Shown here: positions 1 through 64,000 of the stretch, piece by piece
How the letters are laid out: the number at the start of each line of letters is the position of its first letter
Position numbering within the stretch: the stretch's first letter is position 1
Assembly (NCBI GenBank): GCA_031385045.1
Contig: JANNBC010000007.1
Span: 64,001-128,000, forward strand
DNA length: 64,000 nt
Reading direction: 5' to 3'
From: a bacterium
GTDB taxonomy: Bacteria; Bdellovibrionota_C; UBA2361; CALJRW01
The notes under the pieces: generated by a model
Databases searched by the model: none
What the model saw: only the letters and a program-made list of their open reading frames with translations
What the model was told of the DNA's origin: nothing
Program-made: the position numbers and the translations under genes

Positions 1-309
1 AACAACATCTTTTAAATTTTGAAATGGAATTGTGTTAGAAATTAGCGTTTGAACATCTTCTTTTTTGTTACCAAGCAACTTAGTTGAAAGAAAAAGTCCT
101 GCTCCACCCAAATTAGTAGAGAAGAATACTTCCTCTTTAATGAAGTCATAATCTCCCTGCATACAACGGCCAGGAAATTGCAAACTCAAAGGAATTTTTT
201 GACCCGGAATAATGTTAATAAAATCCATCGCATCTGGCTCTTCTGCCATGCAGACAGAAAGAGCAGTAGTAAAAACTACAATAAAAACTAATAATTTCTT
301 AAGATTCAT
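1..309 (-). CDS. Secreted hypothetical protein, partial (runs off window start); third gene of the giant-protein cluster
   Basis: Not in ORF track. Hand translation from ATG at 309 (AGAGGA RBS, 7 nt after the upstream stop): MNLKKLLVFIVVFTTALSVCMAEEPDAMDF..., open to position 1; signal-peptide-like N-terminus. Confidence 0.75.
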   Translation of the reverse strand, partial: MNLKKLLVFIVVFTTALSVCMAEEPDAMDFINIIPGQKIPLSLQFPGRCMQGDYDFIKEEVFFSTNLGGAGLFLSTKLLGNKKEDVQTLISNTIPFQNLKDVV

Positions 310-316
310 CTATCCT

Positions 317-2632
317 CTATTTAGCCACACCAGCTAAGATCTGTTGAACCAAATAATCACCGGTTACAACTCCTTCGGCTAATACCATCCGGTCATCGGA
401 ACTACTACTATCAGTCTTAACTCTAAAATTAATTACAACTTGATCGTCATTGCTTGGTAATACTTCAATCTGCAGAATTGGAGTATCCCCAGTTTCGGCA
501 ACTAATAAATCTCCTACCCTTAGATTACGAGCTTGAACTAAACCTTCGGAAGTGAGCATTGGGTGAGTTTGGGTGACAAGAATCTCTCCCACCTTAGATC
601 GCAATCTAATCATTGGCGCCACTTCCGCAGATTCGATAACTAACTCGATTGGCAGATCTTGCCCAGTAACTGGATTTTTAACCAAATCACCAGCGCGAAC
701 ATTTTTAATAGCCTTAGAAGTCCCATCCGCCATCAAGATCTTAGTCTCTGGGTCAAAACATCCAGCGGTACGTTGAGTTGTACATGTTTTATTTGGTTCC
801 TTAGGCGCTCTACTTGGACTAGGCTCTGGTTTTGGATCACATGGCTTCGGATCAAAATGCCAAACTCCAGAATTATCTAAATAGACATTAGTACAATCAT
901 CTTCACAAGCACAGGCTGAAACATCAACTCCAGGACAACAAGTATGTTCTCCAGTAACACTTCCATAGTAGTTCGTAACAGGAGGATTACATCCACTACT
1001 AGGATCTATTAAAAGATCATGATCAAATCCACAACTTTTATTGCACCAAACATTTGCTAATGGCGCAATATCGTTCTCAGGGGCATCACATTTAGTAACA
1101 AGCCCCATTTTAAGTAGCTTATTGCAAACAGCGAGAAGATTATCATCAAAAACTTTTTGATTAAATTCTTGCCTGACATAAGCAAAACTTTTTGCAAGGG
1201 GAGCTGGAACTAAATCTTTTGCTTTATCAGTCCACTGAGGAGCTCCGGCTACTTCAGTATTGGCAGTACCAAAAATTGCATAGTCACAATCCTCTGTAGA
1301 ATCTAGTACCCCATCTCCACAACTTGGGCCACCATCAATTGTACAATTAATACTACACTTGGAATCTTGAATAAGTTTTCCAATGCCGTTACTATCCTCA
1401 ACATAAATAGTACTGCCATTGTTATAGCCATCATCACATGCTTCGGGACGAGCCTCTGCAATTGAAACCACATTCCCATCTTTATCTATTGGCTCAAAGT
1501 AATAATTTCTAGCAATTGGATCAATTTGACCATCACCACAGTAAGCATCATCAATGACACAAAACCCAATCCGATCGCGACTAATTTTATTATTAGCAAG
1601 ATTTGTGACAGTTACTGTATTTTCATGGTAGGTCATTGACTGCCGAAAGAAGAAGGGCTTAATAATCGTAATTGTCATTGCCGATTGTGGAGCAAGTTTA
1701 AAACTACTAGTTGCTGGATCGAAATTACATAAATTTGAGCCTGAGGAAGAACAAGTAATATTTTTGGAATTTATTTTAGCTTGGATAGCGCTAGCACTGG
1801 AAAAATATGAACTAAAGTCAGTGTCTTGAATTGTAAAATTAACTTCTGTAGAACTTGGATTAATAATATCAAAACCAATATCCATGGCATCCTGAACAAC
1901 TGTCAAAGAGTAGGTATGATCCTTGGCGGTTTGGTAATTATTTTGATATTCATCGGGAGAACTAACACAAACTGATGAGTCTACATAACTGTCATATTTA
2001 GTACCTACTGCGACTGGCATAGATATTACACTCCACCCAGAAATAGGCTCTGTAATAAGCGCATACTTATCAACCCTTAACTCTGTTCCATCTCCAATAC
2101 AAAAGCAGGCATAATCTTCCACTAAACCTGTAAAACTTGCGGGCGAGGCTTCTGCTGCGGACATGGGATATTTAACTTGAATTTTATTACAGTGAACGCC
2201 AAAGGGATTAGCATCTGCTTGAGTAAGCACCTTAGAAACCTGAATCGTCCAAGTCTCCCCAATCGACAGTATCCCATCATTTCCAGCATCACCCTTATAG
2301 ATTACAGAACTAGTAGTACTGGCCTGGAAGTTACTTGGCATTACAGGAGGAAGGATAATTTTATCATCAGAGACTAAAACCTTGCTAGCGGGAATATTAA
2401 TAAGACCATTATTGGTAATATCATAATTAAAAACAGTAGTCGCCCCAACCGCAAACTTTCCAGAATCACTAACAGTACTACAATCTGTTGTTTCGTTGAT
2501 TTGTTTTTTCTCTTGAAGATTTACACCACTACAGATCTCCTGCGCCAGAAGTTCAAGATTGCTAGAAATTAAAAGTAAGGCTGTAAATACCCCTAATAAA
2601 ATCTTAACTGGTGAATTAACTTTACTATTCAT
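317..2632 (-). CDS. Secreted Ig-like/Cys-rich repeat protein with C-terminal Hint (autoprocessing) domain
   Basis: Signal peptide; two DUF11/DUF7507-like Ig domains (FNYDITNNG, GDAGNDGILSIGETW); CGDG...CD repeats; Pro-rich linker; Hint motifs G-CF (Cys625), VTQTHP, VINF, LAEGVVT. Confidence 0.85.
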   Translation of the reverse strand: MNSKVNSPVKILLGVFTALLLISSNLELLAQEICSGVNLQEKKQINETTDCSTVSDSGKFAVGATTVFNYDITNNGLINIPASKVLVSDDKIILPPVMPSNFQASTTSSVIYKGDAGNDGILSIGETWTIQVSKVLTQADANPFGVHCNKIQVKYPMSAAEASPASFTGLVEDYACFCIGDGTELRVDKYALITEPISGWSVISMPVAVGTKYDSYVDSSVCVSSPDEYQNNYQTAKDHTYSLTVVQDAMDIGFDIINPSSTEVNFTIQDTDFSSYFSSASAIQAKINSKNITCSSSGSNLCNFDPATSSFKLAPQSAMTITIIKPFFFRQSMTYHENTVTVTNLANNKISRDRIGFCVIDDAYCGDGQIDPIARNYYFEPIDKDGNVVSIAEARPEACDDGYNNGSTIYVEDSNGIGKLIQDSKCSINCTIDGGPSCGDGVLDSTEDCDYAIFGTANTEVAGAPQWTDKAKDLVPAPLAKSFAYVRQEFNQKVFDDNLLAVCNKLLKMGLVTKCDAPENDIAPLANVWCNKSCGFDHDLLIDPSSGCNPPVTNYYGSVTGEHTCCPGVDVSACACEDDCTNVYLDNSGVWHFDPKPCDPKPEPSPSRAPKEPNKTCTTQRTAGCFDPETKILMADGTSKAIKNVRAGDLVKNPVTGQDLPIELVIESAEVAPMIRLRSKVGEILVTQTHPMLTSEGLVQARNLRVGDLLVAETGDTPILQIEVLPSNDDQVVINFRVKTDSSSSDDRMVLAEGVVTGDYLVQQILAGVAK

Positions 2633-2745
2633 ATATACAAATAACTTAACATGCCACTTTTTCCCTTACTAGAGATTAGCATAGTGACGTGCCGACACAA
2701 GGCCTTTGTTAAAAAATTCAAACCTGCTTTCGATTAAATTTTCAA

Positions 2746-5700
2746 TCATGGCTTAACCACCCTTTCAGCAGTCCAAGAGTAGCCTATTTTCTGATCTCTA
2801 AATTGATTTTGACTGTCGGCAATCATTCCTCCATTTTGAGCACTAATTAGTGCGTTGGAAACAATTAAAATATCTCCTGCTTTAACAGCAAAATTTAGAG
2901 CGATGTCACCACTTGGATCAACCTTAGACCCACCGAGTAGCGGAAATGATTTAAGCCTTGTGACAAACTCTCCACTTGGCATCAATATTTTTTCCTCAAC
3001 TATAGACATGCCGGCAATCCTGCCATTTCTTGCAAAGATTGAAAGATAGCCATTATTAGTAGGATCAACCTTTGATACCCACTTCCAAAGTCCCTGAATC
3101 GACTTCGTCTCAGCAGTAGAATTATTACTAATTTCATTTTTTAGCGGCACATTACTAGCTGATCCAATCACTTTATTTTGATCATCAGTCTTGGAGTCTT
3201 TACTAGATGTTTTTTGCAATCTCTGAATTTCTCTAAGTGCATCACCTTCATTTAGATAACTTCCAGAGTACCAATCAACAGTTCTTCCAGTAACCTCCTG
3301 ACCATCTTTGAAAAGAATAAATCCATTATTTGCGTAAAGATCTTTTACATCATCTTCAAAATCAAAGTTTACTTTGATTGATTTTAATCCATAGGTGCGA
3401 GCATCAATAACTTCACTGTCATCACTGACAGCATTAGCATTTTCATCAAACCAGAGCGAAATTGGGGTTAGCTCCTCTCCTTCTAAGTACCCATTATTAT
3501 TTTTATCTAAACTACCTAAAGCTTCATATCCATTTGCCCATGGTGCTTTAGTTTTAAGATTTCCGCCAAATGTAAAGTTACCAAACAACATCGATCCATC
3601 CTTAATTTGACCTGACTTCTTAGGATCAAATACTAAAAGCGGCCTGTTAGCATTTGCTTTCCACACAACCCATTCTTTTTCTTTAGCTGGGTTAAGAGAG
3701 AATTTTTTTGGAACAAAAAACGAAGTTAAATCTTCATTGAGAATTAAAGAAATAGGCGATAAGGCCGCAGTAATATCAACTTCTCCACAGACACCAAGCT
3801 CCTGCAGATTAACATCTTTATTACTCACTACATTGCAATCCTTATCTAGGTAGTATCGATTGATACCTTGATTAGACATCTGAGTGGTCATTGCACTATA
3901 TGCTCTTTCGAAAGCTAGATCCCAGCCCCAAGTACAAGGCCGAGTTACATCAACAGAGGTAGTACCATCTGCATTATACACCATTCTCAATTCACAATCT
4001 GGATTAATAAATGGATCTGAGATTCTGCTCCCATAGGTATAAATAAATGCCTCATAATTTGATGCCATTTCACGGTAGGTTGTAGGACCTCCTGCCCAAG
4101 CACTATCTAAAAATGCAGGAATGCTAAATCCAGTTATTTGTTGAACTAATTGATAATACTTTAGATCATCCGCTACATTACCATAAACTTGTTTTGAGAA
4201 GGTCATTCCATAGTAATCAGTTGACGATCTCACGACGTTTGGATTTAATGAATCTTGTGGAGAGTTGTGATCATACAGCTCTTTTTGATAAAGATTGTCA
4301 TTCAAACCTTCAGAGCCGATTAGTTGGCTAACACAAGAAATCCGACCTTCCATTTGTGATTTCCAAAGCTGATATTCCGGAATATCATCGCATGTTATTC
4401 CATTCTGGATAATTGAATTATTTTTAACGCAATTTTGAGCAAGGACATTCATTCCATAAAGAGAACCATTGTCTTTATAAGAAATATCACTTTGATCCGA
4501 TTGATAACCTAATTTAAATTTCCAATAATTAATTAATACACCTTGAAAGTTAATCTCTGTTAATTCACAGCTCTTAATCTGGCATCTAAATGTGCAATTC
4601 TCTGGATCTCCAGCAAAATCGCATTGTTCGCCACCATTAATAATTCCATCTCCACAGTAGGTACAAGCAGCTCCATATGTTCTGCAATTAAGTGGATCTT
4701 GTAGAGATTTATCTAGAGCGGTAGTCCCGAAAGGACCTTTATAAGCGAAGTCACAGGTCTCTGGAGCTTCAATAATGCCATTACCACATCGAGGACCACC
4801 AGTCCCAACACAAAACGAAGCGTAGTCAGAACTTTCAACGCTAGCTCCACCAACGGTAGATGTACCCCTTACAACTACATCATTACGATGCGGTCCAGCT
4901 GGTAACATAAAAGCACCAGCATTATAAATCCAAACTTCCCCTTGCTCTAAAATTCCATTGCGATTGGAATCGCCACTTGGAGAATAAGCTAGCGGATCGG
5001 ATGCTGTAAACCTATAGGAGTTACCAAGGACAGCATCAGTCAGAACAAGATTGGAGACAGCAGGAGACCCTGGCTTAAGCTTCACTTCATAACTAAAAGC
5101 TGCATATTGATCCGTTGTGATAAAATTTGTGATCAAACTATTTGTTCTATCACAGTTAGTAATATCTCTTCTCACTGGCTCCACAGTATTGGTATTGTTA
5201 GATGTAACCTTTTTAATAACTATAATATCTGATGTACTGGTATCAACAATTAAGCAAGTTGAATTACAATAAGCAGTCCCAGCTACATTGGAAGGCATTT
5301 TTGAACCATCACATTGCTCACTTCCATTAATAATACCATCACCGCAATAAGGTTCTAGTTCACACCAAGAATTACATGTAGCCCCTTTAGGGTGTGGCTG
5401 GATACCTGGAATATTATCAAAGTCTCCTCCATCACAAGCTTCCCCAGATTCTCTAATTCCATTACCACAAAAACCAATTTCTAAATCACAAGATGGTGTA
5501 CAAACTTCGTTATTAGTGGAGCTCTGAACCCCACTTGCCAAACCAAAATCTCGATTATCACAATACTCAGGACTTTCTCTAAGACCATTACCGCACCCTA
5601 ATGGTATTAATCGGCAATTTGCTGAACAGATCACTCCAGCAGCAGTACCAGCTGGAACTACCGTACCATCACACTCTTCGTAACCATTAATTATTCCATC

Positions 5701-8700
5701 TCCGCAGACTGGTGCAATCTTACAAGACCAATCACAAATTGATCCATCGGTAGTTTTTTGAACTCCTGGATCTAAACTAAAATCTAAGGCATCACAGACT
5801 TCTGTGCCTTCTCTGATACTATTACCACAATAAGTATAGTAAATATCGCAGACATCCGTGCAGGAGTCTCCAGAGGTGCTAGGTTGCACCCCTTGTAACG
5901 TAGAGAAATCATTGCCATCACAGGACTCACCATTCTCAGACTCCATCAAGCCATTACCACAGATAATTGGAACAATTTTACATTCTGAACAAGTGGAAGT
6001 AGACGGTGTGCCTACAGGTATTACTCCACCATCACATTCTTCTCCTGGCTCAATAATATTATTGCCACAGATACCTGGGCATTGACCTACCTTCTTAACA
6101 ACTGTCACGCTTGGACCAGAATCAATTACGCAAAAGGATGAATTGTCAGTCGTTGGAGCGACAACTGAATTGTCAATATTTTTGGCTGTCACATTAACAG
6201 TATTACTATGTCCACCTGTAGCCAGAGTTGTATTTAATAATTGATAAATCCAAACTTCGCCAAACTCCAAGATATTATTCCCATTATCACCACTTACATA
6301 AACTGGCGTACCAATTTTATTATCAGAAAGGACTAAATCTTTAATTGGATTAGTGTTGCCGTCTTTTAATTTAACTTCAAATCGAAAATTTACTTTTTCG
6401 GATCTGGTAATAAAGAAGTCGCTAGTACTTTGAACGTTCGCACAATTTAGTATCGAATGTTTACGTTGCAGGTAATTACTTTCAGTACTTTTAGAAACTA
6501 GTTTTCGCACCACCGCTTCGCCTTTGCCGGTAACACAAACACCAACGGAACTAGTAGCAACTACACTACTACCAGCAGAGTCAGTCCCAAGTACTGTTGC
6601 TGTATTAAGCAGAGCTCCAAGGTTACTAGCAGTAAACGAAATTGTTGGGGTGTAAGTACGAGAAGAATTTGGTAAGATTGTAAATGCTGGGGATGTTGGT
6701 AATAAATGCCCTCCCGCTCCAAAAAGCATCGTGTCATTAATCTGAGTAATTGTTACTGGTAAGCCCCCATCATTAAAAATCTCAAAGGAATAATTAACTG
6801 TAGCAGACTGATGAACAATTTTATTATTAGTAACTTGTTTAAGGATATTAGTAATATCACAATCAGCATTGCTAGTGACATTAGTGACGATATTATCATT
6901 AACAAATGTTTTACTTTCTGAAAGTGCTCGCTTAACTACCCGAATCCCAGATTTATAAGTAAGCTTACAACCGAAATTAGGAGTATTGTTAGTAATCTCA
7001 TCATTAATTGAAGTGCAACCATTAATTGAAGTATTCTCTAATTGCTTTTGAGCTAAAGTTTTACTTGCGCCAATAGTTCCAAAGTCATTTCCATCGCATT
7101 GTTCCGTAGCATGATCTACAACTCCATTTCCGCAACCAATCGTGGTAAATTCAGTTTTAACTGGTAGCGAAGATGCAAAACCATTAGAGACTCCAACTTG
7201 GGCAGTACTCGAATGAAGTCCAAGATTATCAAATGGAATAAATTTAAAATCATTGACCGAGAAAGTAACCGTTTGCCCTGGAGCTAAAGGAGCTCTTGGT
7301 AAAGAAGTCGGTGCTTTTGTTAAGTCAGGCCAGGAACTTCCACTGGCAATAATGGCATCAACTACCGAAATAAGATCTAATGGGCTAGGTCCTGTATTTT
7401 GAATACTATATTCAACTAGCACCACAGCCTGAAGTTTACCACCACTAATGATAGTTGGTTTAGGTTGATAGTCTCTTATATTAATTGTACCTTTAACTAC
7501 ATTCTCCCCAAGCAAGATCGCACTACTTGCAGCTGGGAGAGAGAAATCTCTTTGCGTACTACTAATACTAGTCCCAGAATTTTTAATAGTCTTAGTTACG
7601 CGAACAGTTTCTAAGTAATTTAAGTTACAAGTATTAGAACAGCTCTCAACATTTGCTGGCTTACCAGCAAGACCAAAGTCTAAACCATCACAGGCTTCAC
7701 TTGTTTCTTTAAATCCATCCCCGCAACCTGTAACACAATATCCAACCGTATCAGAGGCCTCAACGTTTACACCATTTAAGTCTTCCCCTTCAACCTTAGC
7801 TAGGTTTCTAACTAAACCAAGAGTGCTGGCAAGATAAGGAATAGCAGGTGACGGAGTATATGTCCTAGATTGTCCAGCCGGAATGGAAATTGCTGGATTA
7901 ATTGCAAATGAATTCAAACCAAGTTGTGCATCTGTGATGCGATCAACGGTCACTGGCAAACCTCCAGTATTTGTAATCACAAAACTATAATTCACATTGG
8001 TATTTCGAGTAACAACTTTCTTATTGGTTATTTGAGTTTGAATGTTTGTACCCTGACATTGAATTGCAGAGCTTACGACTTTGGGATCGCCAGTAATATC
8101 TTCGATTGTTCCGGTAGAGCTAGTGGCAATTTTATTTAACGTGATGAAAGCATCGTAAGTATACTTACAACTTGCATTACATCCTGTGGCTAGACCAGGA
8201 GCAGAACCCATGTTCGCACCATCGCATTGCTCGGGGACAGTTGCATTAATATCAACAAAACCATCACCACAACCTGTGACACAGACTCCAACAGAATCAC
8301 TCGCACTTACAGCAGTGTTACTTGTGTCAGTTCCATAAATCGTTCCTGAATTTCTAAGTAATCCTAAACTATTTGCAGGGTAAGGATTACTTGCAAAGGC
8401 GGGAATATATGTATAGCTTAGCCCCGGGGCAATGGAGACATTACCAGGAATGATTGCATTATTTAGTCCAAGTAGCGGATCATCAATCCTATCTAAGCGG
8501 ACAGCTCTGCCTCCGGTATTAGTAATAATAAATTGATAACTAACTGAGGAGGATTGTTTAATTACCTTACTATTAGTAATTTGAGTCTGAATATTAGACC
8601 CCTGACATTGATTAACTGTAGTCACATCAGTAGCAGCACTTGTATCTTCAAAAGTCTTACCGCTAACAATCGCCTGCTTAACTAGAGAAATCCCTGAGTT

Positions 8701-9939
8701 ATAGGTATACTGACAACTAGCATTACAACCTGTTGCTAAACCAGGAGTTGTTCCCATATTCGCACCATCACATTGTTCGGGTACTGTTGCTGCAGTGTCA
8801 ATAAATCCGTCGCCACAACCTGTAACACAAAACTCAGCTTGCTCAGTATCGCTAACGCCAAGTGGTGGAAGCGCCGCATTATCATTAATAGTGACATCAT
8901 CATGATGAAGTCCTTGAGTAAATCCACCAGGGAGTGAATGGGTAACAGTGAAACTTGCCCCAACATCTAAATCAAATAATGGTGATGAATAAGAAATTGC
9001 TGGATCGGTAATCCTTAAATTTGTTAACTTAACAGTCCCTGTATTTGTAGCTTTGAAACGAAACTCAACAGAGGAATTATTGCGGACATGCTTTTCCGTG
9101 GTAGTTGTTGTAATCGCATTACACGGAGTCGTCACCTTTGATTGCGTAGTCCAATCAACCCCTGAAGGGATACTTCGAAATTCTTTTGTAATAACTAAGC
9201 CAGGGTTTGTTAAGCGACACTGGGTATTACAACCAGCTTGATTATTTCCATTTCCATTGGCAGCAGTTCGATCACACTCCTCGCCATTATTCGGTGAGAA
9301 CACATTATCATTGCAGCGCTCAACCTTACAAGTCGGCGTACATTTTAGAAAATATTCAGCGCCAACATTTAATGATCCATAATCATTAATATCGCATTGC
9401 TCGGGAACTCCATAAGCAACATTATTAATTAAGCCATCACCGCAGTATTCAATTTTACAAGTTGCCGTATTACAGCGCCCATGACCCACATTCTGAGCTG
9501 GTGTTGGAAAATTATTTTGGAAATCAGCACCATCACATTCTTCGCTAGGATTATTAGCTACTGTATCTCCGCAATATGTACAGTTACTAGTGCAATCACC
9601 TTCAGCAGTTGAACTTCCAGGTGGATCACAAGTTTCGCCAAGAAGCTTCGTAACGATTCCATCACTACAAAATCCACAGATTAAGCATTCACATCCAGCA
9701 CATCCGCATATCGTATCATCACGAACACTAATTGGAGTCTGACCATCGGGACACATCGCATGACCCGCATAAGTTTCTGGAGATGCTTCAATAATTTGTG
9801 GGGCGGGAAGTGATAATGGAGCTTGTTGGATTGCTTGTTCTGGGTTGCTAGGCTGTGCAAATAGAATATTTTCCGGATAAAGTTGGAAAATCCCTGTTAA
9901 AACAGTGATAAAAAGAAAATATCTAAAAAATATCCACAT
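2746..9939 (-). CDS. Giant secreted surface protein (2397 aa): myxobacterial-type Cys-rich (DUF4215-like) repeats, about 7 DUF11/DUF7507-like Ig domains and a FrpC-like Ca2+-binding self-processing module
   Basis: Signal peptide; about 17 CG(D/N)G-like..E.CD..C...C repeats; repeated VxK...(Y/F)xFxxTNTG...D...N domains; near the C-terminus SPISL...LLVFD...GSMLFG...NGYEALGSLDKNNNG...LWFDENANAVSDDSEV. Confidence 0.85.
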   Translation of the reverse strand: MWIFFRYFLFITVLTGIFQLYPENILFAQPSNPEQAIQQAPLSLPAPQIIEASPETYAGHAMCPDGQTPISVRDDTICGCAGCECLICGFCSDGIVTKLLGETCDPPGSSTAEGDCTSNCTYCGDTVANNPSEECDGADFQNNFPTPAQNVGHGRCNTATCKIEYCGDGLINNVAYGVPEQCDINDYGSLNVGAEYFLKCTPTCKVERCNDNVFSPNNGEECDRTAANGNGNNQAGCNTQCRLTNPGLVITKEFRSIPSGVDWTTQSKVTTPCNAITTTTTEKHVRNNSSVEFRFKATNTGTVKLTNLRITDPAISYSSPLFDLDVGASFTVTHSLPGGFTQGLHHDDVTINDNAALPPLGVSDTEQAEFCVTGCGDGFIDTAATVPEQCDGANMGTTPGLATGCNASCQYTYNSGISLVKQAIVSGKTFEDTSAATDVTTVNQCQGSNIQTQITNSKVIKQSSSVSYQFIITNTGGRAVRLDRIDDPLLGLNNAIIPGNVSIAPGLSYTYIPAFASNPYPANSLGLLRNSGTIYGTDTSNTAVSASDSVGVCVTGCGDGFVDINATVPEQCDGANMGSAPGLATGCNASCKYTYDAFITLNKIATSSTGTIEDITGDPKVVSSAIQCQGTNIQTQITNKKVVTRNTNVNYSFVITNTGGLPVTVDRITDAQLGLNSFAINPAISIPAGQSRTYTPSPAIPYLASTLGLVRNLAKVEGEDLNGVNVEASDTVGYCVTGCGDGFKETSEACDGLDFGLAGKPANVESCSNTCNLNYLETVRVTKTIKNSGTSISSTQRDFSLPAASSAILLGENVVKGTINIRDYQPKPTIISGGKLQAVVLVEYSIQNTGPSPLDLISVVDAIIASGSSWPDLTKAPTSLPRAPLAPGQTVTFSVNDFKFIPFDNLGLHSSTAQVGVSNGFASSLPVKTEFTTIGCGNGVVDHATEQCDGNDFGTIGASKTLAQKQLENTSINGCTSINDEITNNTPNFGCKLTYKSGIRVVKRALSESKTFVNDNIVTNVTSNADCDITNILKQVTNNKIVHQSATVNYSFEIFNDGGLPVTITQINDTMLFGAGGHLLPTSPAFTILPNSSRTYTPTISFTASNLGALLNTATVLGTDSAGSSVVATSSVGVCVTGKGEAVVRKLVSKSTESNYLQRKHSILNCANVQSTSDFFITRSEKVNFRFEVKLKDGNTNPIKDLVLSDNKIGTPVYVSGDNGNNILEFGEVWIYQLLNTTLATGGHSNTVNVTAKNIDNSVVAPTTDNSSFCVIDSGPSVTVVKKVGQCPGICGNNIIEPGEECDGGVIPVGTPSTSTCSECKIVPIICGNGLMESENGESCDGNDFSTLQGVQPSTSGDSCTDVCDIYYTYCGNSIREGTEVCDALDFSLDPGVQKTTDGSICDWSCKIAPVCGDGIINGYEECDGTVVPAGTAAGVICSANCRLIPLGCGNGLRESPEYCDNRDFGLASGVQSSTNNEVCTPSCDLEIGFCGNGIRESGEACDGGDFDNIPGIQPHPKGATCNSWCELEPYCGDGIINGSEQCDGSKMPSNVAGTAYCNSTCLIVDTSTSDIIVIKKVTSNNTNTVEPVRRDITNCDRTNSLITNFITTDQYAAFSYEVKLKPGSPAVSNLVLTDAVLGNSYRFTASDPLAYSPSGDSNRNGILEQGEVWIYNAGAFMLPAGPHRNDVVVRGTSTVGGASVESSDYASFCVGTGGPRCGNGIIEAPETCDFAYKGPFGTTALDKSLQDPLNCRTYGAACTYCGDGIINGGEQCDFAGDPENCTFRCQIKSCELTEINFQGVLINYWKFKLGYQSDQSDISYKDNGSLYGMNVLAQNCVKNNSIIQNGITCDDIPEYQLWKSQMEGRISCVSQLIGSEGLNDNLYQKELYDHNSPQDSLNPNVVRSSTDYYGMTFSKQVYGNVADDLKYYQLVQQITGFSIPAFLDSAWAGGPTTYREMASNYEAFIYTYGSRISDPFINPDCELRMVYNADGTTSVDVTRPCTWGWDLAFERAYSAMTTQMSNQGINRYYLDKDCNVVSNKDVNLQELGVCGEVDITAALSPISLILNEDLTSFFVPKKFSLNPAKEKEWVVWKANANRPLLVFDPKKSGQIKDGSMLFGNFTFGGNLKTKAPWANGYEALGSLDKNNNGYLEGEELTPISLWFDENANAVSDDSEVIDARTYGLKSIKVNFDFEDDVKDLYANNGFILFKDGQEVTGRTVDWYSGSYLNEGDALREIQRLQKTSSKDSKTDDQNKVIGSASNVPLKNEISNNSTAETKSIQGLWKWVSKVDPTNNGYLSIFARNGRIAGMSIVEEKILMPSGEFVTRLKSFPLLGGSKVDPSGDIALNFAVKAGDILIVSNALISAQNGGMIADSQNQFRDQKIGYSWTAERVVKP
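5250..6075 (-). repeat. Block of seven consecutive Cys-rich repeats in A-B-C-A-B-C-A order within the giant protein
   Basis: CGNNII/CGNGLME/CGNSIRE/CGDGIIN/CGNGLRE/CGNGIRE/CGDGIIN units; boundaries approximate. Confidence 0.7.
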
Positions 9940-10414
9940 ATAGTACTACATTACCACACAATTTGAACCTAGCTAGATATTTGATTCAAACTAGCGGGGA
10001 AACGTGTCAGGATTTATCTGATTTAGAATGATTGTTTTAATTCTCTCTCCTTGATTTATACTAAGGCAAGCTATCAATAGCAGTAAGCTATTCTTCATAA
10101 CTACCTCAATATATTCAGATTATTTCCATTTGGCAGGTATGAAAATATTAGGAAAGGTTGATATGACACTAAGGAAGTGAGACAAACTAAAAATTTAACA
10201 CAGAATATTTGCCACCAAACTTCTCAACCTAAAACATTAACTGCCAGTTTTTAATTTATCAAAAGACCAATCAAAGGGATTGTTGAACGAATAAATTTAT
10301 GACAGATCTTATTAGCTACTAAGACTTTGATTCAAAAGTATGTAGGCAATTTCAAATTAAATATTTTATTTGCTCCTAAGCCACAAAAAATTTCCAAGTA
10401 ATAAAGTCTAGATT

Positions 10415-11091
10415 ATGGGTTTTACAAACTTAATCACTACTCAAGATGCCGGTGAGCAAGGAAGATCTCGGGAACCGAAACTCTTAGAAATCTTAGAACG
10501 ACTAGAGCATGATCTTGCAACTCACACAATTGGTCTCTCTAGTTGTTCCTTTCCCAGACGAATTAATCACCTCAGCGCTGCTGAAGTTCAAGAAGGGATT
10601 AGTTCCGCCAGTGGGCCAGAAGGCGAACGACTACAATAATTTATGCTCGCTTAAAGGTTTCTGCTATTAAGGAAGTACAAGGCCTAACTGTTAGCACAAT
10701 TAAACATCTAACTACTCCAGAATTAGTAGATCTACATCCGGTTGTTTCTAAAGCAATTAATTGGATTGAAAATCAACCAGCCGGAGGATCTTTTAAAAAT
10801 TACTTTAGAAGCGAACTATTGCCGAGCTTTGCCAGATATTTACATTACATGAAAAACGAGATGTCTCGAGAGGATTTTTGCTCCGACTCCTTTGTTCAGA
10901 CAATACTTCATGTTCAACAAAAATTTTTTATGATTGATTCTTTAACTGAAGGCTCAATTCCCCAACTTTCTCCAAATGAACAGCAAAAGCTACAAAAAGT
11001 TCTAATAATCTCTCTAAGTAATAATCTAAAAGACTTCCGAGAAGGATTGGAGATCGAAGCAAGATATAGTGAATTCTCACCTGCCGCATAG
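10415..11091 (+). pseudogene. Hypothetical ~225-aa gene interrupted by a single-base frameshift near 10636 (or a sequencing error)
   Basis: ORF 10415-10639 stops at CTACAATAA; the frame of ORF 10819-11091 is open from 10603; one extra A gives ...ERLQIIYARLKV... Confidence 0.5.
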
Positions 11092-11347
11092 CAGTATCTG
11101 CTAAGAACCATTCAGCTTTTTTGCACATTCAAAAATTCTTGACCAAATCGTTTAGAGACAAATTTTTGCTCTGTCCTTGGAAACATAAAGCTGAGATTTT
11201 ATTGATCAAAAAACGAATAAACAGTATAATACGTCCAGCTGAATACTGAAATTACGGCCAGCTCCGAAATGGATCAAAGCCTGATGACAATACTCAATTT
11301 CCTCTTGGTTAGTTTTTATTGTCATTCACTCTAAATTATTTCTCAAA

Positions 11348-12214
11348 ATGCTTAAATCTGAATTCCTCCGTTGCCTCCTAGAACTCTCCAAGCCAAATAT
11401 TACTAAATTAGTCTTAGTAACATCAGGTATGGGATATTGCTTAGCGAGTAATGGACTCGGGGATCTCTCCACTCTATTTTTCACACTACTTGGTACAACA
11501 CTTACCTGTGGTGGCTCAGGTGCACTCAACAATTACATCGAACGTGACTATGATTGCCTCATGAAAAGAACAGCTTGTCGCCCATTACCCAGTGGACGAA
11601 TTAAACCAGCACAAGCCTTAGGGTTTGGTTTATTACTAGTATTAACAGGAACAGTAATCCTAGTATCAATGGTAAATTTACTTTCTGGATTTTTAGCATT
11701 ACTTACGGCTTTTCTTTATGTCTTAGTTTACACACCACTAAAAAGACTAACCTGGCTTAATACATTTATTGGTGCCATCCCTGGAGCGCTTCCACCACTA
11801 GGTGGCTGGGCAGCAGCTACGGGCGAGCTTGGAGCTGGCGGCTGGATACTTTTTACTATTTTATTCATTTGGCAAATGCCTCACTTCTATTCAATCGCTT
11901 GGATGTATCGCAATGACTATGCTCAAGCTGGTTATAAAATGATTACCTTGAATGATGACAATGGACAAAAAACTTTTAGTCAGATTATTTTTTTCTCACT
12001 TTTACTGTTAGTAGTTTCCTTTCTGCCAGTCTATTTGAAAAATGTAGGTTATATTTATGTAATCTCCGCTGCCTTACTTGGAGTTTATGTACTAGCCTAT
12101 GGTGTTGCTAGCTTTTTTGCTCGCTCTCATAAGTCGGCACGAGCATTACTTAGATCAACAATTATTTATTTACCATTATTACTAACATCGCTTTTAATTG
12201 ATTCATTTATCTAA
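11348..12214 (+). CDS. cyoE: Protoheme IX farnesyltransferase (heme O synthase)
   Basis: NNYIERDYDCLMKRTACRPLPSG, YTPLKR, GAIPGALPPLGGWAA, WQMPHF motifs. Confidence 0.95.
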   Translation: MLKSEFLRCLLELSKPNITKLVLVTSGMGYCLASNGLGDLSTLFFTLLGTTLTCGGSGALNNYIERDYDCLMKRTACRPLPSGRIKPAQALGFGLLLVLTGTVILVSMVNLLSGFLALLTAFLYVLVYTPLKRLTWLNTFIGAIPGALPPLGGWAAATGELGAGGWILFTILFIWQMPHFYSIAWMYRNDYAQAGYKMITLNDDNGQKTFSQIIFFSLLLLVVSFLPVYLKNVGYIYVISAALLGVYVLAYGVASFFARSHKSARALLRSTIIYLPLLLTSLLIDSFI

Positions 12215-13200
12215 TGACTACATTTAGAAAAATCCTTGCTCAAGTTCTTCCTTTTTGTGTCCTTTTTCTAATTCTTTTTGGTGCACTAGTGACTAGCCAC
12301 GGAGCAGGTCTATCTGTGCCTGATTGGCCAACAACCTTCAATGAAAATATGTTTACCTATCCAGTGCATAAATGGACTGGGGGTATTTTTTGGGAGCATG
12401 GACACCGCTTAATCGCCAGTGGTATCGGATTTCTAACCTTAACATTAACGATTTTGATTTTACTTACTGAAAAAAGAAAGTGGCTAAAAGTACTATCATG
12501 TTTTTCTTTACTTGCAGTAATTATGCAAGGCGTCCTTGGTGGCTTAACTGTACTTTATAAACTTCCCATTGCTGTCTCAACTGCCCATGCAGTTTTAGCT
12601 CAAAGCTTTTTAGTGATGACGATTGTGATGGCCTATAGTTATTCTAAAGAACTTCAAAATAAATTATTAGCAGGCAGTCAATTAAACTCTAAGTTATTAA
12701 AGTTTAGTATATTTGCCAGCAGTGCAATCTATTTGCAATTAGTTATTGGTGCCTTGATGCGACATAGTAGTGCCGGCTTAGCTGTTCCAGACTTCCCAAA
12801 GATGGGCGGAAGTTTCATCCCAAGTATTTCAACCGAGACAGTTGCCAATATTAATTTGCAACTCAACGTTTTAGGTTATGCGCCTGTTGATAGCTTACAA
12901 GTTCTGATCCACCTGATACATCGTTTTTGGGCACTTGCTGTAATCTTTAGTGTCATCATGTTAATTGGCTATATTTTGCTTAATTCTCAACAGATTGGCA
13001 AAAAATTAACTCGCCACGGGGCATGGATTGGTTGCCTAGTAATTTTGCAATTTGCCCTGGGAATCATCACGGTTCTAAGTCATAAAGATCCATTTATTAC
13101 TAGTTTTCATGTACTGTTAGGTGCCGGGCTACTTGGACTAACTTCCCTTTTAGCCATTCGCACCTATGCTTGCAAAGGATCAGAAAAGAATTCCAATTAA
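12214..13200 (+). CDS. ctaA: Heme A synthase (CtaA/COX15 family)
   Basis: GLSVPDWP, EHGHR, QGVLGGLTV, HLIHR motifs; abuts cyoE. Confidence 0.9.
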   Translation: MTTFRKILAQVLPFCVLFLILFGALVTSHGAGLSVPDWPTTFNENMFTYPVHKWTGGIFWEHGHRLIASGIGFLTLTLTILILLTEKRKWLKVLSCFSLLAVIMQGVLGGLTVLYKLPIAVSTAHAVLAQSFLVMTIVMAYSYSKELQNKLLAGSQLNSKLLKFSIFASSAIYLQLVIGALMRHSSAGLAVPDFPKMGGSFIPSISTETVANINLQLNVLGYAPVDSLQVLIHLIHRFWALAVIFSVIMLIGYILLNSQQIGKKLTRHGAWIGCLVILQFALGIITVLSHKDPFITSFHVLLGAGLLGLTSLLAIRTYACKGSEKNSN

Positions 13201-13246
13201 ATCTTTCTCAATTAGTTTATCGGAAAGCAATTCACAAATTAATCGA

Positions 13247-13780
13247 ATGAAACAATTACTTACTCTTCTTTTAATTAGCTTACTTATGACTAATTTAAGT
13301 TTAGCTGAAAACTTGATTCCAAATTTTAAATTCTTAAATCAGAGTCAAGAGATCGTGACTCCTCAAAAGCTCAGAGGTAAATACTGGGTTTTAAATTTCT
13401 TTTTTACTAGCTGTCCAAAGATTTGCCCAATGTTAAATGGTAAAGTTTTTGCGCTAAATCAAAAATTTAAGAATCATCCTAAACTTAATTTTCTTTCTGT
13501 TAGTGTCGATCCCGAAAGAGATACTTTTCCTGCCTTGCTAAAGTATGCAGAAACATTTCAAGCAGATCTAACTCGCTGGCAATTTGCCCGCGGAACCCTT
13601 GCGCAGGTTAATCAATTAGTAGCTGACTTAAAACTAGCGTCTGGGCCAACAATTGATCAACACAATGCTCGATTAACCCTAATCGATCCCGATGGAAAAA
13701 TAATTGGATATTACTCAGGATTAGATCAAGCTGGCTTTCAAGTCTTAGATCAAAAACTAACTGAAATATTTCCTGAGTGA
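13247..13780 (+). CDS. SCO1/SenC copper chaperone
   Basis: FFFTSCPKICP (CxxxC), SVDPERDT, conserved His; ATG 13247 preferred over 13166 because it begins a signal/anchor helix. Confidence 0.9.
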   Translation: MKQLLTLLLISLLMTNLSLAENLIPNFKFLNQSQEIVTPQKLRGKYWVLNFFFTSCPKICPMLNGKVFALNQKFKNHPKLNFLSVSVDPERDTFPALLKYAETFQADLTRWQFARGTLAQVNQLVADLKLASGPTIDQHNARLTLIDPDGKIIGYYSGLDQAGFQVLDQKLTEIFPE

Positions 13781-13835
13781 TCTAATACTATTTCCCTCTG
13801 TTCCTAGGATTAACATTTAGAGTAAGATTCTTGCT

Positions 13836-15281
13836 GTGAATCAACAAAATATCAATTTTAGAATAATTAACTGGCTAATATTTCTTCTGGCATTAATTCC
13901 AACTTCTTATTGCTTTGGGCCAAGCCTGTCTAACCAGAATGCCCGCCTCCTACCTATCTATGCAGTAGTCGAAAGAGACTTTAGCCTTCCCCTCTTTAGC
14001 ATTGATAACTTTATGTTTGAGACTAATGCTTATGTTGGAACAATCGATTGGTCTAGCAACGCTGGTCATTATTACTCCAACAAATCGCCCGGAGGTATTC
14101 TTCTTGGAATTCCACCATACTACCTTGCTTATCAATTAGAATCATTTCTAGCTCTTAGTCCAGACCAACCTCAGATTGCTTATTTCAATGCTTATCTAAT
14201 TAATTTTTTTGTTTCTGTAATTCCATTTGCATTTTCTGCAATGGCTTTTTACGCCCTATTGCAGTCTTGGGGGCAAGCCAAAAAAAGAGCACTCGCGCTT
14301 ACACTAATTTATATTTTTGCCACTCCTTTCATCGCCTACAATCAAACAATGTGGGGCACTAATACCTTAACAAGCTTTTTAGTGATCAGTCTGTACTACC
14401 TAAGAAGAGAAGCTAGTAGACCTATCCTTGCGGGAATCTTTCTAGGCCTAGCCCTACAAATGGACTATTTAGCATTTATTGCGGTTGGTACAATCCTGCT
14501 ATGGTTAATTTTAGAGCAGGGCAAAAAAAGCCTTCCTACAATAATTAGCTACTCTGTAGTTGTGGGGCTAATGCTAATTTATCAATACCACTGCTTTGGT
14601 TCTATTTTTAAATCTACTAAATCTAATGGCAATCCAGCATTTGAGAATCCCGACTTGATTCTAGGATTTTTTTCAACTCCCTCTTTTTCTGTTATTTGGT
14701 CCTTACTATTTTCACTGCAGAAAGGAATGATCCTATTTATGCCAATCTTTTTGTTTACAATCATCGGGCTCTACTACTGGCTAAAAAGAAATCCTAGAGA
14801 TACTTTACTCTGGATCTCTGTAGTTAATATTATAGCTTACCTGATGTTTATATCGACCTTTAATGGTTGGCATGGAGGTGCTACAACCTTTCCCCGCTAT
14901 CTAATACCCTGTTTGATTTTTTGGCTTATTCCACTAAAAGAATGTCTAGTCCAATTTAAGTGGCCAGTATTTCTTCTAGCTACATTTAGTGCTTTCAACT
15001 CCTTAGTTTTATCGGCGATCTCTCCTATTTCACCCGATCTACACCCAAATCCACTGTATGATTTTAGCTACAAATTATTTTTCAGTGGGAAATTAGCGCC
15101 AATCAAATATCCTATTCGCCTGCAAGGCCTAGATCCCAACTTTGCTAACTACCAGAATCTATCAAGTGGAAACATCGGACAATTATTAGGACTTTCTGGA
15201 ATTACTAGCTTAATCCCCTTATTATTAATTATTGGCTTGATCGCTTTTATCCTCTATAAAAGATTGAATGTCGAAAATTAA
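13836..15281 (+). CDS. Multi-pass membrane protein, GT-C-type (PMT/ArnT-like) glycosyltransferase
   Basis: About 11 hydrophobic segments; YYSNKSPG loop and WHGGATTFPRYLIP motif. Confidence 0.6.
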   Translation: MNQQNINFRIINWLIFLLALIPTSYCFGPSLSNQNARLLPIYAVVERDFSLPLFSIDNFMFETNAYVGTIDWSSNAGHYYSNKSPGGILLGIPPYYLAYQLESFLALSPDQPQIAYFNAYLINFFVSVIPFAFSAMAFYALLQSWGQAKKRALALTLIYIFATPFIAYNQTMWGTNTLTSFLVISLYYLRREASRPILAGIFLGLALQMDYLAFIAVGTILLWLILEQGKKSLPTIISYSVVVGLMLIYQYHCFGSIFKSTKSNGNPAFENPDLILGFFSTPSFSVIWSLLFSLQKGMILFMPIFLFTIIGLYYWLKRNPRDTLLWISVVNIIAYLMFISTFNGWHGGATTFPRYLIPCLIFWLIPLKECLVQFKWPVFLLATFSAFNSLVLSAISPISPDLHPNPLYDFSYKLFFSGKLAPIKYPIRLQGLDPNFANYQNLSSGNIGQLLGLSGITSLIPLLLIIGLIAFILYKRLNVEN

Positions 15282-16644
15282 TCTTCTTACACTTCTTTGT
15301 ATCGTTGTTTTTTATTGCTTCCTACCTGGCAATATTAGTTGGCTAAATGACGAGCCAGTTCTAATTTGGAATGCACTCCACTGGAATGAGGTTAACGGCA
15401 TTGCCAAGATTGGCTTGTTTGGATCGAAGGCAATTCCTTTTGGGGCGGTACCAACGATTATCTATCAATTCCTATTATTAATTTCAGCAAATAATTTAAT
15501 TACAGTAGTGATTCTGAAAGCTATTTTTTTCGTTTTAATTATTTACTATTCTACTCTACAAATTTGTAAAACTTTAAATTTCAACCGCAACCTTGCCTTT
15601 ATCCCCTTGCTCTCTCCATTTGTTTTTCATTATTCGCGAATCCTTTGGGATAACTGTTTTATCCTGCCAATCGCCTTTTTGACTTTCTCTCTTGTTTTAG
15701 AACAAATCAATCAGCCAACTAGGCGTAAATTAATAGTTCTTTTTTTTCTATCTACAATTTTAATCCAAATTCACCTAACAAGTTTTTTGCTGATTATTCC
15801 CTGTGCGATTTTTTTACTTTTCAAACAGTCGAAATGGTTTATTGAAAATATTACGCTAACAGCACTTGCTGTCTTGGCATCCTTCCTAATTAACTATCCA
15901 TATTTTCATCTTTTAATAAATGAACTACCTAATGAAATTATCAATGATCAAAGTTCTAAATTAAACTTTGTTGCTTCCGGATTTTATTACTTTTCAGGGT
16001 GGAACTTCTTTGAGACATTTCTAAATGAAGTTCTTAGTTCATATTTAGGGTTATCTGCTATCATCGCTCGAATGATTAGCATTTTAGCTATTGGATTTTA
16101 TCTATTTTATGTATTTCTACAATTTTGTTCTAATCTACCAAACAAGATAGATCCGCTAATCCAGCTCTCACTAACTATTCTAATCGGAGCAACAATCATT
16201 GCTTATTTTGGTAATTTAGAATCATTCCCGCACTATCTTAACGCCCTCGCACCTGTGTATGCCGTGCTAATTATTTATGGAATGAATCTAATCCTCAGTT
16301 ACCATTTAGCAGGCATCGTTAATATTCTTTACGTCAGCAATATGATTGCCCTATCTCTTATCTTTCAAATTTATATCTGGCAGTTTAACGGCAACAAGTC
16401 CGCCAATTTTGGAGCAACACTTAGCAATCAAATTGCCGTTATGAAAGAAATTAAGCTTTCTGGTCAAAATCCAGAATTAATTACAACGGTAAAACAGTAC
16501 CAATATTTTCCTTATAGTTACCAAACATTACTGAAAATATTGCCCGAAACAAATCCTGAACTATCAAAAGAAAAGATTTATGTTGTTTACGCCGATTCGC
16601 AATCTGATGATGGTCGAATTATTGCTATAAAAAAGTTGCATTAA
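15268..16644 (+). CDS. Multi-pass membrane protein, GT-C-type glycosyltransferase
   Basis: N-terminal TM then WLNDEP acidic motif; SRILWD; PHYL; many TM segments. Confidence 0.6.
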   Translation: MSKINLLTLLCIVVFYCFLPGNISWLNDEPVLIWNALHWNEVNGIAKIGLFGSKAIPFGAVPTIIYQFLLLISANNLITVVILKAIFFVLIIYYSTLQICKTLNFNRNLAFIPLLSPFVFHYSRILWDNCFILPIAFLTFSLVLEQINQPTRRKLIVLFFLSTILIQIHLTSFLLIIPCAIFLLFKQSKWFIENITLTALAVLASFLINYPYFHLLINELPNEIINDQSSKLNFVASGFYYFSGWNFFETFLNEVLSSYLGLSAIIARMISILAIGFYLFYVFLQFCSNLPNKIDPLIQLSLTILIGATIIAYFGNLESFPHYLNALAPVYAVLIIYGMNLILSYHLAGIVNILYVSNMIALSLIFQIYIWQFNGNKSANFGATLSNQIAVMKEIKLSGQNPELITTVKQYQYFPYSYQTLLKILPETNPELSKEKIYVVYADSQSDDGRIIAIKKLH

Positions 16645-16696
16645 CTAGATAACTCTTATAACTGTAATTATATTAATACAAAAAACAATTTCCGAT

Positions 16697-16795
16697 GAAG
16701 TGACCCTAGGGTCGCGCGTTCTTCAATCCTTATTCTAAATGCATTGAAGCTATGAAAAACAAATATACTAAAACCTCATGGGTTTTGGTATATAT
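16697..16795. repeat. Degenerate hairpin elements related to the 44.3-44.7 kb repeat, between convergent genes
   Basis: GAAGTGACCCTAGGGTCGC (16697-16715) and palindrome ATATACTAAAACC-tcatg-GGTTTTGGTATAT (16763-16793). Confidence 0.6.
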
Positions 16796-16868
16796 TTATC
16801 GATCCTCATTTTTTTTGCAAAGAATATTAGAGAGGTTCTATGGAAGAGTCTCTAGCAATTAACTTGAT

Positions 16869-17390
16869 TTAAGGACTAGGAGGAGTAGCTGGGTATATAC
16901 AAATCTCTACAGCAGGCATTGGATATCCCGTTTGAATCACGCCTGTAACAGAAGAAAACCGGTAGGTGTGAAAATAAGTCTGAGCTCTGGCTGCCCGAAG
17001 CGCCGAAGGAGCTGTGCGATATGTACCTTTATTATTATAGGTCGTAATAAAATAAACCCCGGCGGTTGAACTACAAGACACTAAACGCACATTTTCAGTA
17101 TGTGTGTATCCTGGGATATCACCACCATAATTGTGCGTAGTTAGGTCAGTATCGTACATAAAAGAAAAAATACTTTGTTGAGTTGAATCAGCAAACCTCG
17201 CATTTATCCCCGTACGAGCATTATATAGAGATGTTATTGCAACTAAATCATTAGCATTGCGTCGATATTCTTGATACTGTGAGACAGCAAGGCCTGCCAT
17301 AATTGAGGTGATCGCAACTGTCACTAGAAGTTCAACAAGACTAAATCCTTTCATATGTCGACTAAATTCGTCTGATCGATAATTTTTCAT
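16869..17390 (-). CDS. Type IV pilin/pseudopilin-like protein
   Basis: Class III signal KG|FSLVELLVTVAITSIMAGLAV with E+5; start may be 17390 or 17354. Confidence 0.85.
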   Translation of the reverse strand: MKNYRSDEFSRHMKGFSLVELLVTVAITSIMAGLAVSQYQEYRRNANDLVAITSLYNARTGINARFADSTQQSIFSFMYDTDLTTHNYGGDIPGYTHTENVRLVSCSSTAGVYFITTYNNKGTYRTAPSALRAARAQTYFHTYRFSSVTGVIQTGYPMPAVEICIYPATPPSP

Positions 17391-17637
17391 TAGAAAAAGA
17401 AGGGAATTTTCCAAGAAATATACCTTCTTACCGATACTGATTGATCACATTACCAAAAACGTTGTGCAGTTTACATATAACGCTAATGCTAAGATTAAAT
17501 CATACCTTAAGATGTATGAAAAACCATTGAGAAACATCTTAAGTTCTATTTATAATTTATTGATTAACCTTCCAAAGCTTACTTCAGAACAAGTTCGCTA
17601 ATAACAGATTATTGAAATGAATCTGTTTATTTGAAAT

Positions 17638-17671
17638 AAAAAAAAGGGCGATAACCGACTTGTTATCGCCC
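17638..17671 (-). terminator. Rho-independent terminator
   Basis: GGGCGATAAC-6 nt-GTTATCGCCC stem followed by 8 T on the minus strand. Confidence 0.85.
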
Positions 17672-17704
17672 CCAACTCGCAGAAAGGATGGTGTCATGCC
17701 TTAC
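17638..17704 (-). ncRNA. Candidate small RNA with anti-Shine-Dalgarno sequence
   Basis: Sigma28-like promoter at 17712-17738, CCAUCCUUUCU segment, own terminator. Confidence 0.45.
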
Positions 17705-17711
17705 AAATGAA

Positions 17712-17738
17712 CTATCGGCAGATAATTTAAAAACATTA
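17712..17738 (-). promoter_or_regulatory. Sigma28/FliA-like promoter
   Basis: TAATGTTT-N11-GCCGATAG versus consensus TAAAGTTT-N11-GCCGATAA. Confidence 0.6.
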
Positions 17739-17806
17739 GTCACTGAATAAAAAAATTATTTTTCTTTACGCGCAAAGGATCAATCATAAGCCCTTGAAAA
17801 TCCTAG

Positions 17807-19375
17807 TTATTGAGGCTTCTTCAGATGTATTACTGCAACCCCAGGATCATTATTTAAGATCTCTAGCTTCCAACCTCGATCCTCAAAGTATCGAAAATAG
17901 AACTCTGGAATTGGTAGTGCTTGCCTTTTAGGGCTGGTTGCAATGGCACTAGTATAAATTAAAAAATCTTTTTTAGAATTGATTATTGGAGAGATTTGCT
18001 GACTAAAGTAATCAGCGTAAATCTTATTGTCCAGGTTGGGGGGCAGTAAATAACGCCTTTGGTTGGAAATTGGATAAACCCTTAAGTAGCTAAAGAAATA
18101 TGCGGCCTTCTGCGGATCTAGATAAAGTTTGGGATCGTAGGATTCAACTAATCCTGGATTAAATAAGATTGGTAATTCTGGCTGATTTAATTGATTGATA
18201 ATCTTCGCCGCTTCGGCAAAGTTTGGTAGTCGATAGGAATTAATTTTCTCATTCCAAACTAACTCCGAAGAAAAGATCAGCCCACAACAAAGTAGTAATA
18301 TTTCAGATCTCTTCTCAACTAAGCGCAATAGCAATGCAACAAAGATGCCACCAAAAATGATATACCAAAAATAATAACGATAAACATAAACCTGTAGACC
18401 CAAGATTTCTTTCAGTAAGTAATAGATGAGTGGTAACCCCAAGAAGATCAATCCAGAAAATGTAATTAGCTGAGATGGTTTTTTAATTAGTTTTTTTAAT
18501 TTAAAAAATAGAGTACTAATTGTTATTTCTTTAATTGTCATTCCGATCACAATTAGGAATAAGACTGTCAGCGAAATAGGTAATGTCTTAAAAAATATGA
18601 GCTGCGGGAAAAATAAACTTTGATCAGACTCTAATGTCTGTGCCCAACTACTAGAATTATTAATAATTTCTAAGTAATGTGGAATGAATAAACACATCAA
18701 TAACAACAAGACAAAATTAAATAACAATATTCTCTTCCCCTCGGAACTTCTAAAATTATAAAAATAATAATGAGCAAGGGTCATCATCCAAAAAGCCATG
18801 AAAAAATAATGGCACACTGTTGCTAAGAAAAATGTTACAAAACAAATTTTTAATTCACTTAAAGATCTTTCTACCCCCGTGTTGTTCTGTAGCGATTTAA
18901 GATAATAATAGCTACCAATTGCTAGGAAAGTAGCTACTAAACTATAAGGCCTAATTGGCAAAATTGCTAAAGCAAACTGCGACTTAATTCCAATAATCAT
19001 GCCCAGAACAATTACTGTTATTAAGAGTGAAAAATGTATCCGCAATAATCTATAAAGAAATCCTAAAGTTATAAAAAATAGTAATACTGAAAATAGCTTT
19101 AATGCCGTTGGGGAAATATTACTAATTAAATCTGACCAAATTTTAATTATGTAAAAATATGCTGGCGAAGAACCTTGATTTAAAAAAACCTCTCTCACTA
19201 ATCCCTGATAATCAAGGCTAACTAACCAAGCTGTGATTGACTCATCAATTAAGAGCGGTTTGAAAATTGAAAAGTTAAAACTGAAAAGGAAAAGGAAAAG
19301 GCCTGAATTAAGAAAAAGGATCATCAAAAGGAATTTGGTAGCTAAAGTTTTAGAATAGCTACTCATCTTAATCAT
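17807..19375 (-). CDS. GT-C-type (family 39-like) membrane glycosyltransferase
   Basis: LLIDES acidic motif, SPAYFYIIKIW, RPYS, RYYFW; about 11 TM segments and a soluble C-terminal domain. Confidence 0.65.
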   Translation of the reverse strand: MIKMSSYSKTLATKFLLMILFLNSGLFLFLFSFNFSIFKPLLIDESITAWLVSLDYQGLVREVFLNQGSSPAYFYIIKIWSDLISNISPTALKLFSVLLFFITLGFLYRLLRIHFSLLITVIVLGMIIGIKSQFALAILPIRPYSLVATFLAIGSYYYLKSLQNNTGVERSLSELKICFVTFFLATVCHYFFMAFWMMTLAHYYFYNFRSSEGKRILLFNFVLLLLMCLFIPHYLEIINNSSSWAQTLESDQSLFFPQLIFFKTLPISLTVLFLIVIGMTIKEITISTLFFKLKKLIKKPSQLITFSGLIFLGLPLIYYLLKEILGLQVYVYRYYFWYIIFGGIFVALLLRLVEKRSEILLLCCGLIFSSELVWNEKINSYRLPNFAEAAKIINQLNQPELPILFNPGLVESYDPKLYLDPQKAAYFFSYLRVYPISNQRRYLLPPNLDNKIYADYFSQQISPIINSKKDFLIYTSAIATSPKRQALPIPEFYFRYFEDRGWKLEILNNDPGVAVIHLKKPQ

Positions 19376-20121
19376 GCTTTTTGATGTAGATTAACAAAAT
19401 CTCTAAATTTACCAATAATCTCAGGTGAAGTAACCTTAAGCAAATCAACATGTTTAATTGCAGGTAATAACATTAATTCCTTAATGCCAATTTTATGTTG
19501 ATATAAATTTTCACTCATCGTGAAAGGAATTACCTCATCTTCTATTCCGTGAAAAAACAAGATGGGAGTCTGAATATTGGCAACTTTACGTAAAGAGTCA
19601 AAGCGCGGCTCGATAAATCTCCAAAGTGGTAATCGGGGATATAAATACTTAGCCATTTCAATATTATTTGAGATTGTTGAATCTATTACTCCACAACACA
19701 CTGGGTACTTAGTAAGGCCTTCAATTGCAATTGCCCCACCTAATGATATGCCATGAAGCACTATTCGAGAATACTTAAAATTAAGTTCCTGATGCACAAA
19801 TTTCATCACTAAATCTAGTGCTTGATAGCAACCTGCTTCGCTAGGTTTACCAGCGGACTGACCATAACCTGGATAATCAAATAAGACATACGAAAATCTT
19901 GTTTGATTATAAAAATCATAAACTCCATTCAAATTTGAAATATTAGAAGCATTACCATGGCAATTAATTACCATAACTGGAGAGTCAACTAACTTATAGG
20001 AAATAGAAATTTTATGCTCAGGACTTGTTAAGAACTTTATCTGGCAATCTGCAGGAATCCTACTGACATCATAATCAGGATTAGGCTTAAAGGTAATACG
20101 ATCTTGAATATAATTAAACAC
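19372..20121 (-). CDS. Alpha/beta hydrolase (ABHD13/17-like)
   Basis: HGNA, DYPGYGQS, GISLGG nucleophile elbow, HGIEDEVIP, C-terminal His. Confidence 0.9.
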   Translation of the reverse strand: MFNYIQDRITFKPNPDYDVSRIPADCQIKFLTSPEHKISISYKLVDSPVMVINCHGNASNISNLNGVYDFYNQTRFSYVLFDYPGYGQSAGKPSEAGCYQALDLVMKFVHQELNFKYSRIVLHGISLGGAIAIEGLTKYPVCCGVIDSTISNNIEMAKYLYPRLPLWRFIEPRFDSLRKVANIQTPILFFHGIEDEVIPFTMSENLYQHKIGIKELMLLPAIKHVDLLKVTSPEIIGKFRDFVNLHQKA

Positions 20122-20209
20122 GGAATTAAATCGAGATTACTTGCTAATGAATTTTTAACAGTTTTAAATAATATTAGAAATGAAACTGTGGAAGGGATTA
20201 AATGATAAA

Positions 20210-20236
20210 CTGAGGAGTATGTAACATACTCCTCAG
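20210..20236 (-). terminator. Hairpin, probable terminator of the RGG-rich gene
   Basis: Perfect inverted repeat CTGAGGAGTATGT-N-ACATACTCCTCAG 10 nt after the stop, followed by TTTATCATTT on the minus strand. Confidence 0.65.
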
Positions 20237-20246
20237 CAATCAACTA

Positions 20247-21116
20247 TTAAGCAGCGTCTTCTACTGCTTCAGCCGTTGCTTCTTTAGCTGCCAAACAGAC
20301 AGTATTATCAGAAGCTAAATGATAAACATCTAATTCATCACCAAAGCGCTGAAAACCATAACGTACGGCTCCACCATTATCTCGTAACAAGTCACGACAA
20401 GCCTTGTCTTGATCTGAGAACCAAAGTTCTTGGTACTTTGATAACAATTCAGTATCATCTAACAATTCACGATCAATCATTGCCAAGCAACGAGTATCAA
20501 TCATTACTTTTCCAACAGAGGTTGGAGCATTAGCAATTATCTCTTCAAAATCAACTTCATCATGAGAGGAATCATGAATCACGATTCGACAAGAATAAGG
20601 GTTTCTAAGAATTCGATAATTTCCCGGGCTTAGCTCTATAACAACACCACCAAACTTTTTAATTACTTCATTCTTTTCTGTTGGATCTGAATCAATTAAG
20701 TCCAAAAGTGCTCGATGTAATTGTGGATTAGCTAACATAAACTGATCAATGATCACCATATGTCCACTTTCAATAGCAATTCTTTCTCGCAAGTTACCGC
20801 TGTTATTATCAGATCGACCAAAACGACCTCGGCCGCCTCCGCCACCTTGACGCCGACCACCGCCACCGCCACCGCGCCAGCTTCCGCCACCGCCGCTTCC
20901 ACCGCGACCACCACCAAATCTGCGACCGCCAGCACCTTGTCCACGACCGCCGCCTTCGCTGCGACCACTCTCACTCCGGCTACCTTCTCCACGGCCACCC
21001 TCTCCGCGACCTCCACCATTGCTACCGCCACCACTTCTTTGACGACCGTATCGTCCTCCACCATTATTGCTTCCACCGCTTCCGCGAGAATCTGAATTTC
21101 TCATTGCGTTCTCCAA
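20247..21116 (-). CDS. Hypothetical protein with ~100-aa Gly/Arg-rich (RGG) disordered N-terminus and globular C-terminal domain
   Basis: GGRG/GGGR repeats; C-terminal domain with IAIESGHMVIID and VMIDTRCLAMID internal repeat. Confidence 0.8.
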   Translation of the reverse strand: MENAMRNSDSRGSGGSNNGGGRYGRQRSGGGSNGGGRGEGGRGEGSRSESGRSEGGGRGQGAGGRRFGGGRGGSGGGGSWRGGGGGGRRQGGGGGRGRFGRSDNNSGNLRERIAIESGHMVIIDQFMLANPQLHRALLDLIDSDPTEKNEVIKKFGGVVIELSPGNYRILRNPYSCRIVIHDSSHDEVDFEEIIANAPTSVGKVMIDTRCLAMIDRELLDDTELLSKYQELWFSDQDKACRDLLRDNGGAVRYGFQRFGDELDVYHLASDNTVCLAAKEATAEAVEDAA

Positions 21117-21652
21117 TTTATTTAAAAAGTTTCTGCTTTAGCTGAACCTACTTGACTATCGATATCTTAAACTAATCTAAAATTTTAAGTTTCAATTTAG
21201 ATGTTTCCTAGGTCGCCAGTGGCGAGACTAAGGGATTAAATTAATTAAGCGTTTCGCAATATTCTCGAATAGAATCTATTGGCGATAAGTTATAGTAAAA
21301 ATCAGCAATCATTAAAAATTAATCACAAAGATTCGAATGTCCGCTGATAATAAGCCCAAGTTAAGAAGCTTTATTTTCGTTGACTTAGATAGCTAAAAAA
21401 ATTATCTGCAAACAGATAGCTATAAACTATTAATCAGAACAATTGTGATTAGTGCACATCTTTGATTCAATTTAATTACCATTTAGGAAAATACACTAAA
21501 GACAATCCCGCCCTATATTTAGCTCTGGAAAGTCTCAATGTTTTGCTCAGTTTAAACTAATATGCCACTAATGTGATTAGTCAAAGAATCAAAGTAAGTA
21601 CCAAATATATCTTTATTTTGAGGTTTTATCCATAGCACTACTTAAGACCTAA

Positions 21653-22264
21653 TTATTTGATATTACTAGATATTTTATATTCACAATGTTCACGAACAAG
21701 GCACTTTTGGCACTTTCTCTCTTCTGGAGTTGGCTTAACTGGAAAATCTTCATCTAGAATCTGCCTCATTTCCATTAAATGTCGATCTAACCACTGTTGT
21801 TTTTTCTGGGTATTTAGAATCTTAACACTACGAGCCTTTTTGCCTAGAATTAGATAACCATAAGGTGGCTTCTTACCCTCAAGCTCCTCAATCAATCTCA
21901 TGCTCACTAACAGTTCAACCACAAAACGATCTCTAATCTTATTAGCCAGGGGCTTACGTTCTACGGGAATAATATAGCCCCCCTCAACTAATAGGGCATC
22001 AGGTCTAGCACTAAGCAATTGACGTTCAGAAATATATTCTTTTGTTTCCTTAAAAAAACTACTGGGAGAAAGTACTGAATCAATCTTTAAATTTACACCA
22101 GAAGTTTTTCTTTTTTTCTGAGCAATTGTCGAGAAAGCATCAAGTACAATCACCAGAACTACCAGCAGAATGAGTAGCCAAAATACAAGAGAGGTCGTGT
22201 TGGAAAGTTGCTCGAAGAGAGAAGCAAGTTCACTTGCTAATTGACTTAAATATTCTTTCAACAT
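21653..22264 (-). CDS. Cas4-like PD-(D/E)xK nuclease, C-terminal part, with N-terminal TM helix
   Basis: RPDALL...PVERK motifs; C-terminal KCQKCLVREHC (CxxC-x5-C); TM LVFWLLILLVVLVIVL; lacks the first Fe-S Cys. Confidence 0.8.
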   Translation of the reverse strand: MLKEYLSQLASELASLFEQLSNTTSLVFWLLILLVVLVIVLDAFSTIAQKKRKTSGVNLKIDSVLSPSSFFKETKEYISERQLLSARPDALLVEGGYIIPVERKPLANKIRDRFVVELLVSMRLIEELEGKKPPYGYLILGKKARSVKILNTQKKQQWLDRHLMEMRQILDEDFPVKPTPEERKCQKCLVREHCEYKISSNIK

Positions 22265-22280
22265 TTATAAACACAAAAAA

Positions 22281-22544
22281 TTAGTGTATCTGCGTGAACA
22301 AATAAACAATAATTAAAAAGAAAATCATGAAAATAATTAAGTTAGTAGCCCAAGTTAAATAACGTGCCGCATCAAAATCAGCCAACCAACTCTTCATAAT
22401 CTCCTGACGTTCTGGCTCCGATTTTTGATCTGGCGGCATCACTTGTTTACGATAGAGCAAATTCCAGCTTTCAGGACAATGCAGATAACTAGCAATATCC
22501 TTTGCAGTGATAATAATTTTACCCTCTTTACTTAAATGGCCCAT
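22281..22544 (-). CDS. Small membrane protein carrying the Cas4 N-terminal Cys motif
   Basis: ITAKDIASYLHCPESWNL matches the Cas4/AddB N-terminal pattern; C-terminal TM helix. Confidence 0.75.
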   Translation of the reverse strand: MGHLSKEGKIIITAKDIASYLHCPESWNLLYRKQVMPPDQKSEPERQEIMKSWLADFDAARYLTWATNLIIFMIFFLIIVYLFTQIH

Positions 22545-22696
22545 CTGCTTTTATAAATTAAATGGAGAGTGACTTAGTCTAGAAATTAGTAACATTTGAA
22601 ATCTGAGCGCACCCTTCTGAAATTATGAGTACGCATTTTCAACTATTATATGAATCAACAAGTGAAACTTGCAATAAGCTTAGTAAAGATTAGAAC

Positions 22697-23176
22697 TTAT
22701 TTCTTACTAACAATTTTTTGTAAAATTTCGTTTAATTTAGATCCTGTAATTAAACTTTGTCGGGAATTCGTGCTTAACTCATAGACCGATCTTAAGTCTG
22801 GCGCAGTTAAAATTTCATCGTAACGACTATCACAAATTGGAATATGGGCTGTCTCGATAATATACTGAGCCTCAGGTGATTGATTATTAGTTATCTTCCA
22901 AAAAGCATATTTAGCTGTTGAAGAATAAAATCGGCAACTTAATACAAAAGAATTCATCTCTGTAGTTTCAATCGCAACAATTAAATCACTGTCTGCTTTC
23001 AAACTAAAGTTGAATTTAAGGGCTTCTAACCATGCTTTTTTAGCACGGTAAGCCGATAGCTCATCCACGTAATTTCCATGGATCGTATCAGTATCTGGAT
23101 CAAAACAAACCCCTTCGAAATAAGGAATTTCTTTAATGTGTGGTAACTGCTTTGTTTGGATTTGAACTGAATTCAT
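22697..23176 (-). CDS. Hypothetical protein
   Basis: 159-aa ORF, AAGG RBS, sigma28-like promoter upstream. Confidence 0.7.
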   Translation of the reverse strand: MNSVQIQTKQLPHIKEIPYFEGVCFDPDTDTIHGNYVDELSAYRAKKAWLEALKFNFSLKADSDLIVAIETTEMNSFVLSCRFYSSTAKYAFWKITNNQSPEAQYIIETAHIPICDSRYDEILTAPDLRSVYELSTNSRQSLITGSKLNEILQKIVSKK

Positions 23177-23268
23177 TTGCTATACCTTGGTAAAACCACA
23201 GAATCTTTACTAACTCTCAATTCACAACTATGTTGAAAAATGAGTAAAACCTATCATCTGTATATAGA

Positions 23269-23296
23269 TTCTCGGCTGAAACTATAGAAAACTTAA
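23269..23296 (-). promoter_or_regulatory. Sigma28/FliA-like promoter
   Basis: TTAAGTTT-N12-GCCGAGAA (TAAG-N15-GCCGAGAA), about 90 nt upstream of ATG 23176. Confidence 0.5.
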
Positions 23297-23515
23297 GGAT
23301 TTTCTAAGTTAAGTATTATGCTTAAAAGTTATTGATTATCTTAATAATATTAGTAGGTTATTGATTATCAGCGATTTGTTGCTTGGGAATAAAAGTTATT
23401 TTATGGCTTTGTTGTGGAGATTGGGCCTTTAGTTTCTGCAATATTACCTAGTGAACTAAATAATACACTGTAGCTCAACGGGCTTGTTTTCAACTGGGTT
23501 AGATACGTAAAGTTA

Positions 23516-24583
23516 TTAATAATTTTTAGTAGTTACGGGAAGGCTCATCTTTAAATTTAACCAACTGACATCAAGCCCTGGACCAAAAGCTATTAAGGTT
23601 AACTCTTCCGAGGTATCACGTTCGTTCTTTAAAAACTCTTGCAAACAAAAAAATATTGTTGCTGATGACATATTGCCGAATTTTTTTAATACCGAATAAC
23701 TTGCCTCTAAATCTGATAATTCTAAGCCTTCAGCGACAGCCTTTAAGATTGCTTTCCCACCAGGATGTACAACAATGTTTTTCTTACGATAAAAACTGCT
23801 AAAGGCTGACTGTTTAAGAATTTCTTTAATATAATTCGGAAGCCGAGGGGAGAGTCCCATTAGCCACCCTGACGGAGTAATATTCCAAGATAAATATTCT
23901 GTCGCCTCCGAAAATGTCTTTGTCCCAACCTGAGAAATTTGTAAGTGACTTAGATTTTCATCTTGACTATTTCTTAGGGCAATAAAGGCACAACCATCGC
24001 TAAACAAGGCATTACTAATCTGAATTTCAGGATCAAGAGTATTCTGATAATGAAGCGAACAAGCTTCCACACAAATGACCAAAACAATTTTTTCAGTGAT
24101 TAGCTGACAAAGTCCTGCAGCACTATGCAGTCCAACAACGCCGCCATGACAACCCATAAAGCCAAGATGCCAGTGAATACAAGAATCAAGGGCTAGATGG
24201 CTTACTATTTTTGTATCAAGTGTCGGGTTTGTTAGTCCTGTGCACGAAACTGTAATCACACCTCCAATTTCATGAGGATTAATCTGATTAGTTAAAATAA
24301 AATGATCTAAATTTTTTAGAATCTCCGGCAAGACCACACCAACATAATGGTTATTTCTCTCTACCGTCCCGGGGATTTTATTTAAATAAAATTCTTTCCA
24401 ATCTGATAAGTAGGTATATCTTTCCTCCACAGCTGTCTGTCTAATCATGCGGCTATGTCCCAGAGTCCAATTCGTAACATTAGCTTCTTGAAATCCAAGA
24501 TACTCATTTTGCAATACATGATTAGGAGCTGGATAAACTCCGATACATAGAATACCTACTGGATTATTTTTAAGATCAGTCAT
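23516..24583 (-). CDS. Type III polyketide synthase
   Basis: Catalytic triad MGCHGG (Cys), VHPGG (His), GNMSS (Asn); LFSDG; AFGPG. Confidence 0.95.
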   Translation of the reverse strand: MTDLKNNPVGILCIGVYPAPNHVLQNEYLGFQEANVTNWTLGHSRMIRQTAVEERYTYLSDWKEFYLNKIPGTVERNNHYVGVVLPEILKNLDHFILTNQINPHEIGGVITVSCTGLTNPTLDTKIVSHLALDSCIHWHLGFMGCHGGVVGLHSAAGLCQLITEKIVLVICVEACSLHYQNTLDPEIQISNALFSDGCAFIALRNSQDENLSHLQISQVGTKTFSEATEYLSWNITPSGWLMGLSPRLPNYIKEILKQSAFSSFYRKKNIVVHPGGKAILKAVAEGLELSDLEASYSVLKKFGNMSSATIFFCLQEFLKNERDTSEELTLIAFGPGLDVSWLNLKMSLPVTTKNY

Positions 24584-24592
24584 TAATAATTA

Positions 24593-25672
24593 TTACCATA
24601 ACTTAGAAGCTAGTGGAGCGATATAAGGGATTAAGGGAAATAAAAATTTTCTTTTTATAGAACTCTCAATAATCCAAGTGATCATTTGACAACGTGCCCA
24701 TTGTCTTTTTTGTAATATTCTAATTTCTTTTTTCCAAAGCTTAGTGCTGATGTCAGAAATTTCGCGTCGATCTTGAAAGTTCAATGTAATCAGCTCTGCT
24801 AATCTCTCTGCAGTTTGAATTGCGAAATACATTCCTTCGCCTGTAAATGGCTCGGGATAACCCAAGGCGTCACCACAAAGAAAAACTTTTCCCTGAGCTG
24901 GCAGTCGCTTACGATATAAAGTTTCTGTCGCTGACTTTTCGTGAAGTTCTTCTAGTAAAAAATATCTTTTAAGAAAATCAGAAGTGTGAAGTTTTTTACC
25001 ACGTAGATAAGAAGCGATATGAAAGTAAGGCTCCTCCCCTGCAACTCTCACAACACCATGGTAACCAAAATTATCAAGAAGAAAACGGACCTCTCCGCAT
25101 GGAAGGCTATCTAACCCATGTGGATCACCGGCAATTTTTTTTAGGTACCCTTGAAATCCAAAGCCGTTCTTCTCTAACCGTTCCTCTGGCCATTCAGGCA
25201 GTGACTTTGTGGCAATTCCACCACAGTCAATAATAAGATCAAAGATTTGCTCCTGGCCATTACAGAGAAGAAGACCTGCTACTGAATCAATAATTTTTGC
25301 CTTCTTGTTAATTAGAGTCACTCCCTGTTGCACGGCGATGGTTCTAATGGCGTTATCAAGTATTGACCGATCGATCCACCTTCCATGATTATGCTTAAAT
25401 GAAATAGTACTTTCGACGGAAACGAGTGATATTGTATTAATTGGAGTTCCCGGAATTATGACAGAACTTAATCCATGTTTAACTAAAATCTGGACTGCCT
25501 CTTTATGGAGACATCCACCACATACCTTACCAAGTCTTAATACTTCTGGAAGAGATTTTTTTTCAAATAAATAGATGTTTGAGAAGCCTTTAGTACTTAG
25601 TAAGTATGATAAGAAACTTCCACATATTCCTGCGCCAATAATCGCAATCTTGGGGCTTATATTGTTTATCAC
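24593..25672 (-). CDS. FAD-dependent oxidoreductase/monooxygenase (geranylgeranyl reductase-like fold)
   Basis: IIGAGICG, KVCGGCL, GDALGYPEPFTGEGM. Confidence 0.85.
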   Translation of the reverse strand: MINNISPKIAIIGAGICGSFLSYLLSTKGFSNIYLFEKKSLPEVLRLGKVCGGCLHKEAVQILVKHGLSSVIIPGTPINTISLVSVESTISFKHNHGRWIDRSILDNAIRTIAVQQGVTLINKKAKIIDSVAGLLLCNGQEQIFDLIIDCGGIATKSLPEWPEERLEKNGFGFQGYLKKIAGDPHGLDSLPCGEVRFLLDNFGYHGVVRVAGEEPYFHIASYLRGKKLHTSDFLKRYFLLEELHEKSATETLYRKRLPAQGKVFLCGDALGYPEPFTGEGMYFAIQTAERLAELITLNFQDRREISDISTKLWKKEIRILQKRQWARCQMITWIIESSIKRKFLFPLIPYIAPLASKLW

Positions 25673-26379
25673 AAGATAGACTCTAAGAGTATTCGTTCAG
25701 GGAATACTTTACTAACTTGATAACTAGATTCGATAGCTTGTCTCTCCCATTCTTGATGATTGTAGGAGCGATAAACAGAAACTCTTGCGTCATGATGAAC
25801 AACTTTGCTTCTTGTAATTACTTTAGGAAATAAATTAGCTAATAATAATCCTTTTTTAGTTCGTAAAAGATCTTCGTGTCTTACAGCCAACACTGCCTTC
25901 CTTTTAGTTAAATGAAGGAATGGTAAAATTTCAGTAGGATCTAAATGATGTAAAACTAAATTTGTATTGATTAATGAATAGTTTCTTTCAACTTCTTCCA
26001 ACCTTTCTGAGGAATAATTAATTTGAGATTCATTATTGTATGATTCTGCAATCGAAATTAAAGTTTTATTAAGATCAATTCCGTAAAATTTAATATTTAA
26101 GTTATTAATTTTAGCAAAATTATGTAAGTATCTTAATAGACCACCCCCACCACAGCCAATATCTGCAAAAGAAAACTCTTCGCTTAATTTATGATTTAAT
26201 TTTTTATATTGTACTTTAAGCCAGTTAGCTGTTCTATAAAAGTTACCACTCAAATAATTAATTCTATTTAATGTAATTTCTACAGCTGATAATTCTTGCA
26301 ACGAAAGTCCTTTTTGATCCATTAGTTCTTGCAAGTAAGGTCGCTGCTCTAAAAGCTTGGGTATTTTAGTTATTTTCAC
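25669..26379 (-). CDS. SAM-dependent methyltransferase
   Basis: ELMD, DIGCGGG, LVLHH, HDARVSV motifs; GTG start with AGGAG RBS. Confidence 0.9.
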   Translation of the reverse strand: MKITKIPKLLEQRPYLQELMDQKGLSLQELSAVEITLNRINYLSGNFYRTANWLKVQYKKLNHKLSEEFSFADIGCGGGGLLRYLHNFAKINNLNIKFYGIDLNKTLISIAESYNNESQINYSSERLEEVERNYSLINTNLVLHHLDPTEILPFLHLTKRKAVLAVRHEDLLRTKKGLLLANLFPKVITRSKVVHHDARVSVYRSYNHQEWERQAIESSYQVSKVFPERILLESIL

Positions 26380-26673
26380 TAGTTTACCTTACTCCTTTAA
26401 AATTATCATTAAAAGCTCAATTTATAACTATATTGAACCTGCTTAATATTTTTATCAAAAATAACAATATTTATCATGATCAAGATCATACAACTTAATT
26501 TAACTTAGTTATAAATTGTTTTTCTAATATAAATTATCTGTCTTTTGAAAATCTGAATTCTGTTTCAACCACCATTGGAACAAAAGTAGGACTTTTAAAG
26601 CAAGGGCAAAAATATAACTAAACATGGGCTCCAAAATATTTTTGGAAATTACTTTATAAACTAAGGAGAATTT

Positions 26674-26907
26674 ATGAATGAAGATACAATCAAAGGAAAC
26701 TGGAAAATTTTAAAAGGTAAAGTTAGAGAAGCTTGGGGAGACTTAACAGACGACGAGATCACTGAGCTTTCTGGCCAAAAAGATCAACTAGTAGGCACTG
26801 TTCAGAAAAGATATGGCATTGCTCGCGAAGAAGCTGTTAAGCAGGTTGATAGCTGGGCTAAAATGCATACCAAGAAGAACAAAGCAGGCTGCGATACTTG
26901 CAACTAA
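26674..26907 (+). CDS. CsbD/YjbJ-family stress protein
   Basis: IKGNWKILKGKVREAWGDLTDD...QKRYG; AGGAG RBS. Confidence 0.92.
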   Translation: MNEDTIKGNWKILKGKVREAWGDLTDDEITELSGQKDQLVGTVQKRYGIAREEAVKQVDSWAKMHTKKNKAGCDTCN

Positions 26908-26949
26908 GTATTGAGGCTCTGTATAATTTTAAATAAATAAAAAATAAAA

Positions 26950-27267
26950 ATGGAAAATACTGCAACACACAATGGAAATGGGAAAAAAGCTACATCAGAA
27001 ATTAATACAACTGTTGAAGCCTTAAAAGAAAAATCTCAATCTTTAAGAGGGGATCTATCTGAAATTAAAAACTTGCTATCAGAACTTTTTACTGAAGGAG
27101 CTGACTACGCAAAAGAAGGTGGAGCCGAAAAGCTTCATTTACTACAAAAAAAAGGTATGAAGAAGCTATCTGAGATTGAACATTCAATGGAAAGACATCC
27201 CATAGAAAGTATTTTAATTGGAGCAGGTCTCGGACTAGTCTTTGGTGCTTACATGTTTCGTAAATAA
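26950..27267 (+). CDS. ElaB/YqjD (DUF883)-like tail-anchored membrane protein
   Basis: Coiled N-terminus and C-terminal HPIESILIGAGLGLVFG. Confidence 0.8.
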   Translation: MENTATHNGNGKKATSEINTTVEALKEKSQSLRGDLSEIKNLLSELFTEGADYAKEGGAEKLHLLQKKGMKKLSEIEHSMERHPIESILIGAGLGLVFGAYMFRK

Positions 27268-27270
27268 AAA

Positions 27271-27639
27271 ATGCCTACGAGTTTGTCACAAAAAGAAAAT
27301 GAAGGCCCTGAAGCTCTGTTAGCAAGTCTAGCAGAGCTTCAGATTTTAGCTGACTTAGTTCAAAATAAAATTGAATTATCGAAATTGAGCCTAAGCAACT
27401 ATTTATTTAAACTCAGCGCTAAAATAATCTTAGGGATTTCTTTATTCACAATCTTTTTAAGTTCGCTGGCATTTAGCATCTTCGCACTAATTGAATCTTT
27501 AACTATTTACTGGTCAAAGTATACTGGGGAACCACTTTGGATTATTCGACTTTTGACATCTGTTAGCCTGATAATAATATTATTATCATTACTAATATTA
27601 GGATTTTATTTAATACAAAAAAAATTAACTAAGATTTAA
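27271..27639 (+). CDS. Two-TM membrane protein, YqjE/holin-X-like
   Basis: KIELSKL followed by two TM helices; follows elaB-like gene as in yqjDEK. Confidence 0.55.
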   Translation: MPTSLSQKENEGPEALLASLAELQILADLVQNKIELSKLSLSNYLFKLSAKIILGISLFTIFLSSLAFSIFALIESLTIYWSKYTGEPLWIIRLLTSVSLIIILLSLLILGFYLIQKKLTKI

Positions 27640-27654
27640 TCACACTAGAAATCT

Positions 27655-28035
27655 ATGGAAAATTTAAAGATTTTAATGGCTAAAAACAAATTTATTAATC
27701 AAGAGATTGATGGACATTGGATTAGCTTCAAAGATAATTTAAAAAACATTTTTAAATTATCTCCTTGGATTAGAACATACCCTTTTACAAGCTTTTCACT
27801 TTCATTGCTAACAGGTGTATTTATCAGTGCAAGATTGGCACAAGTTCGTCCCCAACTGGAAGACGTTGAACCGCAAGGAGAGCACTTAGCTACAAGTAGT
27901 AAATCAATCCTTAGAAATGAAATCTTACCAATCTTATCGCAGCTTTTAATTGTAAAACTTAAAGACTCTTTGGAGCTTAAAAAGCTAAACTTGCACTCTA
28001 ATCCTAACTTCGAATCTGCTCCTGATGAAGAGTAG
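27655..28035 (+). CDS. Hypothetical protein (YqjK-like position)
   Basis: WIRTYPFTSFSLSLLTG hydrophobic segment; operon context. Confidence 0.5.
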   Translation: MENLKILMAKNKFINQEIDGHWISFKDNLKNIFKLSPWIRTYPFTSFSLSLLTGVFISARLAQVRPQLEDVEPQGEHLATSSKSILRNEILPILSQLLIVKLKDSLELKKLNLHSNPNFESAPDEE

Positions 28036-28338
28036 ACCTCCTTTGACCTGTTATTATTAATTAATATACTTTACTAAAGGGTAGCTAATTAGAATAAATA
28101 TGCAAAAAGTAGAGAATATGGTTTTGCTTTGGGTATCTTGCCTGAACTTTACCAAGCTACTCGGTAATATTTAATGGCTTTTATTTAGTAAATTGTCTGC
28201 ATTTGGCTTTTGTAAAAATAAGGCTAAATATCTAAGTAATTTCTAACGCTTACAGTGTCTAATATGACTAAGATCATAGGAGAAACATGGAAATCCAGAT
28301 ATTTTAATTCAATAAATTTAATATAAAGGAAAATTCCA

Positions 28339-28704
28339 ATGCAAAATTTAGCAATTAATGGAACATTGATATTTGCAATGTTTTTTTTGTCACTCACAGC
28401 TTGTCAAAGTAAGGCAATGCATGTCGCAGAGACACTTAACGAATCAAATTATAAAATTCATCAAGCACATGATAAAGCCCAAGAAGAGTTCACTACTGCG
28501 GCAGTAGCTCATGACAAGGTAGTTAGAAAAGCGGTAGTTCCCCTAGATCAGGCAAAAATTGAGTATGAAGAACAACGTCGCCAAGCTTCTGAAAAAATTT
28601 ATCAAGCTAATAAAACTTTAATCAATAAACAAAGTGCCTCAGTATTAGAAGTTAGAAAGGTAGAAGCCGAAGCACGACAAGATGTTTTTGATGCAGCTAA
28701 ATAG
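28339..28704 (+). CDS. Putative lipoprotein
   Basis: Lipobox LTAC; helical body; AAGGA RBS. Confidence 0.7.
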   Translation: MQNLAINGTLIFAMFFLSLTACQSKAMHVAETLNESNYKIHQAHDKAQEEFTTAAVAHDKVVRKAVVPLDQAKIEYEEQRRQASEKIYQANKTLINKQSASVLEVRKVEAEARQDVFDAAK

Positions 28705-28846
28705 TAAAGATTATGACTTAAGATTTTAATCCTTTTTAGATCACCAAGGCAAAATATCTATTTTTTCAAAAATAAGCTTTGTCTCTTTGGGTGCCTTTTT
28801 TAAAAAATTAGAACAGATTAACAAATTTTATTTACAAGGAAATCAA

Positions 28847-29194
28847 ATGAAATATTTATTGAAAACAGCATTTTTGGTTCTAATAATTCTAAGTACTGGA
28901 ATTATTGCCTGCAAAAATAAATCAGAAAGGATCGCTGATACAGTTAGAACTGGTAATCAACAACTAAAAGAAGTTGCCGAGGAAGGCAATGCTGAGATTG
29001 CGGAAACTGTTCGAGACGAGAATATTAAGCTTAATAAAGTTAATGCCGATCCAGATTCAACTGCAGGTGAAAAACTTGATGCTGAGTTAGATGCTAAGGC
29101 AAATATCCTTGACGAAAAAATTGAAGCTACGAATGAGTATATGGATACAAGAGATGAAATAGACAAAGATATTAAAGATGAATTGAAAAAATAA
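28847..29194 (+). CDS. Putative lipoprotein
   Basis: ATG 28847 with AAGGA RBS; signal ending IIAC; acidic helical body. Confidence 0.7.
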   Translation: MKYLLKTAFLVLIILSTGIIACKNKSERIADTVRTGNQQLKEVAEEGNAEIAETVRDENIKLNKVNADPDSTAGEKLDAELDAKANILDEKIEATNEYMDTRDEIDKDIKDELKK

Positions 29195-29202
29195 ATTGCT
29201 AG

Positions 29203-29244
29203 AAGCAGGGCGGGTGAATATTACTCCCCACCCTGCTTATTTTT
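29203..29244 (+). terminator. Rho-independent terminator
   Basis: AAGCAGGGCGGG...CCCACCCTGCTT followed by ATTTTT. Confidence 0.75.
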
Positions 29245-29281
29245 ATGCCATTCGCCTATACTTAATGAGTCTTCGTTATTT

Positions 29282-30061
29282 TCAAGAAGTAAATTTTATC
29301 CTTGCCCTGATTGCCGAATGATCTGATAAAACATCCTTTAAATGTGAATATTCTTCGATCTGCATCTGTTCGGGAAATAAAATCCAATCCAGTCTTTTTC
29401 TTGTAAAACGAAAAGTACCTCCTAAACTATCCTTTGGATCGAAGGCCGTAAGGTTTAAAGTTTTACTTAGAAGTGCAAGAGCTGAATTCTTAACTGAGTA
29501 TTCTGTATTAAAATCACCCATTATTATACAGGACCTCTTTCTAGCTTTTTGATATTCTATTATTTGCTTAACCTGCCTACTCCTAATTATACTGCTGACA
29601 CAATCTAAATGCAGAGAAATTATATCAAATTCACAATTATTAATCTGAATTGTTGCAACCACAAAACCTTTAACAGGTAAAAAGCGATAATTAAATAAAA
29701 TGATTGAATCTAGATTGCATAGTGGATATCTGGAAAGTAAAGCAGTTCCATAAGTTAAATTAAGCTTTTTGGCATGATTCCCACTAAAAAAATATGGATA
29801 CCCTGATTTTGCAGCAAGATATCCAAGGTGATCAAAGTTACCACTCCAGAAAGATTTATCATCGATTTCTTGCAATCCAACAATATCTGGTGATTCTCTA
29901 ATGATTGCATTCGCAATCAAATCAAGATTTTTGTAGATTTGTCTTGCGGGCTGAAATATTTGATGCAAGCTATTATTCCGTCCGTGGGCAATGTTTAATG
30001 ACAAAATAGACAAAAATTCTATCTCCGAAGTATTTACAAGTCTTTCTGGTCTTTTAGACAT
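29282..30061 (-). CDS. Endonuclease/exonuclease/phosphatase (EEP, YbhP-like) family protein
   Basis: SLNIAHG, LQE, HLD, GDFN, LDWI, SDH. Confidence 0.9.
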   Translation of the reverse strand: MSKRPERLVNTSEIEFLSILSLNIAHGRNNSLHQIFQPARQIYKNLDLIANAIIRESPDIVGLQEIDDKSFWSGNFDHLGYLAAKSGYPYFFSGNHAKKLNLTYGTALLSRYPLCNLDSIILFNYRFLPVKGFVVATIQINNCEFDIISLHLDCVSSIIRSRQVKQIIEYQKARKRSCIIMGDFNTEYSVKNSALALLSKTLNLTAFDPKDSLGGTFRFTRKRLDWILFPEQMQIEEYSHLKDVLSDHSAIRARIKFTS

Positions 30062-30189
30062 TATGGAGCTTAAATTTAAGCTTTTTAAGATAACTGAATC
30101 TTAAAAAATTCTTACTGATTTGGATCATACTAATGGTGTTATTTTTTGTGTTAAAAATTACTTTTTAGCACTTAATTCTATACACTAAA

Positions 30190-30606
30190 ATGACATTACA
30201 CTTCCTTGCCAATTGGATTGAAGCAAATATTGAGCTAATACTCTTCACCTCGGTCAGTATTTTCGTTGCCTCAATAATCTTAATACCATTAATTATTATT
30301 TATCTACCACCAAACTATTTTGTTCAAAAATCAGAAAAAAAAGGAAATGTTTTCTACTGCTGGTCTAAAATAATTCTCAAAAACATATTGGGTGTAATTT
30401 TGATCAGCATTGGCTTACTAATGGTCGTACTCCCCGGACCAGGTATCATTATGATGATTATCGGCTTAATGCTGGTCCAGTTTCCAGGTAAGCGTCGCTT
30501 AAAAAATTATTTCTTAGGAAATCAAATTCTTCGAAAACAGTTAAATTGGATTAGGAATAAAGGAAATAAAGATCCTTTCATATTTAGTTCTGGAAAAAAC
30601 AGGTGA
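30190..30606 (+). CDS. PGPGW-family membrane protein
   Basis: KNILG...LPGPG...FPGKRRL. Confidence 0.7.
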   Translation: MTLHFLANWIEANIELILFTSVSIFVASIILIPLIIIYLPPNYFVQKSEKKGNVFYCWSKIILKNILGVILISIGLLMVVLPGPGIIMMIIGLMLVQFPGKRRLKNYFLGNQILRKQLNWIRNKGNKDPFIFSSGKNR

Positions 30607-31859
30607 TTTATTTTGGAATTATCATTGCAACAGTTATTGCGACACTCCTTGCACTCAACTTCACCAGATCAGAAAAGGTACTTTATCACTGTATCAAGCA
30701 CCTTTATGGAGTATCCGATCCACAATTTAAAATTTCTATTGGCTATTTACTTAGGCCTCCATTTCTAGAAGGGAATAGCATTACTCCCTTAACTAACGGT
30801 GTAGAAATTTTTCCAGCAATGCTAAAAGATATTCGCTCAGCTAAAAATTCGATCTGCTTTGAAACCTACATCTATTGGTCCGGTAATATTGGCCAGCAAT
30901 TTACTGAGGCTTTAGTGGAGCGAGCGAATGCAGGCATCGCGGTCCATCTGATACTAGATTGGTTTGGTGCTTATAGAATTAAGAAAAGCTTACAAATGCT
31001 AAAAGAATCTGGAGCGCAGGTTCAAATTTTCCACCCTCCCAGGTGGCATACTCTTTCCCGTCTTAATAACCGGACTCATCGCAAACTCTTAATTATTGAT
31101 GGGCTCATTGGCTACACTGGTGGGGTTGGAATTGCGGATCGCTGGCAGGGGAATGCCCGCAATCCAACAGAATGGCGTGATACACATTTTCGTGTGCAAG
31201 GTCCAGTAGTAGGCCACTTACAATCTTCATTTGTTGATAACTGGATTAAAACATCTTCTAATGTCTTACATGGGAAAAATTATTTTCCAGAACTTCACAA
31301 GCAAGGTTCCTCCTCTGCTCAAGGCTTCAGTAGTTCAGCTGCCGGTGGTAGTGATAGCGCCCACTTGATGTTTCTATTTGCAATTGCTTCTGCAAAGAAA
31401 AAAATCCTGATTAGTTCAGCTTACTTTATACCAGACAAATTACTTATTAACGAACTGATTGCCGCCCGTACGCGAGGTGTAGAAATTCAAATTATTTTAC
31501 CAGGACATCATACAGATGCTAAACCAGTACAGTGTGCCTCGCGGGCTTGCTGGGGGAAGTTACTGCAACATGGAGTTAAGTTTTTTCAATTTCAGCCGAC
31601 AATGCTTCATTTGAAAATCATGCTTATTGATCAACTCTGGTGCACGGTTGGCTCAATGAACTTTGATTACCGTTCTTTTCACCTAAACTTTGAATCAAAT
31701 TTGAACTTCTTTGATCATGAACTAGCAAATAAACTAGAAAAACAATTTGAAATGGATCTGGCACAATCTCTAGAAGTAAAATTGCAAGATTGGAAGAATC
31801 GCCCGTTTATTCAAAAAACTATGGATGCAATTTGTTCTCTAGGTCGAACACAATTTTAG
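30603..31859 (+). CDS. cls: Cardiolipin synthase (phospholipase D family, ClsB-like)
   Basis: Two HKD motifs HRKLLIID and HLKIMLID; WRDTH; GSMNFD. Confidence 0.9.
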   Translation: MIYFGIIIATVIATLLALNFTRSEKVLYHCIKHLYGVSDPQFKISIGYLLRPPFLEGNSITPLTNGVEIFPAMLKDIRSAKNSICFETYIYWSGNIGQQFTEALVERANAGIAVHLILDWFGAYRIKKSLQMLKESGAQVQIFHPPRWHTLSRLNNRTHRKLLIIDGLIGYTGGVGIADRWQGNARNPTEWRDTHFRVQGPVVGHLQSSFVDNWIKTSSNVLHGKNYFPELHKQGSSSAQGFSSSAAGGSDSAHLMFLFAIASAKKKILISSAYFIPDKLLINELIAARTRGVEIQIILPGHHTDAKPVQCASRACWGKLLQHGVKFFQFQPTMLHLKIMLIDQLWCTVGSMNFDYRSFHLNFESNLNFFDHELANKLEKQFEMDLAQSLEVKLQDWKNRPFIQKTMDAICSLGRTQF

Positions 31860-31938
31860 CTAACTAGTGACTTCTGGCTTTAATACTTCATTCGTTCTTC
31901 TCTCTGAAGATCTATGACTATTCACAATAAGTTAAGAT

Positions 31939-32691
31939 TTAAATATAGAAGGAAAGCTGATTAGATTGTAGCCCAAGAAAACTAATATTCTGCAAAATTG
32001 CTTCGCGTAAATGATCATCCCAAGTATTAGGATCAGAGCGAAAATGTTCAATGCTACTGGAATAAAATGGAAAGTTTAAACTTTGAGAAGCTTTATTCGT
32101 AGTTAACTCCAATCCATCTTGAGTCTCATTAGATTGATAACTAGCGATTGTAACGCCTTGCTCAGCAAATGCTAGTGCCACCATTCCAGTCAACAGATCT
32201 TGTTTACTATGAGTTAACAGTAACTTCGGCTTAAGTTCTTGAACTAACTTGCGAATTGCGGCTGATAAAAACAAAGCAGACTTTTGCAATTTACTAATTT
32301 GAATATGGTCAGCATTTTGGCACTCAGAATATTTCTGAAGTAACTCACTGCCTCCTGCAGGCAAACTATTTTGTAAAAAACTTAGATCAGAGAAATGCTG
32401 GTTAATTTTTTTTAGCTCCTCTGCGGATAGAAAATTAGATAAGACTTGCTCCGATAGATTGGCCCAAGCATTTAGTCCTTTTTGGGAATTCATGCAGGCC
32501 AAACACGGTCGCTTGCTATTTCCAACTGTGTATAGATCCAAGCTACAACGTTCCAAGCAGCCATCACATTTAATTGCAAAGACTTCCGATTTACGATGTA
32601 CTAAATAACTGGCTAATAAGAAAATGAAATTTGCTGAAATTAAATCAGTATCAGGGAAATTTCCATAAGGACTAAAGAGCGCAATCCTCAT
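31939..32691 (-). CDS. Hypothetical protein with Cys cluster and glycosyltransferase-like N-terminus
   Basis: MRIALFSP start; CDGCLERC...PCLAC. Confidence 0.65.
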   Translation of the reverse strand: MRIALFSPYGNFPDTDLISANFIFLLASYLVHRKSEVFAIKCDGCLERCSLDLYTVGNSKRPCLACMNSQKGLNAWANLSEQVLSNFLSAEELKKINQHFSDLSFLQNSLPAGGSELLQKYSECQNADHIQISKLQKSALFLSAAIRKLVQELKPKLLLTHSKQDLLTGMVALAFAEQGVTIASYQSNETQDGLELTTNKASQSLNFPFYSSSIEHFRSDPNTWDDHLREAILQNISFLGLQSNQLSFYI

Positions 32692-33392
32692 AGGGTCTGA
32701 ACATTCTGCAAAGCATTAGACTGTCGATTACGCTCAAGATAAAAATAAACTATTTCGGGTGCTGGAGTTTGTAAATGATAGCTATTTATTAACATCTCTC
32801 CTTGGCTCGTCACTTGATTTAAACCTGATTTCAAATAGTCATCACTAATTCTTAATTCTTGAACAGAGCCAGATAACAATTGATTAGTTGGTTTTTGTTC
32901 TGAGCGAACAAGACCGGCAGGCAAACCATTGTTATAGACAACATCAGAAACATTAATCGCAACTAAAGAACTAGTTAAATCTTCGCTGGAACGACAAACA
33001 CCATTTAATTCAAAGTTATGAGCCGAATTAATTAGCCGTGCTTCAAAACGAAGGATCTGATCAGCTCCAATTAACTCCGTTAAGCAAACTGAGTTACTTA
33101 AATCAAGTTGTGGTTGTTGTGGACATTTTAGCTGTAAGGAAACTCCGTATAATCCATTGTACTGACTAAGCAATGCTGGAAAAACTTGATCAAGAATAAT
33201 TCCGTCTGGCTGAGAAAGACGTGCGCCCTCCATAGTAATTTGGACAGTCTCGAAATCGTTACCAAAGACACTAAGTGTCAACTCAACCGGGTAAGTTGAT
33301 GAGATTGAACCTGAATATGGGAAAAAATGAATTGCTGTTTTAACAGTAGAATCATGATAGGCGAAAGAAACCCAGTGATAAACTTTTGACAT
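32688..33392 (-). CDS. Hypothetical protein
   Basis: 234-aa ORF, ATGA overlap with downstream gene. Confidence 0.7.
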   Translation of the reverse strand: MSKVYHWVSFAYHDSTVKTAIHFFPYSGSISSTYPVELTLSVFGNDFETVQITMEGARLSQPDGIILDQVFPALLSQYNGLYGVSLQLKCPQQPQLDLSNSVCLTELIGADQILRFEARLINSAHNFELNGVCRSSEDLTSSLVAINVSDVVYNNGLPAGLVRSEQKPTNQLLSGSVQELRISDDYLKSGLNQVTSQGEMLINSYHLQTPAPEIVYFYLERNRQSNALQNVQTL

Positions 33393-33393
33393 T

Positions 33394-34197
33394 TTATTCC
33401 ATCACCTGTTGAGTAAAATTAGTTCTTGAGTATTTTTGCTCTAATAATCTCACGGAAAGATCATTAGATGTGTAGCTGACAATTCTTAAATAGGCCTGCT
33501 GATCATGATGCGGATCTAATTCCAAATACTCCGCAAACTCTTCTTCAATAATTAAATTCTCCGCTCCAAAGGCCTTAATCTTAATCTCTAATTCCGGAGA
33601 TCTAGTTCCCGTATAAAGTCGGACCTTCAACATACTATCACTCTGACCCAAGCTATTTAGAGCAATCATATTTTGAGATTTAGTGGAAAGATGTAGCGGA
33701 AAGAACCCAGCTTTTTCTCTGCTTAATTTACAAACTGGACTAACTGTCAGCTCCCGATTACTGGTATTAATCTCACAGCTATGTGCAGTTCCCGCAGCAG
33801 AAACAACTTCAACACTTCCCTGTCTAATTCCAGCTTGCAACTTACAGTTACTAACTAAACCATCAAGCTCAACTAATCCCGGCAATCCATGAACAAACTT
33901 AACATTTAGCTGATTAGTTAGTTGGCCATCGATATCATAAATTTTAATTTGATGCTGATTATGCGCATCTTGGCGAGCAGGAGAAATGTACAATGTTGAT
34001 TGAAAATATTCATCTGCTGCAAACCAAAAGAAGGATCGCGAATATTCAGCCACCTGAGACATTACAGAAGCAGAAGATTCTTTACTGATATTATTTGAAT
34101 CTGAGAAGATAAAATTTTCCTGCATACTAATTAGGATTTGACTGTTAAAAAGATTGAACCCTAGGGGTGGATAATTTTTCATGAGAAAATACATCAC
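33394..34197 (-). CDS. Hypothetical protein (start possibly 34125)
   Basis: Long ORF ending 1 nt before the next start. Confidence 0.7.
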   Translation of the reverse strand: MMYFLMKNYPPLGFNLFNSQILISMQENFIFSDSNNISKESSASVMSQVAEYSRSFFWFAADEYFQSTLYISPARQDAHNQHQIKIYDIDGQLTNQLNVKFVHGLPGLVELDGLVSNCKLQAGIRQGSVEVVSAAGTAHSCEINTSNRELTVSPVCKLSREKAGFFPLHLSTKSQNMIALNSLGQSDSMLKVRLYTGTRSPELEIKIKAFGAENLIIEEEFAEYLELDPHHDQQAYLRIVSYTSNDLSVRLLEQKYSRTNFTQQVME

Positions 34198-34502
34198 ATC
34201 AATAGGACAATTTAAGCAATATCTTACACCAGTTACGGTGTAGAATAGAATTACCGAATCAGCAGAATAACTTACAACTAACGCAAAATCAAATCAAAAA
34301 TCATCTAAATCAAACTCTGAAACACCTTTACTCAGAAGCCTACTACGGAACCCCAAAGAACTTTAAAAACTACCAAGAAAATTACCTTTTCATCTACGAT
34401 CCTAGCTGATTTCTAAAGTTGGCGAATAATTCATATTTGGATATAGTAATTTTAACTTAATTCTATTTTCATCTTGATCCATAATACGAGCAAAGCTAAT
34501 CT

Positions 34503-35483
34503 ATGAAAAAATTACTTCTTAAAATCCTCCCGTGGATCATTACAGTCGTGGCACTTTATTTAGCCTTTAAAGGCGTGCATATTCTTGAAGTAACTGAAAC
34601 TATCCTTGCTGGCAATCCAATCTGGCTTGGGATAACAATTACACTGACTATCTTCTCCTATGTTTTAAGAGCCTATCGCTGGCAATTCTTTTTTCCGGAA
34701 AAGGTAATAAGCTTTGCCAATGCCTATAAGGTGTTAGTGCTGGGGTTTTTTATGAACAATATCTTACCAGCTCGGGCGGGAGAAATTGTTCGGGCACATT
34801 TAGGTGCAAAATTCACTAACACAAAACGTACCCTCGTATTAGCAACAGTTGCTAGTGAGCGCTTAACTGATGGACTAATCATTAGCATCATGTTTGTAAT
34901 CTATGTAATCCTTACTCCTAAAGAAGCTATCTCCAATGGGATGCTATTTGTTGCTGGTATGTTTTTCTCGGCAACATTAATGGTTCTCTTACTATTAGTA
35001 CTTCGAACGCAAATCTTTAATTATGCAGAGAAGCTAGCAAATCGTTTTAATAATAAAGCTATTCTTTATTCAGTGGATCGATTTCAGGTTTTTATTAACG
35101 GGCTTGCTCCGATGTTTAACCGTCGCCGACTTCCAATAACGGCGAGTCTATCACTAGCGATTTGGCTGATTGAATTGCTAGCTTACTATGCCATCGTTCG
35201 GGCATTTTCTGCCGATTTAACTCTTTTCTCATGTATCCTTTTTTTAGTGGCCGTAAATTTTAGCTCATTAATTCCAGCGGCGCCTGCAGGCATTGGTGTT
35301 ATTGAAGCAGTGGCTTCAGGAGTCTTAGTGGGTCATGGACTTGATAAAGGCCTGGCACTATCAATGGTTATTTCTCAACATTTAATTCAAATCTTAGTGA
35401 TTGCAATCCCCGGAATATACTTTACTGTGACCTTAAAAAAACATCTAAACGCTATTAAAACTGAGGCTAATGACGATCTTTAA
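34503..35483 (+). CDS. Lysylphosphatidylglycerol-synthase TM domain / UPF0104 flippase-like protein
   Basis: LRAYRW, NNILPARAGEIVR, ERLTD, PAAPAGIGVIEA. Confidence 0.9.
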   Translation: MKKLLLKILPWIITVVALYLAFKGVHILEVTETILAGNPIWLGITITLTIFSYVLRAYRWQFFFPEKVISFANAYKVLVLGFFMNNILPARAGEIVRAHLGAKFTNTKRTLVLATVASERLTDGLIISIMFVIYVILTPKEAISNGMLFVAGMFFSATLMVLLLLVLRTQIFNYAEKLANRFNNKAILYSVDRFQVFINGLAPMFNRRRLPITASLSLAIWLIELLAYYAIVRAFSADLTLFSCILFLVAVNFSSLIPAAPAGIGVIEAVASGVLVGHGLDKGLALSMVISQHLIQILVIAIPGIYFTVTLKKHLNAIKTEANDDL

Positions 35484-36252
35484 ATCTGCTAAGGACTATT
35501 GGAAAGAAATTGAGCCCGAGATTAGTCATTTTGACTTGGCAATTATCATTCCTGCTTACAACGAAACTAAGAGAATCCCAAAAACTCTAAGACAACTTCA
35601 AGAATATTTTTCAGCTTCAAACTTTAACTATCAAGTAATTGTTGTTGATGATGGTAGCCAAGATCAAACTAGCAGCGTAGTAACTGCGATGGCTTCGGAA
35701 ATTAATAATCTAGAGGTCGTTACATTACAACCAAATGTCGGTAAAGGCTGGGCCGTCCGCTCTGGTGTTTTAGCCTCTCGGGCCAAATTAATCCTTTTTT
35801 GTGATGCTGATGGAGCAACACCTTTCACTGAATTCGCCAAGCTTTATCAAGAGCTTCAGGCTGGGGCTGACATCGCTATCGGCTCCCGAGCAATTCCGAA
35901 TTCAGAGGTAACATTAAAAACTAATTGCCTACGAAAATTTTTAGGTCGTAGTTTTAACTTCTTTGTAAATCGACTAATTCTACCGAAATTTTACGATACT
36001 CAATGTGGCTTTAAGCTTTTTCAAGCACCAGCTGGTCAGATGTTATTTTATTTATTAACTCGTAGGGGATTTAGCTTTGACTTAGAAATCTTATTTTTAG
36101 CAGAGAAGTTAGGATTTAAAGTCAAAGAAGTAGCCGTCAATTGGACAAATGTTACTGGTTCAAAAGTTAATATCCTAAAGGACTCTCTAAAAATGTTTTT
36201 AGATATTTTTAAAATTAGACTTTACTGGCTAAAACACTCGGATAAATCTTAG
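35470..36252 (+). CDS. GT2 polyprenyl/dolichyl-phosphate glycosyltransferase
   Basis: IIPAYNE, VDDGS, GKGWAV, DADG, DTQCGFK, FDLE. Confidence 0.9.
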   Translation: MTIFKSAKDYWKEIEPEISHFDLAIIIPAYNETKRIPKTLRQLQEYFSASNFNYQVIVVDDGSQDQTSSVVTAMASEINNLEVVTLQPNVGKGWAVRSGVLASRAKLILFCDADGATPFTEFAKLYQELQAGADIAIGSRAIPNSEVTLKTNCLRKFLGRSFNFFVNRLILPKFYDTQCGFKLFQAPAGQMLFYLLTRRGFSFDLEILFLAEKLGFKVKEVAVNWTNVTGSKVNILKDSLKMFLDIFKIRLYWLKHSDKS

Positions 36253-37357
36253 GCCAAGCTTCTGCCCCCATTTGTTCTAAAAACCCTGTATACCATTCCC
36301 TCAAGACAACGGACGAAAGCTTCCTAGAACTTTGCAAATCTTGATTATTTTGTATCCCTCCAACATGAATTAAAGATAACTTAGAATTTTGTCTTTGGAT
36401 TTCCTGGCTAGCAGATCTAATCTGCGATTCAGCAAAGGCTTTAATTGCTTGTCCACTTAGCCCACCTTGATACTTACTAGTATAAAATTTCCAAAGTTTT
36501 TGATCTGTCGAAGTAATCTGTGAATCAAAATTAGCGTAATTTTTTTGAGTGTTAGTTAGCACCAACCCATCTACTTGGAGTTCCGAAAATAAATGAATAT
36601 TTTCTGAAACTGAATCTAAAAATCCAAGCTTCAAAAATATTGGTAAATATTCCGAAATTGAATTACGGAGACTGATGATGGCAGAAATTCTTTTATAAAA
36701 TAAAGCTTGATCTTCATTATGATCACAGTTTGGGCAACTTTCGTTTATTTCAATAAAATCAACTAGGCCAGAAGCTTTTTTAATTGCTGTTAATAATCCG
36801 GCCAATTGCTGTTCAGGATTATGCAAAGGATGTCCCATCAGGCTTAGACCAATTGGAAAATGCCTGCTCGAGTCTGGGAATTTTAATCTGAAGTTTTTAA
36901 TATTCTGAAGGGCAAGATCAATCCCTTTATTAGGAAGTCCTAAAGAATTAAGCGCAGAATTAGAAAAGCTTAGTGGTACCCAAGGATTAACTTTTCGACC
37001 AAATGCAGAAATTAAATTACCTTTATGGGACTCTGATAAAGTAGTACCAACAATGGCAAAGCCTGCCCCGATCTTATAATTAAACTCTAACAGGGAGCCA
37101 TCTTTATCAAAACCAGCGGCGTTACCTAAATCATTTCTAAAAAGCAAAGAATTTTTAAAAAGAGTCTGGGGATTTAACTCTGCCTCAATTAACGGCATCC
37201 TACTTGCGTAATCGGCTAATAATTTAAGATAGCTACCACGACTAGCTGAGTATATTTTAATAACTATTTCAGGAGGCAAAAATCTAGCAATCAAGGGGCG
37301 TAATTTATGCTCCAGATGCGTAATAGTTTGAATTGGAATCATTAAAAGTAGTATCAA
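36215..37357 (-). CDS. pyrD: Dihydroorotate dehydrogenase
   Basis: GNAAGFDKDG, NSLGLPNKG, INESCPN, LTNT, GGLSG, VGGI; divergent from pyrF. Confidence 0.85.
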   Translation of the reverse strand: MILLLMIPIQTITHLEHKLRPLIARFLPPEIVIKIYSASRGSYLKLLADYASRMPLIEAELNPQTLFKNSLLFRNDLGNAAGFDKDGSLLEFNYKIGAGFAIVGTTLSESHKGNLISAFGRKVNPWVPLSFSNSALNSLGLPNKGIDLALQNIKNFRLKFPDSSRHFPIGLSLMGHPLHNPEQQLAGLLTAIKKASGLVDFIEINESCPNCDHNEDQALFYKRISAIISLRNSISEYLPIFLKLGFLDSVSENIHLFSELQVDGLVLTNTQKNYANFDSQITSTDQKLWKFYTSKYQGGLSGQAIKAFAESQIRSASQEIQRQNSKLSLIHVGGIQNNQDLQSSRKLSSVVLREWYTGFLEQMGAEAWPKIYPSVLASKV

Positions 37358-37459
37358 TCAAAAGCTAGTAATTTGTCAAAAGCTTAGATAATGAATTGGG
37401 ATACTAATAGCAGATTCCACAATTGACGTTTTTCGTAACAATTTCTACTATCCCCCACC

Positions 37460-38299
37460 ATGTCTACCTTCCTTGAAAAGCTACGTTTAGCCAGAGAACA
37501 AAACGATTCTTTAGTCTGTGTTGGGCTGGATTCAGATTTTAATTTAATCCCTGAGTTTCTTAAGAAAACAGCGAATCCAATTTTTGAATTTAATAAAAAA
37601 ATTATTGATGCTACGGCAGATCTGGTTTGTGCTTACAAGCCCAACTCAGCTTTTTATGAATCACAAGGGAAATTAGGCTTAGAAGCCCTAGAGTTAACAA
37701 TTGAATATATTCCGGAAAATATTCCTGTAATTCTGGATGCCAAACGTGGAGACATCGGTAACACTTGTGAACAGTATGCAATTTCTTGCTTCGAACATTT
37801 GAAAGCAGATGCCATTACCGTTAGTCCTTACATGGGATTTGATAGTGTCAGTCCCTTTGGCAAGTATCATGGGACTGCAACTTTTGTGTTGGTAAAAACA
37901 TCTAACCAATCAGCAGAAGATTTACAAAACTTGCACTTAGCAGATCACCAACCACTTTACACTAAAGTCTGTGAACTTTTAAAAGAATGGCAGGAAAGTT
38001 GCCCAGCAATTTTAGGTGCTGTTGTTGGAGCAACTTACCCAGAAGATTTAAAAGCAATTCGCCAGTTATTACCTGATGCCCCTCTTTTAATTCCTGGATT
38101 AGGAGCTCAAGGTGGTGATACTAAAAACACAATTTTAAATGGGCTAGGTCCCAGCGGGAATGCGCCCATTATTGTGAATTCTTCTAGAGGTATTATCTTT
38201 GCTTCTAATCAGGAAGATTTTGCTGATATCAGCCGTCTGCGATGCAATGAATTTCGTAATCAATTAAACTCTTTTCGTTTACCATTCAATCATGTCTGA
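37460..38299 (+). CDS. pyrF: Orotidine-5'-phosphate decarboxylase
   Basis: CVGLD, YKPNSAFYE, DAKRGDIGNT, PGLGAQGG, NSSRGI. Confidence 0.95.
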   Translation: MSTFLEKLRLAREQNDSLVCVGLDSDFNLIPEFLKKTANPIFEFNKKIIDATADLVCAYKPNSAFYESQGKLGLEALELTIEYIPENIPVILDAKRGDIGNTCEQYAISCFEHLKADAITVSPYMGFDSVSPFGKYHGTATFVLVKTSNQSAEDLQNLHLADHQPLYTKVCELLKEWQESCPAILGAVVGATYPEDLKAIRQLLPDAPLLIPGLGAQGGDTKNTILNGLGPSGNAPIIVNSSRGIIFASNQEDFADISRLRCNEFRNQLNSFRLPFNHV

Positions 38300-39152
38300 T
38301 CTAAATTGGCTCTTTTCCACCTCAGCAGTAAAAATTGCCCCCGCGGATCAACAATTCTGGTATACCTCAGGATTAATTGGACCATATTACATTAATACCC
38401 ATTTTCTTTGTGGAGGAGAGACGGAAGCATTAGCCATCTTAAATTTAATTGATAATCAGGCTGCTGACTATAAAAACTTTCCAACAATTATTACTAATAG
38501 ACTAAAAGAGGTCTACGCCAAACATAAAATATTTCAGGAATTAATTGATGAGCTGTCTAGACAGGTGAATCTTTTAGCAAAAAAAGAAGATATCACTTAT
38601 ATCTCTGGTGGCCAAAGAAGAGACTGGTTTTTTGCGCCAATTATTGCTGAAAAGCTAGGTATTCCCTGTCTCTATATTTACAATGATTTAAAAGTTTTTG
38701 ATCAGCAAGGCCAAGCAGTAACTAATATTCATTCCGCCAAGGTTATTAATATCGCCGACTTGTTAACAGCTGGCTCAAGCTATACAGACAAATGGCTACC
38801 TGCGATTAAAGCTATTAATGGTCAGTTAGTTGCTTCCGCAAATATTGTAGATCGCTCCCAAGGTGGGAAAGCGAACCTCGAAGCTGTTGATATTAAACAT
38901 AATATTCTTATCTTTACGATTAATCAGGGCTTTTTCAACCTAGCTTTAGAACAAAATTATATTAATGCAGCACAACATCAAATTCTTAGTAGCTACTTTG
39001 AGAATCAAGATCAGTCGATGAGAGATTGGCTAACTGCCAACCCTGATTTCCTAACTAAAGCCCAGAACTCCAGTGACCCGAAAACACAAAATCGGGCCAA
39101 AACCTTAATCGAGAAAGACCTCTATCGGCTGAATGATCATATTAAAATTTAA
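38292..39152 (+). CDS. pyrE: Orotate phosphoribosyltransferase, divergent long form
   Basis: FWYTSGLIGPYYINTH, PRPP-binding NIADLLTAGSS, VDRSQGG; overlaps pyrF. Confidence 0.7.
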   Translation: MSDLNWLFSTSAVKIAPADQQFWYTSGLIGPYYINTHFLCGGETEALAILNLIDNQAADYKNFPTIITNRLKEVYAKHKIFQELIDELSRQVNLLAKKEDITYISGGQRRDWFFAPIIAEKLGIPCLYIYNDLKVFDQQGQAVTNIHSAKVINIADLLTAGSSYTDKWLPAIKAINGQLVASANIVDRSQGGKANLEAVDIKHNILIFTINQGFFNLALEQNYINAAQHQILSSYFENQDQSMRDWLTANPDFLTKAQNSSDPKTQNRAKTLIEKDLYRLNDHIKI

Positions 39153-39203
39153 GCTAACATAGAAATACTGTATTAATTACCAGGGCAATTCGGCTATAAT
39201 TGG

Positions 39204-40691
39204 TTGATGGGCACGACAAATACGGATCTCTTGTTCGACTATTTAAATAGAATAAGAGAACTGCATGGATACGAACCTCAAGCCACTCTTCCCGCAGAAA
39301 TTATCAAATCAAAAGTAGCTTTCAATCAAAACCTACGAATAGCAATTATCAAATCAGCTAAAGTTTTTGATAACATCAAAACAACTTTTCCTGAACTACT
39401 AAAACTACCTGAGCTGGAAGCAATAAAATTGCTTCGATCAAATGTTTTAAATTTTTATCCTGAAGATTCCGGATCACCTTACATTGCTATTGCTTCTCAG
39501 GGACCTTGGATTGTCACATTTCATGGTGGTGTAATTTACACATGCGGTGGTTACGGCATTTTAGGCTTTGGCCATAACCCTGATTTTATTTTAGAAGTTT
39601 TGGCTAAAGAACAAACGATGGCTAACATCATGACGCCAAACATTAGCCAATATCGTTTTACTCGAGCATTATTAAATAATATTGGTTTTTCCAAACCAGC
39701 ACCCTATGAAAAATTTGCTTTAATGAATACTGGCTCCGAAGCAGTTTCCGTTGCTGCTCGCATATCTGATGCCCATGCCAAAACAGTGACAGAACATGAC
39801 CAAATACATTTTGGTAAAGAAATAAAATATCTGGCATTACTTGGAGGCTTTCATGGTCGAACTTATGATGCTGCACAAGCTTCTAGCTCTAGCTATAAAG
39901 CTTATCAAGCAACGCTAGCATCTTTTCGTAATTCTAAAAAATTAGTTACTGTTATTCCAAACGATCTAGAATCATTAGAAAATGCTTTCATCCAGGCTGA
40001 AAAAGATAATGTTTATTTTGAGATGATGTTTATTGAACCCGTTATGGGAGAAGGCCGCGCGGGCTTTGCGATCACGCCAGAGTTTTATGCCTTGGCTAGA
40101 AAACTAACCCAAGCACACAAAAGTTTATTACTAGTTGATTCAATCCAAGCCGGACTTCGCTGTCATGGAGTACTAAGCATTAATGACTATCCCGGATTTG
40201 AAAAATTAGAAGGTCCAGACATGGAGACCTTCTCCAAAGCAATTAACTGTGGCCAATATCCATTATCAGTTCTAGCCATTAATTCTTATACGGCCGACTT
40301 TTATAAAACTGGTATTTATGGCAATACCATGACTGGCAATCCTCGCGGTCTAGATTTAGGTGCTGCGGTTTTAAATCAAATGACACCAGCGGTTCGAGCA
40401 AACATAATTAACATGGGTGTAGAATTTAAAAATGCCCTAGAAGTAGTTCAAGCAGAATTTCCAGAAATTTTAGAGGAAGTCTTAGGTCAAGGACTATTAC
40501 TTTCCGCAAAAATAAATCCAAAATATCCCGTAGAAGGCCTTTATGGAATTGAGCATCGGATGAGACTTAATGGTGTGAATGTGATTCATAGCAGTGGTAA
40601 TCGTTTAAGATTTACTCCTTGGTTTTTAATTAACAAAGAAGAAATTATTCTAATCCAACACTGTCTAAGACAAGTCTTAAAAAATTTATGA
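39204..40691 (+). CDS. lat: Class III PLP aminotransferase, probable L-lysine 6-aminotransferase
   Basis: GGYGILGFGH, FHGRT, EPVMGEG, DSIQAG, TFSKA; coupled to ALDH7 gene. Confidence 0.75.
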   Translation: MMGTTNTDLLFDYLNRIRELHGYEPQATLPAEIIKSKVAFNQNLRIAIIKSAKVFDNIKTTFPELLKLPELEAIKLLRSNVLNFYPEDSGSPYIAIASQGPWIVTFHGGVIYTCGGYGILGFGHNPDFILEVLAKEQTMANIMTPNISQYRFTRALLNNIGFSKPAPYEKFALMNTGSEAVSVAARISDAHAKTVTEHDQIHFGKEIKYLALLGGFHGRTYDAAQASSSSYKAYQATLASFRNSKKLVTVIPNDLESLENAFIQAEKDNVYFEMMFIEPVMGEGRAGFAITPEFYALARKLTQAHKSLLLVDSIQAGLRCHGVLSINDYPGFEKLEGPDMETFSKAINCGQYPLSVLAINSYTADFYKTGIYGNTMTGNPRGLDLGAAVLNQMTPAVRANIINMGVEFKNALEVVQAEFPEILEEVLGQGLLLSAKINPKYPVEGLYGIEHRMRLNGVNVIHSSGNRLRFTPWFLINKEEIILIQHCLRQVLKNL

Positions 40692-42196
40692 ATATTAAAG
40701 AATTCTTAAACTCAAAACACTTTGGAGCTTACGGAGCAAAGCCTTATGGCACGGCAGAACCAACACTAAAATCTTTTTCTCCAATTGATAACTGCCTACT
40801 AGCTTCAGTTCCCGTTGCTAGTAGTAGTGATTATGAAAATGTGATTTCCGATTTACAAAAAACATTTCTAACTTGGCGCAGCCATCCCGCACCAAAGCGG
40901 GGTTTAATTATGAGAGAGATTGGTGAAGAGCTACGTCGCACTAAAAATGACCTGGCTGAATTAGTTAGCTTAGAAGTTGGCAAATCACTTGAGCAAGCTA
41001 AGGGTGAAGTCCAAGAGGCGATTGATATTATTGATTATGCCGTCGGACTTTCTAGGCAACTTTATGGAAATACCATGAAGTCAGAGCGTCCAGGTCATCG
41101 TATGATGGAGCAATGGCATCCTTTGGGAATTGTTGGTGTGATCACTGCTTTTAATTTTCCTGTAGCTGTTTGGTCTTGGAATGCAATTATTGCCGGAGTC
41201 TGTGGAAATGTGATGCTTTGGAAACCATCAGAGATTGCGCCCCTAACCTCAATTGCACTGAGCACTATTGCCAATAAAATTACTAGCCAACATGGATTTC
41301 CGGCAGTCTTTGGATTAATTATTGGAGATGGTCCAGAACTTGGAAAGCGCCTGGCAGCTGACTCTAGAGTTGCATTAGTTTCGGCAACTGGCTCATGTGA
41401 GATGGGTAAATCTGTAGCAGAAACTGTTGGAAAAAGATTAGGCCGCACACTTCTTGAGCTTGGTGGTAATAATGCAATTATAGTTATGGATGATGCCGAC
41501 TTAAAATTGGCTGTTCCCGGAATAGTTTTTAGTGCTGTCGCTACTGCCGGTCAACGATGTACTTCTGCCCGAAGAATTTTAGTTCAAAAAAATATTCGGG
41601 AAGAGCTTGAGGCACGATTAATTAAAGCCTATCAACAAATTCGAGTCGGTAATCCCTTAGATCCTAAAACTTTAGTCGGGCCATTAATTAATAAAAATGC
41701 GGTAAAAAACTATTTGAATACCATCTCCTTAAGTGATTCTCAGGGTGGAAAATTACTAACTGGTGGAAAAGTTTTATCAAATATGCCCTCCGATCTTTAT
41801 GTGCAGCCAACATTAATTGCGGGCCATAAAAGCATGTCAATTATCCAAGAAGAAACCTTTGCGCCAATTGCCTATATCATTGAATTTGCGGATTGGTCAG
41901 AAGCAATTGAGCTCCACAATAGTGTAAGACAGGGATTAAGTTCCGCAATTTTTACAAGCAATCTTAAATCTGCAGAATTATTTCTAGCCGAAGCTGGTTC
42001 AGACTGTGGCATAGCAAATGTTAATATTGGAACTTCTGGTGCCGAGATTGGTGGAGCTTTTGGAGGAGAAAAAGAAACCGGTGGTGGCAGGGAATCTGGT
42101 TCTGATTCTTGGAAAAACTATATGCGACGACAAACTAACACAATCAACTTTAGTGATGACTTGCCCCTAGCTCAAGGTATTAAGTTTGAAATCTAA
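40688..42196 (+). CDS. pcd: Aldehyde dehydrogenase family 7 (piperideine-6-carboxylate / 2-aminoadipate semialdehyde dehydrogenase)
   Basis: AFNFPVAVWSWN, LELGGNN, GQRCT, GAEIGGAFGGEKETGGGRESGSDSWK. Confidence 0.9.
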   Translation: MNIKEFLNSKHFGAYGAKPYGTAEPTLKSFSPIDNCLLASVPVASSSDYENVISDLQKTFLTWRSHPAPKRGLIMREIGEELRRTKNDLAELVSLEVGKSLEQAKGEVQEAIDIIDYAVGLSRQLYGNTMKSERPGHRMMEQWHPLGIVGVITAFNFPVAVWSWNAIIAGVCGNVMLWKPSEIAPLTSIALSTIANKITSQHGFPAVFGLIIGDGPELGKRLAADSRVALVSATGSCEMGKSVAETVGKRLGRTLLELGGNNAIIVMDDADLKLAVPGIVFSAVATAGQRCTSARRILVQKNIREELEARLIKAYQQIRVGNPLDPKTLVGPLINKNAVKNYLNTISLSDSQGGKLLTGGKVLSNMPSDLYVQPTLIAGHKSMSIIQEETFAPIAYIIEFADWSEAIELHNSVRQGLSSAIFTSNLKSAELFLAEAGSDCGIANVNIGTSGAEIGGAFGGEKETGGGRESGSDSWKNYMRRQTNTINFSDDLPLAQGIKFEI

Positions 42197-42219
42197 AAAA
42201 TATTTTTTAGCAGAGTGAC

Positions 42220-43383
42220 TTACCTAAAGGCTGAAATACCAGTTATGCGCTCGCCAATAACTAAGGCATGAATATCGTCTGTTCCTTCATAGGTTAAGAC
42301 TGATTCTAGATTATTAGCATGGCGCATTGCTTGATACTCATCAGAAATTCCATTTGCACCTAAAATTTCCCGAGCCATTCGAGCAATATTTAATGCTTCG
42401 CGAACATTATTTCGTTTTGCCATGGAGACTTGGGAGTGATGTAATAAATTTCGATCTTTTAATTTACCTAATTGAAATGCTAAGCCTTGAGCCTTGGTGA
42501 TCTCCGTGATCATATCGGCTAACTTTTTTTGGACTAACTGGAAGCCAGCAATTGGCTTATCAAATTGAACTCGGTTCGAAGCATAATTTAAAGCTTCGTC
42601 ATAGCAAGCCATGGCTGAACCAATTGCGCCCCAGGCAATTCCATAACGAGCCTGATTCAAGCATTTAAGTGGAGATTTTAAACCGTCAGATTCTGGTAAG
42701 ATATTTTCCTTTGGAATTAAACAATCATTAAAAACTAGCTCCCCAGTAATTGATGCCCGTAAGGACAGCTTACCTTTCATTTCAATTCCTAAAAAACCAG
42801 TTGTACCTTGTTCGACTAGAAAACCGCGAACTACTCCATTTAATTTTGCCCAGACCACTGCGACATCAGCAATTGATCCATTGGTAATCCACATCTTAGA
42901 TCCATTTAGCAGATATCCCTCAGCAACTTCTTCTGCAACTGTGATCATTCCTCCCGGGTCAGAGCCATGATCAGGCTCAGTTAAACCAAAGCAACCAATT
43001 TTTTCACCAGTCGCAAGCAGTGGTAACCACTGCATCTTCTGCTCTTCAGTACCAAAAGTATAAATTGGATACATCACTAAAGAACTTTGCACTGAAGCAA
43101 AACTACGAAGGCCACTATCGCCACGCTCTAATTCTTGCATAATTAAACCATAGGCTACGGCACCTAGCCCTGCGCCACCAAACTCTTCTGGCAATGTAGA
43201 CCCAAACGCACCTAATGAACCCAGTTCTTTAACAATTTTCTTAGGAAAGGTTCCAGCACGATAATGCTCGCCAATTATTGGAAGAATTTCTTTATCAACA
43301 TAGGATCTAACCATGTTGCGGATTGATAACTCCTCTTCAGATAAGAGTAGATCGAAATTATAAAAATCTGCGCCATGAAACAT
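42220..43383 (-). CDS. gcdH: Glutaryl-CoA dehydrogenase
   Basis: ELERGDSGLRS, GCFGLTEPDHGSDPG, SLRASITG, TYEGT. Confidence 0.9.
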   Translation of the reverse strand: MFHGADFYNFDLLLSEEELSIRNMVRSYVDKEILPIIGEHYRAGTFPKKIVKELGSLGAFGSTLPEEFGGAGLGAVAYGLIMQELERGDSGLRSFASVQSSLVMYPIYTFGTEEQKMQWLPLLATGEKIGCFGLTEPDHGSDPGGMITVAEEVAEGYLLNGSKMWITNGSIADVAVVWAKLNGVVRGFLVEQGTTGFLGIEMKGKLSLRASITGELVFNDCLIPKENILPESDGLKSPLKCLNQARYGIAWGAIGSAMACYDEALNYASNRVQFDKPIAGFQLVQKKLADMITEITKAQGLAFQLGKLKDRNLLHHSQVSMAKRNNVREALNIARMAREILGANGISDEYQAMRHANNLESVLTYEGTDDIHALVIGERITGISAFR

Positions 43384-43576
43384 ATCCAGTGACTCCTTTT
43401 TAAGTATGATCTCATAGTTAAGTCGGAAAATGAAGATCTTAAAATACTGTAAATTGCTGAGGAATGTCGATTGCTTACTATCTAAAATCGATTTGCTACT
43501 AAAAAGCTACTATAATTAGCTCTAGAACTGATGGAAGATATTTTTAGAGTTTAAGTTCCTATTGCTCAAACATCAA

Positions 43577-44301
43577 ATGGCAAAGCAAATAACTAAGGAA
43601 TTTTTTTTGAACCAAAGAAATTTGAGCTTTCGCCTGAGAAGAATAACATCTCTCGTTATTTAATACTTTCTTTCTTGATCCATATAGGACTAATTGCCTT
43701 ATTAGTTTCAACAACAAGAAAAGTTACTACAAAATTAGAAAAAATAATTCTGAGCTCAGGGATTATTTTGCAAATCACTCATCCAACAATCGCAATTACA
43801 AAAATCTCAGATTCATTAATAAAAAAAGAAATTACTAAGCCGACGAAAAAAGAACCTATTGAGCAACCAAAAATTACTGAAAAGCCAAGCATTACTCAAG
43901 CTAAAGAAAAAACCGCTTTAGAGTCCCAAGCGGAAAGTTTCCCAGAAACTCTTGAGACAGCTAGCGAAAACTCCGCAAAAGCCTTAGGTGCAAATGTTAT
44001 GATTGGCACTGTTGCTATAACAAATTATGAAAATATCCTAGCAAATTGGCTAGAACGGTATCGTTCTTATCCAAGACTTGCCTTAAGAAAAAAGATTACG
44101 GGAGAAGGATTACTTTATGTTAAGATTAATCAAGATGGCAAAGTCCTTGATTATGACTTACAAAAATCTACCAACGAACCTTTGCTAGATGAAGCAATAA
44201 TTACAATATTGAAAAAGGCCGATCCACTGCCAAAAATTCCCTTAGAATTTAAAACTTCTCAATTTGAATTCTCTGTGCCAATTGACTTTAAAATCAATTA
44301 A
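43577..44301 (+). CDS. tonB: TonB-family energy transducer; 5' part frameshifted at a T8 tract (track ORF 43675-44301)
   Basis: C-terminal YPRLALRKKITG...LDEA...F TonB domain; upstream in-frame SFLIH TM motif; ATG 43577 joins this frame if T8 (43601-43608) were T9. Confidence 0.75.
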
Positions 44302-44310
44302 TTTCTAAGG

Positions 44311-44733
44311 TATACTAAAACCCATCGTGTTTTCTAACAGTTTGGAAAAATCTAATAGATTTTTCAATATTTCGGCTTTTAGTATATTTGTCTTCCCCAG
44401 TACTCAGCCTTATAAAATAAGGATGAGTACCTTAGCGACCCCCAAGGGTAGCTTCAAGTGCTTCGCACTTGATATACTAAGCGCCTTTGTATTTTTGGCA
44501 ATTTTGATTGTCGCTTAGTATATACTAAAACCCATCGGGGTTTTCCTAACAGCTTGGAAAAAATCTAATAGATTTTTCAGTGTTTAGGCTTTTAGTATAC
44601 TTGTCTTCCCCAGTACTCAGCCTTATAAAATAAGGATGAGTACCTTTGCGACCCCCTAGGGTCGCTTCAAGTGCTTCGCACTTGATATACTAAGCGCCTT
44701 TGTATTTTTGGCAATTTTGATTGTCGCTTAGTA
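44311..44733. repeat. Two tandem copies (210 and 213 bp) of a multi-hairpin REP/MITE-like element
   Basis: Units 44311-44520 and 44521-44733, near-identical, each with five stem-loops. Confidence 0.9.
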
Positions 44734-44758
44734 TATTTTTACTAGTAAGTAATAAATA

Positions 44759-45559
44759 TTAACGGCGATCACTTACTAATGATTCTTCGGATAAATTAAT
44801 TGAAATAGTTATGGGAGCATTGGCCATCTTAGACTGACAGGTTGTCACCACCTGCTCTAGTTCTACTTTCAAATCTAAAAAATAATGCGGAGCAAATTGA
44901 TAATTAGGCTTAAACTTTAAGTCTTCACTAAGCAGGATTAATGCTTTTTCAGCATAAGCAGAAACTGCTTGAAGAGTTTTATCTACTAGCTTCTGTTCTG
45001 TTGGATAGGTTGCAGAGACTTGCTCGCAAAGATTAATCACAGCGTTTAGTTGTCCAAAACTTTGAGACTTAAATAATTTATAGCCCGCGAAATCTGTTAG
45101 TAAGCTAAGCATCTGCTCTAGTTCGTTGCTATTGATTTTATGATCAAGTTGCTCTGGCATAAGTTGGCTTAAAGTTGGAAGTCGACTAGCAGCATCCTTC
45201 CATTCCAACTTAGGATCTAAATCTACATGAATCCCATAAGCAATATACCCAGCGCCTTGTAGCTGATCAGGGTAAGTCCGCCCAACTTTAAAAACTTTCT
45301 CGCCTAGCTCTTCTCTTAAGTAAGAAACGCCTGCATCACGTAAATTATAAAATATGGAACAATTATTTAGATCAACTGGTGGAAGGCTTTTTTGAAAATT
45401 AACATAAGCCTGAAGATCAACTGGACTATAGGATAAACAATCCATGGCAATCCCCTTTAAGTCATATTCTGGAGTTGGTTGATGAATAGCAGCTTCTTCG
45501 GCCCGATGAGTATTGCGATCGATTACAGCAAACGCGGATTCTTCAGCTAATCTTGGCAT
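44759..45559 (-). CDS. Hypothetical protein
   Basis: 266-aa ORF, AAGG RBS, no recognised motif. Confidence 0.7.
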   Translation of the reverse strand: MPRLAEESAFAVIDRNTHRAEEAAIHQPTPEYDLKGIAMDCLSYSPVDLQAYVNFQKSLPPVDLNNCSIFYNLRDAGVSYLREELGEKVFKVGRTYPDQLQGAGYIAYGIHVDLDPKLEWKDAASRLPTLSQLMPEQLDHKINSNELEQMLSLLTDFAGYKLFKSQSFGQLNAVINLCEQVSATYPTEQKLVDKTLQAVSAYAEKALILLSEDLKFKPNYQFAPHYFLDLKVELEQVVTTCQSKMANAPITISINLSEESLVSDRR

Positions 45560-46326
45560 CTATGACCTTTTTACAGATAAACTACTTAACAGTTATGCTA
45601 TCGGGAATTCAGATGTTAAGAAACCTAAAAGGATGCTTCCTCAAAATAATTTATTAGAAGTGAATAGTTTGATCTAATTTTCAGTGTCCACCATTAGCAA
45701 AAATTAATCTTTAATTTTCACTTAAAAAAACTAGCTTAATAGCAATCTTTCACTCTCACAGTAGATTTAAAGTATTAATTGATAGACTCAAATTGAGCCT
45801 AAAGTCTTTCTAAATTTTTAAATCCCACTGAGTGCTAATGCAATCATTTCCACTAGAATGATCGTTCTTAATTTGCTGGCGATTTGTGATGTCTTACCAA
45901 TACTTTAATAAAAAGAACCTGCAGAGATTGCTAGGATGATAAAAAGAACTCTGAAACGCATCCTCCAAATCTAGAATAGCCAATTAAACATTGAATTCCC
46001 ACATTCCCTTAAGAGAATCTCTTTATTGCCAACATTAGTAATTCAAGATGGAATATTGCTTCAACTATGTAACATGTCACAGAGCTGACGAGAGGGGGAA
46101 CTATCCCAAGCTATCTAAACTTGAGATAGACTAAGTAATTTCAGGTAGATATCGACCTAATGACAATTATCAAGGCCTGCTGCATCTAAATCAATCAAAT
46201 TTAATCCTATTACACTAGTAATTGCTAAACTGAAAAAGAAGGATCTTTACGGCATCAGTTACTTTCGCAATCGATGATTTGAGGTTATATTAACCATAGA
46301 GATTTAGGCAGATTAGGGCTTAGGTC

Positions 46327-46354
46327 TCAGGTTTTAAGTTCAAATCTCCGACAT
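46327..46354 (+). promoter_or_regulatory. Possible sigma28-like promoter
   Basis: TCAGGTTT-N12-TCCGACAT, 75 nt upstream of ATG 46429. Confidence 0.35.
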
Positions 46355-46360
46355 AGATAT

Positions 46361-46394
46361 TTAGAGTTAATTAATATTTTTTAATTAACTCTAA
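46361..46394. promoter_or_regulatory. Perfect 14-bp inverted repeat in the leader of the secreted protein gene
   Basis: TTAGAGTTAATTAA-tatttt-TTAATTAACTCTAA. Confidence 0.5.
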
Positions 46395-46428
46395 CAACCT
46401 TGGTCAAGGATTTAGATAAAGGTTTACC

Positions 46429-47853
46429 ATGAATATTTTTAAGCATGTCTTTATTGGCACAATTTTGCTTGTCGCCAACATTACCTCCGCAGCTCCGATC
46501 GATTATAATAACGATTCTTATTCTGACCCCTCAACTGTCGTTGCGGGAACAAGTCTTAAATGGGATTCAATTATTCAGAATGAAACAGAAACTGTGCTTG
46601 AGTCATTCGGCCAAGCAGGACAACATCTAGTTCCAGGAAAATATAGTTCCCGTAAAACCCAGCCAGCAACTGTTGATTCCAATGGCGTCTGGAGAATTAG
46701 CAACGATTCCAGTATTAATTTTGGAGATAGTGATTCAGTTTTTATTGCCGGTGCTGACTTTGATGGTGATGACCGCACAGACTTAGCTTACGCTAGTAAT
46801 GCTTGTGTAAATATTAATTCAACCTTTAGTATTCTAACAAACCCGCTCGGAGAAACTCCAATTTATCGAGAAGTTAATGCAACTCGCGGCGCAAATTTTA
46901 AAACTTACCTTGATTCAAATAATGATAACATCGATGAGATTTGCTCACTTTTACCAATCAAAATCTCACATAAAATTACTAATAAATTTAAAATTCAATG
47001 TACAAATGTAATTAGTAATACAAGTTCTGTTCGCTTTACAGTGGGACGTGTGAACAATGTTCCAGTCAGAGTTAAAGTTAAAAACCAACCTGACCTATTG
47101 ATGATCTATGATCAGACTGCCGCTGAAACTCGCTTCCGCTTACTAAATATGCAAGGACAGGTAGTAGATCGATTAGCAATTAATCACTTAGGAACTATTG
47201 TAATTGGTAATTTTACTTCTCAGGAATCAGAGCAAATTGCAATAGTTGACAATAACGGCTTGGCAAAAGTTTATGATGTCTTAATAAAATCAATTAGTGA
47301 TTTAACTTTCCCGGATGGAATACCCTACGATCAAGTTAATATTGTAAACTTCAAAGACAATCAGGACTGTTTTTGTTCTACAAAAAGCATTGCTCGCAAC
47401 AAGAGCTGCAGGACTAATTCCACAAAGCCTGAAGTGCCAATCGAAGAAGTGAAAGAATTTTATATTCCAGATAACTGCAGTAATCCTCCAGAGCATATTA
47501 GCTATAATGATGGATTCAAATGTATCGCGAGTTCAACTCGCGGAGGAAGCATTGTCTGCGTGCTGCCTTATCAATTTACATGGGAGCCCTACCATAATGT
47601 GACCGATCATCATAATATGACCTATGCCTGTAACAAAAATGATGCGCACTTTGATAGTGTAAATTTAGTCTTAAAATCTGGAGATCGCATACCACTTGAT
47701 TTCGCCTACTGCGCGAATTATGTTGCCACAGTTGATGGACCAATTGGACGACAACACTTCCGCAATGAGAATTATCAATGGAGTAGTGTTAGTCATAAAG
47801 TCGCATCTATCGAGATGGTCAGAGGTGATCAGAAAACTTGTCTCCGATTCTAG
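46429..47853 (+). CDS. Secreted protein with FG-GAP/VCBS-like Ca2+-binding repeats and Cys-rich C-terminal domain
   Basis: Signal peptide; DYNNDSYSD, DFDGDDRTD, DSNNDNIDE motifs. Confidence 0.75.
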   Translation: MNIFKHVFIGTILLVANITSAAPIDYNNDSYSDPSTVVAGTSLKWDSIIQNETETVLESFGQAGQHLVPGKYSSRKTQPATVDSNGVWRISNDSSINFGDSDSVFIAGADFDGDDRTDLAYASNACVNINSTFSILTNPLGETPIYREVNATRGANFKTYLDSNNDNIDEICSLLPIKISHKITNKFKIQCTNVISNTSSVRFTVGRVNNVPVRVKVKNQPDLLMIYDQTAAETRFRLLNMQGQVVDRLAINHLGTIVIGNFTSQESEQIAIVDNNGLAKVYDVLIKSISDLTFPDGIPYDQVNIVNFKDNQDCFCSTKSIARNKSCRTNSTKPEVPIEEVKEFYIPDNCSNPPEHISYNDGFKCIASSTRGGSIVCVLPYQFTWEPYHNVTDHHNMTYACNKNDAHFDSVNLVLKSGDRIPLDFAYCANYVATVDGPIGRQHFRNENYQWSSVSHKVASIEMVRGDQKTCLRF

Positions 47854-48382
47854 TAGTTTAATTCTGAGTTAAAGGCAGATTTCCAAGGAAGAAACTGGGA
47901 ACAATTTGGAAATTTACTAACAAAATACTTGAGGGCATCTTTTAGAATATTTTGCTGATCGATTGGCACACTAAGTTGATAGGTATTAGCTATGATTGGG
48001 TCAAGTTTTCGGACTGATATACCAGCAATCGATTCCAGTTGAATTATGAAATAATTATTGGCAAATGATAAAGCGACGACAGCTGGGGTACTCAGATAAG
48101 TAGTTGATTCTTTAGCGAGACTTATAAATTAACAGCAGTGAGCAGCTACCTAATTTTGAAGTGTCTATAGAATAATTATTCTCAAAAATTAAAACCGATT
48201 ATAACCTGTTATTCATAAATCCGGCATTTTAACTAATTATTAGCAGGTAATTTAATAGCCAAAAATCGTCGCTAATATCTTTTAGAATAAATATTTGTGG
48301 GGACTAAAAAAAATCTTAAAAATCTTCCTAAAATGTTTTATACTAATCACTGGTATGGTTTTTCTTGTACGGTCTTAAAACA

Positions 48383-48398
48383 AGGCAAGTGCTTTGCA
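48383..48398 (+). promoter_or_regulatory. Possible sigma54 (-24/-12) promoter
   Basis: AGGCAAGTGCTTTGCA: GG-N10-GC, about 100 nt upstream of ATG 48496. Confidence 0.35.
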
Positions 48399-48495
48399 AT
48401 TTTTTTAGTTGAATAAATTTACTTAGAATTAATCAAAGTATTTTAATTCTAAATGTTAAAATTTAATTTTAAACCGTAATTTTTCACCTGGAGAC

Positions 48496-48675
48496 ATGAT
48501 GAAAAAAGAATTTCCTAATCAAAAACAAACAAAAATAGTCTGGAAAGAATACTCACCAAGAGAGCTATACGAGTTAACAATCCGCATTATGGAACAGCGG
48601 ATTGAAAATAATCGCCACAATAAAATGCTTAATTACTTCAATCAAACTTTACCAGAGAAGTTTAAGGTTCAGTAA
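48496..48675 (+). CDS. Small hypothetical protein (59 aa), below the ORF-track cutoff
   Basis: GGAG RBS; MMKKEFPNQKQTKIVWKEYSPRELYELTIRIMEQRIENN... Confidence 0.55.
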   Translation: MMKKEFPNQKQTKIVWKEYSPRELYELTIRIMEQRIENNRHNKMLNYFNQTLPEKFKVQ

Positions 48676-48765
48676 GCAATCTGCCTCGAAGAGAATATAC
48701 TTCAGAAAAACCAACGCGCTTTGTGGCATTGTAGTAGTCGCTCAAATTCTCTAGTATTTGAGCAT

Positions 48766-49389
48766 ATGAACAAAAAACAAGTTTTGATATTTTCCTTAGT
48801 TATTCCATTTATGATTCTGATTGGTTACTTCCTCTATGTAACAAAAGTAAGTGGGCAACATTATCAGTCAATAAATCTTTTAGAGAACACAAAACTGCAC
48901 CTTGGCAACTTGATCTTTAGTAGTAATGCCTCTGTTAGTCCAAATTCAATTGAGCCTATTAGGCTAGCCCCTAGTGGAAATCCATACCGCTTTAATCTAA
49001 CTGTCGGATATACACATAAAGTAGGCCGTTCTAGCTTAAAACAAACTAAATATACCCACCATTTTAGTGTTAAAGATTCTGCTGGTATCAGCGTATTGGA
49101 AGATACCAAAAACAATCAAAATAAGAATCAACTGGGAGGAAACACAAAACTAACAGTTCATAGTGAATCTTTAGGAGTTCTAGAAGTTGCTAAGGAAGGT
49201 CTCTATAATCTTGATTTAAAAATTGAACCAGGAAATGCCGAGATTCATTCGGTTCAAATTCACATTAGAAAAAATGTAGCTAAGTTTAATACCTTAGTTC
49301 TAACCTTGCTAATTTTAGCAATTTTACCTGGGTTAATCATGACTATTAAAAATTTCTCCAAGAAATCAGCCAGTACCAAGCTTATCTAA
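48766..49389 (+). CDS. Membrane protein with N- and C-terminal TM helices
   Basis: ATG 48766; two hydrophobic segments flanking a beta-rich domain. Confidence 0.7.
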   Translation: MNKKQVLIFSLVIPFMILIGYFLYVTKVSGQHYQSINLLENTKLHLGNLIFSSNASVSPNSIEPIRLAPSGNPYRFNLTVGYTHKVGRSSLKQTKYTHHFSVKDSAGISVLEDTKNNQNKNQLGGNTKLTVHSESLGVLEVAKEGLYNLDLKIEPGNAEIHSVQIHIRKNVAKFNTLVLTLLILAILPGLIMTIKNFSKKSASTKLI

Positions 49390-49545
49390 CTAAAAAGACT
49401 AAAGAATTTATACAAAAGTATTAAATTTTAGCAACACTTTGCTAAAATTACTCATAACAACTGGCAAATATAGTAAACAAACTTTACATTTAATCCACTG
49501 TAGGGAACCTCTGGGTCTTCGAGGATTAAAATGTCCAAATGACAC

Positions 49546-51765
49546 ATGAATCCACTTTACTCCCCAGATCCATTAGGGCAAGCACTACTAGAGGCAAGCA
49601 AAGTCTTACTCGATAATTGTGATCTACTTGCCCATAAGGAACTAAAACAACATGGCTTTAAGGTAGCTACTGATGCTGATATGCACTGGGCAGACATCCT
49701 TTTCTCCACTCCTAAGATCGACTGGGTGCAGGCTGGCAAAATAATACTTTTAATTTTTGATCATGTCTCAGAGGCGATTGCTAAAGCTGCCCCTTTGCCT
49801 GATGGTCAAGAATTAACAGAACTCTGCGAAGCAAAATTTCCAGCATATTTTACTCGTATCGGTAAAAATTGCAGTGAATTTATTTATCAATATATGAACA
49901 CTCCCGTTACACCGGAGCTCACTTTACTTTCGGACTTTGTTCCTTCAATTATTCCGAATTATATGGCCTCGCATCTAAGTGGTGATTTAGAACAAATCAG
50001 ACCTGCAGACGTAGAAGCAAACATTAAAATATTACGTCCATTCTTTGCCATCCTCAAAAAAATTGCTGAAAACTTACCTGAAAACTTTGAAGAGGTTTTA
50101 GACTCAATTAAAACTGAAATCTTAGGCATGAAATCGGTACTAATTAATTATGAGCACAGTGATGGACTTTGGATAAAGATGATTTACTTTGGAATGACTG
50201 TAAATCTTTACTCTCAAACTTTTAATGACTATCAAGAAATTTGTTCGGATCGAAAATCAGCTCCAGCGGTCTATGGGATGTATAAAGCACTGTACCTCAA
50301 CCAACGGGATAATAATTATTTTGATGCTCGAGAAAGAATCGACTGTGTTTTAGATTTAAAGCCTAGTGAACAAAAGCGCCTATGGGATATGTTGCAATTA
50401 GCAAATGGATCAGCTGTAGAACTTTTTGATTTTCAACTAGCAAATCCAAAATACCATCCCTTGCTGGAAAGAATAGTTCGACTAAATACTGATCAGTATA
50501 TTAAACAAGAAGCCTTGAGTGCTTTTGTAGAATATTTCAGTCAAGATAATTTAGTATTTCAGGATTTAATTTTATCTGTTGCTACAGATAATAAAAAGTT
50601 TGTTGCTATCTTAAATCGTGAAATATTAAATTATCTAGAAGCAATTGAGCCAAGTTTTTGTAAAACACTGCAAGATTTTTTATCAATCTCTAAAGATCCA
50701 GAACTATACTTACCTGTGCTGACAGCACTCTTAAACGAAGATGCGCCACGTGCTAAAATTATGATTGCAGGAGTATCACTGATTAACACTCCAAACACGA
50801 GTACAAATCATCAAAAGCGAGTTCAGTTTGTAACAAATATTGCTGCCCTACCAGAGGAGGAACTTCCAACTAAATTAGATGAAACTTATGTTCAACAACT
50901 TACCAGCAATAAACCAACGACTCCCAATAACCATAAACAGGCTGAGGCTACTCTTCCAAAATTTAAACGTCAGCAAACAACTTTTGACAACCAAAGATTA
51001 CAACAAAGCTATGAAAAATTTCAGATCTTTCGCTCTGGGCGACTCTTTATAGAGCTGGTAAAAGAATGTGGGGCGGAGTCTGAAGTTATCCAAACAACAA
51101 CCATGCAATTGCAGGAAAAATTAGATAATAATTTTTATCGAATATTTTTAAACGATCCCCTATTACGCCGTTTATACTTTAAAACAATCCTACCTAACCA
51201 AGAATTCAGACAAGAATTTCAAGAAAGGCTGGAGTTAAGTAAGATTCAAAACGGTAATCCAAAATTAGAAGCCGAGTTATTCCGAAAATGGATAAATAGT
51301 AAATTAGAAGAATTAAAAAATCCACCCACACTTGTCAGTGAGTTTGAAGATCTAGAAATTCAGCCAGCAAAATTTACGACTCTAACAATTGGTAATTATA
51401 CTTACCGCACTCCTCCTGCATTTAAAAAGATTGTTATTCTAGCACCAACAGAAAAAGTAAGGTTGAATCTAACAAAAATATTAGAAGCGATTCCAAGCTT
51501 ACCGGCAGACTCAATTCAAATTATGAACGCTGAAAATAGAATTCCCGTCCTTGGAACCGCTCGGCATCTAAGCTCAGATCGACTAATATTATTAATGACT
51601 TCTAACTGCTCACATTCCACCTATCTTTCACTGCTTGCTAATATTCCTGAAGGACTACGTAACAACCTCTATAATTTCAATGGAATCAGCAATTTATATT
51701 CACTGTTGGGCTTCCTAAATTTTTGGAATGAAGAATTTAACAAAATCCAAGCTAATAAAATATAA
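49546..51765 (+). CDS. Large hypothetical protein (739 aa)
   Basis: Long helical ORF with GAGG RBS; C-terminal small alpha/beta domain. Confidence 0.75.
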   Translation: MNPLYSPDPLGQALLEASKVLLDNCDLLAHKELKQHGFKVATDADMHWADILFSTPKIDWVQAGKIILLIFDHVSEAIAKAAPLPDGQELTELCEAKFPAYFTRIGKNCSEFIYQYMNTPVTPELTLLSDFVPSIIPNYMASHLSGDLEQIRPADVEANIKILRPFFAILKKIAENLPENFEEVLDSIKTEILGMKSVLINYEHSDGLWIKMIYFGMTVNLYSQTFNDYQEICSDRKSAPAVYGMYKALYLNQRDNNYFDARERIDCVLDLKPSEQKRLWDMLQLANGSAVELFDFQLANPKYHPLLERIVRLNTDQYIKQEALSAFVEYFSQDNLVFQDLILSVATDNKKFVAILNREILNYLEAIEPSFCKTLQDFLSISKDPELYLPVLTALLNEDAPRAKIMIAGVSLINTPNTSTNHQKRVQFVTNIAALPEEELPTKLDETYVQQLTSNKPTTPNNHKQAEATLPKFKRQQTTFDNQRLQQSYEKFQIFRSGRLFIELVKECGAESEVIQTTTMQLQEKLDNNFYRIFLNDPLLRRLYFKTILPNQEFRQEFQERLELSKIQNGNPKLEAELFRKWINSKLEELKNPPTLVSEFEDLEIQPAKFTTLTIGNYTYRTPPAFKKIVILAPTEKVRLNLTKILEAIPSLPADSIQIMNAENRIPVLGTARHLSSDRLILLMTSNCSHSTYLSLLANIPEGLRNNLYNFNGISNLYSLLGFLNFWNEEFNKIQANKI

Positions 51766-52198
51766 GTCTTGCTCCGAGGCCTGCTTCTAAATTTACTAGT
51801 CTTCGATCCATGGCGGATCTTTTTTCTAAGATCAGCGCTCGACGATTCCTAACTCCATCTAAACTATCAATTAAACTTCTGGTACTTTGATTTGTCGCAT
51901 CTAAGCTTTTAGTATTTGCAAGAACCTGCAAGCTTAACTGTTCAAAAACAGCTTGCTGTTCATTTCCTAAAGGCAACTGTAAATATTTTTTAATCAGACT
52001 ATTAGTTTCTAAATGCTCAACACCTAAAGCATCCCAATAGCTTAAATATTTACTTTCTAACTCAGCAATTTCTTGATCAAACCTGGTTATTGTTGATTTA
52101 ACAGTAACAATTCGTTGTTTAGTATCATAGCCGTATGCTAAGAGAGTAATCCCTACAAATAAAGTCAAAAAGATAATTATAATTTTAAATTGTCGCAT
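51752..52198 (-). CDS. Membrane-anchored LemA-like protein (divergent)
   Basis: N-terminal TM; LIDSLDGVRNRRAL resembles the LemA L.gtENRI motif; coupled to lemA. Confidence 0.5.
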   Translation of the reverse strand: MRQFKIIIIFLTLFVGITLLAYGYDTKQRIVTVKSTITRFDQEIAELESKYLSYWDALGVEHLETNSLIKKYLQLPLGNEQQAVFEQLSLQVLANTKSLDATNQSTRSLIDSLDGVRNRRALILEKRSAMDRRLVNLEAGLGARLIFY

Positions 52199-52749
52199 TA
52201 TATTTTTACTTCTGGAGTAATATTAATTTCCTCGGGAGCATCAAAAAAAGATCTGCTTGCAAAGTTCCCTAACTTTGCTACTAAATTTGAGGGAAAAGTT
52301 AAAAGTAAATTCTGATAAAAACTAACAGTTTGATTATAACTATGTCGACGTTCAGCAATTAAGTTTTCTGTGTTACTAAGTTCTACTTGCAGAGTTAAAA
52401 ACTGCTCACTAGCCTTTAACTCTGGATAGCTTTCCATAATCGCCATTAATTTCACTACAGAGGTATTAATCTCTGGTAATAGTTGATTTGTTTTTTTAGC
52501 TTCAGACAAATCGAGTTCTCTAGAACGACTCTTGATTGTCTCAATTAAAGTATCTTTTTCGTGACTTGCATATCCTTTAGTCACGGCTACAAGGTTATCA
52601 ATTAAATCAAATCGACGTTTTAACTGCACCTCGACGTTTGACCAAGCTTGATCAACTCCTGTCATACTAGATATTAAGGAGTTATAGGTAAGATAATACC
52701 AATAAATTATTAAAACTCCGATAATTATCACGAGACTTGTTGCTACCAT
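52198..52749 (-). CDS. lemA: LemA family protein
   Basis: AWSNVEVQLKRRFDLI, ESYPELKA, ELSNTEN, FPSN. Confidence 0.95.
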   Translation of the reverse strand: MVATSLVIIIGVLIIYWYYLTYNSLISSMTGVDQAWSNVEVQLKRRFDLIDNLVAVTKGYASHEKDTLIETIKSRSRELDLSEAKKTNQLLPEINTSVVKLMAIMESYPELKASEQFLTLQVELSNTENLIAERRHSYNQTVSFYQNLLLTFPSNLVAKLGNFASRSFFDAPEEINITPEVKI

Positions 52750-53957
52750 CCTCTGGAAGCGCCTCCACCGCCACTTGAACCACCACCGAAACTGCCACTA
52801 CTGCTACTATGACTAGAAGAACTTCCACTGGATGTAGATATTCTAGGAGTAATTTGTTCTTTGGTAAAAACAAATTTACATGATTGGCAGATAAATTCCT
52901 CTAGTGTCTTCCCAGAGTGACTTACCGTTGCTGAGACTAGCACTGTTGTTTTACTATGTAGTCCAGTAATTGCCTGACACTGGGGACATTTTTGGGCACG
53001 TGAAAAGAACGTTTTATATCCAGTGACCTCATTATGTAAGCATGCTGCACAGTGCCAGACATCATAGTCGACTGATTTAAGTTTTTCCTCGGCGATTTGA
53101 GAAGCTGATAACTGTTGATCATCTAACTCTTCTGTCAGCTTAACCATAGTAGTGGAACAAAACTTACACCTCTTAGGCGCATAACGTAAAAAACGTTTGA
53201 TATTAAAACCTGTTGCGAAAAGACCCAGAAATAAGGCTTTCATTTGTGAGCCAAGCTGAAGTTTGCCATTCACTAAACTTGTATAATAGTAAATTCCAAT
53301 AATGAGTGCGACTAGTAATAAAATAAAGCCAAGAAAAACTACTGGGCTATAACTTTTTTTGCTAAAAAATATTCCATAAATTAAAAAACAAATTGCAATC
53401 ACGGAGAATAGATAAGTTAAGTATTGACTATTCTTCCGCGGGCTCACCAAATACCAAGGAGTTGAATTTGAAATCCCCTTGGCCATTTCTGAATTGCTTT
53501 TCAAGTAATCAACAATTGCTGCTGTTGTTTGAATAATTCCTTGTGGGTAATTATTAGTTTTAAAATACGGTATCGCATAAGAATCTAATGTCGCCCCACA
53601 CCAGGAGTCAGTTAACAATTCTTCTAACCCATAACCAACTTCAATTCTGGCTCGATGTTCTTGTGGCGCAATCACAAACAGTACACCATTATTAAATTCC
53701 CGTTTACCAATCCCCCACAGATTAAAAACTTTGTTAGCATAGCTTTCGATTGTTTGCTGTTCTAAACTACTGGTTGTTAGCACGGCAACCTCGGCCGTTG
53801 TTAAATTTTCTAGTTGCTGGATTAAATTATTTAACTGCGCCTCTTCGGGCTCACTTAGCAGATTTGCTCGATCATAGACTCCCGGGCCAGTTTGGGCTTC
53901 ACTCCAGCCTGAAAATAATATTAGTATAAGTAGAAAAAATACTTGTTTCACAGGCAA
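52743..53957 (-). CDS. TPM-domain (YgcG-like) membrane protein with four CxxC pairs and Gly/Ser tail
   Basis: WGIG...NNGVL...RIEVGYGLE; CKFC, CAAC, CPQC, CQSC; GGGSSGGGGASRGW. Confidence 0.9.
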   Translation of the reverse strand: MPVKQVFFLLILILFSGWSEAQTGPGVYDRANLLSEPEEAQLNNLIQQLENLTTAEVAVLTTSSLEQQTIESYANKVFNLWGIGKREFNNGVLFVIAPQEHRARIEVGYGLEELLTDSWCGATLDSYAIPYFKTNNYPQGIIQTTAAIVDYLKSNSEMAKGISNSTPWYLVSPRKNSQYLTYLFSVIAICFLIYGIFFSKKSYSPVVFLGFILLLVALIIGIYYYTSLVNGKLQLGSQMKALFLGLFATGFNIKRFLRYAPKRCKFCSTTMVKLTEELDDQQLSASQIAEEKLKSVDYDVWHCAACLHNEVTGYKTFFSRAQKCPQCQAITGLHSKTTVLVSATVSHSGKTLEEFICQSCKFVFTKEQITPRISTSSGSSSSHSSSSGSFGGGSSGGGGASRGW

Positions 53958-54134
53958 TCGATTTCTAATTTAGGGTTAATCTCTATTAATCTTATGTAGC
54001 CAAAGAGCACTTAGCAAGTTATCCTTTTAAAATCCTTAAAGAATTTGCCTTTGAGCTCAAAAACTGCCAAAATTATTCAAGTTCTATACGAGCTTAATAT
54101 TAACCAATTGTAACTAACAACTATCTATATTGCT

Positions 54135-55088
54135 ATGACTAATAAATGGACTCTTAACCAAGCACAAGAAATTTTCTCCTTGCCATTTAATGACTTATTA
54201 TTTAAGGCTCAAACAGTACACCGAGAAAATTTTAATCCCAATGCCCTGCAAATTAGTACTTTGTTAAGCATTAAAACGGGAAGTTGCCCAGAAAACTGTT
54301 CATACTGTCCACAATCTGCTCATTACCAAACAGGCTTAAAAAAAGAACCTTTAATTTCAACCGAAGAAGTTATTCAGGCTGCCAAACGAGCCAAAGCTGC
54401 TGGTAGCACTAGATTCTGTATGGGTGCTGCTTGGCGCGGACCAAAAGATCAAGATCTAGAAAAAGTCTGCGACATGGTAAAAGAAGTAAAAAGCCTAGGC
54501 CTAGAAACCTGTGTGACTTTAGGTTTATTAAAAGACCATCAAGCATCGATGTTAAAAGGGGCTGGGCTTGATTTTTACAACCATAACATTGATACCTCTG
54601 AAGAGTACTACGATAAGATTATTACCACTAGAACTTTTGCCGATCGCCTTCAAACCCTAGAAAATGTTCGTAAGGCAGATCTTAAAGTTTGTTGTGGCGG
54701 AATTTTAGGAATGGGTGAATCTAATGATGACCGTCTAAAGATGCTCTTAGAGCTAGCCAATCTTGCAGAACAACCAGAGTCAGTTCCAATCAATCAATTA
54801 ATTAAAATTCCTGGAACGCCATTAGCAAATGTTGCTGATGTTGATCCGTTTGATTTTGTTAGAACAATTGCCTTAGCGCGTATCCTTATGCCCAAAGCCT
54901 ATGTGCGTTTATCTGCCGGTCGCGAGCAAATGTCTGATGAGCTACAAGCGCTATGCTTTATGGCTGGAGCTAATTCAATTTTTTACGGTGAGAAACTTTT
55001 AACTGCAGACAATCCTGAACCAGAAGAAGATAATCGTCTTTTTCAAAGATTAGGATTAGAAAGAGAGAAATTACAAACTATTAATTAA
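54135..55088 (+). CDS. bioB: Biotin synthase
   Basis: CPENCSYC radical SAM motif, [23 protein letters not shown]. Confidence 0.97.
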
Positions 55089-55137
55089 ATTCAATCTAAT
55101 TTACTAAAAGAAATTATTTTTTTAGTTTTTGTAATAA

Positions 55138-55176
55138 AAAAGGCGCTGCGAAGTTTATCACTTCTTAGCGCCTTTT
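55138..55176. terminator. Probable bidirectional terminator between bioB and the helicase gene
   Basis: AAAAGGCGCT...AGCGCCTTTT stem flanked by A and T runs. Confidence 0.65.
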
Positions 55177-55209
55177 GCGTATCTGATTCCAGAATAAGAA
55201 TGTCGACTA

Positions 55210-56466
55210 CTAATAAGAACGACTTCTTCCACCTCTAGAAAATCTTCTGCCGCCACCACGTCTAGCTGTCCCTTCTGGTCGCTTTTCAGCACCACGAGAC
55301 TCTGACTGTCTAGAGAAAGGTAAAGAAAACTCAGAAATATCAAATTTAATTGAAGTTAAATTTTCAATTTTTCTAATATCTCTAGTCTGTTGCGGAGAAG
55401 CAAAAGAAATTGCTCGCCCTGATTTACCAGCACGACCTGTTCTACCAATACGGTGAACATAATCTTCAGCAGCTTGTGGTAAATCATAGTTTACAACTAA
55501 TTCAATATCCGACACGTCAATTCCACGGGCAGCAATGTCTGTCGCAATCAATACTTGATATTTTCCTTGACGGAAGCCATCAAGTGCTTGACGACGCTGA
55601 GACATAGAACGATCTGAGTGAAGCTCTGTAGTATCAAAGCCCATGTTATAAACCATCTTAGCTAATTTCTTAGTTCCAATTTTAGTTTTTGCGAACACAA
55701 TTGTTTGGCCGGTAGAACCACCTAATATTTTTTCTAACATATTAGTCTTATCAGACTGGGCAACTACACAAAGCTCTTGTCGAACAAGTTCACCAGTAAC
55801 CCCTTGCTTAGTAGCTTCAATTTGAACTGGATTTTTAAGATGGCGATTTGATAAATCACGAATTTCTTCAGGCATTGTTGCAGAAAACAACATCGTCTGA
55901 CGATCTTTTGGAGCCAAATTTAAAATTTCTTTTACTTGTGGAGCAAATCCAATATCAAACATGCGATCAGCTTCATCTAAAACAATAGTTTTACAATTGT
56001 TAAGGTTGAAAGTACGACGATTCAAATGATCTTGTAATCTTCCTGGAGTAGCAATAATAATTCTAGGAGTTTTCTTAAAACGCATTCTTTGACGTTCCAT
56101 TGGAACACCACCAATCAAAGTAACTGAAGATAACTGAAATTTAAGATGATCTGAAATATTGCGAAATGCTTCTTCAACTTGCCAAGCTAATTCTCTAGTT
56201 GGCACGATTACTAATGCTTGCTCAGAATTCATGGCAAGTTTTTGCATAATCGGCAAAGCAAAAGCTAAAGTTTTACCAGTACCTGTTTGGGCAATACCAA
56301 TTAAGTCCTGGCCAGAAATTGCTACTGGAATTGCTTGCTCCTGAATAGCTGTTGGTACAGTGAAGTTTTTCTTAATTAATACTTGATTTAGTTCTGGTGA
56401 AACCCCTAATGCGATAAACGCAGACGTGGAAATAGGCTGTGGCACACAGCTCTCTTGCTGATTCAT
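55210..56466 (-). CDS. DEAD-box RNA helicase (RhlE-like)
   Basis: AQTGTGKT, PTRELA, DEAD, SAT, HRIGRTGR; ATG 56466 with AGGAG RBS. Confidence 0.95.
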   Translation of the reverse strand: MNQQESCVPQPISTSAFIALGVSPELNQVLIKKNFTVPTAIQEQAIPVAISGQDLIGIAQTGTGKTLAFALPIMQKLAMNSEQALVIVPTRELAWQVEEAFRNISDHLKFQLSSVTLIGGVPMERQRMRFKKTPRIIIATPGRLQDHLNRRTFNLNNCKTIVLDEADRMFDIGFAPQVKEILNLAPKDRQTMLFSATMPEEIRDLSNRHLKNPVQIEATKQGVTGELVRQELCVVAQSDKTNMLEKILGGSTGQTIVFAKTKIGTKKLAKMVYNMGFDTTELHSDRSMSQRRQALDGFRQGKYQVLIATDIAARGIDVSDIELVVNYDLPQAAEDYVHRIGRTGRAGKSGRAISFASPQQTRDIRKIENLTSIKFDISEFSLPFSRQSESRGAEKRPEGTARRGGGRRFSRGGRSRSY

Positions 56467-56685
56467 TTTTTCTCCTGAGTAGCTAACCCAAAACAACTAA
56501 TTCATTATGATTAATGTACTAGCGATGGGATTCAATTCGACAAAGCCGGATTGAAAGTAAAAAAACAATACCTAGCTCTCAAAAGACAAATGCAATTGTA
56601 AGATAGTGATTTGTTAGTAGGGATACAAAAGTATCCAAGCGCGAATCATACAGCAGATTCTTGTTTAGTCAACCGAGCAAGTTTT

Positions 56686-57219
56686 TTACTCTTTTATTTG
56701 GTAATCAGGTAGGTTTTCTAAGATATAGCTACAAAGCTTTGCTCTTCTAAGAGAAGGAGATTGAGCTTCTGCTCTGGCAAGTTCACGGATAATCTGCTCA
56801 CTGCTACCGGTAAGAGTAAATTTTTTAGGCAAAGTTATAAAAAACCCAGCAATCGGCGTCAGATCTTCCTGCTCCATTCTTAAGTAAGCATCATAGATAA
56901 TCTGTTTTTTAACACTAACGGCTTCTTTAATTACTAACTCTAAGACAGAGCTCAGTGTCTGCTCATGAGGGATTAAATCTCGAAGACTTTGTCCTCCATC
57001 ACGAATATGATTAATTGTGCGTAGATAGTCTAAGTCCTCTGGACGCTCATCTAGTGTAAGTACAGAATCAAAAATCAATCCTCTCTGATAGTCTTGTTCC
57101 CGTTTAAAGCCTGCAATTGCTTCCGGAATCTTAGACCAGTCCATCTTAACCGCCGAGAAACGGTGCTTGGCCAACTCTGGCAATGGAGCAAACATTGTTG
57201 GAATAATAATTGGATACAC
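56686..57219 (-). CDS. Hypothetical protein
   Basis: 177-aa ORF, no recognised motif. Confidence 0.6.
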   Translation of the reverse strand: MYPIIIPTMFAPLPELAKHRFSAVKMDWSKIPEAIAGFKREQDYQRGLIFDSVLTLDERPEDLDYLRTINHIRDGGQSLRDLIPHEQTLSSVLELVIKEAVSVKKQIIYDAYLRMEQEDLTPIAGFFITLPKKFTLTGSSEQIIRELARAEAQSPSLRRAKLCSYILENLPDYQIKE

Positions 57220-57270
57220 GCGAAATCAAAAGGTTAGACCTCTTAATTATACTCCTAGGCTTGTTCCTAA

Positions 57271-58995
57271 TCAAATAAGCTTGGAAAGCTCTGCCTTTAA
57301 GAAATCCATTAGTTCCCCAATATAAGATTCACTAAAATCAAATTTAATCCCTGCTGCCTGATAAATCTCGGGGATACTATGTAACTGTCCAAGAGATAAA
57401 GCTTTTAAATAAGATTCTAATCCTGCTTTTGGATTTAATTTATAATTTCTCCAGACTGCAATCGCCCCTAATTGCGCCATGCCATATTCAATATAATAAA
57501 AAGGTACCTCATAAAGGTGCAATTGCTTTTGCCATAGATAATTCATTTGATCCTCAAGTCCACTCCAATCGGTTACCGGATCACTAAACTCAGAAAAAAA
57601 CTTCCTCCAACTCTCTCGTCTCTCTGCTTCACTATGTTCTGGATTTTCATAAATCCAATGCTGAAACTTATCAATTAATGCTACCCAAGGCAGTGTTTCA
57701 ATTAAACTTTCTAAATGCTCCCGCTTGGCACGATTTAAATTTTCTGAATTATCAAAAAATACATCCCAATGATCCATGGAAATTAATTCCATCGACATGG
57801 AAGCAAGCTCAGCAACTTCAGAAGGAGTCGATTTAAAGTCCTGTAACTCTAAATCTTTAGTGACAAAACTATGAATAGCATGTCCACCTTCATGCATAAA
57901 AGTTACTAAGTCACGAAGAGTGGAAGTCGCATTCATAAAAATAAATGGTACCCCAATTTCAGCTAAGGGATAATTATATCCGCCAGGAGCTTTTCCTGGA
58001 CGTGACTCTAAATCTAAATGACCAATCTCTTTCATCGTTTCTAAACACTGACCAAGAAAAGGATCAATTCTTTTAAAAACCTCAATCCCTTTTACTGTTA
58101 GTTCTTGACCATTGTTAAAAGCATGAAGTGCCTGTCGACCTTCAAGATCTACCGCTTTATCCCAGGGGCGAAGCTCGTTTATATTTAACTTCTTCTTGCG
58201 CTTAACTGCAAAGACTTCTAACAGTGGCACAACACGCTTAGATATTGCCTGATGAAAATCATAACAATCTTTTGGCGTATAATCGAAACGAGCTAAAGCT
58301 TTAAATTTATAATCACGAAAGTTTTTAAACCCAGCATTAAGGGCAATCTGATTGCGAATCCCAATTAATTTAGTAAAAAGTGAATCTAAAGCTTCCCGAT
58401 CTGCTAAGCGTCTTTTAGATATTTTGAAATAAACAGCTTCGCGCTTCTCACGATCTGTATCCATCAACATCACACTAGCTTGAGGCAAGGTAATTGTTTT
58501 ACCATCAATCTCCACAACCATCGCCCCAATCATTTGTCCATATTTTTGGGATTCAGTACTAACTTCAGTAAATAAGGGAATATTGTTTTCTCTGAAAATT
58601 TCTATTTCATTCTTAATATTACGAATCAGAATGTCATAACCAGTTTCAGTCGATAGAGTATCTAAGAACTCTGATTCTATTGCCTTTTTATTAAGTGTAT
58701 CAGCGTAAGGAGCTATCTCTGGTTGAATATTTTCCACGAAAAATTGATAGCTATCACGAAAGTTTAGATCTTCGGTGTAACAAGTCATTTTAATATAACG
58801 CCAAGCAAAATCTTCTGAAATTACTGACTCTAATTCACTTCGATCTTGAAACCACTTTCTTAAATTTTGTGCGGAAGTAATTTCTCTTGCCACTAATAGA
58901 TCCAAGAATGGCTTCAATGCTTCCCAAGTTGTAATTGTAAAATCGGAAGGTAGATATTGACGAATGGGCTTTGAAACTTGATTTGATACTGACAT
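57271..58995 (-). CDS. M3-family oligoendopeptidase (PepF-like)
   Basis: HEGGH zinc motif, EVAELASMSME, PFYYIEY; ATG 58995 preferred over 59049. Confidence 0.92.
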   Translation of the reverse strand: MSVSNQVSKPIRQYLPSDFTITTWEALKPFLDLLVAREITSAQNLRKWFQDRSELESVISEDFAWRYIKMTCYTEDLNFRDSYQFFVENIQPEIAPYADTLNKKAIESEFLDTLSTETGYDILIRNIKNEIEIFRENNIPLFTEVSTESQKYGQMIGAMVVEIDGKTITLPQASVMLMDTDREKREAVYFKISKRRLADREALDSLFTKLIGIRNQIALNAGFKNFRDYKFKALARFDYTPKDCYDFHQAISKRVVPLLEVFAVKRKKKLNINELRPWDKAVDLEGRQALHAFNNGQELTVKGIEVFKRIDPFLGQCLETMKEIGHLDLESRPGKAPGGYNYPLAEIGVPFIFMNATSTLRDLVTFMHEGGHAIHSFVTKDLELQDFKSTPSEVAELASMSMELISMDHWDVFFDNSENLNRAKREHLESLIETLPWVALIDKFQHWIYENPEHSEAERRESWRKFFSEFSDPVTDWSGLEDQMNYLWQKQLHLYEVPFYYIEYGMAQLGAIAVWRNYKLNPKAGLESYLKALSLGQLHSIPEIYQAAGIKFDFSESYIGELMDFLKAELSKLI

Positions 58996-59082
58996 AAAAT
59001 TACTCTTAATTAGAACGTGATTAGAGTAACTTATTTCGATTATTTGCAAAAGTATCGAGATTGAAAGAGTTAAGCTATGTGC

Positions 59083-60018
59083 TTACATAATTTCAGTCTT
59101 TCTGCTTCTCCAACCATAATCATCAACTGGCTCAACATGAATCAATACTTTTGTAATCTGAGGTAAGCTTAACTGAATAGCATCAACAACATTATGAGCA
59201 ATGTCATGTCCCTCACGAATAGAAACTGCCGGATCACAAAGAATATCTAGATCAACAAAATAATCAAACCCAACTTTACGCACATAGCCTTGATCTGTCC
59301 CTAAGACTTGATCTACGGACTCCGCAATTTGCCGAACTTGAATTAATATTTGTGGGTCTGGAGCAGTATCAATTAGTTCAAAAAGTGCTGGTTTTAATAC
59401 AATAATAGCATTAATTGTGATAATTACTGCTGCGATCAAAGCGGCGAAATCATCGGCACTTTCGTAGCCTTTTCCACCAATAATCGCAATTGAAATTCCA
59501 ACAAAGGCCGCCGCTGATGTAATGGCATCACTACGATGATGCCAAGCATCTGACTTAACAACTAAGCTTTCAATTTCATTTCCAACTTTTAAAACATACC
59601 TAAACAAGGATTCTTTAATAACAATTACTCCGACCAAGACTAGCAGAGTAAAAGAAGCTGGTGAGTTGTGCGGAGTCATGATCTCATGAATACTTTCAAC
59701 CGAAATAACAATTGCTGCGGCAATTAAACTTAAAGCCACAAGCACAGAGGCTAGTGGTTCAATCTTTCCGTGTCCATATGGATGATTCCGATCAGCAGGC
59801 TTAACAGCCATCACTAAACCAAGCAGTACGATCAAAGAACTAAATACATCAGCCAGTGATTCAATCGCATCAGCAATCAAGGCATAAGAATTTCCAAAAA
59901 TTCCCACCAAGGCCTTAACTAAAGCTAGACAAGCATTAATTGCTACTCCAATTAAAGTACTTTTAATTCCAGCTTGAGTGGCTAGCTGGGCATTTGTTCT
60001 GGTAATTCCCTTACTCAT
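59083..60018 (-). CDS. Cation diffusion facilitator (FieF-like) transporter
   Basis: ALIADA, HPYGHGKIE, DAWHHRSD, IHVEP. Confidence 0.92.
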   Translation of the reverse strand: MSKGITRTNAQLATQAGIKSTLIGVAINACLALVKALVGIFGNSYALIADAIESLADVFSSLIVLLGLVMAVKPADRNHPYGHGKIEPLASVLVALSLIAAAIVISVESIHEIMTPHNSPASFTLLVLVGVIVIKESLFRYVLKVGNEIESLVVKSDAWHHRSDAITSAAAFVGISIAIIGGKGYESADDFAALIAAVIITINAIIVLKPALFELIDTAPDPQILIQVRQIAESVDQVLGTDQGYVRKVGFDYFVDLDILCDPAVSIREGHDIAHNVVDAIQLSLPQITKVLIHVEPVDDYGWRSRKTEIM

Positions 60019-60045
60019 ATTTAGATTTAAAAGTAAGGTTAATCT

Positions 60046-62307
60046 TTAGGCAAATTGAAAAATAAGTTTTTCATCAACTAAGTCAATTTGAACATCTCCG
60101 CCTTTTTTTAATCGTCCAAAAAGAATTTCATCCGCTAAAGCATCTTTAATCTCTTTCTGAATTAATCGTCGCATTGGTCTGGCACCTAACTGTGTATCAA
60201 AGCCTTTACTTGCTAAATATTCCCGAGCTTTGAGACTAAGTTGTAACTTGATTTTTTTCTCTAGTAATTTTCCGGCCAAGTCAGCAATAAACTTATCAAC
60301 GATATTTAAAACAACCTCCGTTGGTAAAGCTTGGAAATAGATTGTCTCATCAAGTCGATTCCTAAATTCTGGACGAAACATCTGCTTCACAGCTTGTTCT
60401 CGTTTAGAATTAAATTGTGAGTTACCAAAGCCCAGCGCATTAGAACTTTCCGAACCAACATTACTAGTCATAATTAAAATACAATTTCGGAAATCGGCCT
60501 TACGCCCCTGAGCATCGGTCAGTGTGGCATCATCCATAATTTGCAACAAAATATTAAAAACATCGTAATGTGCTTTCTCAATTTCATCTAATAAAATGAC
60601 TGCATAAGGTTGCTTACGAACAAGATCAGTTAGAATCCCCCCTTCATCGTAACCAACATATCCTGGGGGCGCACCAACTAAACGAGCAACAGCATGCTTC
60701 TCCATGTATTCACTCATGTCAAAGCGCTGAAAAGGAACTTTTAAAACACTAGCTAGTTCTTTGGCCAATTCTGTTTTTCCAACACCAGTTGGCCCAGCAA
60801 AGAGAAAAGATCCAATTGGTTTTCGATCGTCTTGTAAGCTAGCCCTACTACGTTTAATTGCCTTACAAACAGCATCAACTGCGGCATCTTGCCCAAAAAC
60901 TCTTTCTTTTAATCGGATCTCAATATTTGCTAAATGATCAGAGTCCTGATCGTCAGGTGCATCAACTGGAACTCCAGCAATCATTGCGACAACATTAGCA
61001 ATTTCTTTTTCCCCAATAATTGCTTTTCTTTTCTTGGCAACAAGTAAGTTATTACTAGCAGCAGCTTCGTCTAGCACATCAATTGCTTTATCCGGCAAAA
61101 ATCGATCATTAATATGTTTCGCAGATAATTTAGCTGCTGCCTCTAATGCTAAATCACTAAAAGTAACATTGTGGTAATCTTCGAAATGCTTTTTTAGTCC
61201 TTTAAGAATCTCCACAGTCTCAGCAACTGTTGGCTCATTTAACGTAACCTTAGAGAAACGTCGGTTCAGTGCCCGATCTTTTTCAAAACTCTTTTTAAAT
61301 TCATCGTGCGTAGTGCTTCCAATACAACGAAGCAAGCCTTTTGCTAAAGCTGGCTTCAGTAGGTTAGCAGCATCTAAAGATCCAGCACCGGTCGATCCTG
61401 CTCCAACTAATGTATGAATTTCATCAATAAACAGAATTGGATTAGGCAATTCTGATAAATCCTTCAAGATCAACTGCAAACGCTCTTCTAATTCACCGCG
61501 AAACTTTGTACCGGCAATTAAAGTTCCAACTTCTAAAACAAATAATTCCGATTCTTTTAAAATATCAGGAACCTCGCCTCGCACTATCTTCTGAGCCAAA
61601 CCAGCCGCCATGGCAGTTTTACCAACACCAGCATCGCCAATTAAAATTGGATTGTTTTTTTGACGTCGACTTAAAATTTGAATCACTCGTTGCAATTCTA
61701 GATCCCGACCTATGACTGGATCTAAAGTTCCTTTCTTAGCCTCTTCTGTTAGATTTTCGGTGTAAAGACGAAGATATTTCCCTGCTGACTTTTGTTGTTG
61801 CTGTTCTTTTTCACGAACAATTAATTGCTTATCGGAATTATCAAAAAGCGGAAGCTTACTAATTCCATGAGTAATGTAATGAATTAATTCAATCTTAGTT
61901 AACCCTTGCTTCTTTAAATAATAGGCAGCATGCGAATCAGGCTCATCCAAGATTTGGATTAAAACTTCCTTTTCTGTAACCAGGTTCTTGCCAGCAGCTT
62001 TCATCTGGATAATGGCACGCTCTAAGACATTTTGGACTGCTGTAGTCTGAATTGGAGCAATTTCTTCAATCTCAAATTGACGTTGATCATCCCCAAGAGC
62101 AACAGTTTCAATACTTTCATCAAAATATTTTTCTAAGTCAGCTTTTAATGTATCAACATCACCACCTGCCTGCTTAATTATCTCACGGACATTATCATTA
62201 TGAATAAGAGCAAATAGAATATGCTCTAAACAAAAGTACTGATGCTTTCGACTAGAAGCCTCTTTGTAGGCAGCTTCCAGTAAGTAGGCAAATTCGGTAC
62301 TAAACAT
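60046..62307 (-). CDS. clpA: ATP-dependent Clp protease ATPase subunit ClpA
   Basis: Two Walker A motifs (GDAGVGKT, GPTGVGKT), no M-domain, LGF ClpP loop, adjacent clpS. Confidence 0.95.
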   Translation of the reverse strand: MFSTEFAYLLEAAYKEASSRKHQYFCLEHILFALIHNDNVREIIKQAGGDVDTLKADLEKYFDESIETVALGDDQRQFEIEEIAPIQTTAVQNVLERAIIQMKAAGKNLVTEKEVLIQILDEPDSHAAYYLKKQGLTKIELIHYITHGISKLPLFDNSDKQLIVREKEQQQQKSAGKYLRLYTENLTEEAKKGTLDPVIGRDLELQRVIQILSRRQKNNPILIGDAGVGKTAMAAGLAQKIVRGEVPDILKESELFVLEVGTLIAGTKFRGELEERLQLILKDLSELPNPILFIDEIHTLVGAGSTGAGSLDAANLLKPALAKGLLRCIGSTTHDEFKKSFEKDRALNRRFSKVTLNEPTVAETVEILKGLKKHFEDYHNVTFSDLALEAAAKLSAKHINDRFLPDKAIDVLDEAAASNNLLVAKKRKAIIGEKEIANVVAMIAGVPVDAPDDQDSDHLANIEIRLKERVFGQDAAVDAVCKAIKRSRASLQDDRKPIGSFLFAGPTGVGKTELAKELASVLKVPFQRFDMSEYMEKHAVARLVGAPPGYVGYDEGGILTDLVRKQPYAVILLDEIEKAHYDVFNILLQIMDDATLTDAQGRKADFRNCILIMTSNVGSESSNALGFGNSQFNSKREQAVKQMFRPEFRNRLDETIYFQALPTEVVLNIVDKFIADLAGKLLEKKIKLQLSLKAREYLASKGFDTQLGARPMRRLIQKEIKDALADEILFGRLKKGGDVQIDLVDEKLIFQFA

Positions 62308-62631
62308 TTAAACTTCCTCCATAATAGCTTTTAAAGGATAATCATGTGCCTCTGCCGTAAAATGAACTTGACGCACTTTGGTCTCAGCAATCTCCCGTGG
62401 ATAAATCCCACAAAGTCCTTTCCCCTCTTTATGTACCTTCATCATTACCCGCACAGCTTCTGCCGGATTCTTGTTAAAAATTGTCTCTAAAACATCAACT
62501 ACAAAGTCCATGCTAGTATAGTCGTCATTAAGTAGTAAAACCTTAAACAATTTTGGCTCCGCCAAATCAGTCTTATCTGCGACGGCAACTTCTCCTTCAG
62601 AGGCTGGGTTAGTATTCTTCTTGTTGGCCAT
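62308..62631 (-). CDS. clpS: Clp protease adaptor ClpS
   Basis: KVLLLNDDYTSMDFVV, EIAETK, YPL. Confidence 0.97.
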   Translation of the reverse strand: MANKKNTNPASEGEVAVADKTDLAEPKLFKVLLLNDDYTSMDFVVDVLETIFNKNPAEAVRVMMKVHKEGKGLCGIYPREIAETKVRQVHFTAEAHDYPLKAIMEEV

Positions 62632-62764
62632 TAATTTAACTTAAGTAGGGAGAAAAGAGGTTAATGCTGTAACCGTTCTCTTTAATTCTAATCTATCTTT
62701 TATCTTAGGAAAAGATTAGCATACTTACGTTCAAGATAGTAATAGATTTTAGCTAGACAACCCC

Positions 62765-63400
62765 ATGCAATGCCTTCAATGTGGAAAAGAAATTTTAAAT
62801 AATGCAAAAATTTGTCTTAGTTGCGCAGAAATCGCAATTAAAAGCTGCCAGTCTCCGGAGGCAAAATATAAGATTACAACAATTGGGAAAAGAGCTTCCG
62901 CCCTAACAGTGGAAAGTCTACTTTGGATGTTTTTAACATTCCTAGCAATTTACTTGATACTCAAAATTAATTTAAAAGGTGGGCATTCTTCTCTCACTGA
63001 GCAACTAGTTCCACTAGTTATCTCCCCCGATAAAACTCTAATCACCAAGATCGTCTTGCAATTACTGATCAGTGTAAATCTTCTAGCAATCATTTACACC
63101 GGATTAATGTTTCATTATTTTGGAACCACAATTGGCAAAATCTGCCTTGGAATTACAATTATTAATCAAAAAACTGGCCAAAAACTTAACTGGCTTGAAG
63201 GCATCCTGCGCGACTGGGTTTATAAATCTGGTTTAAACCTAATTGCCACTATCGCAACCTTTTATGCCTCTGCTTCTATAGCTTCCTTATTATCGGTAAT
63301 GGTGTTTATTATAACATTGGTTCAATACCTGCTACCGTTTATTGATAAAGAAAAAAAGGCCTTACATGACTACCTCTCTGGTACGATAGTAGTGGAATAA
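62765..63400 (+). CDS. RDD-family membrane protein with N-terminal zinc ribbon
   Basis: CLQC...CLSC; TIGK...R; LHDYLSGTIVV. Confidence 0.85.
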   Translation: MQCLQCGKEILNNAKICLSCAEIAIKSCQSPEAKYKITTIGKRASALTVESLLWMFLTFLAIYLILKINLKGGHSSLTEQLVPLVISPDKTLITKIVLQLLISVNLLAIIYTGLMFHYFGTTIGKICLGITIINQKTGQKLNWLEGILRDWVYKSGLNLIATIATFYASASIASLLSVMVFIITLVQYLLPFIDKEKKALHDYLSGTIVVE

Positions 63401-63437
63401 AAATGCAAGAAATTAATGAATTCATAAATAACTTACT

Positions 63438-64000
63438 ATGGCTATTATCGCATTTCCGCCATTAGATACTGCAGATGTTGATGGACTCCTAGCTTTTGGC
63501 GGAGACTTAGAAGTAGAGTCCTTACTGCTGGCCTATCAAAGTGGCATCTTCCCCTGGCCCCATAACAAGTTTGAACTCCTTTGGTTTGCTCCTCCAATTA
63601 GAGCGATCTTAGAAATAGAAAATTTTCATATTAGTAAGAGCTTAAAAAGAGTTATCAATCAAAAAAATTACGAATTCCATAAAAATAAGGATTTTCAGTC
63701 GGTAATTACCCACTGCGCCAATGTCCCTAGAGTTGGACAGCCTGGGACTTGGATTACTAAACGGATGATAAAAGCCTACATTGATTTACACTTAGCAAAT
63801 TACGCTGATTCTTATGAAATTTATCAAGATAATAAATTAGTGGGTGGAGTCTATGGAGTAAGAATTAAAAACTACTTTGCCGCCGAATCAATGTTTCATT
63901 TGACTGATAATGCTTCTAAGCTAGCCTTATATCATTTAACAGAAGATCTAAAACAACAAGGAATTACTTGGCTAGATTGCCAAGTTCAAAATCCATTTTT
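63438..64000 (+). CDS. aat: Leucyl/phenylalanyl-tRNA--protein transferase, partial (runs off window end)
   Basis: Not in ORF track. Hand translation: MAIIAFPPLDTADVDGLLAFGGDL...AYQSGIFPW...GTWI...ESMF...ASK...DCQ. Confidence 0.93.
   Translation, partial: MAIIAFPPLDTADVDGLLAFGGDLEVESLLLAYQSGIFPWPHNKFELLWFAPPIRAILEIENFHISKSLKRVINQKNYEFHKNKDFQSVITHCANVPRVGQPGTWITKRMIKAYIDLHLANYADSYEIYQDNKLVGGVYGVRIKNYFAAESMFHLTDNASKLALYHLTEDLKQQGITWLDCQVQNPF

What the first reader, a model, noticed from the sequence alone, without database searches (positions are those of the whole stretch)
1..9939. Tandem secreted Ig/Cys-repeat proteins, each with a different self-processing module (possible covalent clip-and-link surface system)
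Seen: two co-oriented secreted proteins built from the same parts (CGDG Cys repeats; Ig domains sharing GDxxxxGILxxGExW and a terminal FCV/FCI motif). One carries a FrpC-like Ca2+ module near its C-terminus, the other ends in a Hint domain. A third signal-peptide gene follows 7 nt later. Established: the FrpC SPM forms a reactive Asp anhydride and Hint domains form a thioester; both can ligate the upstream polypeptide to a nucleophile. Inference: the locus may encode adhesins that are released and/or covalently attached to each other, to the cell envelope, or to host/prey surfaces. I am not aware of this pairing being described.
Basis: partly seen in the sequence, partly recalled or inferred. 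Interest (0 to 1): 0.82.

Follow-up and report, generated by a model that had tools for sequence, protein, structure and literature searches.

The report
Interchangeable self-cutting tails on surface proteins
Two neighbouring genes of an uncultured bacterium encode likely exported stalk proteins that end in two different, apparently interchangeable modules predicted to cut themselves off; one is a calcium-binding fold whose usual reactive aspartate is replaced by serine, threonine or cysteine throughout its family, which would point to an undescribed self-cleavage chemistry.

Summary
Gene A (2397 aa) has a true FrpC self-processing-module (SPM) fold (Z 15.8), but Ser2061-Pro2062 sits where FrpC has the scissile Asp-Pro, so no anhydride can form. 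In 151 non-redundant homologs that position is Ser 99, Thr 46, Cys 5, Asp 1; Cys arose four times and is absent from 14 control columns. That is the residue set of N-to-O/S acyl-shift autoproteolysis. An avidin-like barrel follows. Gene B ends in an intact Hint domain of the 'GD' subgroup of Burglin 2008. The conserved unit is Hint plus the third gene (C), an unnamed family: 41 of 41 Hints lie within 6 kb of C; the scan noted this pair before on other DNA. SPM next to Hint is rare (2 of 41), but a second tandem has near-identical N-termini on both, so the tails swap. Best reading (0.42): both tails leave the stalk as a reactive (thio)ester, then hand it to an acceptor. Nothing is tested biochemically.

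The parts
2746..9939 (-). Gene A, 2397 aa: signal-like N-terminus, Cys-repeat/Ig stalk, variable region, SPM-fold domain, avidin-like barrel
9214..9762 (-). A aa 60-242: Cys-rich N-terminal cap and first CGDG repeats, homologous (about 33-36% identity) to the N-termini of Hint-ended proteins elsewhere in the same genome
6124..9213 (-). A aa 243-1272: six Ig-like (DUF7507) blocks ending in xC[VI], most followed by a CGDG repeat
5230..6078 (-). A aa 1288-1570: run of Cys-rich acidic repeats (TIGR02232 / DUF4215-like)
4804..5226 (-). A aa 1572-1712: seventh Ig-like block with GDSNRNGILEQGEVW, the block closest to B's first Ig block (26%)
3760..3849 (-). A aa 2031-2060: conserved segment before the SPM with Cys2035 (46/46) and Cys2051 (42/46), likely a disulfide
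3754..3759 (-). Ser2061-Pro2062, at the position of the FrpC Asp414-Pro415 scissile bond; predicted acyl-shift nucleophile Ser2061
3247..3756 (-). SPM-fold domain, aa 2062-2231, with two EF-hand-like loops (D2145-E2156, D2165-E2176) and conserved W2093, G2120, D2222
2749..3108 (-). C-terminal 8-stranded avidin/streptavidin-like barrel, aa 2278-2397
   Evidence: (Z 12.9, rmsd 2.8, 104 aligned)
317..2632 (-). Gene B, 771 aa: signal-like N-terminus, two Ig-like blocks, two CGDG repeats, variable Cys-rich region, Hint domain
320..760 (-). GD-type Hint domain, aa 625-771: C625, E670, T687-x-x-H690, N735, G758-D759, Q763; predicted cut at G624|C625 (758-763)
1..309 (-). 5' part of gene C (255 aa, continues to G000:C7:63542): unnamed partner family with near-invariant C49, D53, D55, C130, C139, K142, D167, Y170, S230, P246, C253

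Best explanation
A and B are likely exported stalk proteins that end in two interchangeable modules, each predicted to cut itself off by an acyl shift and to leave the stalk's new end as a reactive ester or thioester that is likely handed to an acceptor. Shown: B ends in a Hint domain with C625, T687-x-x-H690 and subgroup-specific E670 and G758-D759, without the His-Asn needed for splicing; A has an SPM fold with Ser-Pro at the FrpC cleavage site, followed by an avidin-like barrel; gene C accompanies this Hint type in every case scored. Inferred: (1) B forms a thioester at G624|C625, as Hedgehog does (about 0.85). (2) After calcium-driven folding, Ser2061 of A attacks the preceding carbonyl and gives an ester at L2060|S2061, i.e. 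intein-like chemistry in an SPM scaffold (about 0.55). (3) C serves the Hint in trans (functional link about 0.9); the barrel may do the same job for the SPM in cis. (4) The helper presents an acceptor (envelope lipid or glycan, pilus-tip protein, or a contacted cell) in the way the Hedgehog sterol-recognition region presents cholesterol, rather than letting water release the stalk (about 0.45). A and B are parallel members of one adhesin-like repertoire, not partners that link to each other.
For: Fold: Foldseek E 1.5e-6 to 6sjw; Z 15.8, rmsd 2.9, 152 aligned, with P2062 on SPM residue 1; profile E 1.2e-17. Nucleophile pattern: S 99, T 46, C 5, D 1 of 151 domains under 90% identity; four independent changes to Cys on the tree; 0 Cys among 387 non-S/T residues in 14 other S/T-rich columns; Cys frequency after the Pro 0.06%. 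Pro, W2093 and D2222 are 46/46 and G2120 45/46; they correspond to P415, W451, D579 and G477 of the FrpC cleavage pocket (PMC7078468 passages; G477 from the alignment; W451 and D579 matched by position and motif only). Ser/Thr interchange is a mark of acyl-shift autoproteolysis in GAIN domains (10.64898/2026.05.12.724683, passage). Barrel present in 123 of 123 database homologs. Hint residues: C 35/37 (S 2), T/S 37/37, H 37/37, E670 37/37, GD 37/37. Hint-C link: 41 of 41 within 6 kb, 34 directly downstream within 600 bp, 23 genomes; 9 of 13 Hint loci from an independent metagenome motif scan. The CxxGDxD motif of C is intact in 12 of 13 Hint-adjacent copies but in 1 of 4 SPM-adjacent copies, and that one is truncated. 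Swapping: G106:C195 carries SPM, SPM, Hint, C in a row with near-identical N-termini on the SPM and Hint genes; A shares its N-cap with Hint proteins of its own genome. Hedgehog division of labour: PMC7242414 passages.
Against: No biochemical or expression data. One control column (S 70, T 79, A 1) is almost as restricted to S/T, so only the five Cys cases separate catalysis from a structural hydroxyl; Ser-Pro and Thr-Pro can be favoured for cis-proline stabilisation (PMC12862571, search listing only). The FrpC mechanism twists the bond after residue 414, whereas an acyl shift needs the bond before it; the residue before S/T/C is variable (S 55, V 17, A 14, G 14 of 151). A Thr-Pro SPM on a Pseudomonas plasmid has no barrel, so the barrel is not obligatory for S/T-Pro. 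The homolog sample was drawn with a profile built from S/T-Pro members and from related genomes, so it is not independent and does not describe the whole SPM family. Six of 13 Hint-adjacent C copies also deviate at K142, D167, Y170 or S230. One GD-type Hint with a longer tail (G096:C80) has no C in the 4 kb fetched; 14 of 52 C matches have no Hint within 6 kb. No acceptor is identified.
Confidence: 0.42

Rival explanations
1. A's SPM is a non-cleaving, calcium-folded structural domain; with the barrel it forms a surface-binding or sorting tail. Only B self-cleaves.
For: Asp414 is essential in FrpC (PMC7846742 passage) and is missing; the first calcium loop is lost and D478 is mostly Asn or Ser; another S/T-only column exists; no paper on activity of Ser/Thr-Pro SPMs was found.
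Against: No Ala, Gly, Asn or Val at the site in 151 domains, but Cys four times independently; the pocket residues stay conserved; SPM and Hint genes replace each other on the same N-termini and next to C/Tad genes.
Confidence: 0.33
2. The tails cleave, but the ester is simply hydrolysed: they are removable folding or export tags, and C is a chaperone or holder of the released stalk, as FrpD holds the FrpC fragment.
For: GAIN and SEA-type acyl shifts end in hydrolysis; FrpD binds FrpC1-414 non-covalently (PMC5233953, abstract); passengers vary from Sec-type to lipoprotein to pilin-like N-termini that are already anchored; 119 of 125 C homologs have an N-terminal hydrophobic stretch and 36 a long linker, as a membrane-held chaperone would.
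Against: C follows the Hint, not any passenger type, and its motif decays when the neighbour is an SPM gene; the Hint keeps two invariant acids (E670, D759) beyond the residues needed for the thioester; C shows no fold match to FrpD among listed hits (best Z 4.3, inconclusive).
Confidence: 0.2
3. One reading: A forms an Asp anhydride, B a thioester, and the two proteins are linked to each other or to a host as a fixed two-module system.
For: Both folds are present and adjacent; the order A-B is kept in the sister genome G001 and an SPM-Hint-C tandem recurs in G106.
Against: No Asp at the cleavage site in A or its ortholog; 1 Asp in 151 homologs; SPM next to Hint in 2 of 41 loci; 195 SPM-barrel matches in 51 of 124 genomes, many in genomes without a detected Hint.
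Confidence: 0.04

Closest known systems
FrpC/ApxIVA self-processing module (PDB 6SJW/6SJX; Pfam 38 PF26745 SPM; Kuban 2020, PMC7078468)
   Same: Same fold (Z 15.8), N-terminal Pro, two EF-hand-like loops and pocket residues.
   Different: Ser (family: S/T/C) instead of the reactive Asp; first DxDxDG loop lost; no RTX repeats; signal-like N-terminus instead of type I export; followed by an avidin-like barrel.
Bacterial C-terminal Hint-like subgroup of Burglin 2008 (PMC2362128, Additional file 16: MXAN_6253, STIAU_1829, plu1731)
   Same: C-terminal Hint on exported proteins, Cys1, HP, conserved Glu, and the ending GD-x-x-x-Q without His-Asn.
   Different: Other N-termini; five of six published members carry a further LPxxW tail that B's group lacks; no partner gene is described in the passages read.
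C-type BIL domains of predatory bacteria (Bd2400; Dori-Bachash 2009, PMID 19153786; content recalled, paper not held, citation seen)
   Same: Recalled: C-terminal Hint on a secreted protein with Ig-like domains, N-terminal cleavage shown in vitro.
   Different: Sequence not available here, so identity of the subgroups was not tested; no partner gene recalled.
Hedgehog Hint plus sterol-recognition region (PMC7242414)
   Same: Non-splicing Hint after Gly|Cys; thioester formation separate from acceptor choice.
   Different: No SRR in cis; the proposed helper is a separate protein (C); block F residue is Asn; acceptor unknown.
GAIN/MAIN and SEA/SEAL autoproteolytic domains
   Same: Predicted Ser/Thr acyl-shift cleavage of a surface protein.
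   Different: Unrelated folds, no calcium trigger, products hydrolysed and held together non-covalently.

Membership tests
FrpC-type SPM (clip-and-link) | SPM fold | tested here: met
FrpC-type SPM (clip-and-link) | Asp-Pro scissile bond at the domain's N-terminus | tested here: not met
   Ser2061-Pro2062; P2062 aligns with SPM residue 1; 1 Asp in 151 homologs
FrpC-type SPM (clip-and-link) | Four EF-hand-like calcium sites, including the N-terminal DxDxDG loop | tested here: not met
   Two C-terminal loops conserved; the first loop is absent and the second altered
FrpC-type SPM (clip-and-link) | Calcium-dependent cleavage and isopeptide formation | not testable with these tools
   needs protein
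FrpC-type SPM (clip-and-link) | Part of an RTX protein exported by type I secretion | tested here: not met
   No RTX/hemolysin calcium-binding family hit in A; signal-like N-terminus
Hint superfamily | Cys/Ser at position 1 and block B T-x-x-H | tested here: met
   C625, T687, H690; Vint E 6e-6, PT-HINT E 1.4e-4, 2lwy E 1.5e-5
Intein or A-type BIL (splicing) | C-terminal His-Asn followed by a nucleophile or extein | tested here: not met
   G758-D759-Y760, then 11 residues to the stop
Burglin 2008 bacterial C-terminal Hint subgroup | C-terminal Hint ending GD-x-x-x-Q on an exported protein | tested here: met
   Compared by eye with Additional file 16
Burglin 2008 bacterial C-terminal Hint subgroup | Shared upstream region with two conserved Cys | tested here: inconclusive
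   Many members here have a CxxC...R motif before the Hint, but no alignment to the published upstream regions was made
C-type BIL (Bd2400) | Sequence motifs and upstream PPS-1 domain | not testable with these tools
   paper not held; recalled only
Hedgehog Hog domain | Sterol-recognition region after the Hint | tested here: not met
   Only 12 residues follow D759
FrpD-like anchor (for gene C) | FrpD fold; outer-membrane lipoprotein | tested here: inconclusive
   No match above Z 4.3; lipobox-like motif in 5 of 125 homologs
Tad pilus tip locus | Adjacent TadE/TadG-like genes | tested here: not met
   None seen beside the three G000 loci (by ORF inspection); present at 14 of 29 related loci

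The most novel reading that the evidence does not exclude
The FrpC calcium-triggered fold has been rewired in a large family (195 matches in 51 of 124 genomes of this phylum) from Asp-anhydride chemistry to Ser/Thr/Cys acyl-shift chemistry, and together with the GD-Hint plus partner C it forms a Hedgehog-like bacterial system in which two unrelated folds activate the C-terminus of surface or pilus-tip proteins and a ligand-binding helper (avidin-like barrel in cis, C in trans) attaches them covalently to a lipid or to a contacted cell.
Probability: 0.22. Interest if true: 0.9.

Novelty: new variant of a known kind. Interest (0 to 1): 0.7.

Why it matters
All SPMs described in the papers read here work through Asp-Pro and are used as protein-ligation tools (NeissLock). 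A natural Ser/Thr/Cys version would be a new autoprocessing reaction and a calcium-switched source of C-terminal esters or thioesters. A Hint domain with a dedicated partner would be a bacterial counterpart of Hedgehog's acceptor selection and would address what non-splicing bacterial Hint domains are for. Both claims can be tested with small recombinant fragments from a non-pathogenic environmental organism.

Tried and rejected
Single-sequence PDB search with the SPM found nothing; only the profile and fold searches did. Predicted complex of B's Hint with C: no answer, score 0.00, neither for nor against. C: no Pfam or NCBIfam family, no Atlas hit, no plasmid match, no fold match above Z 4.3 despite pLDDT 92, no profile similarity to the SPM-barrel. 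The search for related loci could not use alignments A4 and A2, and the single-protein scan of all genomes gave 1 locus, so the range outside this phylum is poorly sampled. PF26745 is not in the local Pfam copy. No RNA holder listed. Promoter and terminator scans were at chance level; no Rfam match in 1-20000. Dropped before the 41-Hint count: 8 of 49 weaker matches, 7 ending in His-Asn (no C beside them) and 1 GD-type with a longer tail. Considered and rejected: frameshift or assembly artefact; a fixed SPM+Hint operon; a toxin-immunity pair (no toxin domain in A or B; C is one conserved family whatever the passenger). Literature searches that found no report of Ser/Thr/Cys-Pro SPMs, of the barrel, or of the partner; subscription papers are mostly not searched.
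Full report
What is there. The window's first 10 kb hold three minus-strand genes: A (2746-9939, 2397 aa), B (317-2632, 771 aa) and C, which starts 7 nt after B and runs off the window (255 aa in G000:C7:63542-64309). Contigs of three public runs agree with the sequence; one spans it whole but may be its source. All three proteins begin with a hydrophobic signal-like stretch (by eye). A is a stalk of seven Ig-like blocks (DUF7507, E 2.9e-24) and 12 CG[DN]G repeats (TIGR02232, E 1.8e-10); B has two Ig-like blocks and two such repeats. Database labels on close homologs read Bdellovibrionota, Oligoflexia or Deltaproteobacteria bacterium; holders of this DNA are sediment metagenomes.

The tail of A. 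An AlphaFold2 model of the last 382 residues (22 sequences, mean pLDDT 82) has two domains. The first matches the FrpC self-processing module (Foldseek E 1.5e-6; Z 15.8, rmsd 2.9, 152 aligned; profile E 1.2e-17; Atlas clusters named SPM, PF26745). The superposition starts with P2062 on SPM residue 1, that is P415, so S2061 stands at D414. In FrpC this Asp forms the anhydride (PMC7078468, passages) and D414A abolishes cleavage and coupling (PMC7846742, passages).

The Ser is not decay. The SPM-barrel cassette has 195 matches in 51 of 124 genomes of the phylum. In 46 full-length copies from fetched loci the site holds S 32, T 13, D 1; in 123 database homologs S 76, T 42, C 5, all with the barrel (the best 120 of 275 hits plus 3). 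Pooled and reduced below 90% identity (151 of 168) it is S 99, T 46, C 5, D 1. Cys arose four times on the tree, while 14 other S/T-rich columns hold no Cys among 387 other residues and Cys makes up 0.06% of the cassette after the Pro. In four of the five Cys proteins the two upstream cysteines are visible in the 50 residues printed, and none has a Cys after the site. Ser/Thr/Cys is the residue set of acyl-shift autoproteolysis (established for inteins and Hedgehog; Ser/Thr interchange in GAIN domains, 10.64898/2026.05.12.724683, passage). The Pro, W2093 and D2222 are invariant and G2120 nearly so; they correspond to the FrpC cleavage pocket, and D579A abolishes FrpC processing. I infer that S2061 attacks the L2060 carbonyl, one bond upstream of the FrpC cut. 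Against this: one control column is nearly as restricted to S/T, the residue before the site varies, Ser/Thr-Pro may be favoured for structural reasons (PMC12862571, listing only), the sample was drawn with a profile of S/T-Pro members, and a Thr-Pro SPM on a Pseudomonas plasmid lacks the barrel.

The tail of B. B ends in a Hint domain with G624|C625, T687-x-x-H690, and no His-Asn. Across 37 aligned homologs C1 is 35 (Ser 2), T/S 37, H 37, and three further residues are invariant: E670, G758, D759. The ending GD-x-x-x-Q matches the bacterial subgroup in Burglin 2008 (PMC2362128, passages and Additional file 16). It may be the C-type BIL of Dori-Bachash 2009 (recalled; citation seen; not held). 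N-terminal thioester formation follows from established Hint chemistry; splicing does not.

The real partner is gene C. G000 has four such Hint proteins at three loci, each ending with a C homolog. In 124 genomes, 41 of 41 strong Hint matches (23 genomes) lie within 6 kb of a C gene, 34 directly upstream of it within 600 bp. Eight weaker matches were left out: seven end in His-Asn and have no C, one is GD-type with a longer tail and no C in 4 kb. A motif scan of metagenomes gave 18 loci, 13 with a Hint, 9 of those with C; three others end within 570 bp and one is a partial duplicate; several loci duplicate each other or the genomes. These genomes are kin, so no statistic is given. C is a family of 548 clusters at 50% identity without a Pfam name, with a confident beta-sandwich model (pLDDT 92) and no clear fold match. 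It keeps two likely disulfides and D53, D55, K142, D167, Y170, S230. The scan had already noted Hint plus partner at another locus of this genome and in another genome (e1-9585656, e1-7029000); I reached it before reading those notes, and the second gave me the Burglin reference.

The two tails swap. SPM next to Hint is rare: 2 of 41 Hint loci, judged from the 150 of 195 listed SPM places and from profile scans of fetched loci. The sister genome G001 keeps the order A-B, with A in two ORFs and B cut by a contig end, so its Hint is not seen. But G106:C195, in another order, carries SPM, SPM, Hint, C in a row, and its SPM and Hint genes have near-identical signal and Pro/Thr stalk regions. A itself shares its N-cap and repeats with the Hint proteins of its genome (33-40%). 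Of 14 C matches without a Hint, four lie beside an SPM-barrel gene; in these the CxxGDxD motif is broken in three and the fourth is truncated, whereas it is intact in 12 of 13 Hint-adjacent copies examined, six of which differ at other conserved positions. So C's site is kept for the Hint and is not needed by the SPM-barrel. At 14 of 29 wider loci that I chose, TadE or TadG-like genes lie within 3.5 kb, beside Hint and SPM genes alike (150 of 163 ORFs scanned, first 300 residues; 13 ORFs of an orphan locus and distant housekeeping genes left out); some Hint and SPM proteins have pilin-like N-termini. None was seen at the three G000 loci.

How it most likely works. A and B are exported stalks with variable tips. 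Each tail folds outside the cytoplasm, converts the bond before its first residue to a thioester (B) or ester (A, calcium-triggered) and leaves. In Hedgehog the Hint makes the thioester and a separate region selects cholesterol (PMC7242414, passages). Here C in trans, and perhaps the barrel in cis, would play that part and transfer the stalk to an envelope molecule, a pilus tip or a contacted cell. Steps shown: folds, residues, gene linkage, swapping. Steps inferred: export, both cleavages, the helper role, ligation. Rivals: A's SPM is inert (0.33); cleavage ends in hydrolysis and C is a holder like FrpD (PMC5233953, abstract) (0.20); the anhydride model (0.04).

What is known and what is not. 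Both folds are known, the Hint subgroup is in print and its partner was noted by this scan. Eight literature searches found no report of Ser/Thr/Cys-Pro SPMs, of the SPM-barrel cassette or of its exchange with Hint tails; the scan's notes held none either. Further papers seen: PMC12538545 (first quarter of the text), PMC5874633, PMC11271337, PMC2797640, PMC10556640 (passages). Supplements of the SPM papers, which may show homolog alignments with non-Asp sites, were not read, and Osicka 2004 and Dori-Bachash 2009 were not seen. Verdict: new variant of a known kind, interest 0.70.

Noticed in passing
G000:C53:29424-32753, C55:71802-73505, C43:19929-22160, C53:26162-29350: Four more Cys-repeat proteins with signal-like N-termini end in a basic, apparently helical C-terminal region instead of Hint or SPM; possibly a third type of tail. 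The C53 gene lies beside type IV minor-pilin-like genes, the C55 gene follows a C homolog.
   Followed up: no
L010, L011, L012, L016, L017, L083 (G037, G054, G006, G030): Flp/TadE pilin-like proteins fused to a conventional His-Asn-ending Hint domain, without gene C; a second kind of pilin-Hint fusion in this phylum.
   Followed up: partly
L098:6132-6821 (G001:C9): A 229-aa protein that is only a signal peptide, a Gly/Ser/Gln linker and a GD-Hint, with almost no passenger.
   Followed up: no
L072 and L076 (G042:C242, G076:C238): Two GD-Hints begin with Ser instead of Cys yet keep the other residues and an adjacent C gene.
   Followed up: no
L161:3-758 (G096:C80): GD-Hint with an LPxxWxxDY tail like most of Burglin's members and no C nearby; the tail may replace C in cis (one case).
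   Followed up: partly
L156:4758-6563 (G101:C1): The single SPM-barrel copy with Asp-Pro among 151; a natural control for the chemistry.
   Followed up: no
window 9940-11347: 1.4 kb without a clear gene upstream of A; no Rfam match, only short ORFs.
   Followed up: partly
window 13836-19375: Membrane glycosyltransferase-like genes (weak PMT_2) and a pilin-like gene at 16869-17414 with an N-methylation motif near the locus; could modify surface proteins.
   Followed up: no
L237:1171-3888 (NZ_CP047266.1): A repeat-rich Pseudomonas plasmid protein with a Thr-Pro SPM that keeps the first calcium loop and has no barrel, near a TolC gene: S/T-Pro SPMs occur outside this phylum.
   Followed up: partly

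Follow-up and report, generated by a model that had tools for sequence, protein, structure and literature searches.

Two adjacent open reading frames on the minus strand of the 64-kb stretch of bacterial DNA analyzed here (the window) raise the question of whether a Cas4-like nuclease can be divided between two membrane proteins and, if so, what such a pair does. A sequence-only reading of the window had described a solo Cas4 whose two membrane-anchored chains share one Fe-S staple and may act on DNA crossing the membrane. The two genes (Table 1) lie in different frames, 16 bp apart; the small gene ends with a TAA at 22281-22283, and a further in-frame TAA (22265-22267) directly precedes the ATG of the large gene at 22264. 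The small-chain motif ITAKDIASYLHCPESW contains C23. When coordinates and translations were rechecked, both ORFs, their motifs, stops, and frames came out as that reading had given them. Our best explanation, to which we assign a probability of roughly 0.45, is an Fe-S-stapled heterodimer on the cytoplasmic face of the membrane that acts on incoming single-stranded DNA. That the two chains form a membrane complex is very likely, an estimate that stays the same under a transfer, defense, housekeeping, or noncatalytic role.

Table 1. Features of the gene pair and of its upstream neighbor, in window positions
Feature	Position	Strand	Remark
Small chain, 87 aa	22281..22544	-	N-terminal part of the Cas4 fold (first strand, helices), the first Fe-S Cys, predicted membrane helix
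Large chain, 203 aa	21653..22264	-	Predicted membrane helix, PD-(D/E)xK core, three C-terminal Cys
Cys23, predicted first Fe-S ligand	22476..22478	-	Small chain; invariant in 39/39 small chains and 76/76 systems
Met50, at the position of the family's GxxxH metal-site His	22395..22397	-	Small chain
Predicted membrane helix, small-chain residues 69-87	22284..22340	-	Mean hydropathy 2.47
16-bp intergenic gap ending in the in-frame TAA before the large gene's ATG	22265..22280	-	Corresponds to the outside loop of fused relatives
Predicted membrane helix, large-chain residues 26-44, followed by a basic patch	22133..22189	-	Mean hydropathy 3.14
Catalytic core D89, E102, K104, intact	21953..22000	-	Large chain
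Altered QxxxY motif (E117 ... S121)	21902..21916	-	Large chain; reads ELLVSM at 117-122
C185, C188, C194, predicted remaining Fe-S ligands	21683..21712	-	Invariant in 64/64 and 76/76
159-aa gene of no known family	22697..23176	-	Upstream, same strand; syntenic neighbor, membership of the system not implied

Only residues 82-194 of the large chain match PF01930, with a score over the Pfam cutoff (27.2 versus 22.7 bits), and the chain scores under the TIGR00372 equivalog cutoff (42.4 versus 65 bits). The small chain has no family match in Pfam, NCBIfam, or PADLOC. This large chain is the single PF01930 match in the window's genome (95% complete), in which neither cas1 nor cas2 was found, and no CRISPR-like array lies within the window. 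The sequence-only reading had likewise seen no array, cas1, or cas2 in the window. A crude repeat scan of the genome gave one three-copy match with a 54-bp period, near the end of contig C17.

To what extent is the split real? A contig from a second study covers positions 22041-22588, junction included, with no differences and no gaps, and in G001, a genome of the same genus, the two genes are split likewise, 10 bp apart. Among 49 split pairs, frame offsets of 0, 1, and 2 occurred in 10, 11, and 28, and all three stop codons were used, which excludes a conserved frameshift or read-through. Between the window's pair and that of G001, pS was 0.79 and 0.76 (saturated) and pN was 0.165 and 0.152 for the two genes; judged by such comparisons, purifying selection acts on both. 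The view of the split as genuine was therefore upheld by the independent contig, G001, the frame offsets, and selection. A broken gene, or a single protein made by frameshifting or read-through, is already largely refuted and now highly improbable: it could appeal to the single-gene fused forms that make up 27 of 76 systems and to the lack of a clear ribosome-binding motif before the large gene's ATG, but the varied offsets and stop codons, the selection on both genes, the confirmed junction, and the intact unlinked halves described below all speak against it. Promoter and terminator scans gave no excess over shuffled sequences (7 versus 9.6 and 2 versus 1.2, respectively).

Next, we looked at how widely the pair is conserved. 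The large chain had 159 close homologues among 557 candidates, and the few named ones came from metagenome-assembled genomes of Bdellovibrionales, Oligoflexia, or Deltaproteobacteria. In a search of relatives, it matched 55 of 61 genomes, and a profile of fused forms found the system in 110 of the 124 genomes of the phylum (67 of the 73 good ones). Family f28 was an exception, with the system in 0 of 6 genomes and, with a broader profile, in 0 of 5. In all five other genomes tested that had no large half, the small half was missing too, although four of these were <90% complete. Within the window's order, 50 loci comprised 39 pairs, 10 fused forms (two of them reread by hand from the sequence), and 1 locus cut by a contig end. 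The gene-pair conservation survey that the sequence-only reading had called for was run on 84 loci, from which 8 incomplete ones were dropped; the 76 complete systems consisted of 49 pairs and 27 fused forms, with all four cysteines in every one. In a quick tree of these 76 systems, split and fused states were interspersed across several branches.

The fused forms indicate where the fold has been cut. Their order is the first Cys motif, the GxxxH helix, a membrane helix, a loop, a second membrane helix, the nuclease core, and the three remaining cysteines, with a loop of 6 to 54 residues (median, 23; 27 fused forms). By sequence, the split falls in the outside loop of a two-helix hydrophobic insertion directly after the GxxxH helix, and the 87-aa and 203-aa genes are halves of one Cas4 fold. 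The sequence-only reading had named reads showing a single fused gene as evidence against a split; fused relatives do exist, and we count them as support for two chains. Named fused members occur in Methermicoccus and Methanofollis, where they are annotated as CRISPR-associated Cas4. No longer fused form of 357 to 2,000 aa was found with P0001 as the query, which is weak evidence. P0259 and P0318, two distant members of 417 and 436 aa, have additional domains at the N terminus or, ahead of the membrane helices, a long soluble insert. Besides the fused, decayed form, one genome carries another split pair (L108, 3062-3798, in G082:C24), which is distant and resembles the plasmid-borne branch. 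Relatives were found neither in 50,697 phage records nor, with the patterns used, in IMG/VR contigs.

In Chloroflexota, the two halves can be far apart. The small gene lies upstream of the large one in 54 of 80 loci. Genomes were searched for a displaced small gene for 23 of the 26 loci that had none nearby, and 21 of the 23 carried one elsewhere, complete through the helix except in one case that ran into Ns. In 20 of these 21 genomes, no large half lies within 1 to 1.5 kb after the displaced gene; the small gene of G126 sits at a contig end and is ambiguous, as it may belong to a linked pair. All 17 mapped cases had their halves on different contigs. The genomes with unlinked halves are mostly Thermoflexales and Roseilinea and so perhaps reflect one event. 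Since the halves are unlinked in 20 genomes and yet both are kept, they likely assemble in trans. Small-ORF homologues away from the nuclease gene had been listed by the sequence-only reading as an argument against the pair; the Chloroflexota cases are of this kind, and we count them in favor of a two-chain protein.

Structure prediction gave the same picture of the soluble parts. Modeled with a 4Fe-4S ligand, the window's pair reached an ipSAE of 0.83, whereas the best control stayed at 0.00; at least 80% of contacts were shared between runs, and the partner pLDDT was at least 74. Of the 157 solved complexes used for calibration, 116 reached this ipSAE mark, as did 2 of the 215 mismatched pairs, counts that apply only roughly here; part of the pair's score reflects a resemblance to solved Cas4 that lets split-gene halves pass. 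The interface is confidently predicted between the soluble parts and includes C23, which faces large-chain residues 178-179. Both membrane helices are outside it, so the paired transmembrane helices that had been expected were not recovered. The proposed heterodimer with a shared four-cysteine staple is supported by the ipSAE, by the cysteines of the 76 systems, and by the retention of unlinked halves, and the membrane tether is supported by a predicted helix in each chain. The architecture now stands on firmer ground than before, as the small chain adds the metal-site His in most relatives and natural fusions show the cut.

Fold comparisons extended this to relatives. The model of a fused relative, L027 (pLDDT, 80.7), matched Cas4 7mi4 best (Z, 17.0; root mean square deviation, 3.3; 186 aligned residues) and 8d3l with a Z of 16.2; Dna2, Cas4, and AdnAB were at the top of the Foldseek matches listed. 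The best PDB match of a profile of Chloroflexota small chains (A6) was residues 5-63 of Cas4 8d3l (E = 0.008), in an alignment that pairs the first Cys and the GxxxH His, and A6 matched the small chains of the window's family at an HHalign probability of 98.7. Lys and Arg are commoner after than before the large-chain helix in 48 of 48 pairs (one skipped), and the window's helix has 0 in the 15 residues before and 4 after; the nuclease core is therefore predicted to be cytoplasmic. Fused forms made up 54 of 145 distant representatives, with 2, 4, and 8 predicted helices in 36, 8, and 5 of them, respectively. These even counts (49 of 54) imply that both halves are kept on one side. From hydropathy and charge, both halves are predicted to face the cytoplasm at the inner membrane.

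The small chain may contribute more than a cysteine. According to PMC8610317, the GxxxH His binds metal in Sso0001 and PcaCas4 and activity depends critically on QxxxY; PMC12501428 agrees on the role of His62. If the family His is a metal ligand, the small chain likely completes the metal site. As it brings an Fe-S Cys and, in most relatives, this His, neither chain would be complete alone. In 50 of 76 systems, the small chain has an intact GxxxH and the large chain an intact QxxxY together with D, E, and K. The His was kept in 51 of the 76, and QxxxY was intact in 50 of these, the remaining one reading Q-x-x-x-H; the His was lost in the other 25, and QxxxY was broken in all 25. The His was also invariant in 20 of 20 Chloroflexota small chains. 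Two lineages account for the 25 decayed systems: the genus of the window and a clade of 23 members, just 9 of which have the D-[DE]-x-K core. On the quick tree, joint decay across the chains thus comes down to two independent losses, a number too small for statistics.

The window's copy belongs to the first of these lineages. In its order, the GxxxH His is present in 37 of 39 small chains and lost in G000 and G001, the window's genus; relatives of this genus from metagenomes are decayed in the same way. An absent GxxxH and a QxxxY reading ELLVSM, as reported from sequence alone, are thus correct for this copy, but they do not describe the family, in which both motifs are mostly intact. Because His and QxxxY were lost together in this genus, this copy probably cuts weakly or not at all, and its substitutions (M50, E117, and S121) make reduced activity fairly probable. 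E117 could in principle supply a new ligand. The genus has kept D89, E102, K104, the cysteines, and the anchors under purifying selection.

To identify what the system may act on, we turned to its neighborhoods. The 159-aa gene upstream of the window's pair does not reach any Pfam cutoff and has a low pN of 0.069 against G001, and its family occurs in 43 of 84 clustered phylum loci, all of the window's order; other orders have different neighbors. Several other features of the window are recorded here in their own right. A 289-aa protein (20247-21116, minus strand) has a long Gly/Arg-rich N terminus and, at the C terminus, a conserved domain without a Pfam family; its homologues occur in 13 loci, often near the Cas4-like pair. 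Genes for a type III polyketide synthase, an FAD-dependent oxidoreductase, and a methyltransferase follow each other at 23516-26379 (minus strand), likely a small biosynthetic cluster. The many imperfect repeats at 4637-9556, with a Cys-Gly-Asp-Gly-like periodicity (a 546-bp spacing among them), probably encode a large repetitive surface protein. A tandem duplication of ~213 bp (95% identity) at 44311-44736 has a partial copy at 16764-16786, and its first 23 bases recur near a pilin-like gene (16869-17414).

Genes for DNA uptake are linked to the system in places. In 4 of 4 genomes of family f8, comEC lies directly downstream on the same strand, and in G017 it is one gene away; among 110 genomes, the linkage consists of this one family plus G017. 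In the window's genome, comEC, dprA, and a comF-like gene all lie away from the pair. Across the phylum, 117 of 124 genomes carry comEC, as do all 6 of f28, the family without the system, in which dprA and an AddAB-like gene are retained too. The competence genes therefore do not need the system, and profiling against these three genes was dropped as a test of role, as f28 keeps them all and nothing is discriminated. The ComEC proteins of the phylum are short, with open frames of ~460 to 630 aa (G000:C5, 9226-10839; L048, 2757-4304), and one that was scanned had the Competence domain only. The pair was also considered as a substitute for the nuclease domain that short ComEC (515 to 537 aa) lacks, but this is not supported, given the predicted cytoplasmic topology and the presence of ComEC without the pair in f28. 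To our knowledge, archaeal members cannot depend on a ComEC; the comEC search matched 0 of 4 archaeal controls.

Other neighbors involve single-stranded nucleic acid or conjugation. In the 80 Chloroflexota loci, the neighbors include translin-like (39), SSB (22), NAD kinase (14), and RecN-like (10) genes. The translin-like gene, the commonest, has a Pfam score below the cutoff and points as much to RNA. In L179 (214-1161) and 38 other Chloroflexota loci, it immediately precedes the small gene, and SSB is often found beyond it. A distant sub-branch has a TrwC/MobF relaxase domain in 8 of 80 metagenome loci, 7 of them among the 37 long loci; the pair also neighbors a DNA methylase and a MobF relaxase on two plasmids of Planctomycetes. 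The relaxase-linked loci are interrelated (55 to 99% identity) and lie amid methylases and defense genes in mixed orientation. This metagenome set has 47 clear pairs among its 80 loci, whereas 24 are without a small gene, 12 of them with >450 bp upstream. An anti-defense reading based on the plasmid leading region was abandoned: of 10 pairs, 9 lie 5' of the relaxase, but 7 are oriented away from it. The main text of PMC11541004 does not mention Cas4.

Three Bacillus subtilis plasmids (NZ_OX419568, CP120602, and NZ_OX419581) also match. On NZ_OX419568 (L222, 6661-7399), an intact split pair of 81 and 162 aa with all catalytic motifs lies near hfq, thermonuclease, and toprim genes and a DinG-like helicase gene two genes upstream. 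An equation of these plasmids with pLS20 was discarded, as the records do not say so and only three match; a literature search gave no paper pairing pLS20 with Cas4. Taken together, the neighborhoods weakly suggest a common thread of DNA transfer and single-stranded nucleic acid, and on this slender basis we tentatively favor incoming DNA as the substrate, at somewhat under even odds.

We propose the following mechanism. The two chains would insert in the inner membrane, and their cytoplasmic parts would fold together around one Fe-S cluster. The complex would engage DNA ends near the membrane and, in relatives with the full site, trim single-stranded ends emerging from membrane channels. The anchor would keep the nuclease off the chromosome and next to sites of DNA entry, such as the competence channel or conjugation, and the window's copy would bind DNA with reduced or no cutting. 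In a broader version, the family would be a widespread class of membrane gatekeepers, with staple and metal site completed only when two membrane proteins meet, even from unlinked genes; single-stranded DNA would be processed at entry (transformation and conjugation), plasmids would carry the system beside their relaxase to this end, and a binding-only receptor would have evolved at least twice, this genus included. As the site would be completed only when the chains meet, assembly itself could switch the nuclease on. In its entirety, we regard this version as rather doubtful.

Of the other roles considered, a membrane-tethered nuclease might cut injected phage or plasmid DNA, working like SNIPE. 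The predicted topology, a single-pass anchor with a cytoplasmic nuclease, is that given for SNIPE in passages of PMC13190303, copies on plasmids and other elements lie beside genes for DNA methylases, YhcG, ABC-three-component systems, and ArdC, and relatives match the PADLOC DruK models weakly (E values of 1e-4 to 7e-9, below their Cas4 matches). P0001 itself, however, has no DruK match. Moreover, defense genes tend to be patchy, while this system is nearly universal (110 of 124 genomes), mostly single copy, and set in stable housekeeping surroundings, and the 23-member clade keeps it with the catalytic core in only 9 members; a defense role therefore seems unlikely to us. The same vertical, core-like distribution would suit a membrane-bound nuclease that repairs or turns over cellular DNA or RNA in the vicinity of the membrane, as would the translin-like (39/80), SSB, and RecN-like neighbors in Chloroflexota, the helicase gene on the B. 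subtilis plasmid, and the presence of Dna2 and AdnAB among the closest folds. But the window's genome has a separate AddAB-like gene, neighbors differ between phyla, and a membrane anchor is without obvious use in repair, which leaves the housekeeping role unlikely as well.

Lastly, the system could be noncatalytic throughout, an Fe-S or nucleic acid sensor or scaffold at the membrane for which cutting is incidental. Cysteines and anchors persist in all 76 systems while catalytic residues decay in 25, and the metagenomic relatives of the window's genus have decayed alike. Against this, the full site is present in 50 of the 76 phylum systems and in plasmid copies, and the small-chain His is kept in all 20 Chloroflexota chains, which makes the idea decidedly improbable. 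We retain the heterodimer acting on incoming single-stranded DNA as our preferred reading.

A split or membrane-anchored Cas4 is not described in the literature searched, outside which most subscription journals lie; that literature also yielded no experiment on a family member, and the two-chain, membrane-anchored build is apparently an undescribed, conserved variant of the Cas4 family. New here are the unlinked halves, the His from the small chain, the joint catalytic decay that includes this copy, and the plasmid-borne pairs. What solo Cas4 genes do is treated as an open question in PMC5704561 and PMC12501428. A large part of solo Cas4 would be membrane-anchored, often two-chain proteins and not soluble Cas4; in annotations, a pair appears as "CRISPR-associated Cas4" next to an overlooked hypothetical gene, and the annotated gene expressed alone would yield only half of the enzyme. 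For the Cas4 fold, it is unusual that two gene products share one Fe-S cluster and one metal site, and the intact pair on B. subtilis plasmids makes the question testable in a standard laboratory host.

Among known systems, CRISPR-associated Cas4 (PF01930 and TIGR00372; 7mi4, 8d3l, 4ic1, and 4r5q) has the same fold, one-plus-three cysteine staple, and PD-(D/E)xK core; its GxxxH and QxxxY are present in most relatives but absent from the window's copy. Cas4 is a single soluble polypeptide, whereas the window's system has two genes with a predicted membrane helix each, a membrane hairpin inside the fold, and no cas1, cas2, or array, and the four cysteines that define Cas4 are assembled only across two chains (C23 plus C185, C188, and C194). 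Solo-Cas4 (PMC5704561 and, for Methanosarcina mazei, PMC12501428) is likewise found outside CRISPR loci and mostly vertically inherited. The main text of Hudaiberdiev et al. 2017 (PMC5704561) places all four cysteines of every member in one module and uses neither "split" nor "transmembrane"; "membrane" is likewise missing from the M. mazei text consulted (PMC12501428). A monophyletic solo-Cas4 reported in many Chloroflexi, in passages of PMC5704561 that do not mention membranes, may be the large half of the window's family. AddB, AdnAB, Dna2, and Exo5 share the nuclease fold and the Fe-S staple; the window's system differs in being without a helicase domain, much smaller, and membrane anchored, with a staple that joins two gene products. 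The PADLOC models of Druantia DruK match relatives weakly, below their own Cas4 scores, and do not match P0001; a literature search for DruK together with Cas4 gave no paper. The closest working analogy is SNIPE, which has an inner-membrane anchor, described in sections of PMC13190303 as keeping the nuclease off host DNA, and a cytoplasmic nuclease, both predicted for the window's pair; SNIPE is a single chain with GIY-YIG and DUF4041, whereas Pfam scans of the pair gave Cas4 and PDDEXK matches only, and the likeness is thus one of arrangement, with no homology seen.
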